This document shows positions 1 through 45,975 of a stretch of DNA of 45,975 nucleotides, piece by piece. The notes beneath the pieces were generated by a model that worked only from the letters and a program-made list of their open reading frames with translations, searched no databases and was not told where the DNA came from. Each line of letters begins with the position of its first letter. Position 1 is the first letter of the stretch. The DNA is from a virus. The stretch lies in IMG/VR virus record IMGVR_UViG_3300029305_000912. One strand, 5' to 3'. Both the position numbers and the translations under genes were made by a program.

Positions 1-127
1 TGTCCCCATTATTACTGGTAAAGTGGATGACGATCCATTCAATTATGTCAGGATTTCTGATACAACCATAATTACTTTTGTTGGCAAGATTCGTTTTAAT
101 CGGTACCATCTGCATCACAACCTTCTG
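1..127. repeat. Terminal direct repeat, identical to 45849-45975. It is either an assembly overlap of a circular genome or a short terminal redundancy. Unit length is 45,848 bp.
   Basis: Read directly. Both copies run tgtccccattattactgg...catcacaaccttctg. The repeat covers the endolysin 5' end and the holin 3' end, so the lysis cassette is continuous only after circularisation. Confidence 0.95.
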
Positions 128-359
128 TGATTGCGTCATATGCTTCCTGTACGTCAATGACAGCGTTTTTCACACCTTCTGCGTCCACTCTACCTTCCAT
201 GATGATATACGTCACCACAGATGCTACAGTGACCACAGCACCAGAAACAGTGCTGACAACGGTTTCGTCCAGACCAAACACCATGGAAAGACCTGTGACA
301 ATACCAACTACTGCCGCCCAAAACTTTCTGGAAGTCAGCTTCACAAGAATGTTATTCAT
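96..359 (-). CDS. Holin-like small membrane protein, immediately upstream of the endolysin across the circular junction
   Basis: 87 aa with hydrophobic helices FWAAVVGIVTGLSMVFGL and VSGAVVTVASVVTYII and an acidic tail. The stop overlaps the endolysin start (pos 118 = 45966). It occupies the holin position of Xkd-type lysis cassettes. Confidence 0.6.
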   Translation of the reverse strand: MNNILVKLTSRKFWAAVVGIVTGLSMVFGLDETVVSTVSGAVVTVASVVTYIIMEGRVDAEGVKNAVIDVQEAYDAITEGCDADGTD

Positions 360-615
360 GAAAATCTTCCCCTTTCACATCATTGTAAATTTCGGATCCG
401 TACTTTTTCCGCAGTTTGATTTCATTTTCTTTTTTTGCTTTGGAATAATAAAACCCTGCCGCAGTACCAAAGGTACCAAATGTGGCAGGGATCAAATATA
501 CCAAAGGATCAAGGTTTTCGGTTTTATACACCATGTAAAGTGTGAATGCCGTGATCATAATGACCACGGCACCCGTAAACAACATAATGACTTTTGAAAA
601 TTCGACCTTTTTCAT
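352..615 (-). CDS. Second holin-like membrane protein (2 TM helices plus a charged C-terminal tail)
   Basis: 87 aa. TM helices are VIMLFTGAVVIMITAFTLYMVY and LIPATFGTFGTAAGFYY, followed by a Lys/Glu-rich tail. It overlaps both neighbours by a few nt. Confidence 0.55.
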   Translation of the reverse strand: MKKVEFSKVIMLFTGAVVIMITAFTLYMVYKTENLDPLVYLIPATFGTFGTAAGFYYSKAKKENEIKLRKKYGSEIYNDVKGEDFHE

Positions 616-839
616 TGATGTTTGTGATAACTTTCAAGGTCTTCAATACGATGGTTGATGACCTTGATTTGTTCTTCTACAACAGGCATTCTTTTTGCAA
701 AGTTGTTGTGTTCCCTGACTTCACGGGTCAGTTCTTCCATTTTCGTTTCAGTCACTGCCTGTGCTTTACTATTGGAAATCAGAACACCAATCAACGTCAA
801 ACCGCCTGAAATCAACGCAGTGATGATTGTTTCAATCAT
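612..839 (-). CDS. BhlA/UviB- or XhlA-like lysis accessory protein (N-terminal membrane anchor plus coiled coil)
   Basis: The ATG at 839 overlaps the upstream stop (ATGA). The protein has the TM IITALISGGLTLIGVLI followed by a charged helix, EELTREVREHNNFAKRMPVVEEQIKVINHRIEDLE. I prefer this start to the track start at 863 because of the coupling. Confidence 0.45.
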   Translation of the reverse strand: MIETIITALISGGLTLIGVLISNSKAQAVTETKMEELTREVREHNNFAKRMPVVEEQIKVINHRIEDLESYHKHQ

Positions 840-1297
840 GCGTCCACCGTCACTTTCTCCCATCCCTGCGCATATGCGGACGGTGCAAGAACGTTATTGT
901 TAATCTTGGAACGGAAGATTTCATCACCTTCCGTACAACAGTTACCTGTCATATAGGGTGAAGTGGAAAGTGCAACGAAGGGTTTTGCATGGGCAGGATC
1001 ATTCGACCAGACGAAACCGAACTGTGCAGGAAGTTCTTCAGGTTCCTGTGTGAAAGTCGTGCTGTCATAATTCTGAATCAGACGCACAACGCGACCTGCG
1101 GAAGATTTACAAACGAAACCGACAGGTCTGTTCAGCATATTCATCTTTTTAACTGCCGCTTTGAAATCAGGGATATACATAGATTCACTGTTCAGTTCCG
1201 CACCAGTCATTTCTGCGGAACGGGTCTGTACTGACTGTGCCGCAAGTTTACCAGAACGTCGCATGGTTTCCAGAACAAATTCTTTGTTTGTCATCAT
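836..1297 (-). CDS. Hypothetical protein between the tail-fibre and lysis genes
   Basis: 153-aa ORF, translationally coupled on both sides. I recognise no motif. Confidence 0.5.
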   Translation of the reverse strand: MMTNKEFVLETMRRSGKLAAQSVQTRSAEMTGAELNSESMYIPDFKAAVKKMNMLNRPVGFVCKSSAGRVVRLIQNYDSTTFTQEPEELPAQFGFVWSNDPAHAKPFVALSTSPYMTGNCCTEGDEIFRSKINNNVLAPSAYAQGWEKVTVDA

Positions 1298-1611
1298 ACT
1301 TCATTCACCCCTTCTGTGATTGCTTCTGCCATAGAATCCCAAGTGACATCATCCGTTTCAGGTTCCACGGGTTCAGGATGTTCTTCCAAAGCTTTCTCAT
1401 ATGCTTCCAAAGCTTTCTCATATGCTTCTTGATTTGCAGTCATTGATGTGACAACATCATTTTCTACATCAATGAACACAAAAGGATAAGTGTGGGGAAT
1501 ATCCACATCTTCTGGAATGATTGCATAACCTTTGGGTAACGGAATAACACCATTGACATTCTGGTTGTCATGCGCTCCATTTTCATAAGGTTCAATTTTG
1601 ATAATATGCAT
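1294..1611 (-). CDS. Acidic hypothetical protein downstream of the tail fibre (XkdW position; possible fibre assembly factor)
   Basis: 105 aa with an acidic C-terminus. It contains a perfect EAYEKAL-EAYEKAL duplication. The call rests on position only. Confidence 0.4.
   Translation of the reverse strand: MHIIKIEPYENGAHDNQNVNGVIPLPKGYAIIPEDVDIPHTYPFVFIDVENDVVTSMTANQEAYEKALEAYEKALEEHPEPVEPETDDVTWDSMAEAITEGVNEV
1384..1425. repeat. Perfect 21-bp tandem duplication (ttccaaagctttctcatatgc x2) inside the CDS 1294..1611
   Basis: Read directly. It encodes the duplicated heptapeptide EAYEKAL. Confidence 0.95.
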
Positions 1612-1629
1612 ATTGTTTACACCCCCTCA

Positions 1630-3390
1630 TTAACCAAGTCCACCATAAAAATAGGTACAAAAAGAACTGTCTAGCAAGGTCTGGTCACTGGTGCCAAGTT
1701 GTACGTTATTACCATCCCACGTTGCTGTTACTTCAACGGCAGTTGTAGTGGTGCTATTACCACCACTTCCCTTAACAGTAACTACCTTTATTTTCGGAAC
1801 ACCGTTTACAAAAAGCATCGCATAACCACCCGTTGTACTTGAAGTCGATTGCTGTGCGCTACATAGAAATACAATTTTGGGTTCGAATGAAAATGTCAGT
1901 GTTTTACCAACATAATAAGTAGTAGTAGAAGTAGAACCACGGTAAGTACCAGTTTCAACCTTTGCACTACTAAGGTGTGAACTTAACGATGCGGCAAGTG
2001 TGTCCAAACCACTGGTGATATCAGAACCACTATGTGTGTGATCACTTTCCGAATACGTGACGTTCTTAGTGCTTCCCATGCTGATGGTTCCTGCACTGTT
2101 GTCAAAGTAAGTATTTGCGACAAACATATTGTTTTTGGGTGTGGTACCAACATAGATTGCAAAGTTACCGTTTCCGTTGCAGGTGTTGCCGCAGATCACG
2201 TTGTTGTCACCACGGGTAATATAAATACCACACTGTGCGTTGTAATTGCAGACGTTACCCACAAATGTTGATTCATTGCAATTCTCAAACTTGATACCAC
2301 TGTCAGCACAATTTTCAATCACATTACTGTTGAACACAATATCTTCCACGTTGTACAAATATACACCTACGGATTGTGCTTCTTCAATTCTGTTGTTGGT
2401 AACTGCCGCTTTTGTACAGTCGAACAGGTACAGACCTTGGAAACAGTTGATAATAACATTGTTGTCAATGGTGTGATAGTTACCGACAGCATAAATACCA
2501 TCACCAGTGCAATTCACAATGGTATTGTCTGCAATGATGCAATTGTCACCTTCTGCAAGGTTGATCGCATTGTTTGCCGTATAAGTACCATTCATGCAGT
2601 CAATGTGCAGATTTCTGACGGTGCAGTAAGATTTGTTGATCAGAATCAGTCCCTGATCAGGGGAATATTCGTCATCGTTGAAGGCACGGATGATTTTTGT
2701 ATTAGCACCGTTACCAGTCAATGTGATGCCTTCTTTGTTCATCAGAATCTGACTTGACAACTGGTAAACACCATCCAGAAGGACAATTTCACCGCCTGTA
2801 CTGCGCAACGTCTGAATTGCGGCATTGATTTCCACTTCATCAGCAGTACCGTCACACAGGAAGTCACAGTCAGAAGCAGTCCAACCATACTGACTGGAAC
2901 CGATACTGACGCGGACGGTACGTTTACCACCGATTTGGGGCAACTGCGAAGAAGGAACTTTTCCGTCAGAACCAAGTGTAGACACACCACCTGCCGCGCC
3001 TTTTTCACTTGTAGGAATGAAGTTCATATTAGGAAATGAAATTTCAGGAAGTTGCGAAGAAGGAACCTTTCCGTCAGTTCCCAAAGTTGCAACACCACTT
3101 GCCTTTCCTTTTTCACTTGTAGGAATATAATTTAAATTGGGCAACTGCGAAGAAGGAACTTTACCATCCGTTCCAAGGCTTGCAACACCACTTGCGACAC
3201 CCTTTTCACTTGTAGGAATATAATTCAGATCAGGAAGTTGATTTGAAAGAACTTTTCCATCATCACCTAACGTTGCACGTTTGTGTAATTCGGCATCAAT
3301 GATGTCCATATTGGAATTGTGTTCATCGATGTCATAAAATTCTTCCTGAAACGGTTTGCGCAAATTATAATTTTCAGTCCAATTAGGCAT
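1630..3390 (-). CDS. Tail fibre / receptor-binding protein with N-terminal tandem repeats and a right-handed beta-helix (pectate-lyase-like, possible depolymerase) domain
   Basis: 586 aa. It has three ~31-aa repeats (NYIPTSEKG.ASGV..LG.DGKVPSSQLP). These are followed by periodic N/G/I/V-rich turns (NNVIINC, NNRIEEA, SNVIENC, GNVCNYN, GNTCNGN) typical of a parallel beta-helix, and then a Ser/Thr-rich C-terminal domain. It sits at the XkdV position. Confidence 0.8.
   Translation of the reverse strand: MPNWTENYNLRKPFQEEFYDIDEHNSNMDIIDAELHKRATLGDDGKVLSNQLPDLNYIPTSEKGVASGVASLGTDGKVPSSQLPNLNYIPTSEKGKASGVATLGTDGKVPSSQLPEISFPNMNFIPTSEKGAAGGVSTLGSDGKVPSSQLPQIGGKRTVRVSIGSSQYGWTASDCDFLCDGTADEVEINAAIQTLRSTGGEIVLLDGVYQLSSQILMNKEGITLTGNGANTKIIRAFNDDEYSPDQGLILINKSYCTVRNLHIDCMNGTYTANNAINLAEGDNCIIADNTIVNCTGDGIYAVGNYHTIDNNVIINCFQGLYLFDCTKAAVTNNRIEEAQSVGVYLYNVEDIVFNSNVIENCADSGIKFENCNESTFVGNVCNYNAQCGIYITRGDNNVICGNTCNGNGNFAIYVGTTPKNNMFVANTYFDNSAGTISMGSTKNVTYSESDHTHSGSDITSGLDTLAASLSSHLSSAKVETGTYRGSTSTTTYYVGKTLTFSFEPKIVFLCSAQQSTSSTTGGYAMLFVNGVPKIKVVTVKGSGGNSTTTTAVEVTATWDGNNVQLGTSDQTLLDSSFCTYFYGGLG
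2940..3240. repeat. Three tandem ~93-bp DNA repeats encoding the tail-fibre N-terminal peptide repeats
   Basis: The block ...ctgcgaagaaggaac.tt.cc.tc...cttttcacttgtaggaat... recurs three times with point differences. Confidence 0.85.
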
Positions 3391-3937
3391 CAGTCAAAAC
3401 CTCGTTTCTAATAAATTCATGAGCATGTTGTGCAAGATCCATATGACGCAACTTACCAACCACACGATGCGGATTATACATAACACTAATGTATTGTGTC
3501 ATGTTAGCAGGAAGCATAGTTTTCAGCATCTTCTGTACTTCACCGTAATTATTGTGATTGCCAACCGCCAGTTTAATTTCGATGTGGTATTTGTTTGCTT
3601 GAAGATCAATCACAAATCCATCTACACCACAAAGAACCGTCAGAAATTCCTTCAGACGAGTCAAAGTATAGGGAAGTTCTTGATTCAAACGGGTCAGAAT
3701 GCGAAATTTCCGTTCATCCAACGTGTCTGTTGCCTTTGGAGAAATGCGAAGCATACGTTCCCACCGCATGACACCATATTCAGTTGCATCCAGAATAAAC
3801 TGATCCGCAAATGCTTGTTCTGTTGCTGACCAAAGTGCATCAATTTCAGGTTGTTCCGTATGCATGATTGACTTGATTTCCAGATATTCCTGCATATAAT
3901 GCGGAAGATAATCAATCAAAAATCTATCATTCGCCAT
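3383..3937 (-). CDS. XkdU/YmfQ-like (DUF2313) baseplate-associated tail protein
   Basis: 184 aa starting MANDRFLIDYLPHYMQEY. It directly follows baseplate J with a coupled overlap, as in PBSX-type tails. Confidence 0.6.
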   Translation of the reverse strand: MANDRFLIDYLPHYMQEYLEIKSIMHTEQPEIDALWSATEQAFADQFILDATEYGVMRWERMLRISPKATDTLDERKFRILTRLNQELPYTLTRLKEFLTVLCGVDGFVIDLQANKYHIEIKLAVGNHNNYGEVQKMLKTMLPANMTQYISVMYNPHRVVGKLRHMDLAQHAHEFIRNEVLTDA

Positions 3938-4994
3938 TTACAGTCCCCCTGACAGGTACCTGATTCCAAGTAAGAAGTAGATTGGAACCGACACCATTGA
4001 TGGTTGTATTTTCGATGTCAAGTACCGCTTCACAATCAAGAATTCTGGATTCCAACTGACTGATACGCACAAACAGGTTTTCGGAACCTTCCCACTGTTC
4101 ACGGATTTCCTGAAGATAGGTGTCAATAGCATCCAGAATGTAAGGTTTTGCAGATGTCCAGTCCCATCCTTCACGATAGGTCAAATCAGTTACGATGTTT
4201 ACCGTTACACCTTCAACACCTTCAACAGTCACAACATGACCGATAGGGGCAAAACCGTAACCAAGACCTTCATACGGATAAGGATCCGCTTCATTCTTGA
4301 CCATTTCAACCATTTCTTCAGACGGAACGTGAAATTCACTATCAATGAAGGTGATTTTTACAGTACCACCGCCATTCCAGACAGGTGTAATTTTTACACC
4401 ACCGATACCCTGAAGTGCGTTGACCTTTTCCATATAGTCGGCAATGTTGCCACCATATGCCTGTGAATCAAGGCTTGCAAGATATCTTGCGCGGAATGCT
4501 TCAACATCTTCATCATCTTCAGCAGGAATCAACAGTTCCGTCAGTTCGGCAGTTTTCAAACCACTGATATATTCAATAGGAATTAAAGTTCCAAGGTGTC
4601 TGTTACCTTCTGTACCTGCCGTTTCACATTCCATCTGATAAATACCGTCTTCCAGTTTTTCCGTGATAACATAGTTTAATTTGTCACAGGAAAAACGGGA
4701 ACCAATGGGAACACCCAAATCAATGGGTGTGAATGTACCCTGAAGAATTGCGTGTGTTGCCGCAATGGGATACATTCCGCGTTCTGCCGCACGTTTCTTC
4801 AGATAAAACATGGACGCAGTATCAGCAAAGGTTTCTTTCAGAATGACATCCAACTGAATGTACAGGTTTTGCAGTTCCACTGCGGCAGGTGCAATTGCGT
4901 CCCAAATGACGGATCCTTCACGTTTGTCCATGGATGACGGTACCCTTGCAAGCGCACGTTCCATGATCAAATCAAAGGTTATGTTTTCATACAT
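3927..4994 (-). CDS. Baseplate J-like protein (XkdT-like)
   Basis: 355 aa starting MYENITFDLIMERALARVPSSMDKREGSVIWDAIAPAAVEL, which is typical of the baseplate J family. Size and position match XkdT. Confidence 0.8.
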   Translation of the reverse strand: MYENITFDLIMERALARVPSSMDKREGSVIWDAIAPAAVELQNLYIQLDVILKETFADTASMFYLKKRAAERGMYPIAATHAILQGTFTPIDLGVPIGSRFSCDKLNYVITEKLEDGIYQMECETAGTEGNRHLGTLIPIEYISGLKTAELTELLIPAEDDEDVEAFRARYLASLDSQAYGGNIADYMEKVNALQGIGGVKITPVWNGGGTVKITFIDSEFHVPSEEMVEMVKNEADPYPYEGLGYGFAPIGHVVTVEGVEGVTVNIVTDLTYREGWDWTSAKPYILDAIDTYLQEIREQWEGSENLFVRISQLESRILDCEAVLDIENTTINGVGSNLLLTWNQVPVRGTVNGE

Positions 4995-5398
4995 CAGATA
5001 TTCACCACCATTTCTTCTTCCAAATCACCAACAATGGTGTGGACGGTAAATGATACCGCAACCACACCGCGTTTGGGAAAATCAAATTCAAAATTATCCA
5101 CTTCAATGATTCTGTCATCCTGAAGTAATGCTTCTTTCACCCTTCGTTCGATTTCAGGACACACATACCGCACAGGTTGACCAAACAGGTCTTCCAGTTC
5201 AATCCCATAATTCCAAGAATAGATGATATATGCGTATCGTTGCGTATTCAGGATCTTGAAAATGGTTTGTTTGATAGCTTCCAAATTATCACAAGTTGCA
5301 ATAATTCTATTACCGTCCAGAATCATTGCATGTTGCTTGGAAGGCATTGTGACCACTTCCAAATCTGTGGTCAAAATTTGGTTTCCACTCGGAATCAT
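4994..5398 (-). CDS. XkdS-like (DUF2634) small baseplate protein
   Basis: 134 aa. Order and size match xkdS between xkdR and xkdT. Overlapping start and stop codons. Confidence 0.6.
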   Translation of the reverse strand: MIPSGNQILTTDLEVVTMPSKQHAMILDGNRIIATCDNLEAIKQTIFKILNTQRYAYIIYSWNYGIELEDLFGQPVRYVCPEIERRVKEALLQDDRIIEVDNFEFDFPKRGVVAVSFTVHTIVGDLEEEMVVNI

Positions 5399-5829
5399 TC
5401 AAGTTCCCCCTTTCCAATCCGATCCAGAACAACATATTTCTGTCCACCTGCAACCTGCATCAGAATCACTTCTTCTCCTGCTAACAGTTGATTGTGGACA
5501 ATAAATGTTTTCAAACCTTGGTATTTGTGATTATGTGCGGAAAAAGACGCATCACCAGAACCACCAGATTCATTTTCCGTGTAGTGTGGTGACGGTGATT
5601 TTCCAACTGACGTTTCCAGTTTGATTACATACTTCGTCACATCACGGGCAAGAACCAACTGTTTTTCTGTCAGGATCAACTTCTGGTCAACTTTTATTTT
5701 CAGGGGTTTTTCACTTAATACGGTACCAAAGACCACGTTTGCAGGTTTGGACGCTTCCACCGCTTCCACTGCCGCCTTTTTCATACTCTTCACGAAATCG
5801 TTATGATTAAGCAATGAATTCACCCCCAC
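5395..5829 (-). CDS. XkdR-like (DUF2577) baseplate/spike-associated protein
   Basis: 144 aa containing ...VVFGTVLSEKPLKIKVDQKLILTEKQLVLARDVT.... Position is between the XkdQ-like and XkdS-like genes. Confidence 0.55.
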   Translation of the reverse strand: MGVNSLLNHNDFVKSMKKAAVEAVEASKPANVVFGTVLSEKPLKIKVDQKLILTEKQLVLARDVTKYVIKLETSVGKSPSPHYTENESGGSGDASFSAHNHKYQGLKTFIVHNQLLAGEEVILMQVAGGQKYVVLDRIGKGELE

Positions 5830-6766
5830 GAAGAACCAAATCCATCAAATGTTGATCGTTCTTGAAGGTGTGCGTTGCCTTTTCCACCAACATATAATTG
5901 GAAAGGTTGATATCACCAAGGTACAACTGCACGATGACCATGGTTCCTGCGCGGCACCGCACATCACCAAAACAATTGTTGAATTTTAGGTTTCTGGTTT
6001 TCTTGTTATACAGGGACAACAGTGCATTTGCCTTGTTTGCACCGTTTTCACCCTTCTGCAACTTTTCGTAATACTGAAGGATACCCCATTGATTTTCATG
6101 ACTGGAATCCTTTGCAATATACACTTCCCGTTCACCAGTTTCTTCATTGTCATATGTCAGTTTGATTCTGTCATATGTCTGATCATCAATACTGGACGTG
6201 TAATCAAAATCTTCCGCGGCATCTTCATTCAACAGAATATCCAGTTTCATGGATGCAATGTTTTGTAATGTCAGACTTCCAAAATCATCATACAGACAAT
6301 ACAATTCACCCTTGTGTTGCAATTCCAAATCAAGTGCGTTCTGAATGATGTCAAACAGACTTTGGTTGTCTTCCACACGGGATTCAATTACATAACTGGT
6401 TCCTTCGATTTTTCCAAGGTTTAGATTGAAGTCCTTTGCAATCATGGAAATGACTTGTGATGCGGTTTTGTTTTCATACACATATGTGTCTTTATTCTTC
6501 AGATAACGCAACTGGTCATAAGCAGTCACTTCAATATGATGTTCTTTATTGCGTTTCTTCTTGAATACAAATCCGAAGAAGACGTTCTTTCCGTCCATCT
6601 TCATTCGCACCGCATCACCTTCTTCAAAGGCAATGTCCTGATCTTTGACAACTGTGAATTTCAGTGTGGAAGGGGATCCAGACCGTTCCGTTGTCCACTG
6701 AATCCCTTCTTCCACTAACGGTTGATACAGTTTGCCATTATGACTGATTAAAAGTTCAACGTTCAT
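5807..6766 (-). CDS. XkdQ/YqbQ-like baseplate hub-associated protein (late control gpD-like)
   Basis: 319 aa. It follows the LysM protein and precedes the DUF2577-like gene. Size and order match xkdQ. Confidence 0.6.
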   Translation of the reverse strand: MNVELLISHNGKLYQPLVEEGIQWTTERSGSPSTLKFTVVKDQDIAFEEGDAVRMKMDGKNVFFGFVFKKKRNKEHHIEVTAYDQLRYLKNKDTYVYENKTASQVISMIAKDFNLNLGKIEGTSYVIESRVEDNQSLFDIIQNALDLELQHKGELYCLYDDFGSLTLQNIASMKLDILLNEDAAEDFDYTSSIDDQTYDRIKLTYDNEETGEREVYIAKDSSHENQWGILQYYEKLQKGENGANKANALLSLYNKKTRNLKFNNCFGDVRCRAGTMVIVQLYLGDINLSNYMLVEKATHTFKNDQHLMDLVLRGGEFIA

Positions 6767-6779
6767 GTTGCCACCGCCT

Positions 6780-7442
6780 TTATGCTGAAGGAATCGTCAA
6801 GACCTGATCAGGATAAATCAAATTGGGATTTGTGATCTTGTCTTTATTCGCATCATAAATTTTGGTGTACATGGCACCGTTACCATATAACTTCTTTGCA
6901 ATGTTCCAAAGACAATCACCCTTTTTTACGGTATAAGTGGTGTTTTTCTTTGGTGCAGGGGAATTGGTAACAGGTCTTTGATCAGTCACATTTGCTTTGT
7001 TATTGGATACCTTGACAAGTTTGGTTCCATATGCTTTGTACTGTTTCAGCTTGATGGAAACAATCAAATCAAACCCTTCGTTTGCCTGTTCTTTGACCGT
7101 GTAACTTTCCATGGAAACGGTCATGTTGTTGTCAAAGATCAACTTTCCATCAGGCATCTGACGGGAAACGATGAACTGAAACGGTTCCTTTGATGTTTTC
7201 AGACTTTCGAAATGGTTTGTATAATACGCAGGTGATTTGAATCCACCGTCATACTGTGCAAACGCATATTGAACCGCAGGGATTAACGCATCAAATTCCA
7301 GTTCCGTCAATCCTGCCTGACGTAAAAAGTTCACTTCCCCTTCATTGATCAGAGTCATGGTCTTGTTTGCGTTCTTGACCTTTAGCGTGAACTTTTCAGG
7401 GGCAATGGGAAGAAGTACACTTCCCATGTAAAAATAATACAT
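6780..7442 (-). CDS. LysM-domain tail protein (XkdP-like)
   Basis: The C-terminal sequence YTVKKGDCLWNIAKKLYGNGAMYTKIYDANKDKITNPNLIYPDQVLTIP is a canonical LysM motif. The gene lies immediately after the tape measure. Confidence 0.85.
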   Translation of the reverse strand: MYYFYMGSVLLPIAPEKFTLKVKNANKTMTLINEGEVNFLRQAGLTELEFDALIPAVQYAFAQYDGGFKSPAYYTNHFESLKTSKEPFQFIVSRQMPDGKLIFDNNMTVSMESYTVKEQANEGFDLIVSIKLKQYKAYGTKLVKVSNNKANVTDQRPVTNSPAPKKNTTYTVKKGDCLWNIAKKLYGNGAMYTKIYDANKDKITNPNLIYPDQVLTIPSA

Positions 7443-9448
7443 TAGCTATGCACTCCTTCCGCAGTACGTTCCATTGCTTCATTGATACCAGTTACCATGT
7501 AATCAATTACACCGTCAAGATCCATGTTACTGTTGACAGTGTTATTGATACCGCCCATATTCACAGAAATTTCAGCAGTGGTGAAACGGTTTATTGCTTC
7601 TTGTTCTGCAACGTCACGAAGATATTTCAGATCTTCATGGGTGATATCCAAAGAATCCTTGATGTCACCCGTATTACCTGCAATTTCATCAAATGCAGGA
7701 ACACTACCAATACCTTCCGTTAGCTTGTCAACTGAAAATTGATCACTAAGACCGCCACCGAACAAACCACCAATGGATTCTTCTACACTTTCACCCCAAC
7801 CATATCCAGTGTTATAAGCATCACTTGTTTGCCAAGAAAACTTTGTCTGTACATCCGAAAGTAAACCCTGAAGTTTTCCAGTCAGATCTGACTTTTCTTC
7901 ATAAGTTCCGTTTCCGTACTTTTCAACAAGTTCGTCTGCCTTTCCAGAAACACCATCCATCCAACCTTGAACGGCACCTGCAAGATTGCTTCCAAAAATC
8001 GCATCAATACCGTTTGCAATGGTTTTCAGAATTCCCAAAACAGTATTGGCAAGATCTTCGAACAGTCGGATAATCGTTGCAATCGGATCGTTGAAGATGT
8101 TTCCGAAGAAGTTTGCAAAATTGTCCCACGCCTGTGTAAGTGGTACCAAAACACTTTGAATGATTAAAGAAAGTAATGTCAAAAACAGATTCCAAATGAC
8201 GGAAACTGCCGCTGTCAGCACACCAAGGATGACACCAGTTGCGCTAATGGTTGTACCTTGAATTTTGTTGATTGCCGCAATGACTGCGTAAATCAATGCA
8301 ATAACTGCGATGATTGCAATGATGATCCAAGTGATCGGACACGCTAACAGTGCCGCATTGAAACCATGCTGTGCCGCAGTTGCCGCGAACGTTGCACCTG
8401 ATGCCATCATTGTGGAAGCGGCACGAACGGATTCAGCTAATGCGGTTCCCATTGCAATTCCTTTGTGGATCAGAAGTGCCGCAGTATACAAACCAATTGC
8501 CACCGCTACACCCATTACAATGGGTTCAAGGACTGACCAATTGTTCGCAAGAAGATTGATGAATTCCAACAGTGGAACGGAAGCATAATACAGTTCGTTC
8601 ATGATTCCCGTCCAGACCTGTCCCCAAGTCATGGGCATGGATTCAAACTGTGTGTTGATGTCATTCGTTGCACTAAGCAGGGCATTCTTCACAACATCAG
8701 CACTGATTTTACCGTCCTGTGCCAATGCACGTAATTTACCAATGGGAACATCCATGTAATCTGCGACAGTTTGCATGATGTTTGGTGCCGCTTCGAATAC
8801 GGCATTGAATTCTTCACCACGCAGAACACCAGAACCCAACGCCTGTGTCAACTGAAGTGACGCGGACGCAATGGACGCTTGTTCCGTTCCTGCAATGGCA
8901 AATAGTTTATTCAGGTTTTCGGCAAATAAAATGGTTTCATCGTTGGATTTAAACGCATCACCTGCATTCAATGACAGCTTTGCAACAATATCAGCAGTGT
9001 CGGCAACGCTTGCCCTTGAACGGTCAGCGGAAGCGGTTATTTTATCAAACAGTTCTTCCGTAGTCTGCGCACCGTCATTGATCATGTTCAAACGTGCTTG
9101 TGTCTGTGTAAAACTATCAGACAGATTCACCAGTTGTCCCAAAGACTGCAAACTAACGTAAGCACCAACCGCACCAATGATTGTATCTGTTAAACCATCC
9201 ATGGCAGTATTGCCCTGTTGGACTTTACGATTGAATTCTTCCTGTTCATCACCCATCTGATCCAATGCACGTGTTGCCTGATTCAATTCAGCACGAATCC
9301 CTTCAATACCGTTGGCATCCAAACCTTTTGAAGTTGCACCGTCCAAGGATTCCCACGTTGACAACATCATGTTCATTGCGTTGGTAATGCTCATGATGGG
9401 TGTTGACATCATGTCATTCAATCTGATTGCTGTTCCAATCGTTGACAT
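7442..9448 (-). CDS. Tail tape measure protein
   Basis: 668 aa. It has a helical Ala/Leu/Gln-rich N-terminal part and a central block of hydrophobic helices (ACPITWIIIAIIAVIALIYAVIAAI...). Position is after the frameshifted chaperone pair. Confidence 0.85.
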   Translation of the reverse strand: MSTIGTAIRLNDMMSTPIMSITNAMNMMLSTWESLDGATSKGLDANGIEGIRAELNQATRALDQMGDEQEEFNRKVQQGNTAMDGLTDTIIGAVGAYVSLQSLGQLVNLSDSFTQTQARLNMINDGAQTTEELFDKITASADRSRASVADTADIVAKLSLNAGDAFKSNDETILFAENLNKLFAIAGTEQASIASASLQLTQALGSGVLRGEEFNAVFEAAPNIMQTVADYMDVPIGKLRALAQDGKISADVVKNALLSATNDINTQFESMPMTWGQVWTGIMNELYYASVPLLEFINLLANNWSVLEPIVMGVAVAIGLYTAALLIHKGIAMGTALAESVRAASTMMASGATFAATAAQHGFNAALLACPITWIIIAIIAVIALIYAVIAAINKIQGTTISATGVILGVLTAAVSVIWNLFLTLLSLIIQSVLVPLTQAWDNFANFFGNIFNDPIATIIRLFEDLANTVLGILKTIANGIDAIFGSNLAGAVQGWMDGVSGKADELVEKYGNGTYEEKSDLTGKLQGLLSDVQTKFSWQTSDAYNTGYGWGESVEESIGGLFGGGLSDQFSVDKLTEGIGSVPAFDEIAGNTGDIKDSLDITHEDLKYLRDVAEQEAINRFTTAEISVNMGGINNTVNSNMDLDGVIDYMVTGINEAMERTAEGVHS

Positions 9449-9467
9449 CTTTATTCACCTGCCTTTC

Positions 9468-9647
9468 TTATTTCTTGATCTTACTTGCCTGTTCTTTTTC
9501 CGCTTCAATCTTTAGATCAATAGCGGCAATGATAAAGGCTTTTTCTTCCTGATCAAGATCCAAAAACTGTGAAGGCAAAATCCGTAGTTTGTGCAGAGCA
9601 TAGTAAGCATAATTTGCTTGACTATCCCCTGCACGAATCAGTTTTTT
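9468..9647 (-). CDS. -1 frame extension of the tail assembly chaperone. It has no ATG or GTG, and its only in-frame TTG codons are internal with no RBS, so it is read by programmed -1 frameshifting at A_AAA_AAC.
   Basis: The minus-strand sequence is GAT GAA GCA AAA AAC TGA. Slipping -1 on A AAA AAC (9641-9647) opens a 58-codon frame, KLIRAGDSQANYAYYALHKLRILPSQFLDLDQEEKAFIIAAIDLKIEAEKEQASKIKK, ending at the TAA at 9468-9470. That is 20 nt before the tape-measure ATG. Confidence 0.7.
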   Translation of the reverse strand, partial: KKLIRAGDSQANYAYYALHKLRILPSQFLDLDQEEKAFIIAAIDLKIEAEKEQASKIKK

Positions 9648-10075
9648 GCTTCATCCACCTGTTCCTGAAGGGTTTGGAATCCACTGATATTCTGTACGAA
9701 TACCATCAGATCCGTGTATTCCGCAGGATCATCCACCATTTCCTTGATCAGGTCTTCCGCGGACATAACACCATAGGAATTCTGAAGGTCAGCGTTGTTC
9801 AGATCAGGGAAAACCACCGCGGCACAAATCAATTTTGCCTGATATTTGTTCATATCCACCTTGGGACGGAACATATTGGGTTTACCTTTCACAGGAACTT
9901 CCATAGTGCAGGATTCACGAATTGCTTCATTTTCCTTTGTTGTCAGCGGCTTGATTTCCCACATCAGCGGTTCACCGTTTTCATCTGTCAGGGACTTGGT
10001 TACAGGGTGCATCACATTCTTCTTCTGAATCTTGTTCTGTTTCATGAACTTTGCGAAATTCGACATATTGCCCAT
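9638..10075 (-). CDS. XkdN-like tail assembly chaperone (zero-frame product)
   Basis: 145 aa starting MGNMSNFAKFMKQNKIQKKN...PLTTKENEAIRESC. It lies between the tail tube and tape measure genes and ends in a slippery heptamer. Confidence 0.75.
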   Translation of the reverse strand: MGNMSNFAKFMKQNKIQKKNVMHPVTKSLTDENGEPLMWEIKPLTTKENEAIRESCTMEVPVKGKPNMFRPKVDMNKYQAKLICAAVVFPDLNNADLQNSYGVMSAEDLIKEMVDDPAEYTDLMVFVQNISGFQTLQEQVDEAKN

Positions 10076-10120
10076 CCTTTCAAATTACAAAATATAGTTT
10101 GAATATTTTTATGAGATAAT

Positions 10121-10160
10121 GAAAAAATCCCCCACCATCTTTTGGATGGTAGGGGATTTT
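10121..10160 (-). terminator. Intrinsic terminator/attenuator between the tail tube and chaperone genes
   Basis: The stem pairs aaaatcccccaccatc with gatggtaggggatttt (10124-10160). On the minus strand it is followed by TTTTTT (complement of 10122-10127). Confidence 0.65.
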
Positions 10161-10175
10161 ACGTTTACGTTTACA

Positions 10176-10646
10176 TTACATATAAGAAGGATTTGCGTAC
10201 TTTTCAGGACGGGTGAAGTCCTGTGCATAACCTTCAATTTCCTGTTCTACAAAATCACCGTCTGCATCGAACATGGAAAGAAGAACGTCACCGTCAAGAA
10301 TACAATCATTGTAAATCTTCGTGGATCTGCCAACAGAAGTAGCAGGATCTTCAGAAGTAACCTGAATGTCCATAGTGGGCATCAGACCAGTATTCTTGTA
10401 TGCTTCCACAACTTCATCAAAGATTTCAGTGCAGTGATATACTGTCATAGAAAACTTGATAGTTGCACCAACGGGTTTTACACCCTTAACAGTTCTACCA
10501 AGTGTAGGAACTTCCTTGGTTTCCACATTCATCTTTGCTTCAAATTCCTTTGCCATCAGCATTGCATATCTGCGATCACCGATGGTAACGAAGCAAGTTG
10601 CAAGTTTTGCAGAAGGGGCATCGTTAAAAGGCATATAATTAGACAT
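10176..10646 (-). CDS. Tail tube protein (XkdM-like)
   Basis: 156 aa, directly downstream of the sheath gene. Size and order are those of xkdM. Confidence 0.8.
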   Translation of the reverse strand: MSNYMPFNDAPSAKLATCFVTIGDRRYAMLMAKEFEAKMNVETKEVPTLGRTVKGVKPVGATIKFSMTVYHCTEIFDEVVEAYKNTGLMPTMDIQVTSEDPATSVGRSTKIYNDCILDGDVLLSMFDADGDFVEQEIEGYAQDFTRPEKYANPSYM

Positions 10647-10665
10647 TTAAATCTTCCCCCTTTCT

Positions 10666-11973
10666 TTACTGAACAGTAACAGTCATGTACAGTTTTGCCA
10701 TACCAACGATAATGTTGACAGCATCACCGACAACAACACTGTTCTTTGCGTCACCCTGATTTACAGTGACATCATCAGGTTCGAATTCCTGAATTGCACG
10801 GATGTCCTGAAGAAGGGTGTGGTGCTTTACAATGTCATTCCACAGACTGATTCGACCTGCCGCATCATTGGGAACCTTACCAAGATACTTGGTGTTGAAC
10901 AGAACTGCAATGTCATTTGCAATCTGATCCATAACACGAACGCACTGGTTTTCACCAAAGATTTCAACAGACTTGTCTTCCGTACCAGATACAAAACTAT
11001 TGATATCTGCAAGGACACGAACTTCACCGTTGACATTGTGGAACATGAACTTGCCACTGGTCATTGCATCTTCCAGTTCAGACTGCTTGTGATCCACATC
11101 AACAGTGAATTCACCGTTATACTTCTGATTCAGAAGGGTCTTGTTGACGGGGCAACCTGCTTCCGCACCAGTTACCCAATAAACAAGATCTGCCTTGGAA
11201 GCAGAACCAACTGCATCACTGCAAACGTTGATAACGCCTTCATAATCAGATTCCTTGTCATGCAGAACACACTGGAACTTTGCACCAACGTCATCACGCA
11301 TACGCTTTACAAATGCGGCATACAGATTCTTGGTGGTATCGTCCGTAATGACAACGCCCATGGTGTTGTAACAATACGCTTCAATCTTATCCAGATAGGT
11401 CTGATGGGAAGTACCGTCCACGTTGCCATTGGTACCGCCAGTAAGCGCGGCACCTGCTGTTGCAGACAGTTCTGCACCAGTCTTCCAGTCAACGAAATCA
11501 TTTTCCTTCAGGTTTGCCGCAGATACAACTGCAATCTGTTCGTCAACAAGAGTTGCACCCATGTAAAGACGAACGTCATACTTTGCAGGTTCGTCCACAT
11601 TGACGGTGATCGTTACCTTCATGTCATTACCACGAATACCTGCATACTTTGCCGTACAATAGGTGTTTTCTGCCTTTACGCCACCAGAAGTCAGCTTGTA
11701 TGCATACAGGGTCTTAATATTCATGAACAAGTCACGAAGACCTTTCATCTTTTCATGGGTGAAAGGATAACCGAAGATCTTCATGCTGTTCTTCTGGAAG
11801 TCAGCAGGTGTGACTTCAAAAATAGCGTTGTCAACACCCCAATCAAGTTCAAGGGGCATCGTTGCAACACCACGGTCAGCAAGGTTTGCACTTGCCTTGC
11901 TAACAGAAACAAAGTTGATATAAGCACCATTCAGAATCTTATTCTGAACAGTGAAAGTGCCGCCACCAAGCAT
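10666..11973 (-). CDS. Contractile tail sheath protein (XkdK-like)
   Basis: 435 aa starting MLGGGTFTVQNKILNGAYINFVS, which is typical of phage tail sheath proteins. The tube gene follows. Confidence 0.85.
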   Translation of the reverse strand: MLGGGTFTVQNKILNGAYINFVSVSKASANLADRGVATMPLELDWGVDNAIFEVTPADFQKNSMKIFGYPFTHEKMKGLRDLFMNIKTLYAYKLTSGGVKAENTYCTAKYAGIRGNDMKVTITVNVDEPAKYDVRLYMGATLVDEQIAVVSAANLKENDFVDWKTGAELSATAGAALTGGTNGNVDGTSHQTYLDKIEAYCYNTMGVVITDDTTKNLYAAFVKRMRDDVGAKFQCVLHDKESDYEGVINVCSDAVGSASKADLVYWVTGAEAGCPVNKTLLNQKYNGEFTVDVDHKQSELEDAMTSGKFMFHNVNGEVRVLADINSFVSGTEDKSVEIFGENQCVRVMDQIANDIAVLFNTKYLGKVPNDAAGRISLWNDIVKHHTLLQDIRAIQEFEPDDVTVNQGDAKNSVVVGDAVNIIVGMAKLYMTVTVQ

Positions 11974-12165
11974 TTATTTCACCTTTCCTTTCATATATTC
12001 CGTGATCATGACTTCAACTTCTGAAACGGTATATTCCAAACCATCTTTCAGCAGTGCAGACACAATATCACGTTCATTACGGAACCGCTTAGAATTCATC
12101 AAAGCATCCTTTGTGAACTTGGGTTCCGTTGCCGCAGAAGCGGCAGTGTTCTTTTTTGTTGCCAT
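11974..12165 (-). CDS. Small hypothetical protein preceding the sheath gene
   Basis: 63 aa. Its stop abuts the sheath start codon and the coding context is coherent. Confidence 0.5.
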   Translation of the reverse strand: MATKKNTAASAATEPKFTKDALMNSKRFRNERDIVSALLKDGLEYTVSEVEVMITEYMKGKVK

Positions 12166-12170
12166 ATGTT

Positions 12171-12611
12171 TTATCCTTTCGCTTCTACCATAACAATATC
12201 AAGGTCTTCCATATTGGGTGTTTCTTCAGGATCCTTCAGAACAAAACCGTCATAGTTGACCGTGAATGTTAAAATATCATCTGTGATTTCACCGTGAAGT
12301 TCCGTTCCGTGGATCGGTTTATCAAACACAATCACATCTTCCAAGCATTCATACAATCGTTCCAATACAAAAATACATTCTTCAACGATTTCTTCTGTGG
12401 AAGGGATATACTGAATACTGAATTGATTGGTACGTTTATAGCACCGACCAAGAAAAACATTCTTTGTGGGATTCAAACAACGGATCATAAAACAAGGTTC
12501 CTGCAAACCCTGTTCCACCTTTTCCGTGTAAATCTCATAACCAGAACCGAATTCCTGAAACAGTGCTTCAGCAATCGCATCAATTAAATTTTGAATTGTC
12601 ATTTGAAACAC
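12171..12611 (-). CDS. Putative tail completion / tail terminator protein (XkdJ/YqbJ position)
   Basis: 146 aa. The call rests on position, between the HK97 gp10-like protein and the sheath module. Confidence 0.4.
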   Translation of the reverse strand: MFQMTIQNLIDAIAEALFQEFGSGYEIYTEKVEQGLQEPCFMIRCLNPTKNVFLGRCYKRTNQFSIQYIPSTEEIVEECIFVLERLYECLEDVIVFDKPIHGTELHGEITDDILTFTVNYDGFVLKDPEETPNMEDLDIVMVEAKG

Positions 12612-13186
12612 TCCTTCAAATAATTTTCCAGTTTCTTTTCCAAGATCCTTGGTGCAGATTTTCTGATTTCTTCTTCCGAAATCGTCAGCATAAACTTACC
12701 TTCCACCCATCCTTTGTGGTTTCTGGTTCTGTGTCCGAATTCGACATAAGACGCATATTCCACAGGATTGATGATTTCAATGACATAATCAGTTCCAACC
12801 TTGTCCACGGTCATGGAATTGGCGTATGTTGTTGCATTGGAATTCTTACCACCTGTCCAACCACGTCTTAAAGTACCACCTTGTTTTACAGTGTGACGGA
12901 CTTTTTTAGTTCGTCCAGTGTCATAACGGTGTCTTTTACCTGCTTTGTCATCAGTGCCACTTTCTTGCCAATAATCATATACCTTTTTTGTTTCATAGGT
13001 ATATGTCCCTTCACCAACGGGTGTACGTTTGATGACCTTTGCAAGCAGTCTTGCGGCAAGTTCTTTTGCACAGGAATTGAAGAACTGATCCATCTGTTTG
13101 GGATCACCCAACAACATGATTCGTTCTTGCAGTTTCTCTAATTCTTTATAATCCAAGCGGACATTTGACTTTGCCATTACGCCCAC
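12599..13186 (-). CDS. HK97 gp10-family head-tail joining protein (XkdI-like)
   Basis: 195 aa with ...VIKRTPVGEG...GGTLRRGW...PVEYASYVEFGH..., which resembles the gp10 family signature. Confidence 0.65.
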   Translation of the reverse strand: MGVMAKSNVRLDYKELEKLQERIMLLGDPKQMDQFFNSCAKELAARLLAKVIKRTPVGEGTYTYETKKVYDYWQESGTDDKAGKRHRYDTGRTKKVRHTVKQGGTLRRGWTGGKNSNATTYANSMTVDKVGTDYVIEIINPVEYASYVEFGHRTRNHKGWVEGKFMLTISEEEIRKSAPRILEKKLENYLKECFK

Positions 13187-13548
13187 CCCTTGAACAATTC
13201 CAGAAGAATTTCCGTGTGTGTCTGATACACAGCAGGTGTTCCACTTCGTTTATATGCAGTTGTAACACCATTCTGTGTAACAGTGATTTTGGAACCTTCC
13301 TTCACTGTGATTTCAGGGGCAAAAAACAACTTGACCGTCTGATTGACTTCCGCAACGTCACCATCAGAAGTTGACGGACTGGATGAAAAAGACAGTCTGC
13401 AAGGTTGATCCACCAAAACTTCTACGTCAGAAAATCCTGTGGTTTTGTTCGGTTTTGTGACCTTCTTATGTTCCGTCACAGTAAAAGTTCCAATGTATCC
13501 TTGTTCCAAGGCACGTCTGACTTTTACCACCGCATTCTTCGATAACAC
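13177..13548 (-). CDS. Putative head closure / head-tail adaptor protein (XkdH/YqbH position)
   Basis: 123 aa with overlapping coupling on both sides. Call based on position. Confidence 0.45.
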   Translation of the reverse strand: MLSKNAVVKVRRALEQGYIGTFTVTEHKKVTKPNKTTGFSDVEVLVDQPCRLSFSSSPSTSDGDVAEVNQTVKLFFAPEITVKEGSKITVTQNGVTTAYKRSGTPAVYQTHTEILLELFKGWA

Positions 13549-13973
13549 AGCAAGTCACACCCCTTTCCTTGAATCAACCAAGAAAGAAGTCCTTTCATTT
13601 TTGCTTCATCGGATCCTTCTGCGCTGAAAGAAACAGTGGTGTCCCCTTCCTTCACAGATTGAATCATTCCATCCAAATCCAGATTGGTCATGTCCAATTG
13701 ACCAGACATGAATTTTGCATTCAGCACTTCACCACAAACCATGTCAACAACCACTTCAAACAGACCGTCAGGAACAGTCTGATGATTGATTTCGTTCAGA
13801 ACATGGTTTACAGTGCCTTTTGTGGTGTATGCAATCACCCAAGCATCTTCGTCAGTCGGATCATAACCAAAAGACACCAACCTGTTTACCACAGCTTCCG
13901 TGAAGGTGGTCAGGTTGGTGTCTTGTAGGATCTTGTTTACGGAATCAATGACGGTCTGAAGATTTTCATTCAT
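13524..13973 (-). CDS. Putative head-tail connector (gp6/YqbG-like)
   Basis: 149 aa. It is the first gene after the major capsid protein. Confidence 0.45.
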   Translation of the reverse strand: MNENLQTVIDSVNKILQDTNLTTFTEAVVNRLVSFGYDPTDEDAWVIAYTTKGTVNHVLNEINHQTVPDGLFEVVVDMVCGEVLNAKFMSGQLDMTNLDLDGMIQSVKEGDTTVSFSAEGSDEAKMKGLLSWLIQGKGCDLLCYRRMRW

Positions 13974-13992
13974 TCAGACCACCCCGTTTCAA

Positions 13993-15033
13993 TTAACCCT
14001 TGGAAACAATCTTTGCAATTGCAATTGCCTTGTGGGGAATTGCAGTGGTACCATCGTTGATGACGTTCCAGTTTGCACCGTTTTCAAGGTCACTGTTTGC
14101 GGCAGAAGCAGTAACGGAAGAAGGCTTTTCAAAGGAAATACCGTCGACACCGCAAATGTAACGGTCACGTACATACAGGGTATCCTGACCGCCGTTGGTC
14201 TTAGCATCACGGGACATCTCATAAGGAACTGCGTCACCGATATCATCAAGGATGATAGAACCTTCACCAAGGACATAAGTGGTGTATGCACCATCTTCAA
14301 CAGGCATACCATCATCAATCAGCACCAGTCTGCCGTTCCAAGAAGCAAGTGCAAGGTCACGGGTAATACCGTCAGCGTCAGTGTAAGTCAGATACTTCAT
14401 AAGTTTCATGTTTTCAAGGTTCGTTGCAACAACACTGTGCATGATAGCCATCTTGAAAGTTGCCTTGTTATCACCACACGCCTTCTGCATAGCAGAATTC
14501 AGAGTTGCGGCACCAACCATACCTTCACCATCAGCAGTGATGTCAAACACGTGATTGTCAAGGAAGTCCTTTGCGGCATTTGCGGCAACGGTACCTGCGG
14601 CAGTATCCATGGAGAAAACGCCCTTCAGGATAGCAAGAAGCATTGCTTGCTTCACTTCCATCTTGTAGTCTGCAATCTGTGCCGCAACATTATCCATGAA
14701 GTCAACACCTGCGGTAATGTTCTTGGAAAAACTCTTTTCAGTCCAACCGTCCATACGGGAAGCAACTACGAAACCCTGTTCGTAAGTAGTGGTGCTGGTA
14801 GACTGAATATCAGTTGCACCGTCATTGTTCTGGGAAGTGCCACCAGAAATACGTCCATAGTAAGGAACACGTGCGTACAGGGAACCAGTCTGGTTTGCCA
14901 GTGCATCATGTGCGTTTTCATTTACACCAATTGCACGGGACTTTGCAAGTTCGGTACGGGTTACATTGGGGATTCGCTTTACATAGGCACCAAATGCCTG
15001 TGCATTAAAGGACTTAGAATCAAACTTTGCCAT
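13993..15033 (-). CDS. Major capsid protein
   Basis: 346 aa, directly downstream of the scaffold gene, with a strong RBS. Size and composition are typical of capsid proteins in this phage type. Confidence 0.8.
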   Translation of the reverse strand: MAKFDSKSFNAQAFGAYVKRIPNVTRTELAKSRAIGVNENAHDALANQTGSLYARVPYYGRISGGTSQNNDGATDIQSTSTTTYEQGFVVASRMDGWTEKSFSKNITAGVDFMDNVAAQIADYKMEVKQAMLLAILKGVFSMDTAAGTVAANAAKDFLDNHVFDITADGEGMVGAATLNSAMQKACGDNKATFKMAIMHSVVATNLENMKLMKYLTYTDADGITRDLALASWNGRLVLIDDGMPVEDGAYTTYVLGEGSIILDDIGDAVPYEMSRDAKTNGGQDTLYVRDRYICGVDGISFEKPSSVTASAANSDLENGANWNVINDGTTAIPHKAIAIAKIVSKG

Positions 15034-15059
15034 AATAATTCACCTTTCTTTTTCAAAAA

Positions 15060-15650
15060 TTAAATTTGTGCGTCAGGGTGTTCTGCCATGTATGCGGCAA
15101 GTTCAGAATAGGTCATTTTGGATGTATCAACACCCTTGTCACCATCATCATTGCCACTGTCACCAGTCTTTGCACCCTTCATGGTAGAAGAACCAAACAG
15201 ATAACTGTCAGACTTGACAACTGCTTCAAACTGCTTTACACGTTCTGCACGATATGCATCAATGTCAAGTTTTTCATCAAGCGCATCGAGCATAGCAAGA
15301 ACCGCCTTATTGTTTTTTGCTTTGTTCGCAATGCAAAGTTCATTGTCAATATTCGCCCTTTGCATCTTTACAATTTCCGCGGCATGGGTCTTTTCAGATT
15401 CCTTTGCGGCAGTTTCCAGTTCTGCAATCTTGTCCTTCAAGGACTGGACATCACCAGTTTCCTTCTGTAATGCACCAAGTTGTTTCAGGACATCCGCATG
15501 ATCCTTTTTGGCGTTGTCACGTTCTGCAATGACTTCATCAAGACGGGTTTTCGGAATCATACCCTTCAGTTCTTCGGCAGACTGTTCTGCAATTTTCGTT
15601 GCAAGGTCTTCTGTCATACCTTCCAGTTTCATAAGGTCTTCTTTTTTCAT
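15060..15650 (-). CDS. Scaffolding protein (phage GP20-like)
   Basis: An acidic coiled-coil protein, MKKEDLMKLEGMTEDLATKIAEQSAEELKGMIPKTRLDEVIAERD.... The ATG at 15650 is preceded by GAAAGGAAAG. The track start at 15668 is a TTG without an RBS. Confidence 0.75.
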   Translation of the reverse strand: MKKEDLMKLEGMTEDLATKIAEQSAEELKGMIPKTRLDEVIAERDNAKKDHADVLKQLGALQKETGDVQSLKDKIAELETAAKESEKTHAAEIVKMQRANIDNELCIANKAKNNKAVLAMLDALDEKLDIDAYRAERVKQFEAVVKSDSYLFGSSTMKGAKTGDSGNDDGDKGVDTSKMTYSELAAYMAEHPDAQI

Positions 15651-15742
15651 TTGGATCTTTCCTTTCAATCACATTTGTTGTCCCTGTTCAGTCAGGTATT
15701 GTTGTCTTTCAAGTTATCGTCATGAAATACCAAAGTGACGAA

Positions 15743-15816
15743 TGGTTGACACAACTGGATTTGAACCAATACCAACACATTCAAAGTGTGTTGTGCTTCC
15801 GTTACACTATGCGTCA
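15743..15816 (-). tRNA. tRNA-Gln (anticodon UUG), 74 nt with an encoded CCA
   Basis: Manual cloverleaf on the minus strand:
- acceptor TGACGCA / TGTGTCA (one G-T pair);
- D arm GTGT-AACGGAA-GCAC;
- anticodon arm ACACA-CTTTGAA-TGTGT (U33, anticodon TTG, A37);
- variable loop TGGT;
- T arm ATTGG-TTCAAAT-CCAGT;
- discriminator A, then CCA. Confidence 0.85.
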
Positions 15817-15818
15817 AT

Positions 15819-15860
15819 ATAAAAACACCCTAACCGATTATGGTTAGGGTGTTTTGTTTT
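15819..15860. terminator. Bidirectional intrinsic terminator between the MuF-module genes and the tRNA
   Basis: The stem pairs aacaccctaacc with ggttagggtgtt (15824-15853). T-runs follow on both strands (ttttgttttt on plus; tttttat on minus). Confidence 0.7.
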
Positions 15861-16078
15861 TAAATGTCCCAATGTGTTTCGTCATTAGGTTTTTGTTCTA
15901 AAATATCATAATACTTGGGAATTTCAGAAGGTGTTTTCCCTTCTTTCAGCGCAGTCAGAACTTCAATCTTTTCATCAAGCAGTTCTTCACTATCCATGTC
16001 AAAGAATGCGTGAACCATGGGATCCCTGACATCTAACATTAAACCGCGCACCTTGATCCACTTTTCTTCTTTTGTCAC
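15860..16078 (-). CDS. Small acidic hypothetical protein immediately downstream of MuF (candidate partner/immunity protein of the MuF C-terminal domain)
   Basis: 72 aa. Its start lies 1 nt after the MuF stop. I recognise no motif. Confidence 0.4.
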   Translation of the reverse strand: MTKEEKWIKVRGLMLDVRDPMVHAFFDMDSEELLDEKIEVLTALKEGKTPSEIPKYYDILEQKPNDETHWDI

Positions 16079-16079
16079 A

Positions 16080-18092
16080 TTAACCGCCCACCTTTTTTAA
16101 CATTCCTTCAACCGTCTTGTCCATCATATCAACTAAATCAGGATAATCTTCACGTAGAAGATCAATCAGTTCAGGTCTTGTGATTTTCAATGCGCCGTAG
16201 TTTGCAAGTGTTTCACTACACCTTTGTTTAATAGAACGATAATATGAACCACCGTGGCCGTAAATGACAATACCATCGTCACGGAATTTACCACCAGACA
16301 AAGCGTCATAAATATCTTGGAAGCAATCCACACCACCGCCGCAAACATCTCTTGAACCCCAATTAACTTGATCATCATACAGTGTATCAATTGCCTTGGT
16401 TCGTTTTTTATATTCCTTGAAATCAATTGTACCTGAACGGTAAAGTTCATACACTTCTTTTGACTGTTTATTGTTCATCTGAGCAATTTCATCAAAATAT
16501 TTATTACGTTCAACATTAAAGTCAGAAAACATTTTCTTGACTTTATCCGACATTTTTACATTTTGTGTATCAATGTTTTCAAAGAATTTTATCAGTTCAT
16601 CTTGTTCTTGACTGAACCAACCACTTCCGTTTTTATTCTTTCTTAAATACATATCCATAAGGTGCATTTGTTCATGTAAAGTGGTGTTCACCTGTCCAGT
16701 TGGATTATCCAAAGTCAATTTGGGATAACTGATGTGTGCTTTCGTAAGTTGATCCCTGTAATTATACCAATACGCAACTTCCGAATTCTTGTTGTGTTTT
16801 ACTGCAAATTCAATTCCTTGAGATTCAATGTTTTCCATTTGTCGCATCTTGGAATACAGTTCAACAACAGTAGGATCTGCATCATCACAATTATTAACAA
16901 AATCAATCAACGCTTGTGTGTTTTTTGCTTCAGGATTCGTTTTAATGAAAGAACGGGGAAACATATCAGGTTCCAAGTTGATTGCTTTTCTGATTTCTTC
17001 AACTTCCTTACCTGCATTTACAATATCATCAAATGTCGCAGGTTTCAACCAGTCAGCAGGATCTTTGGTTTTATCAACAAAGTGGTCTTTCCAGTCCTGA
17101 TATTTCATGTTAGCAGGAACATAATATGTTTGACCGTCTGCATCCCTTGCCGCACGTTCACCGTCATCATTGTCTTCAAACCACGGTACAGTGCAGGAAC
17201 GACACCAACAATGGAAAGGTGGTGCAGTCACACCTGCTTGGAAATCCTTCATGTCAAAAACTTTACCGTCCATCTGCTGACAAATATCAGATGTTCGATT
17301 GTCCAACGTTGCTACAATTTCATATTTTTCAACGTCCAGATCATTGAAACAATCTTTCTGCGCAACAGATCCGAAATATGCCGCTTCCGTCATGACCAAG
17401 CGTCCTGCCTGACCTTTAGAAACGTTCATTCTTTTGGAAATTACATTGATTGCTTGGTCTGGTGCCTTACCCAAAATACACATCTGTGTCAATTCCGTAT
17501 GCAAGGAATCAAGCAACTGTGTTTTGGATTTCCAGATTCGATTCGAAAAAGTCTGTTTATCAGTTGTCCACGGTTTTGAAACAATACTGTCAAGTTTGCG
17601 TTGATCGACCTGACCAACATCCCAACCAATTCCTAAACCACGTTGGATTTCATATGCAGTGTGGTAATAGTCATCGGTATAGATCCGTGCCGCCATGGAA
17701 TCAAGCTGATCCAGTTCGTTACCAAAGGCACGTTCAGCGGCATTCTGTGTCCGAATTTTTAACGCTTCCAGTCTGCTGATGTGGAACCGTGCGGAAGCAT
17801 TTTCAAGTTCCTTCATCCATTTCTGATCCAGTGCGTTTTGTCTGCCGTACTTGATATATTCTTCCACATCCCAACGAAATTCTTTCAGTTCCTTGGTGTT
17901 CAGTAACTTCTTTGCTTCCTGAAGACTGATTTCGTTGTTCTTTGCAAACCGCGCATACCAAGCATCAATTTCTTTTTCAATCTGTGCTTGTGCTTTGTCA
18001 AAGGCAGGTGTGACAGACCTGACAGTTTGCATTGCGGTTTTGTTTCGTGCATCTTCAAGCATTTCAAAACGCTTTTGCCAATACTGTGACAA
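16080..18092 (-). CDS. Head morphogenesis protein (SPP1 gp7 / Mu F family) with a ~340-aa C-terminal extension carrying an HExxH motif
   Basis: 670 aa starting MSQYWQKRFEMLEDARNK. The MuF-type core ends near ...PPFHCWCRSCTVPWFE (about aa 305). The extension contains TLHEQMHLMD (HEQMH encoded at 16662-16676) and YGHGGSYY. Confidence 0.8.
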   Translation of the reverse strand: MSQYWQKRFEMLEDARNKTAMQTVRSVTPAFDKAQAQIEKEIDAWYARFAKNNEISLQEAKKLLNTKELKEFRWDVEEYIKYGRQNALDQKWMKELENASARFHISRLEALKIRTQNAAERAFGNELDQLDSMAARIYTDDYYHTAYEIQRGLGIGWDVGQVDQRKLDSIVSKPWTTDKQTFSNRIWKSKTQLLDSLHTELTQMCILGKAPDQAINVISKRMNVSKGQAGRLVMTEAAYFGSVAQKDCFNDLDVEKYEIVATLDNRTSDICQQMDGKVFDMKDFQAGVTAPPFHCWCRSCTVPWFEDNDDGERAARDADGQTYYVPANMKYQDWKDHFVDKTKDPADWLKPATFDDIVNAGKEVEEIRKAINLEPDMFPRSFIKTNPEAKNTQALIDFVNNCDDADPTVVELYSKMRQMENIESQGIEFAVKHNKNSEVAYWYNYRDQLTKAHISYPKLTLDNPTGQVNTTLHEQMHLMDMYLRKNKNGSGWFSQEQDELIKFFENIDTQNVKMSDKVKKMFSDFNVERNKYFDEIAQMNNKQSKEVYELYRSGTIDFKEYKKRTKAIDTLYDDQVNWGSRDVCGGGVDCFQDIYDALSGGKFRDDGIVIYGHGGSYYRSIKQRCSETLANYGALKITRPELIDLLREDYPDLVDMMDKTVEGMLKKVGG

Positions 18093-18115
18093 CCATCACA
18101 CCTTCCTTTCTTCAA

Positions 18116-19609
18116 TTATTCTTCATCATTGTCAGGATCATCTTTTACTTGACTGGTACTTGACTGACCAAACCCGTCACCGTACAAATCCAGTTCTTCT
18201 TCCTTCTGCTTTTTGATACGTTCCAATTCTGCTTCAGGATCATCTACCCACGGATGTTGTGCAATTCTGGTTTCAAGGGAAAGATCCTGTGACTTGGAAA
18301 TGTTTTCGATGACTTCGGATTCATTGATCATAATGTCACGGTTGAAAATGATTTCATATTCTTCCCCTTCGAAATCACCAACACCAGTATTTGCAAGATG
18401 ACAATTCAGGAACCAAATCATCTGTTCAAATGCGGATTGAAGTTCCGTTTCAATGCCGTTGGTGTCCAGTTCGATGTCAGAATACATGGATTTCAGATTC
18501 ATTTCATTCGCATTGGAACCAATACGGTCATCCTTCGCATCATAACCCATGCAGTTTTCAACAATAGCTTTTTTGAACTGCTCAATAATAGCTTTGTAGT
18601 TTTCTGCATTAACTTGAATCTGAAGCGTCTTTACATCACCGTGACTTCCATCCATAGAACGAACCTTCACCGCACCATACTGTGCAAGGTTTCTTCTAAA
18701 TTCACCAAGATTCTGACCATCGTAATTGACAAGAACCATAATGGTGTTTCGCGGATCTTCTTCCATCTGATCTTCCCATTGGGACTGGATCTTATTCAGA
18801 CCGTCCTGCAATGATTTACACATGGTAATCAGGGGAACTTCACCGTCATTGTACTTGAAAGGAATTAGGGGAATCTTTTCCCAATTGAATCCATGTGTGG
18901 TTCCGTCATCGTCAGTCACCGTGAAATACGGTTCATAAAACGGTTCTTCAGGAATCAGATTACCATTTAACAGTTCAAAGTAATAGATACCATCAGGATT
19001 AAACACTTCAACCTTGGTAATAACCTTTTCGGTTGTTCCTTCATAACCTAAAATTTCATAAACACGAATTGCGGCATCCAGAACCGTATGTTCAGCATCC
19101 TTCCACATAGGAAGAATTTCATACGGCTTGAATCGTTTATAGTAGAATTCACCGTTTTCATCATAAGAAGGCATCATCCAAGCAATACCGCCGTTTAAAA
19201 AATCCTTGACGATTGCAATCAGATTCTTCAGGAAAGTTTTAGAAAGGATGTACGGTTTCACCGCATCCACATACGCCTGATTTTTACTGACGAACACGAA
19301 CGGTTGTCCTACGATGTAATTTGATTTCTGGATAACCATCTTTCTATACTGGTTATCCACAATCTTGTTATTGGGCAGGTTTTCAATCACTGTCAGTTTA
19401 CCATCATCACCAATGGCAGTGCGCTTCTTGTGAAGGATTGCGTGTTTACCTGAATAGTAATTGTCACCTGCAATCATATCATAGAACCGCTTTGATCTGC
19501 GGAATCTATTGATTTCAGCCACAATGAACTGTTTGTCAGTCATTCTGGTTTCTACGTTCTGCCGCGCAAGCTGATCCACCACTTCCGCGGTTTTCATAAA
19601 CTGCAACAT
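18116..19609 (-). CDS. Portal protein (SPP1 gp6-like)
   Basis: 497 aa, between the TerL/phosphoesterase genes and MuF, with an acidic C-terminus. Size and order are typical. Confidence 0.8.
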   Translation of the reverse strand: MLQFMKTAEVVDQLARQNVETRMTDKQFIVAEINRFRRSKRFYDMIAGDNYYSGKHAILHKKRTAIGDDGKLTVIENLPNNKIVDNQYRKMVIQKSNYIVGQPFVFVSKNQAYVDAVKPYILSKTFLKNLIAIVKDFLNGGIAWMMPSYDENGEFYYKRFKPYEILPMWKDAEHTVLDAAIRVYEILGYEGTTEKVITKVEVFNPDGIYYFELLNGNLIPEEPFYEPYFTVTDDDGTTHGFNWEKIPLIPFKYNDGEVPLITMCKSLQDGLNKIQSQWEDQMEEDPRNTIMVLVNYDGQNLGEFRRNLAQYGAVKVRSMDGSHGDVKTLQIQVNAENYKAIIEQFKKAIVENCMGYDAKDDRIGSNANEMNLKSMYSDIELDTNGIETELQSAFEQMIWFLNCHLANTGVGDFEGEEYEIIFNRDIMINESEVIENISKSQDLSLETRIAQHPWVDDPEAELERIKKQKEEELDLYGDGFGQSSTSQVKDDPDNDEE

Positions 19610-19615
19610 TCATTG

Positions 19616-20401
19616 TCACCACCTTACTTCAATATTCTTTTCTTTATCGGATAAATGAAGAATTTGGGGTTTTGCAGTCATAGCAGGTAACAACATTTTC
19701 TGCAATGCATATTCACCGTAATTCTGCCATGCTACGCAGGAAACCACCAAGTATTCTTTCAACGTCACTTTATTGTTATACGGATCAAAAACAATCTTGG
19801 AAGGTCTGCTGATCGTTCCCTTGTGGGTATGTCCAACAATCAAACAATCCAAACCTTCAATTGTATTTCCCCAACGTTCATTACGGTTTACTGTCGCACC
19901 TGTATACACACCACCACCTGCACCATGCGTCACTGCAAAGGTGTATGTGGCGTTTCCTTTGTTGGGTTCATTGGGACGTTGACCAAGCTGAAGTTTCATA
20001 AATGCGGCATTTTGCCTGTACACTTCTTCAAGATCCATTTTGGTCATAATATCGTATGTGGGATCATCATCAACGTCTTTCATGGATCTGCGTTCATGGT
20101 TACCAGACACACAACAAAGGATTCTGTCTTTCACAGGTGTCAGATATTCAACCATGCGTTTTTTCTGCTCACTTGGTCTTACAGTATCATCCCAAGGGGA
20201 ACCGACACTGGAACGGGTGTTATTATTGATTAAATCACCACCAAGGATCAGATATAAGTCAGGATCTGCAAGCACCGTTTGAATGAAGTTCTTCCATTCC
20301 TTTTCCATATGTTCCAACGCACCATAATGAACATCAGAAATGCAAGCTATTTTAATTGCCGCATCAAACCGCCTGACAATTACATCAAAATCATTTAACA
20401 T
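19616..20401 (-). CDS. Calcineurin-like metallophosphoesterase
   Basis: All signature motifs are present in order: ISDVHYG (DxH), LGGDLIN (GD), SGNHERR (GNHE), VTHGAGGG, and VGHTHKG (GHTH). Confidence 0.85.
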   Translation of the reverse strand: MLNDFDVIVRRFDAAIKIACISDVHYGALEHMEKEWKNFIQTVLADPDLYLILGGDLINNNTRSSVGSPWDDTVRPSEQKKRMVEYLTPVKDRILCCVSGNHERRSMKDVDDDPTYDIMTKMDLEEVYRQNAAFMKLQLGQRPNEPNKGNATYTFAVTHGAGGGVYTGATVNRNERWGNTIEGLDCLIVGHTHKGTISRPSKIVFDPYNNKVTLKEYLVVSCVAWQNYGEYALQKMLLPAMTAKPQILHLSDKEKNIEVRW

Positions 20402-20410
20402 TTCTACCCC

Positions 20411-21670
20411 TTATTCAAAGCTGAATGTTTCACCCCTGATGAATCCTTCCAACGCATAACGCATTGCATCCATTAGGTGATTGAAGTCATCAATAGGTTT
20501 ATTTAGTTTATTTTCAAACTTGTCTTTGTCCCAAGTATAGTTGGAAATTTCCGTGATGAAATTGACACACTTCGGATGAATGATAATTTCATAATCCTGA
20601 ATGAAGTCAATTCCGTTGTTCACACTATCTTTACCTTTTCGTGCGGCACGAATCCTGAAAATACCAAGGTCATACAGTCTTGCAATGGATTTCGGTTCCG
20701 CGCAATCGGCAGTGATCTTTTCTTTTGCAAAACCCATGGAAGCAATTTCAGAATAGATTGCTTCGTTTGACATACCCTTCTTATACATTTCATCAAACAC
20801 ATAAATCTTCTTGTGTGCCTGATCAATCATGCCGCAGAACAGCGCGGAAGGGTCATTTGTATAACCAAAGTCAAGACCAAACGCGGACTGGATTCCTTGG
20901 ATCTGTTTGATGTCTTCCAGATTGAACTTTTCTTCTTTCCAATTCTCAAAAATCAGACCGTCAACAATACCCCAATCACCCAAACCTGCGACACGGTAAC
21001 GCCTTGGATTATCGCGTTTCATGCGCTCAAACACTGCAAGGTCAGCTTTGTCCAACCATTCATTGCACATATAGTTTGTTGTGATTGCAAGAACGTCAGG
21101 GTCTTCTGAATGGTCAAAGAATCGTTTCTTGATCCAATGACGTTCATTCCATGGGTTAAATGTCAGCGTGATCTGCTTAAATAAATCACCTTCTGACGCA
21201 CCACGGATGGATTCATCAAGCATATCGAAATCAGATTCTTTGGTGATTTCATATGCTTCTTCAATCCACATCCAACAAAGCTGACCAACGTCAACTGTAA
21301 TGGATGTAACCTTTAACGGATCATCAAGACCACGGAAATATATCTTCTGTCCTGTCGGTTTATAGGTGAGTTCAAGCGGACTTTCCTTGATATCCCACCA
21401 AGCGTCTACACCCAAACGGTGAATTGCCCATTTCAATTCCGTAAAACAGGAATCTTTCAATGTTCGGTACGTCTTACGCACCACAAGCAGATTTGCACCT
21501 TTGTATTTCATCATATTGGTGATATACCAAAGTGCAGTTGTTTTTGATTTCTTACTTGCACGGGATCCTTTACATACACGGTAACGCCCTTTGAAGTTCC
21601 AGAACGTTTTGTATCCCTTACCAACAATCTTGGGAAGATGAAGTTTGTTAGTCTTCAAGTTCATCATCAC
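20411..21670 (-). CDS. terL: Terminase large subunit (PBSX/XtmB type)
   Basis: 419 aa. It has the Walker-A-like segment VCKGSRASKKSKT. It overlaps the TerS 3' end. Its C-terminal nuclease-like segment contains ...DDFNHLMDAMRYAL. Confidence 0.85.
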   Translation of the reverse strand: MMMNLKTNKLHLPKIVGKGYKTFWNFKGRYRVCKGSRASKKSKTTALWYITNMMKYKGANLLVVRKTYRTLKDSCFTELKWAIHRLGVDAWWDIKESPLELTYKPTGQKIYFRGLDDPLKVTSITVDVGQLCWMWIEEAYEITKESDFDMLDESIRGASEGDLFKQITLTFNPWNERHWIKKRFFDHSEDPDVLAITTNYMCNEWLDKADLAVFERMKRDNPRRYRVAGLGDWGIVDGLIFENWKEEKFNLEDIKQIQGIQSAFGLDFGYTNDPSALFCGMIDQAHKKIYVFDEMYKKGMSNEAIYSEIASMGFAKEKITADCAEPKSIARLYDLGIFRIRAARKGKDSVNNGIDFIQDYEIIIHPKCVNFITEISNYTWDKDKFENKLNKPIDDFNHLMDAMRYALEGFIRGETFSFE

Positions 21671-22082
21671 CTGAAATCACAACAGGAACCACACCTTGAA
21701 CACCAATCTTGTCTGTCAACAGTCCATAACGCTTTGCAAGTAATTCCGATGCTTTGATTCGTTCCCTTGCACCAACGCTTTTGTCAACAGATCTTGCGGA
21801 AGAATAACCATCACCCATACCTTCGACAACAATCACTTCTTCCATTTCTTCACCGCGCATGACAGAAGTCAGATACTGCATCACTTCTTCTGCGGAAGCA
21901 ATCTTTTTGGACTGCATTTTTTCAAGGCGTTCGTCAATATATGCTCGAACGTCAGGTTTCGTTAAGTTTTCAGCACCAATGACCTTTGCAGTCTTTTCCG
22001 AATAACCTGCACGAATTGCCGCCTGTGTTGCATTACAGTCAATCAAATATTCGTCACAAAATCGTTGTTGTTTTGGTGTCAC
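21648..22082 (-). CDS. terS: Terminase small subunit (Terminase_2-like HTH)
   Basis: The sequence TPKQQRFCDEYLIDCNATQAAIRAGYSEKTAKVIGAENLTKPDVRAYIDERL is a canonical TerS N-terminus. I prefer the GTG at 22082, preceded by GAAAGGGGTG. The track ORF extends to 22190 but adds an atypical 36-aa leader. Confidence 0.8.
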   Translation of the reverse strand: MTPKQQRFCDEYLIDCNATQAAIRAGYSEKTAKVIGAENLTKPDVRAYIDERLEKMQSKKIASAEEVMQYLTSVMRGEEMEEVIVVEGMGDGYSSARSVDKSVGARERIKASELLAKRYGLLTDKIGVQGVVPVVISGDDELED

Positions 22083-22192
22083 AGCATCTTCACCCCTTTC
22101 GTTTAAAGAATAAAGGTTTGCAAAGTAGGAGTTCCGCAGGATGGGCAAGTTCATACACGGACGAGGATCTTCACAAACCTTTATTGGCAAAA

Positions 22193-22220
22193 TAAAAAAC
22201 CCACAGAATTTATCTGTGGG
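22193..22220 (-). terminator. Intrinsic terminator between the late-regulator gene and terS
   Basis: The stem pairs cccacaga with tctgtggg (22200-22220) around a 5-nt loop. On the minus strand it is followed by TTTTTTA. Confidence 0.75.
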
Positions 22221-22248
22221 TCATCAAGTTACACTTTTAACTATACTA

Positions 22249-22277
22249 ATTATAACACTTATAATACTGATATAAAA
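22249..22277 (-). promoter_or_regulatory. Candidate extended -10 promoter (TGtTATAAT) upstream of the terminator and terS leader
   Basis: The minus strand reads ...agTGtTATAATtag, with TATAAT at 22254..22249 and TG at 22257..22256. The -35 is weak (TTTTAT at 22277..22272, 17-nt spacer). Confidence 0.35.
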
Positions 22278-22283
22278 GAGCGC

Positions 22284-22305
22284 GAAAAGTGCATGAAAAG
22301 TGCAT
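22284..22305. repeat. Perfect 11-bp tandem repeat (minus strand ATGCACTTTTC x2), directly after the late-regulator stop codon
   Basis: Read directly as gaaaagtgcat gaaaagtgcat on the plus strand. A TTGACA hexamer (22312..22307) overlaps the regulator stop codon just upstream. Confidence 0.9.
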
Positions 22306-22308
22306 TTG

Positions 22309-22872
22309 TCAATAGCTGAAGATTTGCTGAATGACTTCATCTGAAAACAGTCTGATCTGAAGAAGATTGATCAAACGGTTCTTGTTTCGGTTTACAGTTG
22401 AAACATCACAATCAAAGTATTCTGCAATTTCTTCACGGGACTTTCCTTCAAAGTATCGAAGACGAATCAGATCATAATATACATCGTCCTTCAGTGTATC
22501 AATTGCATTGTCAATGATACGAATAAAATTTTTAGTTGTTGCCATTGAAAATTCTATCCGTTCAATCTTTTCTTCTGCCTTTTCCATGTCGGATTTCACT
22601 TCAATGTAACCCGTATCACCTGAATAAGTCGCAACGGCACCAGACTTCTTACTCAAACCGATTTGACGGATTTCCGCAATCTGTTCTTCTTTATCCTTAA
22701 TAGCGGCTTTGAAATTATTGTAGTTATACAGTAACGTTTCAGTCTTCTGGAAAGGTGACTGTCTACCCTCTACAATCAGACTATGACGTTTTAATTCTGC
22801 AACAGCTTCTTCTGTTGCCTTTCTAACCGTATGATCAATTACTTTTAATACTTCGCCATTTAACTGTAACAC
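22309..22872 (-). CDS. Late-gene transcription regulator with a sigma-70 region-4-like C-terminal HTH
   Basis: 187 aa with a GTG start preceded by AAGGGGGT. The C-terminal sequence YYDLIRLRYFEGKSREEIAEYFDCDVSTVNRNKNRLINLL is sigma r4 / RinA-ArpU-like. It is the last gene before terS. Confidence 0.65.
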   Translation of the reverse strand: MLQLNGEVLKVIDHTVRKATEEAVAELKRHSLIVEGRQSPFQKTETLLYNYNNFKAAIKDKEEQIAEIRQIGLSKKSGAVATYSGDTGYIEVKSDMEKAEEKIERIEFSMATTKNFIRIIDNAIDTLKDDVYYDLIRLRYFEGKSREEIAEYFDCDVSTVNRNKNRLINLLQIRLFSDEVIQQIFSY

Positions 22873-22892
22873 AACGTTACCCCCTTACATCA

Positions 22893-23232
22893 TGTTCAAG
22901 GTGTTCCACGTGTTCAAGGTCTTTTCTATTACTTATATATTTTTATTTTTTATATAGTAATATAGTAATTTTTATGTTTTTATACTTACTATCTTAAAAA
23001 TATAAAGAAAATCGAAGTCACCTTGAACACCTTGAACACCGTCTGAATTTCCGCACTTTCTATATAACATAAACCGCATAAAATCAGTATTCATACGTTA
23101 TATAGAAACTTTTTGATGTGTTCAAGGTGAATTGCTCCACCTTGAACAGCACCTTGAACTTTTACGTCACCTTGAACGCAAAAATCACTTTAGACCTTAA
23201 ACCAACAAAATTCACCTTGAACAACCTTGAAC
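22893..23232. repeat. Iteron array A: at least 10 copies of TGTTCAAGGTG / CACCTTGAACA around a ~97-bp A/T core, plus a 12-bp perfect inverted repeat
   Basis: - Forward copies: 22894-22903, 22912-22921 (variant), 23120-23129.
- Reverse copies: 23019-23028, 23028-23037, 23138-23147, 23150-23159, 23168-23177, 23213-23222, 23223-23232 (variant).
- Inverted repeat: tttctatataac (23057-23068) with gttatatagaaa (23097-23108). Confidence 0.9.
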
Positions 23233-23245
23233 AGTTCCGCGACTG

Positions 23246-23443
23246 CTATACATCAGGTACATCACGAATGAACAACTGATTGTTCAGGACTTTAGCATCA
23301 TCAGCGTTCAGTTCTGACTTGATTCGATTGATTACGCATTGTTCAATTGAATATTTGTGCGCTTCAATTATAACAGTATCTTCATCACTTACTTTAACAA
23401 CAGATGTCATTTCAGCAGTGATAATCATGGTGACTTCTTTCAT
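23246..23443 (-). CDS. Hypothetical protein (last gene of the early/middle operon)
   Basis: The ATG at 23443 is preceded by GGTGGGGT. It encodes 65 aa, MKEVTMIITAEMTSVVKVSDED.... The track start at 23500 overlaps the upstream gene. Confidence 0.5.
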   Translation of the reverse strand: MKEVTMIITAEMTSVVKVSDEDTVIIEAHKYSIEQCVINRIKSELNADDAKVLNNQLFIRDVPDV

Positions 23444-23444
23444 A

Positions 23445-23747
23445 TCATTTACCCCACCATTCCAATGGTTCTTTGTGTAATTCAAGACAATAAGCATCAA
23501 AATACTTTGCCCAAGGACGGAACTTGTTCAAGTTGTACTGACCTGTAGAACCATATTTATCTGCTATGGTCAAAAGAATCTTACTTGGTTCAGTAGGTAA
23601 CCACCCATTTGGAATATTTTTCAGTAATAATTCTTCATTGATGTTTTCGTTTGTGATACACACATCAGAAAAATTACAATGGATTTCAATGTGCTTTATA
23701 GGTTCATGTAAACCATAGTGTCTGTGCATTAACTGTATATACATCAT
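23445..23747 (-). CDS. Hypothetical protein
   Basis: 100 aa, coupled to the nrdG stop by a 4-nt overlap. Confidence 0.5.
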   Translation of the reverse strand: MMYIQLMHRHYGLHEPIKHIEIHCNFSDVCITNENINEELLLKNIPNGWLPTEPSKILLTIADKYGSTGQYNLNKFRPWAKYFDAYCLELHKEPLEWWGK

Positions 23748-24244
23748 TCCATCAGATCCTTTCTTAAAACAATAGAATCACTTTCAAGGGACTTTTTCAC
23801 ATCAATGATTCGTTGGTTGGACGAACCGCGGAATTTAAGTCTTGGATCCTTCAGTTCTTCCACAAACTTTCCATCAACCAGAACGTCAATGTATTTCATG
23901 ATTGGGAATCGTTTGACTTCTTCCCACTGATATCCCGTATAACACCAGATGTCCTTGTTGGGAAAGTAGGTCTTGAATATGAAACACAAAGATGTCATAT
24001 GATAAATGTTATTCACATCTAACGGTTCACCGCCAAGAAGGGAAAGACCTGTGATGTAATCTTTTTCACACAATCTAAGGATGTCACTTCCCGTTCTTGG
24101 TGTGAACGGTTTCCCTGCATCATAGTTCCACAGTTCCGCATTGAAGCAACCTTTGCAGTGATGTGGACAACCGCTGACAAACAATGAAACACGAACGCCT
24201 TCACCGTTGGCAACATCACACGGTTTTATTTTTCCATAGTTCAT
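23744..24244 (-). CDS. nrdG: Anaerobic ribonucleoside-triphosphate reductase activating protein (radical SAM)
   Basis: 166 aa starting MNYGKIKPCDVANGEGVRVSLFVSGCPHHCKGCFN, with the CxxxCxxC cluster and the typical NrdG N-terminus. Confidence 0.9.
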   Translation of the reverse strand: MNYGKIKPCDVANGEGVRVSLFVSGCPHHCKGCFNAELWNYDAGKPFTPRTGSDILRLCEKDYITGLSLLGGEPLDVNNIYHMTSLCFIFKTYFPNKDIWCYTGYQWEEVKRFPIMKYIDVLVDGKFVEELKDPRLKFRGSSNQRIIDVKKSLESDSIVLRKDLME

Positions 24245-24381
24245 GATCTACACCTTCCAATCCAGATTGCATCCCCAATCGAAAATAACGCCCATATAGT
24301 CAAATATTCATTGGTTATAATTTCAGGTGGTATTTTACCAGTTGCCGCCATCAGAAAAACAATACATAATATTAAACTCAT
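24241..24381 (-). CDS. Small membrane protein (46 aa, below the ORF-track cutoff)
   Basis: Translated by hand as MSLILCIVFLMAATGKIPPEIITNEYLTIWALFSIGDAIWIGRCRS. The stop overlaps the nrdG ATG (ATGA). Confidence 0.4.
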   Translation of the reverse strand: MSLILCIVFLMAATGKIPPEIITNEYLTIWALFSIGDAIWIGRCRS

Positions 24382-24387
24382 ATAGAA

Positions 24388-24537
24388 TTACCTCTTAAAC
24401 AAAGATTTAATACTATGTTTTAGTGCAAGCCATATCTTATGTTTTGTACTTGGATATTCAAACATTTTCGGTTTACACTTGGGACATATACGATCACCAC
24501 CGTCTGTTTGTTTACCACAAAAGATGCATCTGGTCAT
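24388..24537 (-). CDS. Small zinc-ribbon protein (49 aa, below the ORF-track cutoff)
   Basis: Translated by hand as MTRCIFCGKQTDGGDRICPKCKPKMFEYPSTKHKIWLALKHSIKSLFKR, with two CxxC pairs. Confidence 0.45.
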   Translation of the reverse strand: MTRCIFCGKQTDGGDRICPKCKPKMFEYPSTKHKIWLALKHSIKSLFKR

Positions 24538-24540
24538 TTT

Positions 24541-24858
24541 TTAATCACCTTCCTGTTCCAACCCAAAGGTTTCATAAAGTTCATCTTTGCACTGTTTCAG
24601 TGCTTCATCAACAATCCTGCGTACACGAACACCACGGTTGGAAAACCATTTCTTTTTGAACGCTTCCTTTGCTTTCAGATAGGTTTCTTTGCAGGTATCA
24701 CCAGAAGCGTACCAGTCAAATTCATGGATCAGGTCAAGTACGTCCCAAACCAGTTCAGAAATTTCCCTATCTTCAAAGACGTTTGCAGGTCTGTCAGTCC
24801 ATCCAAAGATTTCATTCTTCAGTTGACTGTCAACATAATCAAAGCGTCCACCTGACAT
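24541..24858 (-). CDS. Hypothetical phage protein
   Basis: 105 aa starting MSGGRFDYVDSQLKNEIFGW.... Its start codon shares 1 nt with the upstream gene's stop codon. Confidence 0.5.
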   Translation of the reverse strand: MSGGRFDYVDSQLKNEIFGWTDRPANVFEDREISELVWDVLDLIHEFDWYASGDTCKETYLKAKEAFKKKWFSNRGVRVRRIVDEALKQCKDELYETFGLEQEGD

Positions 24859-25163
24859 TACAGTTCACCGCCCGTTGTGTTCATCCTCGCACCACATTCT
24901 GGGCAATGTTTCAATCTTGTTCCGTCTTTTCGTGGGTCATAGTGAAGTTCCCATTCTTTTCCGCAATTTGAACACTTCCAGATTTGGAAATACCAATCGG
25001 ATTTGTTTGAAAATATCCATTTCCCCTGCGGAGGCAGACTTTCTAGACTAATGGTAGGTGTTGTGTAAATTTTATTCCGAACTGACGCTTTTGCAGAGTC
25101 CGTCCAGAAAATTTCCTCGTTGATTCTTTTTATAACCTCATCTGCATCAATTAGCCGCATCAC
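24858..25163 (-). CDS. Hypothetical protein with a C-terminal zinc ribbon
   Basis: 101 aa with CSNCGKEW...HCPECGARM (two CxxC pairs). Confidence 0.5.
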   Translation of the reverse strand: MMRLIDADEVIKRINEEIFWTDSAKASVRNKIYTTPTISLESLPPQGKWIFSNKSDWYFQIWKCSNCGKEWELHYDPRKDGTRLKHCPECGARMNTTGGEL

Positions 25164-25540
25164 ACTTCACCGCCCTTGATTAAAGAAACCAGTTTTATAA
25201 GATCATAAAACCTGCGCGGATTCAAACCAGTCTTTTCTTCCACTCTTGCAATGTGGTATTTGATGGTGTTTCTGTGATATGACATAGCAAGTGCAGTTTT
25301 GGAATCCGTCATATCATTTTCAGCAAATGCAAGGATAACATTTTTGTCTTCTTTCGTTAGTTTCGAAATTGTTGACGCATCACAGTTACCTTCAAGGAAC
25401 TTCGAAATTACCACTTCATAATGACAAATCTTTTCTTTGATATTACGAATCACTTCATCGGGAACACCACGATTCAGTTCATGTTCCAGATTTGCTTTGT
25501 GCTTTGTAAGTTGCTTTTCCATGAATTCCAACGTTGTCAT
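25160..25540 (-). CDS. PucR-type C-terminal HTH DNA-binding protein
   Basis: 126 aa. The sequence YHRNTIKYHIARVEEKTGLNPRRFYDLIKL resembles the PucR/CdaR HTH signature (hrNTlrYRlkkieeltGl...). Confidence 0.55.
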   Translation of the reverse strand: MTTLEFMEKQLTKHKANLEHELNRGVPDEVIRNIKEKICHYEVVISKFLEGNCDASTISKLTKEDKNVILAFAENDMTDSKTALAMSYHRNTIKYHIARVEEKTGLNPRRFYDLIKLVSLIKGGEV

Positions 25541-25554
25541 AAAATCACCATCCT

Positions 25555-27672
25555 TTACAGGTGCATCACACGGGATCTGATTTCCTTCGTCTTTCCTTCG
25601 TTCCAGAAGTTTTCACCCAAGTAACCGCAGGTTCTACGGGTCACATTCATCTTGGAATGATCCTTGTTATGACAAACGGGGCATTCCCATTCAAGGTCAT
25701 CGTTGACAATGATTTCACCGTCATAACCACATTCATGGCAGAAGTCACACTTGGTATTGAATTCTGCATACTGAATGTTGTCATAGATGAATTTCACCAC
25801 ATCTTCCAACGCCTTCAGATTATGGTTCATGTTCGGAATTTCAGAATAGGAAATACAACCACCGCTTGACAGCTTTTGAAATTTTGATTCAAACAGGAAC
25901 TTCTTGAATGTGTCGATTTCTTCACGGACATCCACATGATAAGAATTCGTATAATATCCCTTGTCGGTTACATCAGGAATATCACCGAATCTTTCACGGT
26001 CAATCTTTGCGAATCGGTAACACAGGGATTCGGCAGGTGTTCCGTAAAGTGCAAAACCAATGTTGGTTTCTTCGCGCCATCTTAAAACAGTACGCTTCAG
26101 ATATTCCATGACAGCCAGTGCAAACTGTTCACCTTCAGGATGTGTATGAGATACACCACACATCAGTTTTGTCATCTCATAAATTCCGATATAACCAAGA
26201 CTGATGGACGAATAACCACCGAACAACAGTGGATCAATAACTTCACCCTTTGGAAGTCTTGCAATCGCACCATACTGCCAATGGATTGGCGAAATGTCAG
26301 AAGGTGTTCCAAGAAGTGCTTTATGTCTGCACATCAACGCTTCCTTACACAGTTCCAGTCTTTCATCAAGCAGTTCCCAGAACTTCGATCTGTTATCACC
26401 TGCAAGAATCGCAATCTGTGGAAGATTGATACTGACAACACCCTGATTGAATCTACCTTCAAACTTGTAGTTACCATCAGCATCCTTCCAAGGTGCCAAG
26501 AAGGATCTGCATCCCATAGGACTGAAGACGTTTCCTTCATAGTTTTCAGACATCTTCTTTTCAGAAATATAATCAGGGTACATACGCTTTGCAGAACACT
26601 GAACCGCAATCTTTGTCAGATAGTCATATTTGCCGCCCTTCAGACAGTTTTCTTCTGTCAGGACATAAACCAGTTTCGGGAATGCAGGTGTGATGTAAAC
26701 ACCCTTTTCATTCTTGATTCCATGCATCCGCTGACGAAGGATTTCTTCAATGATCATTGCATTTTCTTCTTTGTATGGATCATCCTTACGCAGATACATA
26801 AAGATGGTTACAAAAGGACTTTGACCGTTGGTAGTCATCAGGGTGTTGATCTGATACTGAATTGTTTGCACACCTGACTTGACTTCTTCATGAATACGGT
26901 CTTCCAGAAGTTCACCCGTGTAACCCTTTGCCTTGAATTTATCAATGGATTTACGCAGATACTTTCCAAGGTGTACTGTGTCAACGGACTGACCGCCATA
27001 CTGACAGGAAGCAACGAATGCAATGATTTGTGTCATGACGGTGCAAGCGACCTGAAAAGATTTGGGACTTTCAATCATCTTTCCATTCATCACGGTACCG
27101 TTGTCCAACATATCACCGATGTTGATCAGGCAACAGTTATGAATTGGCTGAAGGAAATAATCTGCATCATGGAAATGAAGAACACCTTCGTCATGTGCTT
27201 TGGAAATATGATCAGGAAGAAGAATTCTGCGTGTGATATCACGGGACACGATACCTGCGATATAATCACGTTGTGTACTTGCCATCTTGGTGTTTTTATT
27301 ACTGTTTTCTTCTGCCATTTCCTTATTCTGATTGCGGATCAGCTTCAGGATAGATTCATCAGTGGTGTTGGACTTACGCACCATAGAACGTTTTTCACGG
27401 TAAAGGATATATGCTTTTGCAGTCTGATGATAACCCAAACCCATCAAATAATTTTCCACAGTATCCTGTATGGTTTCCACATGAACTTCATTATCATCCA
27501 AATTCATTTGAATGGTAGCGGCAATAAAATTCATGTCTTCCATTGGGATATGATCAACGCGGACTTCTGCATTTGCCTTCTGAATTGCATTAATAATTTT
27601 GTTGGGATCGAAATCAACTATCGAACCATCACGTTTAATAACTTTTTGAATCACACAAACCCCTTCTTTCAT
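25555..27672 (-). CDS. nrdD: Anaerobic ribonucleoside-triphosphate reductase
   Basis: 705 aa with an ATP-cone-like N-terminus (VIKRDGSIVDFDPNKIINAI). The C-terminus has a zinc site (CHECGYDG...CPVCHN) and the glycyl-radical motif RRTCGYLG. Confidence 0.95.
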   Translation of the reverse strand: MKEGVCVIQKVIKRDGSIVDFDPNKIINAIQKANAEVRVDHIPMEDMNFIAATIQMNLDDNEVHVETIQDTVENYLMGLGYHQTAKAYILYREKRSMVRKSNTTDESILKLIRNQNKEMAEENSNKNTKMASTQRDYIAGIVSRDITRRILLPDHISKAHDEGVLHFHDADYFLQPIHNCCLINIGDMLDNGTVMNGKMIESPKSFQVACTVMTQIIAFVASCQYGGQSVDTVHLGKYLRKSIDKFKAKGYTGELLEDRIHEEVKSGVQTIQYQINTLMTTNGQSPFVTIFMYLRKDDPYKEENAMIIEEILRQRMHGIKNEKGVYITPAFPKLVYVLTEENCLKGGKYDYLTKIAVQCSAKRMYPDYISEKKMSENYEGNVFSPMGCRSFLAPWKDADGNYKFEGRFNQGVVSINLPQIAILAGDNRSKFWELLDERLELCKEALMCRHKALLGTPSDISPIHWQYGAIARLPKGEVIDPLLFGGYSSISLGYIGIYEMTKLMCGVSHTHPEGEQFALAVMEYLKRTVLRWREETNIGFALYGTPAESLCYRFAKIDRERFGDIPDVTDKGYYTNSYHVDVREEIDTFKKFLFESKFQKLSSGGCISYSEIPNMNHNLKALEDVVKFIYDNIQYAEFNTKCDFCHECGYDGEIIVNDDLEWECPVCHNKDHSKMNVTRRTCGYLGENFWNEGKTKEIRSRVMHL

Positions 27673-28001
27673 TTATAAACTTTTCCTGATTCTTTGTGTC
27701 GGATCTGAATGCGTCCGATTAATTCAAACCCTGCAAGGTCAAGAATGCTTTTGATGACGGTAACAACCGTGTGTGCGTTTTCGTCCACATGGTTTGCTCT
27801 ACGTTCCGCATTCTGTATTTTCTTTACGACTTCATATGCAGTTGGATCAGGGCAACCACTGCCATTCAGCCAAGGTTTTCCGTTATTCCCCATAGACAAG
27901 ATCATCAAAAATAATGCCAATTGTGTTTTTGAAATCGTCCAGAAGGGGTCTTGATACTTCCAACATCTGCGGATGTGCTTTGCCTGTGCTGTTGCAAGCA
28001 C
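27669..28001 (-). CDS. Hypothetical protein (start uncertain; possibly the internal ATG at 27893)
   Basis: The ORF overlaps the thyX 3' end by more than 100 nt if started at 28001. An internal start gives MGNNGKPWLNGSGCPDPTAYEVVKK.... The stop overlaps the nrdD ATG. Confidence 0.4.
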   Translation of the reverse strand: MLATAQAKHIRRCWKYQDPFWTISKTQLALFLMILSMGNNGKPWLNGSGCPDPTAYEVVKKIQNAERRANHVDENAHTVVTVIKSILDLAGFELIGRIQIRHKESGKVYK

Positions 28002-28851
28002 GAAGATTAAAGAAATGTTTCCATTCCTTACAGTTTGCAGTCATAATCACTTCTGTCTTCAGACTGTTTGGAAGAACAGTCCGCGCTTTTTCAGGTGTCA
28101 CATCGAATTCCATCATGGTCATATAGGTGTTTTCACATTCTTCCATGGCGGCTTTCCACAACACCCATTCAGGGGAACCGAAAGTGAAAAATTCAGGAAT
28201 AATGAAGGTCAACTGACTTCCAAATTTGTCCTTGCTATAATTGCAATATCGTGTGGATTCCTGTGCAAAACTTGCAGGACGATGACGAACCAGTTCATGA
28301 CTAACACCACGATCAACCATAAACCGAACTGTAATATCAGAATGTGTCAGAAATTCTTCTTCAGACTTCAAATCACTGATTCCAACAGGACGAATGGAAC
28401 CAATGTTTTTTACATAAAAAATTTCATCTTGGTATTCAGGGAACAAAATTGGATTTTCTTTGATGAATTCTTTAAAACAAACAGGAATTGCATACCATCC
28501 AATCATACTGCGGAATAAGTCACGCCAAGCGCGAACATTACCAGACATCAAAATTCTTTCTTCAGCAGTAAAGCGAATAAATAAAGGAAAACCACAATCA
28601 TGAGATAAAAACCGAATCGCGTCTTTCATCCAATGGTATACACCATAATCAATTTCGAAGCAGAAGGAAGCGTGTTCCAACATTGCTTCATGTCCGCGCT
28701 TGATCAGATTGGAAACAAACTTTGGTGCAGAATCATCTGTGATGTTTTCCGTTGACTTGTAGCAGGTTCTTCCCACCAGTTCAATTTTCTTCAGGACATC
28801 TTTTCCAATATCAATGTCCATGATTTCCGCATAGGGTTTGATTGCTATCAT
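27883..28851 (-). CDS. thyX: FAD-dependent thymidylate synthase ThyX
   Basis: 322 aa with the ThyX signature RHRxxSxxxxSxR present as LVRHRPASFAQESTRY. Confidence 0.9.
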   Translation of the reverse strand: MIAIKPYAEIMDIDIGKDVLKKIELVGRTCYKSTENITDDSAPKFVSNLIKRGHEAMLEHASFCFEIDYGVYHWMKDAIRFLSHDCGFPLFIRFTAEERILMSGNVRAWRDLFRSMIGWYAIPVCFKEFIKENPILFPEYQDEIFYVKNIGSIRPVGISDLKSEEEFLTHSDITVRFMVDRGVSHELVRHRPASFAQESTRYCNYSKDKFGSQLTFIIPEFFTFGSPEWVLWKAAMEECENTYMTMMEFDVTPEKARTVLPNSLKTEVIMTANCKEWKHFFNLRACNSTGKAHPQMLEVSRPLLDDFKNTIGIIFDDLVYGE

Positions 28852-29156
28852 TTACTTTCACCATCCTTCAAAACGTCTTCAATAGCGGTTTTGACTGCTT
28901 TGGTTTTTATCATCTTTTCTGCAAGTACTTTGCTTGCAATCTGAATGATTTCGTCCTTGTGAGAATCCAACCAATCCATAATCAACTGTTCTGCTACATA
29001 ATTAAGTTTGTTTTCACCATAATAATTTGTTGAGAAAATGCACTGTTCAACATTTTTCTGAATATTTTCTGTAATGGTCTTTTCAGCATTTTTCTGAATT
29101 TGTTTGGCAATCGCATCATCATCAATAGTAATACCAAAGTGAATGATATGTTCCAT
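28848..29156 (-). CDS. Hypothetical protein
   Basis: The ATG at 29156 is preceded by GGAAAGGA and lies 4 nt after the dut stop. It encodes 102 aa, MEHIIHFGITIDDDAIAKQI.... Confidence 0.5.
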   Translation of the reverse strand: MEHIIHFGITIDDDAIAKQIQKNAEKTITENIQKNVEQCIFSTNYYGENKLNYVAEQLIMDWLDSHKDEIIQIASKVLAEKMIKTKAVKTAIEDVLKDGESK

Positions 29157-29160
29157 AAAA

Positions 29161-29622
29161 TCAATCCTTTCCAGTGGATCCGAATCCACCACGGTCTTCA
29201 TCTTCCATACAATCCACTTCCGTGAATTTCAGTTCAGACATTTTCGGCATAATACGGAACTGACAGATTCGATCACCCTTGAAAATGGTTGTGGACTTCA
29301 TAGCTAACGCAGGGAATCCCCAAACGTCATGTTCACCACAATAGGATTCATCAATGACACCCATGGAATTGGTCATCAGGATTCCCCATCTGCGGAATGT
29401 ACTGGAACGGGGCAGAACGTGCGCTTCATAACCTTCGGGAAGTTTCATGGAAACACCAAGGGAAATAACTTTGTAATCCCCTGCATCCATGTCCACACGT
29501 TCCGCGGCATGAAGATCAATCCAATCACCAACAGGGATCTTTTCAATCTTCCCAAGGTCTTTGTCATGGTACTTGATTTTGATTTCAAGTACATCAGTTT
29601 TCTTTTTCTGTGCCATTTTCAA
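29161..29622 (-). CDS. dut: dUTP diphosphatase (trimeric dUTPase)
   Basis: 153 aa with motifs LPRSS and GVIDESYCGE, and a C-terminal glycine-rich segment RGGFGSTG. Confidence 0.9.
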   Translation of the reverse strand: MKMAQKKKTDVLEIKIKYHDKDLGKIEKIPVGDWIDLHAAERVDMDAGDYKVISLGVSMKLPEGYEAHVLPRSSTFRRWGILMTNSMGVIDESYCGEHDVWGFPALAMKSTTIFKGDRICQFRIMPKMSELKFTEVDCMEDEDRGGFGSTGKD

Positions 29623-29932
29623 TGTCCCCCTTCAACATTTTGATTTCATGGTTGATATACCAAATTGCCTTTTCCAAGTCCTGAATTTCCTTGTCAGGAT
29701 CCTTGGAACCTGCACGGCATACATATTTAACAGCATTACCACGGTCAAAATTCAATTTCTGATCTGCAATGAAGTCTGCAACTTCAATCTTTCCCTTGGT
29801 ATAATGGGAAGGATGATTGACGGGATCATGTTTCACAACACCTTCCCACTTACCATAGTTGATACATTCATCACACGGATATTCCAGTTTATTGTCATGA
29901 CCATATACACAGTTGGCACATCTCTTTTCCAT
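29594..29932 (-). CDS. DUF3310-family phage protein with an N-terminal Cys cluster
   Basis: 112 aa. The sequence HPSHYTKGKIEVADFIADQKLNFDRGNAVKYVCRAGSK...DLEKAIWY matches the DUF3310 pattern as I recall it. The N-terminus has CANC...CDEC. Confidence 0.6.
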   Translation of the reverse strand: MEKRCANCVYGHDNKLEYPCDECINYGKWEGVVKHDPVNHPSHYTKGKIEVADFIADQKLNFDRGNAVKYVCRAGSKDPDKEIQDLEKAIWYINHEIKMLKGDIENGTEKEN

Positions 29933-29938
29933 ACGAAC

Positions 29939-31843
29939 TTACCCTTTCACAAAAATCCTGCATTTCTTACCGTTCACCCTACGGTCAACGATTTTGAAAT
30001 TAAAGTGTTTCTTGACCTGCTTTGAAAATTCACCGTTGGACAAAGGTTGAAGACTGTTAGAAAGACACCATTCGTTGTATCTGCGATATACAACACTGGT
30101 CACTTCATCTTCAATTTTGATTTCATCGTTTTCCGCTTCACGGAAGAAACCGATGATTGGATTGTTGGATTCTTCATATTCAATCAGTTCTTCCTGCATT
30201 GCTTCATTGGTTGTATACTGTCTGGATTCCAATACACGTTTCAAACCCTGTAAACCGATTTGAATCATATATTCCATGGATTCCTGACACTTCAGGTCAT
30301 CACCAATGAACGGTTTGTAATCAGGGGAATCAGGTGTGAACCTTGCGTTGAATGGAACAATTGCCAATCTTCGAAGAATTGCACCGCTGTCCCTGCCTTT
30401 ACCGATACGTGGAATACTGTTTGCACTGAAAATCAGTTTGCAGAACGGATCAAAATTGAATTTTGGTTGACCTTTATGTTCTGCGTCAATGGACTGACCT
30501 GTTACAATCTTCTTGAATTCGGCAGTGTCAACTACAAATTCATCAGAAATATCATCACCGATGTTTGCAATCTTACCGAACATCATGACTGTGGAAAATC
30601 TGTCATTCAGCTTCTTCAGATCCAGAACAGAAAGGTTTTGTCTACCAAGCAACGTTTTCACCATGTCCAAGAATGTTGATTTACCGTTTGCACCTGTTCC
30701 CGTCAGAATGAACGCCCTACCACCTGCAAGTGCGTTGGAACGATAGAAACAGGAACCAACCATTTCTTCAAGTAGCATTCTAACCGCTTCATCATGACAG
30801 GAAATGTTGTTCATGATTTGATCAGTCAGTTCGAAGTATGCATTTGGGTTCCAGTCCCACGGGATCATATTGGTGATGACATAATCAGGACTGAATGGAA
30901 GGAAATCATCATTGATAATGTCATAGATTCCGTTTCGGAATGCAATGAAGTTTGGTGGTGAAGGTTGTGTTTCTTCCCGAATCAGAATGTCAAGATACGC
31001 AAGAACTTCCTGACGTTTTGTTTTGTTTAACTGCGGAAGATGATGCAACATCACCGCTTCAATTTCCCTGTATCCGCTGATATAGATTCCGTTTTGATAC
31101 AGGTGCAACTGATCATTGATTCTGATAATGTGGTGATTGTTTTTCAAAAATACCGCGAACTTATCAAACAGGAACGTCTTACCCATGAAGAACACAGGTT
31201 TCTGAAATGCTTCATCACGCAGAATGATGTTCAATTCATCTTCAGGAAGTGGATTCTTCAACACGAAACTGTTGATGATTCGGATTGTTTCCCGTGCTTC
31301 TTCAACCGTGAAATCAGCAGATTGCAAAGTCAGAATGTAATTGAATAGACTTTGATTTCTTCCGTCACCTGCGTCCATATTCAGAAATTCTGTGGATCCG
31401 CGCACTGGAACCAACCACTTTGGAAGTTCTTCATATTCATGACCTTCTTCAATATCCCATTCAATGAAGCGTTCCTTGCCTTCAAACTTCAGGATTTCAT
31501 AAGAATTTTTCAGACCAACCTTGATGTCAGCAGTCAGACCGCAACCAAGATTTGCGTGTGTGAAACACTTCTGAATCTTGCCGTTTGTGTTCTTGAACAG
31601 GAAGTGTTTTCCGCGTGATGTCTGATAGACGCGGCAGTTCAGTTGCAGGTGTTCCACGATATCCATCAGAAGTTCCGCTTGATCCCCATCATCAATGTCG
31701 ATTAGTACCGCATCATTTGCAAGAATTCCTGCATATTCATCAAGGGACTGAACCTGTTCCAAGGTCTTGAAATCGGTACGGTCTTTGAATTTTTCTGTGC
31801 ATTTTTTATTTTTTGTTTTAACGTACCCTTTGAAAAAGGTCAT
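29939..31843 (-). CDS. Bifunctional primase-helicase: N-terminal AEP (prim-pol) domain plus a P4-alpha/D5-type SF3 helicase
   Basis: 634 aa. The AEP motifs are VLIDIDDGD and TSRGKHFLF. The Walker A is ILTGTGANGKSTF, and the Walker B-like motif is IANIGDDISDE. Confidence 0.85.
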   Translation of the reverse strand: MTFFKGYVKTKNKKCTEKFKDRTDFKTLEQVQSLDEYAGILANDAVLIDIDDGDQAELLMDIVEHLQLNCRVYQTSRGKHFLFKNTNGKIQKCFTHANLGCGLTADIKVGLKNSYEILKFEGKERFIEWDIEEGHEYEELPKWLVPVRGSTEFLNMDAGDGRNQSLFNYILTLQSADFTVEEARETIRIINSFVLKNPLPEDELNIILRDEAFQKPVFFMGKTFLFDKFAVFLKNNHHIIRINDQLHLYQNGIYISGYREIEAVMLHHLPQLNKTKRQEVLAYLDILIREETQPSPPNFIAFRNGIYDIINDDFLPFSPDYVITNMIPWDWNPNAYFELTDQIMNNISCHDEAVRMLLEEMVGSCFYRSNALAGGRAFILTGTGANGKSTFLDMVKTLLGRQNLSVLDLKKLNDRFSTVMMFGKIANIGDDISDEFVVDTAEFKKIVTGQSIDAEHKGQPKFNFDPFCKLIFSANSIPRIGKGRDSGAILRRLAIVPFNARFTPDSPDYKPFIGDDLKCQESMEYMIQIGLQGLKRVLESRQYTTNEAMQEELIEYEESNNPIIGFFREAENDEIKIEDEVTSVVYRRYNEWCLSNSLQPLSNGEFSKQVKKHFNFKIVDRRVNGKKCRIFVKG

Positions 31844-31912
31844 GTTCTTTACCCCTTTTTCTTTAGTTTTTCACTATTTTTTCACTATTTTTCAAGATTT
31901 TCATATGATTTT

Positions 31913-33673
31913 TCACGTGTTTACACCAAAATCATTCAATCTTTTCTTTGCCATATCAATGTAAAATTGTCTGTCCAAGTGATCAGGACATTTCACACCG
32001 TCAATGACATCATTCCACAGGAAGCATCGTTCAGGGGAATTTGCAACCTTTTCAGGTTTACCCGTTCTATATGAAACTTTAGTCAATCCACCGTCATTGG
32101 AACGTAGGGAAGCAAACACACGAACACACTTTTCATTCAAAATACTGTGTCCATGTAACAGGTGTTTGTATTTACCACCAATCTTTGTGACCATCTGAAA
32201 TTCTTTCAGGTCACTGCAACTGTTGATTGTGGTTTCCACAGGAACACCCTTGACCATGTAATCCACCAAGGCTTTGTTCACAATGGGAAAATCACCATAG
32301 TCCAAATCAGACAGTTTCTTCACATAGGCACCTTTGGATTTATACTTTCCATCAGCGGAAACAACAATGTAATTGTTGACATCTTTCTGACATACCTTGA
32401 CATATTCATCAAATTCCAGAACCAGTCCTGTCCGCTTTTCCCATTCATAGGAAAGATCATCAATCAGTTCATACCATTTGTTTGGATCCTGTCCATCAGG
32501 CATTCGGATTAAAATACCATCTGTGTTGGACTGGATCAGTTGACAGTGTGGTTCCAACTTTTCAATCAGATCCAACAGAAGCAACTGACCATAAACACAT
32601 ACCCTGTTTGCCTGTAACGGGTCATACAAACCGTTTCCCTTGTCTTTCATTACACCATAGGTGGAATTCAAAACCAGTTTCAACGGTGCCTGAAGTGGGT
32701 TCTTTTCCTTCTTATACTTCAGGCGTGTGTGATAAATTTCTTCATACTTCTTTGGGTTTTCCATGTTCCGTGAATGCAGATTATAACGAATCATCAAAGA
32801 CGGATACAGGGAAGCAACGTCCATATTCAGAAATAAACCAGAATCATTGTATTTTTCCAAAGCACCGTGAACACCACCCCAACCGAACTGGTGCGGACAT
32901 CCTGCAACCATCGTTTCAAGTTGTGTTTTTTCTTCTGTTTTCCGTCCTGCAATTGGTTTCTTGTAACAACGGTTTTCAGGATCCTTGTACCAGTCCAAGA
33001 CGTTTGTGTATTTGTTCAGAATCAATGTATCTGGAAAATCAATGTCAAATTCGTCATCATGGGGTTTCTGAACTGCTTTCAGGATATATGCTGACAACTG
33101 TGCTTTGGTCTTTCCAATCAAGGACAGATCCAACGGTTTCCCTTCACAAGCAATCTTGACCAAACCCATGTGTGCATTGAAATCGTCAATACGCTTCAGG
33201 AACACTTTGATTGTTTCTTCCACGTCATGAAGGTTATATTTCAAAAGTTCCTGAATTTCTTCTTCAGTCAATTTTCGATTGATGTTGAAATCAATAGATG
33301 ATTCCTTAATCATGGAACCCATACTTCCTTCAAACCACTTCAAACCACGGTCAACGTTACCCATGACATCATAATTATTCAGTGAAATATTCCTAAATAA
33401 AGATGAATACTTCCAACCTTCTTTTTCTTTGACAATGATCCATTCATTAACTTTCCAAGGGTCAAATCCAAGAAGAATTGCCTTCAAAATGTACTGGTCA
33501 TAGTGTCTGCAATTGAATCCAACCCAAATATCATTCTTGTTTTCTTCATAGAATCGTGACAGGTGGTCAGGATCATTGGCAATTTGTGTAACCTGTTTTT
33601 TGGAAGGATCAATCAATGTAACCGTCCAATCATATTTCAGTGTTTCGAAGTCGTAGAAGATCACTGTTCCCAC
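31913..33673 (-). CDS. Family B DNA polymerase with a 3'-5' exonuclease domain
   Basis: 586 aa. Exo I is FYDFET and Exo II is GFNCRHYDQYIL. Motif A is DVASLYPSLM and motif B is KLVLNSTYGVM. Motif C reads QSNTDGILI, so the first Asp of the usual DTD is Asn. Confidence 0.85.
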   Translation of the reverse strand: MGTVIFYDFETLKYDWTVTLIDPSKKQVTQIANDPDHLSRFYEENKNDIWVGFNCRHYDQYILKAILLGFDPWKVNEWIIVKEKEGWKYSSLFRNISLNNYDVMGNVDRGLKWFEGSMGSMIKESSIDFNINRKLTEEEIQELLKYNLHDVEETIKVFLKRIDDFNAHMGLVKIACEGKPLDLSLIGKTKAQLSAYILKAVQKPHDDEFDIDFPDTLILNKYTNVLDWYKDPENRCYKKPIAGRKTEEKTQLETMVAGCPHQFGWGGVHGALEKYNDSGLFLNMDVASLYPSLMIRYNLHSRNMENPKKYEEIYHTRLKYKKEKNPLQAPLKLVLNSTYGVMKDKGNGLYDPLQANRVCVYGQLLLLDLIEKLEPHCQLIQSNTDGILIRMPDGQDPNKWYELIDDLSYEWEKRTGLVLEFDEYVKVCQKDVNNYIVVSADGKYKSKGAYVKKLSDLDYGDFPIVNKALVDYMVKGVPVETTINSCSDLKEFQMVTKIGGKYKHLLHGHSILNEKCVRVFASLRSNDGGLTKVSYRTGKPEKVANSPERCFLWNDVIDGVKCPDHLDRQFYIDMAKKRLNDFGVNT

Positions 33674-34812
33674 CTCATGTCAAAATAGGTTTTAGCAATC
33701 AACGGACATTCTCGTTCAAATTCCTGCATATATCGCAATGCAGAATCAGAATCATACTTTGACGATTCATGACAGAATTCCCTAAATGACATTTTTTTGA
33801 AGAAACTTGGTTGATTGCACCATCTTGCAATGGTTATATACATTCCCCTGTATGGTGATAGTTTATAATCCTGATAACGCATCACATAAGGAAGGCACTT
33901 ATGATCCATTAAAATTTGAATCCTTTGAAACAGTTCAAGGATATCATGAAGCCAAAAACTAACATCATAATGGTTAGGATTTTCATGGTTGTAACCTGTG
34001 AAACAATAGAACTTGCAGATCTTGTCTGTGTGATTTCTGATCATGTCCAATTTCTTTTCCACAATCCTTCTATCTTTGATGTTGTCGAATGCAAAGATGA
34101 AATCACCAATCCAATTTGAATTAAAGATCACTTCACACTTTTCATCAGTCAAAAGTCTTTCATCCATACCCTGATGGAATCTGAATCTTTTTCCTGTTGC
34201 GTTCAAATCTTCAAAGATCTGCTTCCACTGCGGACAGGAAAGAACATTGTCATCCAGAAGGAAAATATAAGGTCTGTTATGATCCAAGAATTCTGAAACG
34301 GGACTGTGCAAAGAACATTTTCTGTAATGCTGATTTACACAGAACGAACATCCACGAATGCACCCACGTGTTGTAAACCCAATAGAATAATCTGTGTAAC
34401 TGCTGAATTTTTTGCGGAAACTTTTTTCATTGAAATCTTCAATATCATTTTCATCTGCAATCCATTTGTTTTTTGCATCTGCAACTTGATCTTCAATCCA
34501 TGTGGAATACAGATCGTAGTCAGGAAAATGATGTTCAATTTCTTCAGGTAATCTCGGTGCCTTATCATAAAAGAATCCAGTTCCACCGTATTCAACATTT
34601 GGAAGGTTCAACACTTCGTCAGGAACAATTGTGTCCGTGAATACCTTGGAAACGAACACACGGTCATATGAAGAAACAAGATCATAATCAGTCAGAAGTT
34701 TAACTTCATGTCCATGTTCCTTGTAGAAACCAGAAATTTTCATACAAGCAAGGTTTGGAAATCGGTTTCTCTTTTTATTTAATAGATCAGCGTCTATAAC
34801 TGCGATCTTCAT
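33661..34812 (-). CDS. Radical SAM domain protein of unknown specificity
   Basis: 383 aa. The Cx3Cx2C motif is in TTRGCIRGCSFCV (about aa 150). The N-terminal Rossmann-like segment is MKIAVIDADLL...FPNLACMKISGFYKEHGHEV. The gene overlaps the polymerase start. Confidence 0.6.
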   Translation of the reverse strand: MKIAVIDADLLNKKRNRFPNLACMKISGFYKEHGHEVKLLTDYDLVSSYDRVFVSKVFTDTIVPDEVLNLPNVEYGGTGFFYDKAPRLPEEIEHHFPDYDLYSTWIEDQVADAKNKWIADENDIEDFNEKSFRKKFSSYTDYSIGFTTRGCIRGCSFCVNQHYRKCSLHSPVSEFLDHNRPYIFLLDDNVLSCPQWKQIFEDLNATGKRFRFHQGMDERLLTDEKCEVIFNSNWIGDFIFAFDNIKDRRIVEKKLDMIRNHTDKICKFYCFTGYNHENPNHYDVSFWLHDILELFQRIQILMDHKCLPYVMRYQDYKLSPYRGMYITIARWCNQPSFFKKMSFREFCHESSKYDSDSALRYMQEFERECPLIAKTYFDMRWEQ

Positions 34813-34872
34813 TCTTCACCCATCCTTTCATTTAGGGGAAGCGGAATTTCACCGCTTCCCCTTATGAATCAC

Positions 34873-35346
34873 TTAATTTTCAAGTGCGAAAATTTCAGTG
34901 ATTTCAAAGGTGTCAAAACCCTTCTTGGTCTGACCGTAATTGATTGCATATTCAAAGGAATCAGCAATCAGTTCATGAATGTCCATCAGAAGATTTGCAT
35001 ACTGTGCGTAGGACTTGAATTCAATGGTAGGTACCGCACAATTTGCAGTCAAAGAACGAAGGAATTCATTGACAATGTGAATCTGGAAACCCTGTGTGAT
35101 AACCTGATTCATGAAGATCATAGAACCTTCATATTCACCGTCACAAATCTTCATCCAGATAGAAACCATCGGATCACCCTTTTTAGTTGCCTTCAGTTCC
35201 ATCTTTTCAATGGAAACTTCATACTTACCATGGGGAACTTCCTTGAAGTTACCACCGCTATTCTGCGCGGCATCCTGAATGTCCTTCTGAAGACCTTCCA
35301 TGTCAACTGCGTTGTCCCACTGTGCAAAAATGTTCTTGTTTTCCAT
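34873..35346 (-). CDS. DUF669-family phage protein (usual partner of Sak4/AAA_24 ATPases)
   Basis: The ATG at 35346 is preceded by GAAAGGAAG. The sequence ...FKEVPHGKYEVSIEKMELKATKKGDPMVSIWMKICDGEYEG fits the DUF669 pattern as I recall it. Confidence 0.55.
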   Translation of the reverse strand: MENKNIFAQWDNAVDMEGLQKDIQDAAQNSGGNFKEVPHGKYEVSIEKMELKATKKGDPMVSIWMKICDGEYEGSMIFMNQVITQGFQIHIVNEFLRSLTANCAVPTIEFKSYAQYANLLMDIHELIADSFEYAINYGQTKKGFDTFEITEIFALEN

Positions 35347-35382
35347 AATCAAATACTTCCTTTCAAAAATATATTTATTGAT

Positions 35383-37104
35383 TTATTCAGTTCTGCGCTT
35401 ACGTCTGCGGACGGGTTCAGTACCGTTATCCACGGTGTTGGTTTCTTCAACTGGTGTAGCTTCTTCAGACGGAACCGTTTCAGGTTCAGAATGTACATTT
35501 TCTGTAAGGGAAGGCGTTTCTGTGACTTCTACAGGCGGCTTTGCAATAGGTGTGATATTTGCATTTGCTTCCGCATAAAGGTTACAGAATGCGTTATAAT
35601 CAAGCGGAATTTCAGCAGTCTTGAATTTTAATCTACCACCGCCAAAGATAACTTCATTGGTCTTGAATGACAGAACATAATTCTTATCATCAGCAATACA
35701 ACGTGCAACGATATCAACCATACCTGCAACCTTGTTTGCAATCTTTTCATTCAGGTTCGGTGCAATCTTTGTGATCTTGTCACCACCCTTTTTGGTGATG
35801 TCCTTACCTGTATCAAGGTGGGAAATCAGAACAATATTTTCATAATCCAACATCATTAAACGCTTCAGAACAGAAAGGAATTCCGTTCTTACGATGTCAT
35901 ACGCCTTGAAACTATCATCAGATTCATGATCCCATCCGCGTTCATTGCACACATAGCGTCTGCAATATTCATAGACATCTTCCAGAAGGTCAACAACAAT
36001 GGTTTTGAAGGTATTTTCCTTCAGTTCCAGTTCAGAAATAACTTCCTTGAAGGTTTCCCATGCAAATTTACGTTCTGTCATGCGTCCAACCTTCTTGACT
36101 TCATCGCGAATCGGAATATACGGGGCATCCACAAACTTGATGTTTCCATCCGTGTTCAACATGATGGGATCAGGGAAATGGTTTGCAAAGGTTGTCTTTC
36201 CACTGAAAGGTGAACCATAGATCCACACAACCTTTTTTGTTGCAGTTTCAACGTTTCTGCGTTTGTTTTCAGGTAACAACATAAAATCTTCTCCTTTTTC
36301 ACAAAATGCTTGATATTCACAGTACCTGCACAGGTAACTTGTGCGCTTTGGGTATGTGTCCGCTTCCAACATTCCTTTGGTTTGTAGCAGGAAACGAATC
36401 ACCTTGTCAGGATCATACTGGATTGGAACCAGTTCAGGTTCCAGTGTTTTCAGATCCATCAACAACCGCTGTCTGTACGAAGTCAGATCCTCGCCCTTGA
36501 TCCGCTTACATTTAGACTTGGGAATCATCAGGAAATACATATTTCGGATGGAACACAAAGGATTGTTCTTTTCAAAGAAATACTTATACAGATGAAGCTG
36601 ATCAGAATCCAAGTAGTTCTGTTTGTTGTTGGAATACTTGAAATCATAAAGGTCATAAATTTCATCGTATTTTCCATAAGGACAATGACCACTTTCGCAA
36701 TTATCACAATCGTAATATTTGGGGCATTTACAACAGATTTCATCCCTTTCTTCAAGGGATAGATTCTTAACGGAAACCAGAAGGTCAATAAATCCTTTGA
36801 AATCAGGATCATCAATCAGAACTTCATGTTGACCGTCAGGAATCATCTGTCTTGCCTTTGGAATCATGACTTCCAACTTCATTGCTTCATGAATGTGTTC
36901 ATCTGTGATGATGGGATAATTACCGTAATACTGGTTGATTGCTTCTTCCACGCCAATTTCCAAACCAGTATGCAACGCGGTTCCAAGATACAAGGCGTTG
37001 TCAGGTTTGTCATCAGGAATGGTCTTCAATTCTTCCATATAACGAAAACCAAACTTTGCAGGACATTGGTGGAAGCATTCAACACGGGAATGACTTACCT
37101 GCAT
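35383..37104 (-). CDS. Fusion protein: Cas4/RecB-like PD-(D/E)xK nuclease (Cys-liganded) plus an AAA_24 (Sak4-like) ATPase
   Basis: The ATG at 37104 is preceded by AAAGGTGG. The N-terminal half contains CFHQCP, GFIDLLV, YDFKYS, QLHLYKYF and CRYCEYQAFC. The C-terminal half contains VVWIYGSPFSGKTTFANHF (Walker A) and IVVDLLEDVY. The tail is acidic and then basic. Confidence 0.7.
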   Translation of the reverse strand: MQVSHSRVECFHQCPAKFGFRYMEELKTIPDDKPDNALYLGTALHTGLEIGVEEAINQYYGNYPIITDEHIHEAMKLEVMIPKARQMIPDGQHEVLIDDPDFKGFIDLLVSVKNLSLEERDEICCKCPKYYDCDNCESGHCPYGKYDEIYDLYDFKYSNNKQNYLDSDQLHLYKYFFEKNNPLCSIRNMYFLMIPKSKCKRIKGEDLTSYRQRLLMDLKTLEPELVPIQYDPDKVIRFLLQTKGMLEADTYPKRTSYLCRYCEYQAFCEKGEDFMLLPENKRRNVETATKKVVWIYGSPFSGKTTFANHFPDPIMLNTDGNIKFVDAPYIPIRDEVKKVGRMTERKFAWETFKEVISELELKENTFKTIVVDLLEDVYEYCRRYVCNERGWDHESDDSFKAYDIVRTEFLSVLKRLMMLDYENIVLISHLDTGKDITKKGGDKITKIAPNLNEKIANKVAGMVDIVARCIADDKNYVLSFKTNEVIFGGGRLKFKTAEIPLDYNAFCNLYAEANANITPIAKPPVEVTETPSLTENVHSEPETVPSEEATPVEETNTVDNGTEPVRRRKRRTE

Positions 37105-37454
37105 CACTTGTCCCACCTTTCATTGATTTTGAACAAGAGTAGTTCGGCACTGAATTCATTTCTTTTCTTCAAGCAATGAATTATTTTCTTAAAATCATCA
37201 AATTGGTCAGGATATAAAATCACACCCCAACCACCTTGTTCAATAATATTTTTAATGTTCATCTTCTGAAGTTCGGAAGGTTTACCATTTGGTGCTTTCA
37301 CTTCAACTGCTACAAAAGAACCGTTACAACAAACCAGAAGGTCAGGAATGCCGCTTTTGGTGTAAGCGTTGGCAAAGAACTTGACAAACCAACAACCTTC
37401 ATCTTCAAGGAATTTCTTCAGACGATTTTCAAAGTTTTTTTCTGCCGCCATCAA
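37104..37454 (-). CDS. VRR-NUC domain nuclease
   Basis: 116 aa. GIPDLLVCCNGSFVAVEVKAPNGKPSELQ is a PD-(D/E)xK signature of VRR-NUC type. Confidence 0.75.
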   Translation of the reverse strand: MMAAEKNFENRLKKFLEDEGCWFVKFFANAYTKSGIPDLLVCCNGSFVAVEVKAPNGKPSELQKMNIKNIIEQGGWGVILYPDQFDDFKKIIHCLKKRNEFSAELLLFKINERWDK

Positions 37455-37457
37455 AAA

Positions 37458-37652
37458 TCACCAATCCGTTTCAATTGGGGTTCTTGCGTTACGCAAACAA
37501 TCATCACAGTACCAGTTATCATCCAAGAATACCGCCATATCCTGTTGGATGTGTTCACCGCAACAATTACAAACAGGTAATCGTTCCAGTTTTCTTTGCT
37601 GATCAATATCATGATTTTTGAAATCTGATATTGGATCATCTGTGTAATACAT
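37458..37652 (-). CDS. Small zinc-ribbon protein
   Basis: 64 aa with CNCCGEH...CDDC. Confidence 0.5.
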   Translation of the reverse strand: MYYTDDPISDFKNHDIDQQRKLERLPVCNCCGEHIQQDMAVFLDDNWYCDDCLRNARTPIETDW

Positions 37653-37654
37653 CT

Positions 37655-38398
37655 TTAACCAATCCTTTCTGCGATTTCCGCAGTGTATTTTTCTGCTGTC
37701 TGAAGGACACCTTCAGAATAAGCACTGGTATAAATACCCTTGTCCCACTTTCGTTTTGCACCAGTGGAACCCATGTTGTATGCCATCAGAACCTTGTGGG
37801 GATCTTCATATTTGTCAAACAAACCACGAAGAACGTAAAGTCCTGCTGTCACATTCTGTTCTGGATCAAAGAAATCAGTGATTCCAAGTTCTTGTGATAA
37901 CCAAGGATGGTTGATTCTGTTGATCTGCATCAGACCGACACTGGAACCGCTGTCCGCATCAGGTCTGAAGGAAGATTCCTTGAAAATGACTGCCATTGCA
38001 AATGCAAAATCAATATTGTATTGTTCGCACTTTTCAAGAATCATCTGTTGTGTTGCGTCATCCAAACGGCAATCAATCCGAATGGGAACAGTTTCAACCA
38101 CAGGAATTTCTGTTTCTTCAATAGAAATGTTGGGTTCTTTGAAAACTTCTTCAGTTACGTCTTCACTTGTGTCTTCAGAAACTTCACTTTCTTCTTCACT
38201 TGTTTCAGTAACCAAAGGAATTTCAACAATTTCAATAACTTCAGTTGCTTTTTCGGTTTCCTGCACCTGCTCAATCACAACAGGTTCAAACGATTCTACG
38301 GTTCGAATCAACCGTTCCATTCGAAATACCATTCCAACCTGTAACGTCATGACGAAGCCAAGCAGGAACAAAATTGCTTTATCCTTGAAACAAATCAT
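37655..38398 (-). CDS. Membrane-anchored lytic transglycosylase (SLT domain) with a highly acidic linker
   Basis: 247 aa. The N-terminal TM is AILFLLGFVMTLQVGMVF. The Glu/Thr/Val-rich linker is ETSEEESEVSEDTSEDVTEE. The SLT motifs are FKESSFRPDA, VGLMQIN and MAYNMG. Confidence 0.8.
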   Translation of the reverse strand: MICFKDKAILFLLGFVMTLQVGMVFRMERLIRTVESFEPVVIEQVQETEKATEVIEIVEIPLVTETSEEESEVSEDTSEDVTEEVFKEPNISIEETEIPVVETVPIRIDCRLDDATQQMILEKCEQYNIDFAFAMAVIFKESSFRPDADSGSSVGLMQINRINHPWLSQELGITDFFDPEQNVTAGLYVLRGLFDKYEDPHKVLMAYNMGSTGAKRKWDKGIYTSAYSEGVLQTAEKYTAEIAERIG

Positions 38399-39715
38399 CT
38401 GTCAGTTCCTTTCTAATATTCAGTGTTGGAAGAATTTCCGTATCTTCAATGCTGTTCTGACAAATCAGAATGTAATAGAAGCAGGGTCTATCCTGACCAA
38501 TTCGGTGAATACGCTTCATGGACTGTTGAAACAGTTCCGCTTCTTCTGTCAGACTGAAATACACAATCTTGTTTGCCTTCTGAAGATTCAAACCCATCGC
38601 ACCTGCTTGATACTGTACAAAGGTCACACTGTTGGATTCGTTTTCGTAGGCAGTCAGATTCTTTTCCGTACCGTTTACGATGGAATACGGTCTGTCAAGA
38701 TTTTTGCAAACAAGCTGAAGTTGGGTCAATTCGCAGTTGAAGGTGTAAAACACAATCAATCTGTCTTGCGTGGATTCCAGAAGATCTTCGAAGGCTTGAA
38801 TCTTATGTGGATTGTATGCCGTGCAAAGCTGTCTTTGATACAGTCTGTAAGACAGAATACTGTCACCAATCAGTTCAATCCTTGGGGTCACATCCTTACC
38901 ATAGAAATCAGAATCATCCTTAAATTCACAAAGATTCCGCAGGTCAATTGTGATCAGACGGTCTTTTTTGAACTTCCTGTATTCCTTGGTTGTTGGAACA
39001 TTCACCATAATGAAATTCTGCTTTGGAAGGTCAAACACATCTTCCGTTTTCATAAACACGGCACCATGTTCACGCATTTTTTGTTTCAGACGTTCCGTGT
39101 TTTTATACGGATCATCTTTATTCACGATGTTGTGCGGAACACCACCAACATAAATCTTCTTCCAATTGACATAATGGGCATTGTACAGTTTTTCACTGAT
39201 GTTCCATCCAAGCAACTTCATCTGCGTCCACAGATTTTCATACTTGCCGCCTGTAGGCGTACCAGAAAGAAGAATAACGTTTGCAGGATCCATCTTCATG
39301 ATGAATTTGCTTCGTTTGCTTTTTGGATTCTGGATCAGGGACGATTCATCAAGAATCAAGGTAAAATCCTTTAGCTTCAAAAGTTCCTTCCTACGCCAAA
39401 TCAGGTCATAATTGATAACACCCGTTGCGTAAACCATTGGATCCTTCAAAAAGGAATTCAGTTGTTTTTCGTTAGTCAAATCATAAACAACTAATTTTTG
39501 ACCATAGTAATCTATGAAGTGATCCACCCAATCCTGAACCTTTGACTTCTGACAGACTATCAGGTTTACATGGGAACCCATTCTGACCGCCTGTTCCGCG
39601 CCTACAAAGGTTTTCCCAAGTCCTAACCCATGTCCAGATAAAAAGCAACCTTGTTCTGATCCTTCACAGCTTCCAAGGCTTGTTCCTGATGGGGAAACAA
39701 CTTGATATTAGACAC
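38379..39715 (-). CDS. SNF2-family helicase, interrupted by a -1 frame change inside motif I (pseudogene, sequencing indel or recoding)
   Basis: Frame A runs from the GTG at 39715 to the TAG at 39623-39625 and encodes VSNIKLFPHQEQALEAVKDQNKVAFYLDMG*. Frame B continues as LGLGKTFVG...LILDESS...LSGTP...QYQAGAMGLNLQ...QQSMKRIHRIGQ. Frame B has no start codon before the Walker A motif. Confidence 0.75.
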
Positions 39716-39746
39716 AGGCACCACCACCTTTCTTCACACGTTACAG

Positions 39747-39902
39747 TCATGCGCTCAACCCTTTCATCAGAAGAAACAGGTTCAAAGGATGATATGTGGG
39801 ATTTGTGGCACAGTTGCCAAATCCGATTTCAAGCAACGAAATTGCAAACCATGCAATCAGAAGAAACATGACTGCATAACCTAAAACGTTCAGAACTTTC
39901 AT
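39747..39902 (-). CDS. Small membrane protein (51 aa, below the ORF-track cutoff)
   Basis: Translated by hand as MKVLNVLGYAVMFLLIAWFAISLLEIGFGNCATNPTYHPLNLFLLMKGLSA. The ATG overlaps the upstream stop (ATGA). Confidence 0.45.
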   Translation of the reverse strand: MKVLNVLGYAVMFLLIAWFAISLLEIGFGNCATNPTYHPLNLFLLMKGLSA

Positions 39903-40036
39903 AACGCACCTTCTTTTTGGATCCTTATGTATGAATTACTGATGATCTTGGAAACCTTATCAAGGATTTCTTTTACTTTTTTCGGATCTGTTGTCACATA
40001 ATCCGTTCTGACAGTGACGGTGTAATTGTTGCCCAT
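39899..40036 (-). CDS. Small hypothetical protein (45 aa)
   Basis: The ATG at 40036 is preceded by AAGGGGAAA and gives MGNNYTVTVRTDYVTTDPKK.... The track TTG start at 40081 would run through the palindromic operator-like site. Confidence 0.45.
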   Translation of the reverse strand: MGNNYTVTVRTDYVTTDPKKVKEILDKVSKIISNSYIRIQKEGAL

Positions 40037-40054
40037 ATCATTTCCCCTTACCCT

Positions 40055-40070
40055 GTCGCAGTAATGCGAC
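40055..40070. promoter_or_regulatory. Palindromic operator-like site GTCGCA-N4-TGCGAC, downstream of the cro-like gene
   Basis: Read directly as gtcgcagtaatgcgac. It has the same half-sites as the site at 40298-40314. Confidence 0.5.
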
Positions 40071-40073
40071 TGT

Positions 40074-40274
40074 TTAACCAAAAAAAATATCTACCGCATC
40101 ATCATTGGTCAGACCAAGTTCTTCTTTGATCTTCTGGGCATCTTCAATCGTGATATTTTCACATTTGTTCAACTTTCGGTACAATGTGGACTTATTAACA
40201 CCAATCTTTGCGGCAAGTGTTTCCACATTCAAACCTTTTTCAACCATTTTGCCTTTCAGCTTCAAAATATTCAT
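40074..40274 (-). CDS. Cro-like XRE-family HTH protein
   Basis: The ATG at 40274 is preceded by AGAAAGGAA. The 66-aa product is MNILKLKGKMVEKGLNVETLAAKIGVNKSTLYRKLNKCENITIEDAQKIKEELGL. The gene is divergent from the repressor gene. Confidence 0.7.
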   Translation of the reverse strand: MNILKLKGKMVEKGLNVETLAAKIGVNKSTLYRKLNKCENITIEDAQKIKEELGLTNDDAVDIFFG

Positions 40275-40297
40275 ACTGACGTTCCTTTCTATGTATT

Positions 40298-40314
40298 GTC
40301 GCATCTGGTGCGAC
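40298..40314. promoter_or_regulatory. Operator palindrome GTCGCA-N5-TGCGAC at the predicted start of the rightward-to-leftward early transcript
   Basis: Read directly as gtcgcatctggtgcgac. It lies 8 nt downstream of the -10 box of the candidate early promoter. Confidence 0.55.
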
Positions 40315-40321
40315 TACTTGA

Positions 40322-40349
40322 ATTATACCTGTTTTTTCTCGAAAGTCAA
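40322..40349 (-). promoter_or_regulatory. Candidate early (cro-side) sigma-A promoter
   Basis: The minus strand reads TTGACT (40349..40344), then 16 nt, then TATAAT (40327..40322). Confidence 0.6.
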
Positions 40350-40399
40350 TATATGATTCGCATAAAAGCGATTATTTACAATTTGTTCATATTTTATTG

Positions 40400-40428
40400 T
40401 TGTAAATTTGCGACTATTTTATTATAAT
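40400..40428 (+). promoter_or_regulatory. Candidate repressor-maintenance promoter
   Basis: TTGTAA (40400-40405), then 17 nt, then TATAAT (40423-40428). A TGCGAC half-site (40409-40414) lies in the spacer. Confidence 0.5.
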
Positions 40429-40454
40429 ATGAAGGAACAAAGGTGGTGACAAAA

Positions 40455-40793
40455 ATGACAGTAGGACAACGGATCAAAGAAAGACGAAAAGAAATGAAAA
40501 TTTCTGCGGACGAACTTGGAAAAAGAATCGGTAAAAACAGGGCAACTGTTTTTAGATATGAAAATGGTGATATTGAAAAATTACCACTTGATATTCTGGA
40601 ACCTATCGCAAACGCATTGGATACCACACCACAGTTTCTTATGGGATGGGAAGACGAAAAGAAAACCACTGCTGAAAATAGCAGTGGTATAAGTGAAGCT
40701 AAACAGAAGTTATTTGATCTTGCAAATGAATGTTCGGATGAAGAAGTATCAAGACTTCTTCAGATGATGGAACTGTTTTTAGGAAAGAAATAA
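40455..40793 (+). CDS. cI-like XRE-family repressor
   Basis: The ATG at 40455 is preceded by AAAGGTGGTGA. The product begins MTVGQRIKERRKEMKISADELGKRIGKNRATVFRYENGDIEKLPLDILEPIANALDTTPQFLMGW, which is a classic HTH_XRE. The tail is short and helical. Confidence 0.8.
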   Translation: MTVGQRIKERRKEMKISADELGKRIGKNRATVFRYENGDIEKLPLDILEPIANALDTTPQFLMGWEDEKKTTAENSSGISEAKQKLFDLANECSDEEVSRLLQMMELFLGKK

Positions 40794-40857
40794 ATGCTTC
40801 CGCTTCATCATTCGTAAGATTTGTTATGTACTGAATTAATTTTTCTCTGTCGGTCAT
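40699..40857 (-). CDS. Possible small antisense-overlapping ORF (52 aa) with a strong RBS
   Basis: GAAAGGAGAATACCT precedes the ATG at 40857, giving MTDREKLIQYITNLTNDEAEAFISFLK.... Its 3' 95 nt overlap the repressor 3' end on the opposite strand. Confidence 0.25.
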   Translation of the reverse strand: MTDREKLIQYITNLTNDEAEAFISFLKTVPSSEEVLILLHPNIHLQDQITSV

Positions 40858-40956
40858 AGGTATTCTCCTTTCAAACAGAAACAAGTGTTCCTTGATGTGA
40901 ATTATACCTTCTGACCTTTGTTGAAAAAAGCAGAAAATAGTTCCTTCACAAAATTT

Positions 40957-41051
40957 TCACAATTGAAGCGGTTTTTGAATTGTGACATTATTTTACATCG
41001 GCAACAATGTAAAATCAATATCCAACTTTGACCGTTTATCATCCAACTTTG
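40957..41051. promoter_or_regulatory. Cluster of symmetric elements upstream of the second HTH gene
   Basis: - Inverted repeat: tcacaatt (40957-40964) with aattgtga (40978-40985).
- Perfect 9-bp inverted repeat: attttacat (40990-40998) with atgtaaaat (41007-41015).
- Direct repeat: atccaactttg at 41020-41030 and 41041-41051, 21 bp apart. Confidence 0.5.
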
Positions 41052-41123
41052 GTGTGATTGAACGGACAAGGATGTCATAGAAAGAAACAAATTTATAATA
41101 TAGAAAGGACAAGTTTGGTAATC

Positions 41124-41555
41124 ATGTGGTTAAATAATCTTCAAGAATTAAAGAAAAAGACAGGACTGACTGCAAAACAGATAGCAGAAAAAACATCGTT
41201 GCCAGAAAGGACTGTTGCTCGTATCTTTTCTGGTGAAACCGATCATCCATATGCAGACACACTTGACCTTATCGTCAAGGCTCTTGGTTATGATTTAGGT
41301 GACATCTTTGCTGACACAGGTGCAATTGTTGCCACAACAGAACTTGTTGAAATAAAAGAAAGTGTTGATGTTGTTGAAGCGGAACGTGATTTGACCATTG
41401 TTGAAAATGATATGTTGAAGGCAAAAGTTGCGGCTTTGTCAACAGAAATAGAACTTTTGAAGAAGGAACTGCAACACAAAGACGAATTACTTGCATTGCA
41501 TAATTATTATAAATCTGTAATCAGTGGAATGTCTAAAGACGCAAGTTCAAGGTGA
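41124..41555 (+). CDS. Second XRE-type HTH protein with a C-terminal coiled coil (start at ATG 41124 or TTG 41115)
   Basis: The HTH is LQELKKKTGLTAKQIAEKTSLPERTVARIFSGETDHPYADTLDLIVKALG. The heptad-like helix is DMLKAKVAALSTEIELLKKELQHKDELL. The RBS AAAGGA is at 41104-41109. Confidence 0.65.
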   Translation: MWLNNLQELKKKTGLTAKQIAEKTSLPERTVARIFSGETDHPYADTLDLIVKALGYDLGDIFADTGAIVATTELVEIKESVDVVEAERDLTIVENDMLKAKVAALSTEIELLKKELQHKDELLALHNYYKSVISGMSKDASSR

Positions 41556-41760
41556 AACCCTTGCAAACACTGGATTGTTCAAGGTGTCCTTGGTGTTCAA
41601 GGTGTTTCTATTATTATATATTTTTTATTTCAAAAAAAGAAATATTGAACCTGAATGTGACTATGCATCTATAAAAAATAAAAAAATATATAAATATATA
41701 AAATACCTTGAACACGTTGAACAGGTGGAACAAAATCATCTGTTGACCGTGTTCAAGGTG
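41545..41760. repeat. Iteron array B: 4 perfect-core and 2 variant copies of TGTTCAAGGTG around a ~99-bp A/T core, immediately upstream of the integrase gene
   Basis: - Forward copies: 41545-41554, 41577-41586, 41595-41604, 41751-41760.
- Reverse variants: 41704-41713 (TACCTTGAAC) and 41713-41722 (CACGTTGAAC).
- The left ~60 bp aligns with 22893-22955. Confidence 0.9.
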
Positions 41761-41782
41761 GACACAGAAAGGATGTGCAAAA

Positions 41783-43321
41783 ATGGAAGTATATATCATG
41801 TACCTGCGAAAATCGCAGATGGACAGGGATTTTGAAGAATTGTCTGTGGAAGAAACATTGAAGCGTCATGAAGTAACACTGACGGAATTCTGTGAAAAAA
41901 ACAATCTGATGGTGGATGTGGTTCTTAAGGAAGTTGTTTCAGGTGAAGCGTTATCATCCAGACCACAAATGATGAAGGTATTGGAACTGGTCAATACGGG
42001 GAAATATGCAGGTGTTATTTGTATGGATATTGACCGCCTTTCCCGTGGATCATCCGTTGATTCTGGTTATATTATGCAGGTTTTGCAACTTAATGATTGT
42101 AAGATTGTTACACCAAATAAAACGTATGACCTTTTAAATGAAACGGATGAACAGTTTGCAGATATGAAGTTCATGTTCTCCCGTTACGAACTTTCTACAA
42201 TCCGCAAACGTCTAATTGCAGGACGTGATACGTCAGTTAAAGAAGGACGTTTTATGGGTTCTACTGCACCATATGGTTATAAAATTGTTAAACTCAAAGG
42301 TGAAAAAGGAAATACGTTAGAAGTTATTCCTGAAGAAGCACAGGTTGTCCGTATGATTTTTGATTGGTATACACAGGACGGTCTTGGTATAGGTCAGATT
42401 GCAGACAAATTGACCAATCTTCACATCAAACCAAGAAAAGTGAAAGAATGGTCACCAGAAGTTGTACGAAAGATGTTACTAAATGAACATTACATTGGAA
42501 AATTACCATGGAAAAAACACGTTGTGGGTAAGAAGTTTGTTGATGGTCAACTGACTAAGAAAAGATGTGCAAACGAAAATTATGAAATCCATGATGGTAG
42601 ACAGGAACCTATCATATCAGAAGAACAATTTGAATTAGCACAGCAGGTACGTCAAAGCAACAACACACGTCCTGTAAAAGTAGATTTTGAAATAGCAAAT
42701 CCACTTGGTGGATTGTTACATTGTGGACACTGCGGATCCAAAATGAAAAGGGTGACACCATCAATAAAGAATCCAAATGCAAAACCACGTTTCAAATGTA
42801 GTAGATCAAAAAGATGTGGGTGTAAATCTCATTATTTAGATGAAGTTGAAAAAGCTATTGTAAATGAAATGAAAGAATGGTTGGCAGGATATATCATAGA
42901 ATTAGAACAAAATAATGATCATAAAGATGACGGATTGGAATTGTCTTTGGAACTATTGAAAAATCGTCTGGAAGATTTGTTTGAACAACAAGATGCCATT
43001 TGTGAACTGCATGAAAAGAAGGAATATTCAGATAGATTATTCCAACGAAGAAATGCCGCAATTGAAGCTGAAATTGATCAAGTGGAATCGGACATTGATG
43101 AACTGGAACAGAAACTATCTGAACAGAAAGAAGAAGCTGACATCAAATCAAGTATCATTCCAACATCACAATACCTGTTGGACAATTACGATAATCTAAC
43201 ACCAAAAGAAAAAAATGATATTTGGAAGTTGATTTTACACAAAGTAGATTATACAAAAACTGAAGTAGGAAAAGAATTTAACATCACAATTTATCCGAAA
43301 CTATCTAATAAACCCTTATAA
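41783..43321 (+). CDS. Large serine recombinase (phage integrase)
   Basis: 512 aa. The N-terminal resolvase-type catalytic segment is MEVYIMYLRKSQMD (Ser in RKS). The recombinase domain is followed by a zinc-ribbon motif (CGHCGSKM...CSRSKRCGC) and a long coiled coil. Confidence 0.85.
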   Translation: MEVYIMYLRKSQMDRDFEELSVEETLKRHEVTLTEFCEKNNLMVDVVLKEVVSGEALSSRPQMMKVLELVNTGKYAGVICMDIDRLSRGSSVDSGYIMQVLQLNDCKIVTPNKTYDLLNETDEQFADMKFMFSRYELSTIRKRLIAGRDTSVKEGRFMGSTAPYGYKIVKLKGEKGNTLEVIPEEAQVVRMIFDWYTQDGLGIGQIADKLTNLHIKPRKVKEWSPEVVRKMLLNEHYIGKLPWKKHVVGKKFVDGQLTKKRCANENYEIHDGRQEPIISEEQFELAQQVRQSNNTRPVKVDFEIANPLGGLLHCGHCGSKMKRVTPSIKNPNAKPRFKCSRSKRCGCKSHYLDEVEKAIVNEMKEWLAGYIIELEQNNDHKDDGLELSLELLKNRLEDLFEQQDAICELHEKKEYSDRLFQRRNAAIEAEIDQVESDIDELEQKLSEQKEEADIKSSIIPTSQYLLDNYDNLTPKEKNDIWKLILHKVDYTKTEVGKEFNITIYPKLSNKPL

Positions 43322-43349
43322 ATCAACGGGTTATATATTTTTAGTTTCA

Positions 43350-43397
43350 ATGGGTATCATCACACTTCACATGTGTGGTCGGTGTTATGATACCCAT
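43350..43397. promoter_or_regulatory. 48-bp imperfect palindrome downstream of the integrase gene (attP candidate or RNA hairpin)
   Basis: The sequence is atgggtatcatcacac ttcacatgtgtggtc ggtgttatgatacccat. The outer arms match at 15 of 16 positions and the inner part is imperfect. No T-run follows it. Confidence 0.35.
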
Positions 43398-43407
43398 AAT
43401 CACAGAA

Positions 43408-43440
43408 GGAACTGAACTTCGGTTCGGTTCCTTTTTATTT
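43408..43440 (+). terminator. Intrinsic terminator of the integrase transcript
   Basis: The stem pairs ggaactgaac with gttcggttcc around a ttcg loop, followed by tttttattt. Confidence 0.8.
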
Positions 43441-43489
43441 GTATAAAATATATAACACACTGGTTATAACTTTGTGAATTATGCGAATA

Positions 43490-43546
43490 TCTTTCATATA
43501 ACCCATGTGTTATAATATTGACATGATGAAAACACACCTAATATGT
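43490..43546 (+). promoter_or_regulatory. Candidate promoter(s) of the moron cassette
   Basis: There is an extended -10, TGtTATAAT (43508-43516). It overlaps a TTGACA (43518-43523) with TAATAT/ATATGT 15-17 nt downstream. Confidence 0.4.
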
Positions 43547-43563
43547 GAAAGGAAGTACACACC

Positions 43564-44346
43564 ATGAAGATTGAAACTTTGAAAGAACGCATTGAAAAAG
43601 CTGAACTGAAGATCAGCAAGAAGCAGAACACCATTGAAAAGAAGCAGAAGTCCATTGAAAAGAAATCCACTTATCTGATGACCAAATACGGTGTGGATCA
43701 CACCACCTTCAACAAGTACAATCGTGAAGGTCACGGTTGGAACGCAGAAGAAGACAATGATGTTTACTGGACACTGTGTGACATAGATTCCTTGGAAGAT
43801 GATATCATCAGACTGAACAAGGAAATTCCTGAAATTCAGAAGACCGTTGAAAAGTACAAAGGTCAGCTTGCAGGTGAAATTGAAAGGGAATCCATTTTCA
43901 TCAAGGAAGTTCCCGAAGTTATGAAGAACCTTGAAGATCAACTTGTTGTTGAATGGGACAGATGGGACATGGAAAGAAGGGAAAGACTTTCCAAGATTTA
44001 TAAGGAAGTTGGATATGACGCATTCTTCAAGGGAACCCCTGATCAGCATTACTGGAACAAGCACACTTACGCGGATTATCAGTTCATGTTCCTGACTGAC
44101 GAAGAAATCCACAACAGCAATGTGAAGTTTGCAAGACAGGAAGTTCTTGATCTGTATATCAGAGTAAAGGACGTTACTGGTGAAGTTACCGATTGGTCTT
44201 ATATCACACTGGAACAGGGAAATCAGTTCCCCATTCTGACTGGTGTGGTTGTTGGTAAAGAAGGTAAAGCATCCGTTGAAACCATCCTTGCAGGTGGTTA
44301 CAACATCCAAAGGCTTCACATCAGAACCTTGGTTCACAGCATCTAA
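43564..44346 (+). CDS. Hypothetical 260-aa protein with an N-terminal coiled coil (first gene of the moron cassette)
   Basis: The RBS GAAAGGAAG precedes the ATG. The product begins MKIETLKERIEKAELKISKKQNTIEKKQKSIEKK and ends ...ILAGGYNIQRLHIRTLVHSI. I recognise no catalytic motif. Confidence 0.55.
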   Translation: MKIETLKERIEKAELKISKKQNTIEKKQKSIEKKSTYLMTKYGVDHTTFNKYNREGHGWNAEEDNDVYWTLCDIDSLEDDIIRLNKEIPEIQKTVEKYKGQLAGEIERESIFIKEVPEVMKNLEDQLVVEWDRWDMERRERLSKIYKEVGYDAFFKGTPDQHYWNKHTYADYQFMFLTDEEIHNSNVKFARQEVLDLYIRVKDVTGEVTDWSYITLEQGNQFPILTGVVVGKEGKASVETILAGGYNIQRLHIRTLVHSI

Positions 44347-44356
44347 GTCAATCGAA

Positions 44357-44378
44357 GGGTGGGGATTCTTCCCCACCC
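44357..44378 (+). other. GC-rich intercistronic hairpin without a T-run
   Basis: gggtgggga (44357-44365) pairs with tccccaccc (44370-44378) around a 4-nt loop. It lies between the 260-aa gene and the next RBS. Confidence 0.6.
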
Positions 44379-44401
44379 CACTAAAGAAAGGAAAATGAAT
44401 C

Positions 44402-44659
44402 ATGTATTTGAAAAACTACGAAGTCACCAATTTGTTCAACGGTAAAGTTGATAATGTTCTTGCATATCACATGGAAGATGCAATGATTCGTTTTCTTTGT
44501 GATAGGTTTTTTCCTGAATTCACCCGTCCTTATGTTAGGGAACAAATCAAAAATAATGGTCTTTCTTCCGTTGCCCGTATCGGCACGTTGAAACCGAACC
44601 ACTTGATTTTTGAAAGTGCAAACTACATTGCAGAATGGGAATTTGTTTTGAAAGGATGA
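44402..44659 (+). CDS. Hypothetical 85-aa protein
   Basis: The RBS AAAGGAAAA precedes the ATG. I recognise no motif. Confidence 0.5.
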   Translation: MYLKNYEVTNLFNGKVDNVLAYHMEDAMIRFLCDRFFPEFTRPYVREQIKNNGLSSVARIGTLKPNHLIFESANYIAEWEFVLKG

Positions 44660-44665
44660 ATCAAT

Positions 44666-44818
44666 ATGAACGCACTGATAGACGCACTGAAAGAACTTGG
44701 AATATCGTCTGAACCAGTGCGTATACTCACACCTGAAAACCGCAACGTGTGGATTGTGGTGGTCAATGATGAATACTTTGGTTTGTGGGATTATAACCGC
44801 AACACCTTTGTTGATTAA
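44666..44818 (+). CDS. Hypothetical 50-aa protein (below the ORF-track cutoff)
   Basis: Translated by hand as MNALIDALKELGISSEPVRILTPENRNVWIVVVNDEYFGLWDYNRNTFVD. The RBS AAAGGA lies 9 nt upstream. Confidence 0.5.
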   Translation: MNALIDALKELGISSEPVRILTPENRNVWIVVVNDEYFGLWDYNRNTFVD

Positions 44819-44834
44819 AGAAAGGATGAATGAA

Positions 44835-45026
44835 ATGAACACAACAAAAGAAGGAAAATCAAAGGTTTCCAACTATCGTGTTTTATGGGAACACGAAGGG
44901 GATTTTGAATCCGATTATTGGCAAGCGTTAAACGCACAACAGGCAGTTGACTTCTGCCGTGAATATTCAATGCCTGAAGGCGCGAAAGTCATTGAAGTCG
45001 CAAAGGTGGTGAAAAACTGGAAATGA
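44835..45026 (+). CDS. Hypothetical 63-aa protein
   Basis: This is an internal ATG of track ORF 44697..45026. It has the same AAAGGATGAAT...ATG context as the previous gene and gives MNTTKEGKSKVSNYRVLWEHEGDFESDYWQALNAQQAVDF.... Confidence 0.45.
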   Translation: MNTTKEGKSKVSNYRVLWEHEGDFESDYWQALNAQQAVDFCREYSMPEGAKVIEVAKVVKNWK

Positions 45027-45190
45027 CAAGTGAAGCACAGAAAAAAGCAGTCAAGAAGTATAAAGAAAAAGTCAAGCGGATGACCGTTGAATTTCATCCG
45101 TCTGAAATGGAACTGTATGAACACATTCAGCAACAACCGAAGAAGCAGACCTATATCAAAGACTTGATCCGCGCTGACATGAAGAAATAA
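45023..45190 (+). CDS. Small basic protein, possibly ribbon-helix-helix-like (55 aa, below the ORF-track cutoff)
   Basis: Translated by hand as MTSEAQKKAVKKYKEKVKRMTVEFHPSEMELYEHIQQQPKKQTYIKDLIRADMKK. The ATG overlaps the upstream stop (ATGA). Confidence 0.45.
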   Translation: MTSEAQKKAVKKYKEKVKRMTVEFHPSEMELYEHIQQQPKKQTYIKDLIRADMKK

Positions 45191-45203
45191 CCTTATAAAA
45201 CAC

Positions 45204-45240
45204 AAAAAGTGGGGATCCATAACAGATCCCCACTTTCATT
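45204..45240. terminator. Bidirectional intrinsic terminator between the convergent moron cassette and the endolysin gene
   Basis: The stem pairs aagtggggatc with gatccccactt (45207-45235). T-runs follow on both strands. Confidence 0.8.
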
Positions 45241-45966
45241 TTACAGTAAATTTAAACGATCAAGAACAGCGGCAATCTGTTCACGGGTAACAGGACTTTT
45301 CGGTTTGGTACCGTCTAAGATACCTTTCTTCTTTGCCTTGTCCCATGCAGACTTTGCCCAAGAATCAACGGATTTCTTTTCCTTTGCCGCTTCGTATTCT
45401 TCAATGATTTTGATGACTTCTTCTTTGGTCATATCATCTTCCCCTTCCTGTATTTTGTTCCAGAATTCAGATTTCCACCGCGCATCATCTACCCAATAAG
45501 CAGGGCATTTCTTACCCGTAACATCAAAGTGTCGGATAATATGATTTGCAGGAATGTTGTATTTCTGCATTAGATGACGGGTCAGTTCCAATGCATTCTG
45601 AATGGTTTTTTCTGACGGATAGACAACACCGTTCTTCACATCATCACATAATTCTATGGAAATACTGTTTGCATTTACACATTTTCCGTAGAATTTTGCA
45701 CCCTTTGTATTAGGATATTTATTGCCGCCAACCGACCATGCAATGTAATTGTCAGGTACAGAATTAACGATATAATAACTATCCACAAAATAATGCGCTG
45801 ACGCTTTCACAATGTTATTGGCAAAATACTTGCCGTTGTTCTTTGCAGTGTCCCCATTATTACTGGTAAAGTGGATGACGATCCATTCAATTATGTCAGG
45901 ATTTCTGATACAACCATAATTACTTTTGTTGGCAAGATTCGTTTTAATCGGTACCATCTGCATCAC
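45241..45966 (-). CDS. Endolysin: N-acetylmuramoyl-L-alanine amidase (Amidase_2/PGRP fold) with a short SLH-like C-terminal segment
   Basis: 241 aa. The amidase-type sequences are IVIHFTSNNG...ASAHYFVD...SISIELC...IIRHFDVTGKKCP. The C-terminal sequence is SWAKSAWDKAKKKGILDGTKPKSPVTREQIAAVLDRL. Confidence 0.85.
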   Translation of the reverse strand: MMQMVPIKTNLANKSNYGCIRNPDIIEWIVIHFTSNNGDTAKNNGKYFANNIVKASAHYFVDSYYIVNSVPDNYIAWSVGGNKYPNTKGAKFYGKCVNANSISIELCDDVKNGVVYPSEKTIQNALELTRHLMQKYNIPANHIIRHFDVTGKKCPAYWVDDARWKSEFWNKIQEGEDDMTKEEVIKIIEEYEAAKEKKSVDSWAKSAWDKAKKKGILDGTKPKSPVTREQIAAVLDRLNLL

Positions 45967-45975
45967 AACCTTCTG
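45849..45975. repeat. Second copy of the 127-bp terminal repeat (identical to 1-127)
   Basis: Read directly. Confidence 0.95.

Follow-up and report, generated by a model that had tools for sequence, protein, structure and literature searches.

What is the function of the repeat array that fills the non-coding gap between the last early gene and the late-regulator gene of an uncultivated virus? The DNA in question is IMG/VR record IMGVR_UViG_3300029305_000912, and by the window we mean the whole stretch analysed, 45,975 nt. The original prediction had offered three readings of this array (array A): replication-origin iterons bound at two loci by a P4-alpha-like primase-helicase, an operator array for a phage HTH protein, and an RNA stem that sequesters the ribosome-binding site (RBS). 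Our results favour the first of these; array A is probably a replication origin of this temperate phage, read by its own primase-helicase.

The virus is a temperate phage of gut Bacillota, and related prophages are present in metagenome-assembled genomes (MAGs) of Bacilli, Erysipelotrichaceae and Lachnospiraceae, and also in Acetatifactor. Its minus strand carries the genes of the first 1-40.9 kb. The early region runs from 40884 down to 23246 and encodes an SNF2 helicase, an AAA_24/PD-(D/E)XK protein, a family-B-like polymerase, the 634-aa primase-helicase and a ThyX/NrdD/NrdG nucleotide cassette; past array A come a sigma-70 region-4/RinA-like regulator and then terS, terL and the portal gene. 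In other clades the equivalent of this late regulator is a DUF1492 protein. Judged from the gene layout on both strands, the early operon is flanked by array A and a second array (array B), 18.3 kb apart. Array A begins 6.7 kb downstream of the helicase stop codon, with the ThyX/NrdD/NrdG cassette in between. A Megablast search of positions 21600-24300 against 50,697 GenBank phages gave zero matches, so that no annotated relative was usable.

An exhaustive scan of both strands for the 11-mer TGTTCAAGGTG at no more than one mismatch gave 23 matches against 1.99 ± 1.22 expected, a number reached in none of 100 shuffles. Ten of these copies lie in array A, between 22893 and 23233, as had been claimed. 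Perfect reverse copies are found at 23019, 23028, 23138 and 23213, perfect forward copies at 22893-22903 and 23119-23129, and one-mismatch copies at 22911, 23150, 23168 and 23223, with a two-mismatch copy at 22902; the forward copies previously placed at 22894 and 22912 in fact start at 22893 and 22911. The repeat unit is the 9-mer CCTTGAACA, and its copies abut in a 9-bp register to form two inverted sets about the core. The left set reads TGTTCAAGG, TGTTCCACG, TGTTCAAGG, with the middle unit degenerate, and the right set reads CCTTGAACA, CCTTGAACA. The large inverted repeat that had been proposed to bracket a 97-bp core is borne out, since the inner sets are inverted and the dyad symmetry continues into the A/T core (46-nt arms, 78% complementarity); the core itself, described as almost pure A/T, measures 87.6% A+T. 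The 12-bp inverted repeat noted at 23057-23068 and 23097-23108 is also real, and extends to 15 nt at 93%. No credible ORF was found in 22873..23245. The innermost copy begins 20 nt before the GTG codon at 22872, and the RBS (AAGGGGG, 22880-22886) lies between the two, where it had been predicted, outside all repeat arms. Perfect copies had been thought to be confined to arrays A and B, but the exhaustive scan found another at 21692-21702, within the small-terminase gene, which close relatives do not have. This stray copy and a tandem one-mismatch pair at 4208-4227 were rejected as functional sites, as they lie in coding sequence and are not conserved in the closest relatives.

Table 1. Coordinates of array A, array B and the genes discussed with them (strand. 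where the feature is not assigned to one strand).
Feature	Position	Strand	Remarks
terS, small terminase, phrog_51	21648-22190		array A about 0.7 kb upstream
Late-regulator gene, sigma-70 region-4/RinA-like	22309..22872	-	directly downstream of array A; GTG start at 22872
Array A, whole non-coding module	22873..23245	.	between last early gene and late-regulator gene; ten iterons at no more than one mismatch
Inner left iteron set	22893..22921	+	three 9-mers: TGTTCAAGG, TGTTCCACG, TGTTCAAGG
A/T-rich core, proposed DNA-unwinding element	22922..23018	.	97 bp, 87.6% A+T
Inner right iteron set	23019..23038	-	two perfect copies side by side, in inverse orientation to the left set; 20-nt arms, 90% complementary
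A/T-rich hairpin-forming inverted repeat	23057..23108	.	between core module and outer iterons; 15-nt arms, 93%
Outer iterons	23119..23233	.	forward 23119; reverse 23138, 23150, 23168, 23213, 23223
Last early gene	23246-23500	-	borders array A
Primase-helicase gene, 634 aa, proposed initiator	29939..31843	-	D5_N, DUF5906 and Pox_D5 domains; TIGR01613; 7OLA
C-terminal winged-helix domain, aa 546-634, proposed iteron reader	29942..30208	-	AF2 model
XRE-type cI-like repressor gene	41058..41555	+	gene end reaches array B
Array B, second origin-like module	41544..41760	.	left set 41576-41604, core 41605-41703, right set 41704-41732, outer copies 41544 and 41750
Large serine integrase gene	41783..43321	+	start 23 nt past array B

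No 100-bp window of the genome is less stable than the core of array A (dG -98.7 kcal/mol; genome mean -131 ± 5.7). The core of array B comes second at -100.1 kcal/mol, the next lowest window being at -110.7, and the two cores are also the two most A/T-rich 97-bp windows in the genome. DnaA boxes are not enriched (22 matches against 18.7 expected) and the arrays hold none, an absence of enrichment that agrees with a self-loading initiator.

Array B is built to the same plan. It contains six copies of TGTTCAAGGTG at no more than one mismatch, three of them perfect, between 41544 and 41760, and its 99-bp core (86.9% A+T) is flanked by three 9-mers and three inverted 9-mers. The two arrays are paralogous in layout, and their core sequences align in part. 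The original prediction had spoken of one half of a bipartite origin; the two loci stand, but each array is a complete module of iterons, A+T core and iterons, unlike the crr of satellite phage P4. At least 20 related genomes, from several iteron classes, have a B-type module at this position, and there it adjoins the integrase gene whether this encodes a serine or a tyrosine recombinase. Modules A and B of one genome usually carry the same iteron, across the CTTGAAC, GTGACAC and AGTTACA classes. In the CTTGAAC clade the B module had the genome's own A variant wherever DNA past the 3' end of the cI-like gene existed: ACCTTGAACA is in both modules of this phage and of contig 3300024272_000136, and ACCTTGAACC in both modules of contig 3300021431_000034, L251, L253, L256 and L317. 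A prophage of a Bacilli MAG (L327) has GTGACAC in both modules, 7.6 kb to each side of its helicase gene, and genomes of the GTAAC, CCGTAGTT and AGTTACA clades have B-type modules on the same contigs as A modules, with 13 copies in A and 12 in B in the AGTTACA genomes. Two exceptions were seen: one genome (L070/L350) has a C-type array A and a T-type array B, and iteron variants are mixed within the B arrays of GTAAC-class genomes. In several loci further removed from this phage, 4-7 kb of upstream DNA contained no B array. Array B, we infer, gives the same protein a second complete module, which would serve either as a second origin or as an auxiliary cis site like P4 crr.

The candidate reader of these iterons is the primase-helicase. 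It matches the NCBIfam family TIGR01613, 'phage/plasmid primase, P4 family', at 178 bits (cutoff 108.7) over aa 299-605, and contains the Pfam domains D5_N, DUF5906 (an SF3 ATPase) and Pox_D5. Its sole significant sequence relative in the PDB is PriRep5 of SaPI5 (7OLA, E 4e-40, aa 243-614). A Foldseek search of the PDB with the AlphaFold2 (AF2) model of the helicase (mean pLDDT 72; 75-89 in the C-terminal domain) also returned 7OLA first (E 6e-17, TM 0.63), followed by poxvirus D5/E5 and the ASFV PrimPol. In the model the C-terminal domain (CTD) forms a winged helix, with helices at residues 582-595 and 603-614 and a beta-hairpin wing at 617-632. The last 91 residues alone align to PriRep5 residues 683-746, which lie within the 676-790 domain whose deletion abolishes origin binding (PMC9371898). 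No Toprim or DnaG match was found in aa 1-235 with Pfam or NCBIfam. The N-terminus has invariant residues D49, D51 and H80 and gives fold alignments to the AEP primase-helicases of poxviruses and ASFV, suggesting that this part of the protein may be AEP-like. The description of the helicase as P4-alpha-like is right as to family, TIGR01613, but probably does not extend to the N-terminus.

The layout of array A is conserved among relatives. It is present upstream of the homologous regulator gene in all 14 of the IMG/VR late-regulator relatives that have upstream DNA, and comprises an outer set, a hairpin-capable inverted repeat, two inverted inner sets and further copies. The inner sets of these 14 relatives flank about 95-100 bp of A/T-rich DNA, the inverted repeat keeps its position with another sequence, and an outer set of three reverse copies and one forward copy is retained. 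Among these relatives the iteron drifts from CCTTGAACA to CCTTGAACC to TCTTGAACC. Of the features whose conservation had been named as a check, the layout and the A/T core recur, and the iteron sequence differs by clade.

A second survey was made from the helicase gene, with arrays found by de novo k-mer clustering. Of 63 helicase-bearing loci, 55 had inverted iteron sets about a gap of 87-120 bp (approximately 80-90% A+T), at a distance of 0-7.5 kb downstream of the gene. A stricter detector found such an array at 42 of the 54 loci of a second helicase set. Applied to roughly 1 Mb of control DNA, most of it unrelated, the detector reported seven hits: five true relatives and two marginal five-copy clusters. 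Altogether some 100 related contigs repeat the layout with about a dozen different iterons, among them CCTTGAACA/C, TCTTGAACC, AACCGTAAC, AACTGTAAC, AAGTGTAAC, ATCTGTAACC, AGTTACA, AACCGCTACC, AACCGTAGTTA, AACCGTAGACA, TTACTACAC, CAGCTACA, GTGACAC and GACAGGC. The distance to the helicase gene varies: the array lies 28 bp from it in L325, 168 bp in L304/L305 and 0 bp in L334, and overlaps its 3' end in L092/L093. A collection scan for CTTGAACN{0,2}CTTGAAC hit at least 119 stretches; among the matches listed, most were single chance matches and five were real relatives. Relatives also have dense clusters of repeats (AACACCGGG-type and GATGCCAAAGTTTGGGGC-type) some 8 kb upstream of the helicase gene, and these were rejected as iterons, being coding tandem repeats of 15 and 18 nt. 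Array A lies directly 5' of the late regulator in nearly all clades and array B directly 5' of the integrase module, and a pure origin model needs neither placement.

Which protein varies together with the iteron? With L017/L018, the only related lineage to share the iteron, the helicase CTD has an identity of 0.94 (other parts of the protein, 0.86-0.89); with relatives that have other iterons its identity is 0.31-0.46 (other parts, 0.5-0.7). The CTD is therefore the best-conserved segment of the helicase in the first comparison and the least conserved in the second. Among pairs of loci with at least 90% core identity, CTD identity averages 0.98 where the iteron is the same (119 pairs, minimum 0.90) and 0.77 where it is different (101 pairs).

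An association scan was then made over 21 near-identical loci anchored on L072, 15 with AACCGTAAC and six with AACTGTAAC, covering approximately 16.7 kb of testable sequence and about 1350 common variant sites. Perfect segregation with the iteron was seen at 37 sites, 18 of them in the last ~118 nt of the helicase gene (about 35 codons) and 19 in the array, in a sample of related loci whose six T-type members may be one lineage and whose two segregating patches are separated by no more than 1 kb or so. Between the helicase end and the array, 490 nt were testable; they contain 60 common variants, none of which segregates, and these intervening variants rule out a single block swap. There were likewise no segregating sites in the downstream DUF1492-type regulator, terS or terL, a result that speaks against either the late regulator or the small terminase being the reader, and none in the ~8 kb upstream of the helicase, from the SNF2 helicase to the polymerase; coverage was poor over the cI-like repressor gene and over part of the leftmost HTH genes. 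Seven class-specific residue changes result from the helicase sites: C>G and NI>KG before or at the start of the putative recognition helix, and V>S, K>R, G>D and S>L in the wing. A code held by the recognition helix on its own was considered and rejected: the helix of L327, LSNGEFSKQVKK, is that of this phage, yet its iteron is GTGACAC, so that the wing or neighbouring residues must contribute too. Taken as a whole, the comparison points to the C-terminal domain of the initiator as the part that sets iteron specificity. The match to TIGR01613, the match to PriRep5 and the co-segregation together support the proposal that these are replication-origin iterons bound at two loci by a P4-alpha-like primase-helicase.

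The main rival, because both modules lie directly 5' of timed genes, is an operator array for a transcription factor (the cI-like XRE protein, a Cro-like HTH protein or the sigma-like regulator) that co-controls the late regulator and the integrase, with promoters in the A/T cores. The placement speaks for it, as array A is 5' of the late regulator in almost every relative, whether this is of the sigma-r4-like or the DUF1492 kind, and array B is 5' of the integrase module with either type of recombinase; the TTGAAC of the iteron also resembles a -35 hexamer. However, promoter and terminator scans found no sigma-70-like promoter and no terminator in array A, and the regulator downstream is identical across iteron classes, with no segregating site. 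Nor does any early gene segregate in the tested ~8 kb upstream of the helicase. In L092/L093, L325, L304 and L334 there is no regulator after the array, which adjoins the helicase gene. An arrangement of ten to thirteen sites, in inverted sets about the least stable DNA of the genome, is that of an origin. We consider an operator array improbable, and the earlier suggestion of an HTH-protein operator is disfavoured by the lack of co-segregation in the regulator and the tested early genes, the cI-like repressor lying outside the tested region.

Much less probable still is that the arrays are packaging sites, of the cosB or pac type, bound by the small terminase. Lying about 0.7 kb upstream of terS, array A is where a cos or pac site is commonly found, and terS itself contains the stray perfect iteron. 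Against this, a cos or pac site is single and this genome has two arrays 18 kb apart, no terS site segregates with iteron class, the copy within terS is not conserved in relatives, and the iteron co-varies with the helicase instead.

We give the same very low probability to an element acting at the RNA level, in which the inverted iterons would form a long-range stem in a read-through transcript and govern translation or termination before the late regulator. The minus-strand transcript of 22860-23250 does fold better than shuffles (z = -6.0), but a low folding energy is uninformative here because any inverted DNA repeat yields one. In array B the terminator scan found that an iteron pair makes a terminator-like hairpin followed by a T run. 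The RBS lies outside all the arms, contrary to the proposal that a stem sequesters it, and an RNA stem would explain neither the directly oriented outer copies nor the second array nor the co-variation of the iteron with a protein domain; Rfam detected one tRNA only in the whole window and had no match in the array A region. Least probable of all is a miniature mobile element with terminal inverted repeats, inserted twice, for although A and B are alike in layout and have a portion of their core sequence in common, synteny is kept at both positions between clades with wholly different iterons, copies occur beyond the supposed terminal repeats, and neither target-site duplications nor further copies were seen.

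A replication origin read by the phage primase-helicase is thus the reading we retain, and the anatomy of the array, the family of the helicase, the conservation of the layout and the co-variation of the iteron with the helicase C-terminus are direct results. Array A is most likely an origin of the SaPI/P4 type that has become detached from its initiator gene and whose module is duplicated. In a SaPI origin, 6-12 iterons are split by an AT-rich centre, each side having two or more and the two sides pointing in opposite directions, and a self-loading helicase binds this origin without ATP (PMC9371898). Array A has this iteron layout, with ten copies, inverted inner sets and a 97-bp core. Further likenesses are an SF3 helicase with a D5_N tier and a C-terminal winged helix, which reads short iterons in SaPIs and putatively does so here, the presence of neither a loader nor DnaA boxes, and a specificity that varies with the C-terminal domain. 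The differences are that the iteron is 5-6 nt in SaPIs but a 9-mer in a 9-bp register here; that the SaPI origin directly follows the rep ORF whereas array A is 6.7 kb away, although some relatives are SaPI-like in this respect; and that a second full module stands beside the integrase gene, in a complete temperate phage and not a satellite.

The likeness to P4 is of another kind. The helicase and its C-terminal part belong to the same NCBIfam family (TIGR01613), and in both phages iterons occur at two loci that bracket the initiator's early operon, one near int/attP and the other at the early/late boundary. The P4 precedent cited in the original prediction proved sound: in the P4 record (NC_001609) the type-1 repeat TGTTCACC is present at two loci: ori, which lies at the early/late boundary, and crr, which neighbours attP/int and the end of alpha. 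P4 requires both of them in cis. TGTTCA is common to P4 TGTTCACC and the TGTTCAAGG of this phage. In contrast, crr consists of two 120-bp direct repeats while array B is a single module of inverted iterons and A+T core, and the two loci are ~4.7 kb apart in P4 and 18.3 kb apart here. P4 alpha also has a DnaG-type primase (PMC2777425), compared with an apparently AEP-like N-terminus without a DnaG match in this helicase.

Two more distant systems share single features with array A. Like the Bacillus phage SPP1, this is a phage of Bacillota with two separate initiator loci, but the initiator family and the box sequences differ. In SPP1, oriL and oriR are bound by G38P and each consists of repeated boxes beside an AT-rich stretch; G38P, an origin-binding protein, depends on a separate loader and on a helicase of the DnaB type. 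Iteron plasmids of the Rep_3/RepA/pi type also have short initiator repeats beside an A/T-rich unwinding element. Their repeats are direct, 17-22 bp long and on one side of the unwinding element, with DnaA boxes and an initiator that is not a helicase, whereas here inverted 9-mer sets lie on both sides, DnaA boxes are not enriched and the proposed initiator is a helicase. A Rep_3-type iteron plasmid origin was rejected on the inverted sets on both sides, the arrays without DnaA boxes and the lack of any Rep_3-like protein among the ORFs scanned.

For array A we infer binding, melting, self-loading and bidirectionality. The initiator would be an SF3 enzyme of the P4/D5 family with the architecture of a SaPI PriRep, and its C-terminal winged helix would recognise the 9-bp iterons CCTTGAACA. 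The inverted inner sets would seat initiator complexes head to head, flanking the 97-bp A/T-rich core, while the outer iterons would offer extra binding sites. Melting of the core would allow the helicase to load itself, and its own primase together with the family-B-like polymerase of the phage could then begin bidirectional synthesis.

The placement of both arrays is kept across unrelated iterons, unrelated integrases and different regulator families, and this suggests selection for position. It is conceivable, if rather doubtful, that the arrays double as replication-coupled gates, either roadblocks or activators, for the integrase and the late regulator. Each array stands in a read-through position before a timed gene: array B past cI and before the integrase, array A past the early operon and before the sigma-like regulator. 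Arrays loaded with initiator would tie the expression of integrase and late genes to origin firing. Re-initiation could also be curbed, by looping or handcuffing of A and B.

The mechanism proposed for this origin is classical; what is distinctive is an origin apart from its initiator gene, a duplicated module and a clean natural specificity series. The assignment provides a probable origin and a candidate initiator for a large, unstudied family of uncultivated temperate phages of gut and rumen Bacillota, made up of hundreds of IMG/VR contigs together with prophages of Lachnospiraceae, Erysipelotrichaceae and Bacilli MAGs. One-base iteron variants paired with seven substitutions could show how SF3 self-loading helicases read DNA, and the specificity series could serve orthogonal replicons for anaerobes that are hard to engineer. 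The conserved module beside the integrase gene echoes the ori/crr of P4 in complete phages, and the idea that two initiator loci are a general feature of this initiator family becomes testable.

The first 235 residues of the primase-helicase match no family in Pfam or NCBIfam. Since Asp49, Asp51 and His80 are invariant in this N-terminal domain and lie within a beta-rich fold, it appears to be a primase of the AEP (prim-pol) type rather than of the DnaG type. This suggests a difference from P4 alpha, the primase of which is DnaG-type. Within the window, the helicase gene is separated from the proposed origin, array A, by a nucleotide-metabolism cassette, and in relatives that have no NrdG/NrdD/ThyX cassette the origin lies only 0-3 kb from the helicase gene. 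Many relatives also carry long tandem repeats that are coding, in genes approximately 8 kb upstream of the helicase. These are built either from a 15-nt unit (AACACCGGGAACAGG-like) or from an 18-nt unit of the hexapeptide-repeat type (GATGCCAAAGTTTGGGGC-like), with a copy number that varies widely among the relatives, from 5 to more than 30.

Features located in the window and in related phage loci (L handles)
Feature	Locus	Position	Strand	Remarks
One-mismatch iteron pair	window	4208-4227	minus	tail-region ORF
tRNA-Gln gene	window	15743-15816	minus	anticodon TTG; ARAGORN and Rfam both
Perfect iteron copy	window	21692-21702	minus	small-terminase gene
Hairpin-capable repeat or degenerate motif	window	23057-23108; 41553-41575
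	L001-L015	upstream regions
	L236	6400-6430
Nucleotide-metabolism cassette	window	23744-29932		NrdG activase, NrdD anaerobic ribonucleotide reductase, ThyX, small ORFs
Primase-helicase gene	window	29939-31843	minus
Terminator-like hairpin	window	41588-41611		array B
Coding tandem repeats	L035	690-900
	L047	2140-2490
	L039, L069, L077 and others

Iteron copies also occur in coding DNA. The perfect copy in the small-terminase gene encodes the peptide IGVQGV. The close relatives L101 and L103 do not have it at the corresponding position, and for this reason its presence is probably due to chance. The tail-region pair (TGTTGAAGGTG) encodes VEGVEG and keeps the 9-bp register of the iterons; it was not found in L233, the closest relative. 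The tRNA-Gln gene is located within the late structural region.

The stretch that separates the core module from the outer iterons repeatedly contains either an inverted repeat able to form a hairpin or a degenerate motif resembling the iteron (CTTCAAACCCTTG...), and the sequence of this element varies from phage to phage. In array B an iteron pair forms a terminator-like hairpin (CCTTGGTGTTCAAGG followed by TGTTTCTATT), which is placed between the genes for the cI-like protein and the integrase.

In one genome, modules A and B differ in iteron class. The loci L070 (array A) and L350 (array B) belong to the same contig, IMGVR_UViG_3300044856_000113. Array A of this phage is of the AACCGTAAC type, in agreement with the C-terminus of its own helicase, and array B comprises 12 copies of the AACTGTAAC type and is nearly identical to the A arrays of other phages. 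This suggests that modules were exchanged through recombination.

Follow-up and report, generated by a model that had tools for sequence, protein, structure and literature searches.

Two iteron arrays with A+T-rich cores, probably origin modules of the SaPI/P4 type, bracket the early and replication region of a temperate phage genome

The window analysed, i.e. the whole 45,975-nt stretch of the virus record IMGVR_UViG_3300029305_000912, carries the circular 45.85-kb genome of a temperate phage. A cluster of short repeats, here array B, is situated in the lysogeny module directly upstream of the integrase gene, in the following setting.

40074-40304, minus strand: Cro-like gene
40443-40793, plus strand: gene for a 116-aa CI-like repressor, facing away from the Cro-like gene
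41058-41555, plus strand: second HTH gene, XRE-type, 165 aa, the stop codon overlapping the first array B iteron (rejected as binder by comparison)
41545-41760, no strand: array B, integrase-proximal module of origin type (iteron scan and A+T windows)
41556-41562, plus strand: AACCCTT, contained in GAAACCCTTGCAAA; this second motif does not depend on iteron class
41605-41703, no strand: A+T-rich core of array B, predicted DNA-unwinding region (99 bp, 87% A+T)
41783-43321, plus strand: 512-aa large serine integrase, its gene immediately following array B

Array B contained six iterons, defined as matches to GTTCAAGGTG with at most one mismatch. Four were exact forward copies at 41545, 41577, 41595 and 41751, and two were reverse copies with one mismatch each, at 41704 and 41713; the scan thus returned all six positions that had been proposed from the letters of this DNA before any database search (the sequence-only reading). 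The copy at 41545 overlaps the TGA stop codon (41553-41555) of the HTH gene, and 22 nt separate the end of the last copy from the integrase ATG at 41783. In comparison with the related locus L138, iterons of array B were kept and spacers had diverged, a pattern consistent with array B being under constraint.

The second cluster, array A, was identified at the other end of the early and replication region, next to the late genes.

21648-22190: terS, next after the late regulator
22309-22872, minus strand: 187-aa late transcription regulator (phrog_36, Sigma70_r4_2), its gene immediately following array A
22894-23232, no strand: array A, late-regulator-proximal origin module (iteron scan; same architecture at this position in relatives)
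22922-23018, no strand: A+T-rich core of array A (97 bp, 88% A+T)

Array A comprised ten iterons, three forward (22894, 22912 and 23120) and seven reverse (23019, 23028, 23138, 23150, 23168, 23213 and 23223), the nearest lying 21 nt from the GTG start of the regulator at 22872. Both start-codon distances agree with those given in the sequence-only reading, as does its view that the arrays, 18.7 kb apart in the window, bracket the early and replication region and each abut the start of either the integrase or the late-regulator gene.

In total, 27 matches to GTTCAAGGTG (at most one mismatch) were found in the window against 4.21 ± 2.05 expected, a number reached in none of 100 shuffles, and nearly all of them fell into the two clusters; the proposed iteron behaviour of the sites is supported. 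The 8-mer GTTCAAGG was likewise enriched in the window (22 observed, 1.86 expected). The cores of the two arrays are the two most A+T-rich 97-bp windows of the genome, the next best reaching 0.78, and each is flanked by opposed repeat pairs, with at least two iterons on each side in opposite directions. The plan described earlier for both arrays, i.e. two forward copies, an A/T core of 99 bp and two reverse copies, was borne out, with core lengths of 97 and 99 bp.

On the basis of sequence alignment, 22893-22955 and 41576-41638 were identical at 51 of 63 positions, non-motif bases included, in line with the earlier estimate by eye of about 50 of 58 for the left flank. This likeness beyond the motif supports the interpretation of arrays A and B as versions of one module, and to that extent the previous description of array B as a diverged duplicate of array A holds; it does not hold in the sense of a recent, genome-private copy, the pair being old and conserved across lineages, as set out below. 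The claim that the arrays are direct repeats was not upheld: the inverted alignment scored 59 and the direct one 54, and because each module is quasi-palindromic, a direct orientation is not establishable.

Scans for sigma-70 consensus promoters and terminators around both arrays gave counts at the shuffled expectation, with no convincing promoter in either core. The cumulative GC skew of the genome gave no origin signal and had its minimum at the cI/cro divergence; the skew follows the direction of transcription and is therefore uninformative on origins. An Rfam scan returned a tRNA only, and megablast of half of the window against deposited phages gave no match.

The same architecture was present at the array A position in all 44 related array-carrying loci, each of which has one array, with lineage-specific iterons, downstream of the primase gene. 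The distance from array to primase gene is 1-3 kb in gut phages, and in PICI-like relatives (L216, L218 and L437) the array abuts the primase stop codon, as it does in SaPIs. The phrog_36 late regulator is a neighbour of the array in 44 of 44 loci, an adjacency that survives a rearrangement; in most relatives the array ends 15-35 nt from the regulator start, and in the TGTAACT group it is located between the regulator gene and terS. In 42 of the 44 relatives a single array was found within +/-10 kb of the primase gene, and a second array is therefore not required for replication in the family. Motifs of the AACCCTT type occurred at 2.5 per kb within arrays and 0.36 per kb outside, and were present in 26 of the 44 loci. 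Inside the arrays, GAAACCCTTG is a motif independent of iteron class.

Pairing of an integrase-proximal with a late-regulator-proximal array, the absence of which from related phages would have spoken against the sequence-only reading, was found in four further genomes. Each of the resulting five genomes carries its own iteron variant in both arrays, and the set takes in three repeat types along with integrases of the serine and of the tyrosine family. The pair is an old one, kept in lineages whose integrases are unrelated, and the two arrays evolve in concert. In L229 the start codon of the integrase gene lies inside an iteron; several lineages have a small ORF or some 700 bp between array and integrase gene. 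Two contigs, 3300021431_000034 and 3300022601_000062, have iterons of their own, GGTTCAAGGT and GTATAAGATGA, respectively. A TerL-anchored scan gave 558 matches, TerL being too widely conserved, and L225 and L229 were not among the returned contigs.

Three further sets of repeats were set aside. Upstream of the primase gene, an apparent second array of AACACCG proved to be a 15-bp coding tandem repeat within a 318-aa ORF in the one case inspected (L167), and the AGGTTTG clusters at the same side in gut relatives were assumed to be coding repeats of the same kind. A pattern scan with GTTCAAGGTG-N6-10-GTTCAAGGT returned mostly unrelated contigs, presumably with coding repeats of Gly-X-Y type, and was discarded.

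The position of array B in the lysogeny module, with its first copy overlapping the stop codon of an HTH gene, would suit operators of a lysogeny repressor (the CI-like, the Cro-like or the second HTH protein), in the manner of dispersed operators or stoperators. However, no iteron is present in the cI/cro intergenic region (40305-40442), homologues of the second HTH protein at 80% identity occur in motif-free loci, in one of which the gene directly abuts the integrase gene, and the same arrays accompany unrelated repressors of both XRE and LexA/S24 type. The comparison largely refutes repressor operators, which we regard as highly improbable.

The gene product that we predict to bind the iterons is encoded between the two arrays, 6.7 kb from array A, which is downstream of the gene end, and 9.7 kb from array B, which is upstream of the gene start.

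29939-31843, minus strand: primase-helicase, 634 aa, predicted iteron-binding initiator (Pfam D5_N, SF3 helicase DUF5906 and Pox_D5 C-terminus)
29942-30202, minus strand: predicted C-terminal winged-helix domain of the primase-helicase, residues ~548-634 (AlphaFold model, Foldseek and covariation)

Residues 243-614 of the primase-helicase matched the SaPI5 protein PriRep5 (7OLA) with an E-value of 4e-40 (phmmer), and this match takes in the region aligned to the PriRep5 C-terminal domain. Similarity to the P4 alpha protein (BLASTP E-value 5e-12) was confined to the D5_N/SF3 core, residues 246-567 against 356-679, the C-terminal domains being unaligned. In the AlphaFold model, the last 70 residues had pLDDT values of 84-91 and the topology H-beta-H-H-beta-hairpin. 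The top Foldseek matches of the domain were the RFX-DBD (prob 1.00, TMt 0.62) and the winged helices of Orc1/Cdc6, with weak E-values (≥0.04), and Pfam RFX and Cdc6_C gave weak matches at residues 579-627. Residues 620-631 (DRRVNGKKCRIF), which form the wing, are the predicted specificity determinant.

Across the 44 related array-carrying loci, which constituted the covariation set, the repeat sequence tracked the C-terminal wing of the primase-helicase only, at variance with the HTH or regulatory binder implied by the sequence-only reading. When phages of class B (AACCGTAAC) and class C (AACTGTAAC) were compared over 17 orthologous ORF groups, class-discriminating residues were found in the primase-helicase only, both of them within the wing; the wing of one class B phage reads TKVGGKSIRIF. 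A class B prophage (L444) is present in MGYG-HGUT-00092, a cultured Lachnospiraceae host. None of the seven groups of loci sharing an identical stretch of the last 20-40 aa of the primase was mixed in iteron class, whereas two of the three groups with identical regulators were, as were identical TerS proteins. Loci L161 and L162 have an identical helicase core and differ in both wing and iteron, and as judged from these sequences they represent a natural domain swap. In origins that were 88% identical overall, nearly all iterons differed at the same position, a concerted change. The covariation is not one-residue simple, because class D1 and one class C member have the same wing tip.

The covariation also bears on the two candidate binders encoded next to array A. 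Autoregulation by the adjacent sigma-region-4-like late regulator (phrog_36/DUF1492), with control of the integrase gene in addition, would account for the constant adjacency of regulator gene and array (44/44) and for the TGTAACT-group array between this gene and terS, where late-activator sites would be expected. Yet regulators of 100% identity occur with iterons of both class B and class C, the regulator has no class-discriminating residue, and arrays without a regulator neighbour are present beside integrase genes and in PICI-like elements. The distant regulator homologues in phiPaco and Shimadzu are without an upstream array, which counts against the regulator as binder and makes them uninformative on the repeats. 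We consider this explanation very unlikely.

The sites to which small terminases bind are repeated about a bent stretch rich in A+T (SPP1 pac, lambda cosB). With the packaging genes just downstream of it, array A could be read as a pac or cos site bound by TerS, and array B as a fortuitous copy. This has hardly any probability in our judgement: besides the mixed iteron classes of identical TerS proteins, the TerS family varies (Terminase_2 or Phage_terminase) when the architecture is constant, array B is kept beside the integrase gene in many genomes, and the arrays of PICI-like elements abut the primase gene. In all, the second HTH protein, CI, Cro, the late regulator and TerS were each rejected as binders on comparative grounds.

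In the sequence-only reading, no described phage system of this layout was known, a view that does not hold: the single module corresponds to the SaPI origin (PMC9371898), and the two-site bracket to crr and ori of phage P4 (X51522). The SaPI origin has 6-12 short iterons and a central A+T-rich region with at least two iterons on each side in opposed orientation, read by the C-terminal winged helix of Rep, and structures are available for PriRep5 of SaPI5 (PDB 7OLA/7OM0; PMC9371898). The elements in common are the homologous initiator with its C-terminal winged helix, predicted in the present phage, the arrays of ten (A) and six (B) iterons opposed around an A+T core, and, in PICI-like relatives, the array directly after the primase-helicase gene. 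Unlike the SaPIs, the element described here is a full 45.85-kb temperate phage and not a satellite, its iterons are of 9-11 bp instead of 5-6 bp, its arrays are 6.7 and 9.7 kb away from the initiator gene, and it has two modules per genome, where one is described in SaPIs.

In the satellite phage P4 (X51522), whose bipartite origin is bound by the alpha primase-helicase, crr (4291-4590) is located beside attP/int and is annotated as required in cis, and ori (9086-9809) has the early operon on one side and the late sid operon on the other; the crr units consist of two forward repeats, a T-rich spacer and then reverse repeats. Each of the two phages has one short repeat that is clustered, in both orientations, at two places, the integrase side and the early/late junction, so that the replication operon is bracketed; each also has a primase-helicase initiator, and the two proteins are distantly homologous across the SF3 core. 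However, crr of P4 consists of a directly repeated 120-bp unit, present twice, in which the spacers measure about 35 bp, whereas array B has one module only, its core being 99 bp long; the clusters are 4.7 kb apart in P4 and 13.7-18.7 kb apart here; and the C-terminal domain of P4 alpha was not aligned by BLASTP. Unlike the annotated cis requirement of crr in P4, a single array within +/-10 kb of the primase gene seems to suffice for most relatives of the present phage, which argues against a universal need for both clusters in cis. The origins of SV40 large T antigen and papillomavirus E1 also have inverted pairs of short initiator sites beside A+T-rich DNA, on which two SF3 hexamers assemble; their origin-binding domain has another fold and they are much more compact, making this a resemblance only.

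Taken together, arrays A and B are probably two copies of a SaPI/P4-type origin module bound by the primase-helicase of the phage itself. The assignment draws on the anatomy and conservation of the arrays, on the homology of the protein to PriRep5 and to P4 alpha, on its C-terminal fold, predicted to be a winged helix, on the iteron-wing covariation and on the concerted evolution of the two arrays; from these we infer that the arrays are bound, melted and fired as origins, and also what array B in particular does. Recognition of the short iterons would fall to the winged helix at the C-terminus of the self-loading SF3 primase-helicase, and in the A+T core of about 100 bp, framed by the opposed iteron sets, the duplex would be melted and two helicase hexamers loaded. 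The origin shared by the whole family, and ancestral in it, would be array A, where the replication module meets the late module. Array B would be a second binding array for the primase-helicase, kept in temperate members between the repressor gene(s) and the integrase gene; it may be either a further origin or, in the manner of P4 crr, an element acting in cis on replication, with the two arrays bracketing the early and replication region.

The arrays could instead be mainly transcriptional switches, at which an iteron-bound protein (the primase-helicase or another) blocks or licenses both transcription and translation of the integrase or late-regulator gene, which starts 16-35 nt downstream, in time with replication. 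In favour of such switches are the short distances from iteron to start codon (21-22 nt for both genes in the window, 15-35 nt for the regulator gene in most relatives), the integrase start codon within an iteron in L229, the array-regulator adjacency kept through rearrangement (44/44) and the recurrence of integrase-proximal arrays with both integrase types. On the other side, the sigma-70 consensus scan gave no promoter in either core, a small ORF or ~700 bp parts array and integrase gene in several lineages, PICI-like arrays directly follow the primase gene with neither an integrase nor a regulator gene as neighbour, and a quasi-palindrome with a 100-bp A+T core resembles an origin more than an operator. 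As the main function, switching seems unlikely; as a second function, it is compatible with the origin modules.

The adjacency of the arrays to the phrog_36 regulator gene in 44 of 44 loci and to the integrase gene hints at a transcriptional role outside the origin model. With one module directly upstream of the integrase gene and the other directly upstream of the late activator gene, occupancy, melting or firing by the primase-helicase could gate both genes. It is conceivable, if rather doubtful, that the initiator-bound modules double as replication-coupled switches of the integrase and the late activator, a regulatory architecture beyond a bipartite origin. If true, such gating would tie excision and integration as well as the late programme to the state of replication.

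This kind of origin is already known from SaPI islands and phage P4, and the two-site arrangement, which is conserved among Bacillota phages of gut and rumen, is most likely a variant of it. The assignment would provide replication origins and an initiator for a large family of uncultured temperate phages and their PICI-like relatives in gut and rumen Bacillota, and would extend the SaPI-type origin with a self-loading helicase from satellites to full-size phages. The iteron sequences set against the wings of the winged helix form a natural "specificity table", the natural domain swap included. A two-site layout known from P4 recurs in unrelated Gram-positive phages with either integrase type, raising the question of why a second initiator-binding array is kept next to the integrase gene. 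The modules are also candidate minimal replicons for vectors in Lachnospiraceae and relatives.

The window began and ended with the same 127 bp (1-127 and 45849-45975), an assembly overlap, and it is therefore a circularly closed genome of ~45.85 kb in which the late operon wraps past position 1 to the endolysin gene (45241-45966). Relatives were Bacillota prophages, including those of Lachnospiraceae, Erysipelotrichaceae and Bacilli. The short repeats (iterons) were concentrated in two arrays, A and B, placed as follows.

Features of the window
22872 via position 1 to ~43510, minus: late genes (late regulator, TerS, TerL and others; endolysin last)
22309-22872, minus: late regulator (phrog_36; Sigma70_r4_2)
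22894-23232: array A, 10 iteron copies, the intergenic region that separates the last early gene from the late regulator
40304 to 23246, minus: early/replication genes (Cro-like, SNF2 helicase, exonuclease/Sak4, family-A DNA polymerase, primase-helicase, dUTPase, ThyX, NrdD, NrdG)
29939-31843, minus: primase-helicase
40443-40793, plus: CI-like gene (lysogeny genes)
41058-41555, plus: second HTH gene (lysogeny genes)
41545-41760: array B, 6 iteron copies, between the second HTH gene and the integrase gene (int)
41783-43321, plus: large serine integrase (lysogeny genes)

The non-coding stretch 3′ of the integrase gene (43322-43509), which separates int from the late operon's end, contained a strong terminator-like hairpin (43404-43435) and is likely the attP region. 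One tRNA gene was identified in the late region (15746-15816, minus strand; Rfam 63.8 bits).

With up to one mismatch, the 10-mer GTTCAAGGTG was present in 27 copies across the window, where 4.2 ± 2.1 would be expected, and 0 of 100 shuffles reached 27; the 8-mer GTTCAAGG was present in 22 copies, where 1.9 would be expected. Arrays A and B together held 16 of the 27 matches and had a core module in common: two forward copies, an A+T core (97 bp, 88% A+T in array A; 99 bp, 87% in array B) and two reverse copies. These cores were the top two 97-bp segments genome-wide for A+T content (0.88 each), the third reaching 0.78. The six array B copies lay exactly at the positions and in the orientations given by the sequence-only reading, and its claim of similarity beyond the motif was borne out by 51 identical positions out of 63 between 22893-22955 and 41576-41638, as were its distances of 22 nt to the int ATG (array B) and 21 nt to the regulator GTG (array A). 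Its description of the arrays as direct repeats did not hold, since the alignment scored 59 with array B reverse-complemented and 54 with array B direct. In both halves of the module an iteron pair leads into a similar TTTTCT...TATATATTTTT edge, which makes the whole a quasi-palindrome, for which a direct orientation has no meaning. A lone exact iteron copy within terS (21692-21701, minus strand), distant from both arrays, may be due to chance.

The 634-aa primase-helicase was composed of D5_N, SF3 helicase (DUF5906) and a Pox_D5 C-terminal region, and its sole solved-structure match was SaPI5 PriRep5 (7OLA/7OM0, E = 4e-40, residues 243-614). SaPI Reps recognise iterons via a winged-helix C-terminal domain, without which PriRep5 does not bind its origin, and in the SaPI origin the A+T-rich centre is flanked on each side by two or more iterons, those of the two sides pointing in opposite directions (PMC9371898). 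The last 154 residues of the window protein were modelled as helix, strand, helix, helix and beta-hairpin, with pLDDT of 84-91 over the last 70. The top Foldseek ranks were winged helices (RFX-DBD on DNA, Orc1/Cdc6 and ORC on origin DNA), with E-values of 0.04 or more, weak enough to limit the support to the fold class.

An array of the same architecture was located upstream of the late regulator in all 16 close relatives of that regulator, with an invariant GTTCAAG core and GGTG, GGTA, GATA or GATG flanks according to lineage. When the primase-helicase was used as an anchor, 80 loci were retrieved, and in 44 of them, the window included, one array lay downstream of the primase gene, at a distance of a few kb, with opposed iteron sets around an A+T core of typically 87-119 bp and 79-91% A+T. 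Their iterons were related and lineage-specific: AACCGTAAC, AACTGTAAC, AACCGCTACC, AACCGATACC, TGTAACT, TTACTACACTT and CACCTTGAAC. A phrog_36/DUF1492 regulator adjoined the array in 44 of 44 loci, usually with 15-35 bp between array end and regulator start. Loci of the TGTAACT group had the array between the regulator gene and terS.

Small PICI-like elements (L218, 193-5090; L216; L437; L441) carried, in this order, int, a repressor-like gene, a homologous primase-helicase and, immediately past the stop codon of the latter, an iteron array. The replication module is therefore common to satellites and full-size phages. The distance from array to primase gene was just 1-3 kb in gut-phage relatives, and the nucleotide-metabolism block separating the two in the window (23744-29622; NrdG, NrdD, ThyX, dUTPase) therefore looks like an insertion that parted the initiator gene from the origin. 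A PucR-type HTH protein is encoded inside this block (25160-25540).

Other repeats were also encountered. A second motif, AACCCTT (usually GAAACCCTTG), occurred among the iterons in 26 of the 44 arrays independently of iteron class. Its density was 2.5 per kb within arrays and 0.36 per kb elsewhere, and it frequently formed an inverted pair at their outer flanks. The motif was seen in the window (41556-41562, among the array B iterons), in loci L138, L121, L189, L225 and L163, and in others, and may serve a further conserved factor as its site. In locus L142 of a close relative (contig 3300024272_000136), three CTTGAAC copies made up a third mini-cluster (8552-8660), upstream of that genome's array A by ~1.5 kb; the matching region of the window has only one, degenerate copy (23526). 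The AACACCG cluster of locus L167 (2562-2835) was rejected as iterons: its 15-bp tandem repeats (GGGGATTGCAACACC-like) encode pentapeptide repeats inside ORF 2242-3198, an early protein of ~318 aa, and are unrelated to the iterons. Similar clusters were present in other loci (AACACCG in ~25 gut-phage loci, AGGTTTG elsewhere), the coding nature being drawn from the L167 AACACCG cluster alone.

Phage mosaicism supplies natural experiments on the iteron binder. Regulators of 100% identity were found with both AACCGTAAC and AACTGTAAC arrays, as were 100% identical TerS proteins, which disfavours both the late regulator and TerS (the pac-site idea) as binders; the comparative data likewise disfavour the lysogeny repressors. 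Across 17 orthologous ORF groups compared between 11 phages of iteron class B and 8 of class C (classes being defined by repeat sequence), perfectly class-separating residues were confined to the primase-helicase, at positions 623 and 625 of 632 at its extreme C-terminus. Here a conserved helix, FSKQINKRL, precedes a variable beta-hairpin (the wing), whose sequence followed the iteron class in every class; in the model of the window protein the tip of the hairpin holds both positions, as residues 625 and 627. Grouping of loci by identical last 20 or 40 primase residues gave seven multi-locus groups, none with mixed iteron classes; two of three identical-regulator groups were mixed, as were identical TerS proteins.

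Loci L161 and L162 were identical in the helicase core (residues 251-500), the regulator C-terminus and the TerS N-terminus, and differed in the primase wing and in the iteron (AACCGATACC versus AACCGTAAC); judged by sequence, the pair is a natural domain swap. In a separate comparison, of two origins with 88% overall identity, the same position was changed in nearly every iteron copy, a concerted change that requires a matching change in the binder. The class D1 wing tip was that of one class C member, differing a few residues upstream, and the wing-iteron relation, as read from these proteins, is not a single-residue code.

The pairing of arrays, proposed from the window by itself, was sought in relatives and found: five genomes, the window included, had int-proximal and regulator-proximal arrays, each with the genome's own iteron variant.

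Genomes with paired arrays: integrase, iteron and spacing
Window: serine integrase; tGTTCAAGGTG; 18.7 kb apart
IMG/VR 3300024272_000136: serine integrase; tGTTCAAGGTG; paired arrays
3300025575_000006: tyrosine integrase; GGTTCAAGGT; ~17.3 kb apart
2501799907_000002: tyrosine integrase; GGTTCAAG(G/A)T; ~13.7 kb apart
L439, prophage in an uncultured Bacilli MAG: tyrosine integrase; GTGACACAG; ~17 kb apart

The primase wing of L439 was correspondingly different (RKRINGEVRRIF). Between the window and L138, the iterons of array B were kept and the spacers had diverged. Further int-proximal arrays, with that locus alone in view, were present in L225/L226, L229 (iteron GTATAAGATGA, with the int start codon inside one iteron), L347, L357, L400, L420 and L438. 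A tie of array B to the second HTH gene was rejected, as 80%-identity homologues of this gene were found in loci without a motif copy, one abutting a different integrase. In 42 of 44 relatives, the region of ±10 kb around the primase gene contained no second cluster, and the second array is therefore not universal.

A two-site layout has a precedent in P4 (X51522), whose annotation places an 8-bp type 1 repeat, in both orientations, in two clusters: crr (4291-4590), with attP/int on one side and the 3′ end of the alpha primase-helicase gene on the other, and ori (9086-9809), separating the early operon from the late sid operon. The two arrays in the window form the same bracket, and in each crr unit two forward repeats are followed by a T-rich spacer and then by reverse repeats. 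P4 alpha and the window primase-helicase are distant homologues in the SF3 core (E = 5e-12). The type 1 repeat (TGTTCACC, at 4314-4330 and 9310-9413) opens with TGTTCA as does the window iteron TGTTCAAGGTG; with the initiators only distantly related and their C-terminal domains not aligning, this may be coincidence.

The best-supported model, which we consider probable, is that arrays A and B are binding arrays of the self-loading primase-helicase of the phage. We infer binding, melting and firing at the arrays: the iterons would place primase-helicase hexamers so that they flank the A+T core, and the core would melt; array A would be the ancestral origin, and array B either another origin or a cis element resembling crr. 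As the main alternative, compatible with an origin function, expression of int and the late regulator, which start 16-35 nt downstream, may also be gated by the modules; the constant neighbourhood of array and regulator, and the repeated occurrence of arrays next to int, suggest such gating.

The module is of an already known kind, the SaPI-type origin, and the two-site layout is known from P4. In the literature searched, in which older subscription papers were incompletely covered, no prior description was found of three elements: the occurrence of this module in full-size temperate phages of Bacillota, across a large family; the conserved position of its two copies, one immediately upstream of the late regulator and one immediately upstream of int, whatever the integrase family; and the pattern of wing-to-iteron specificity.
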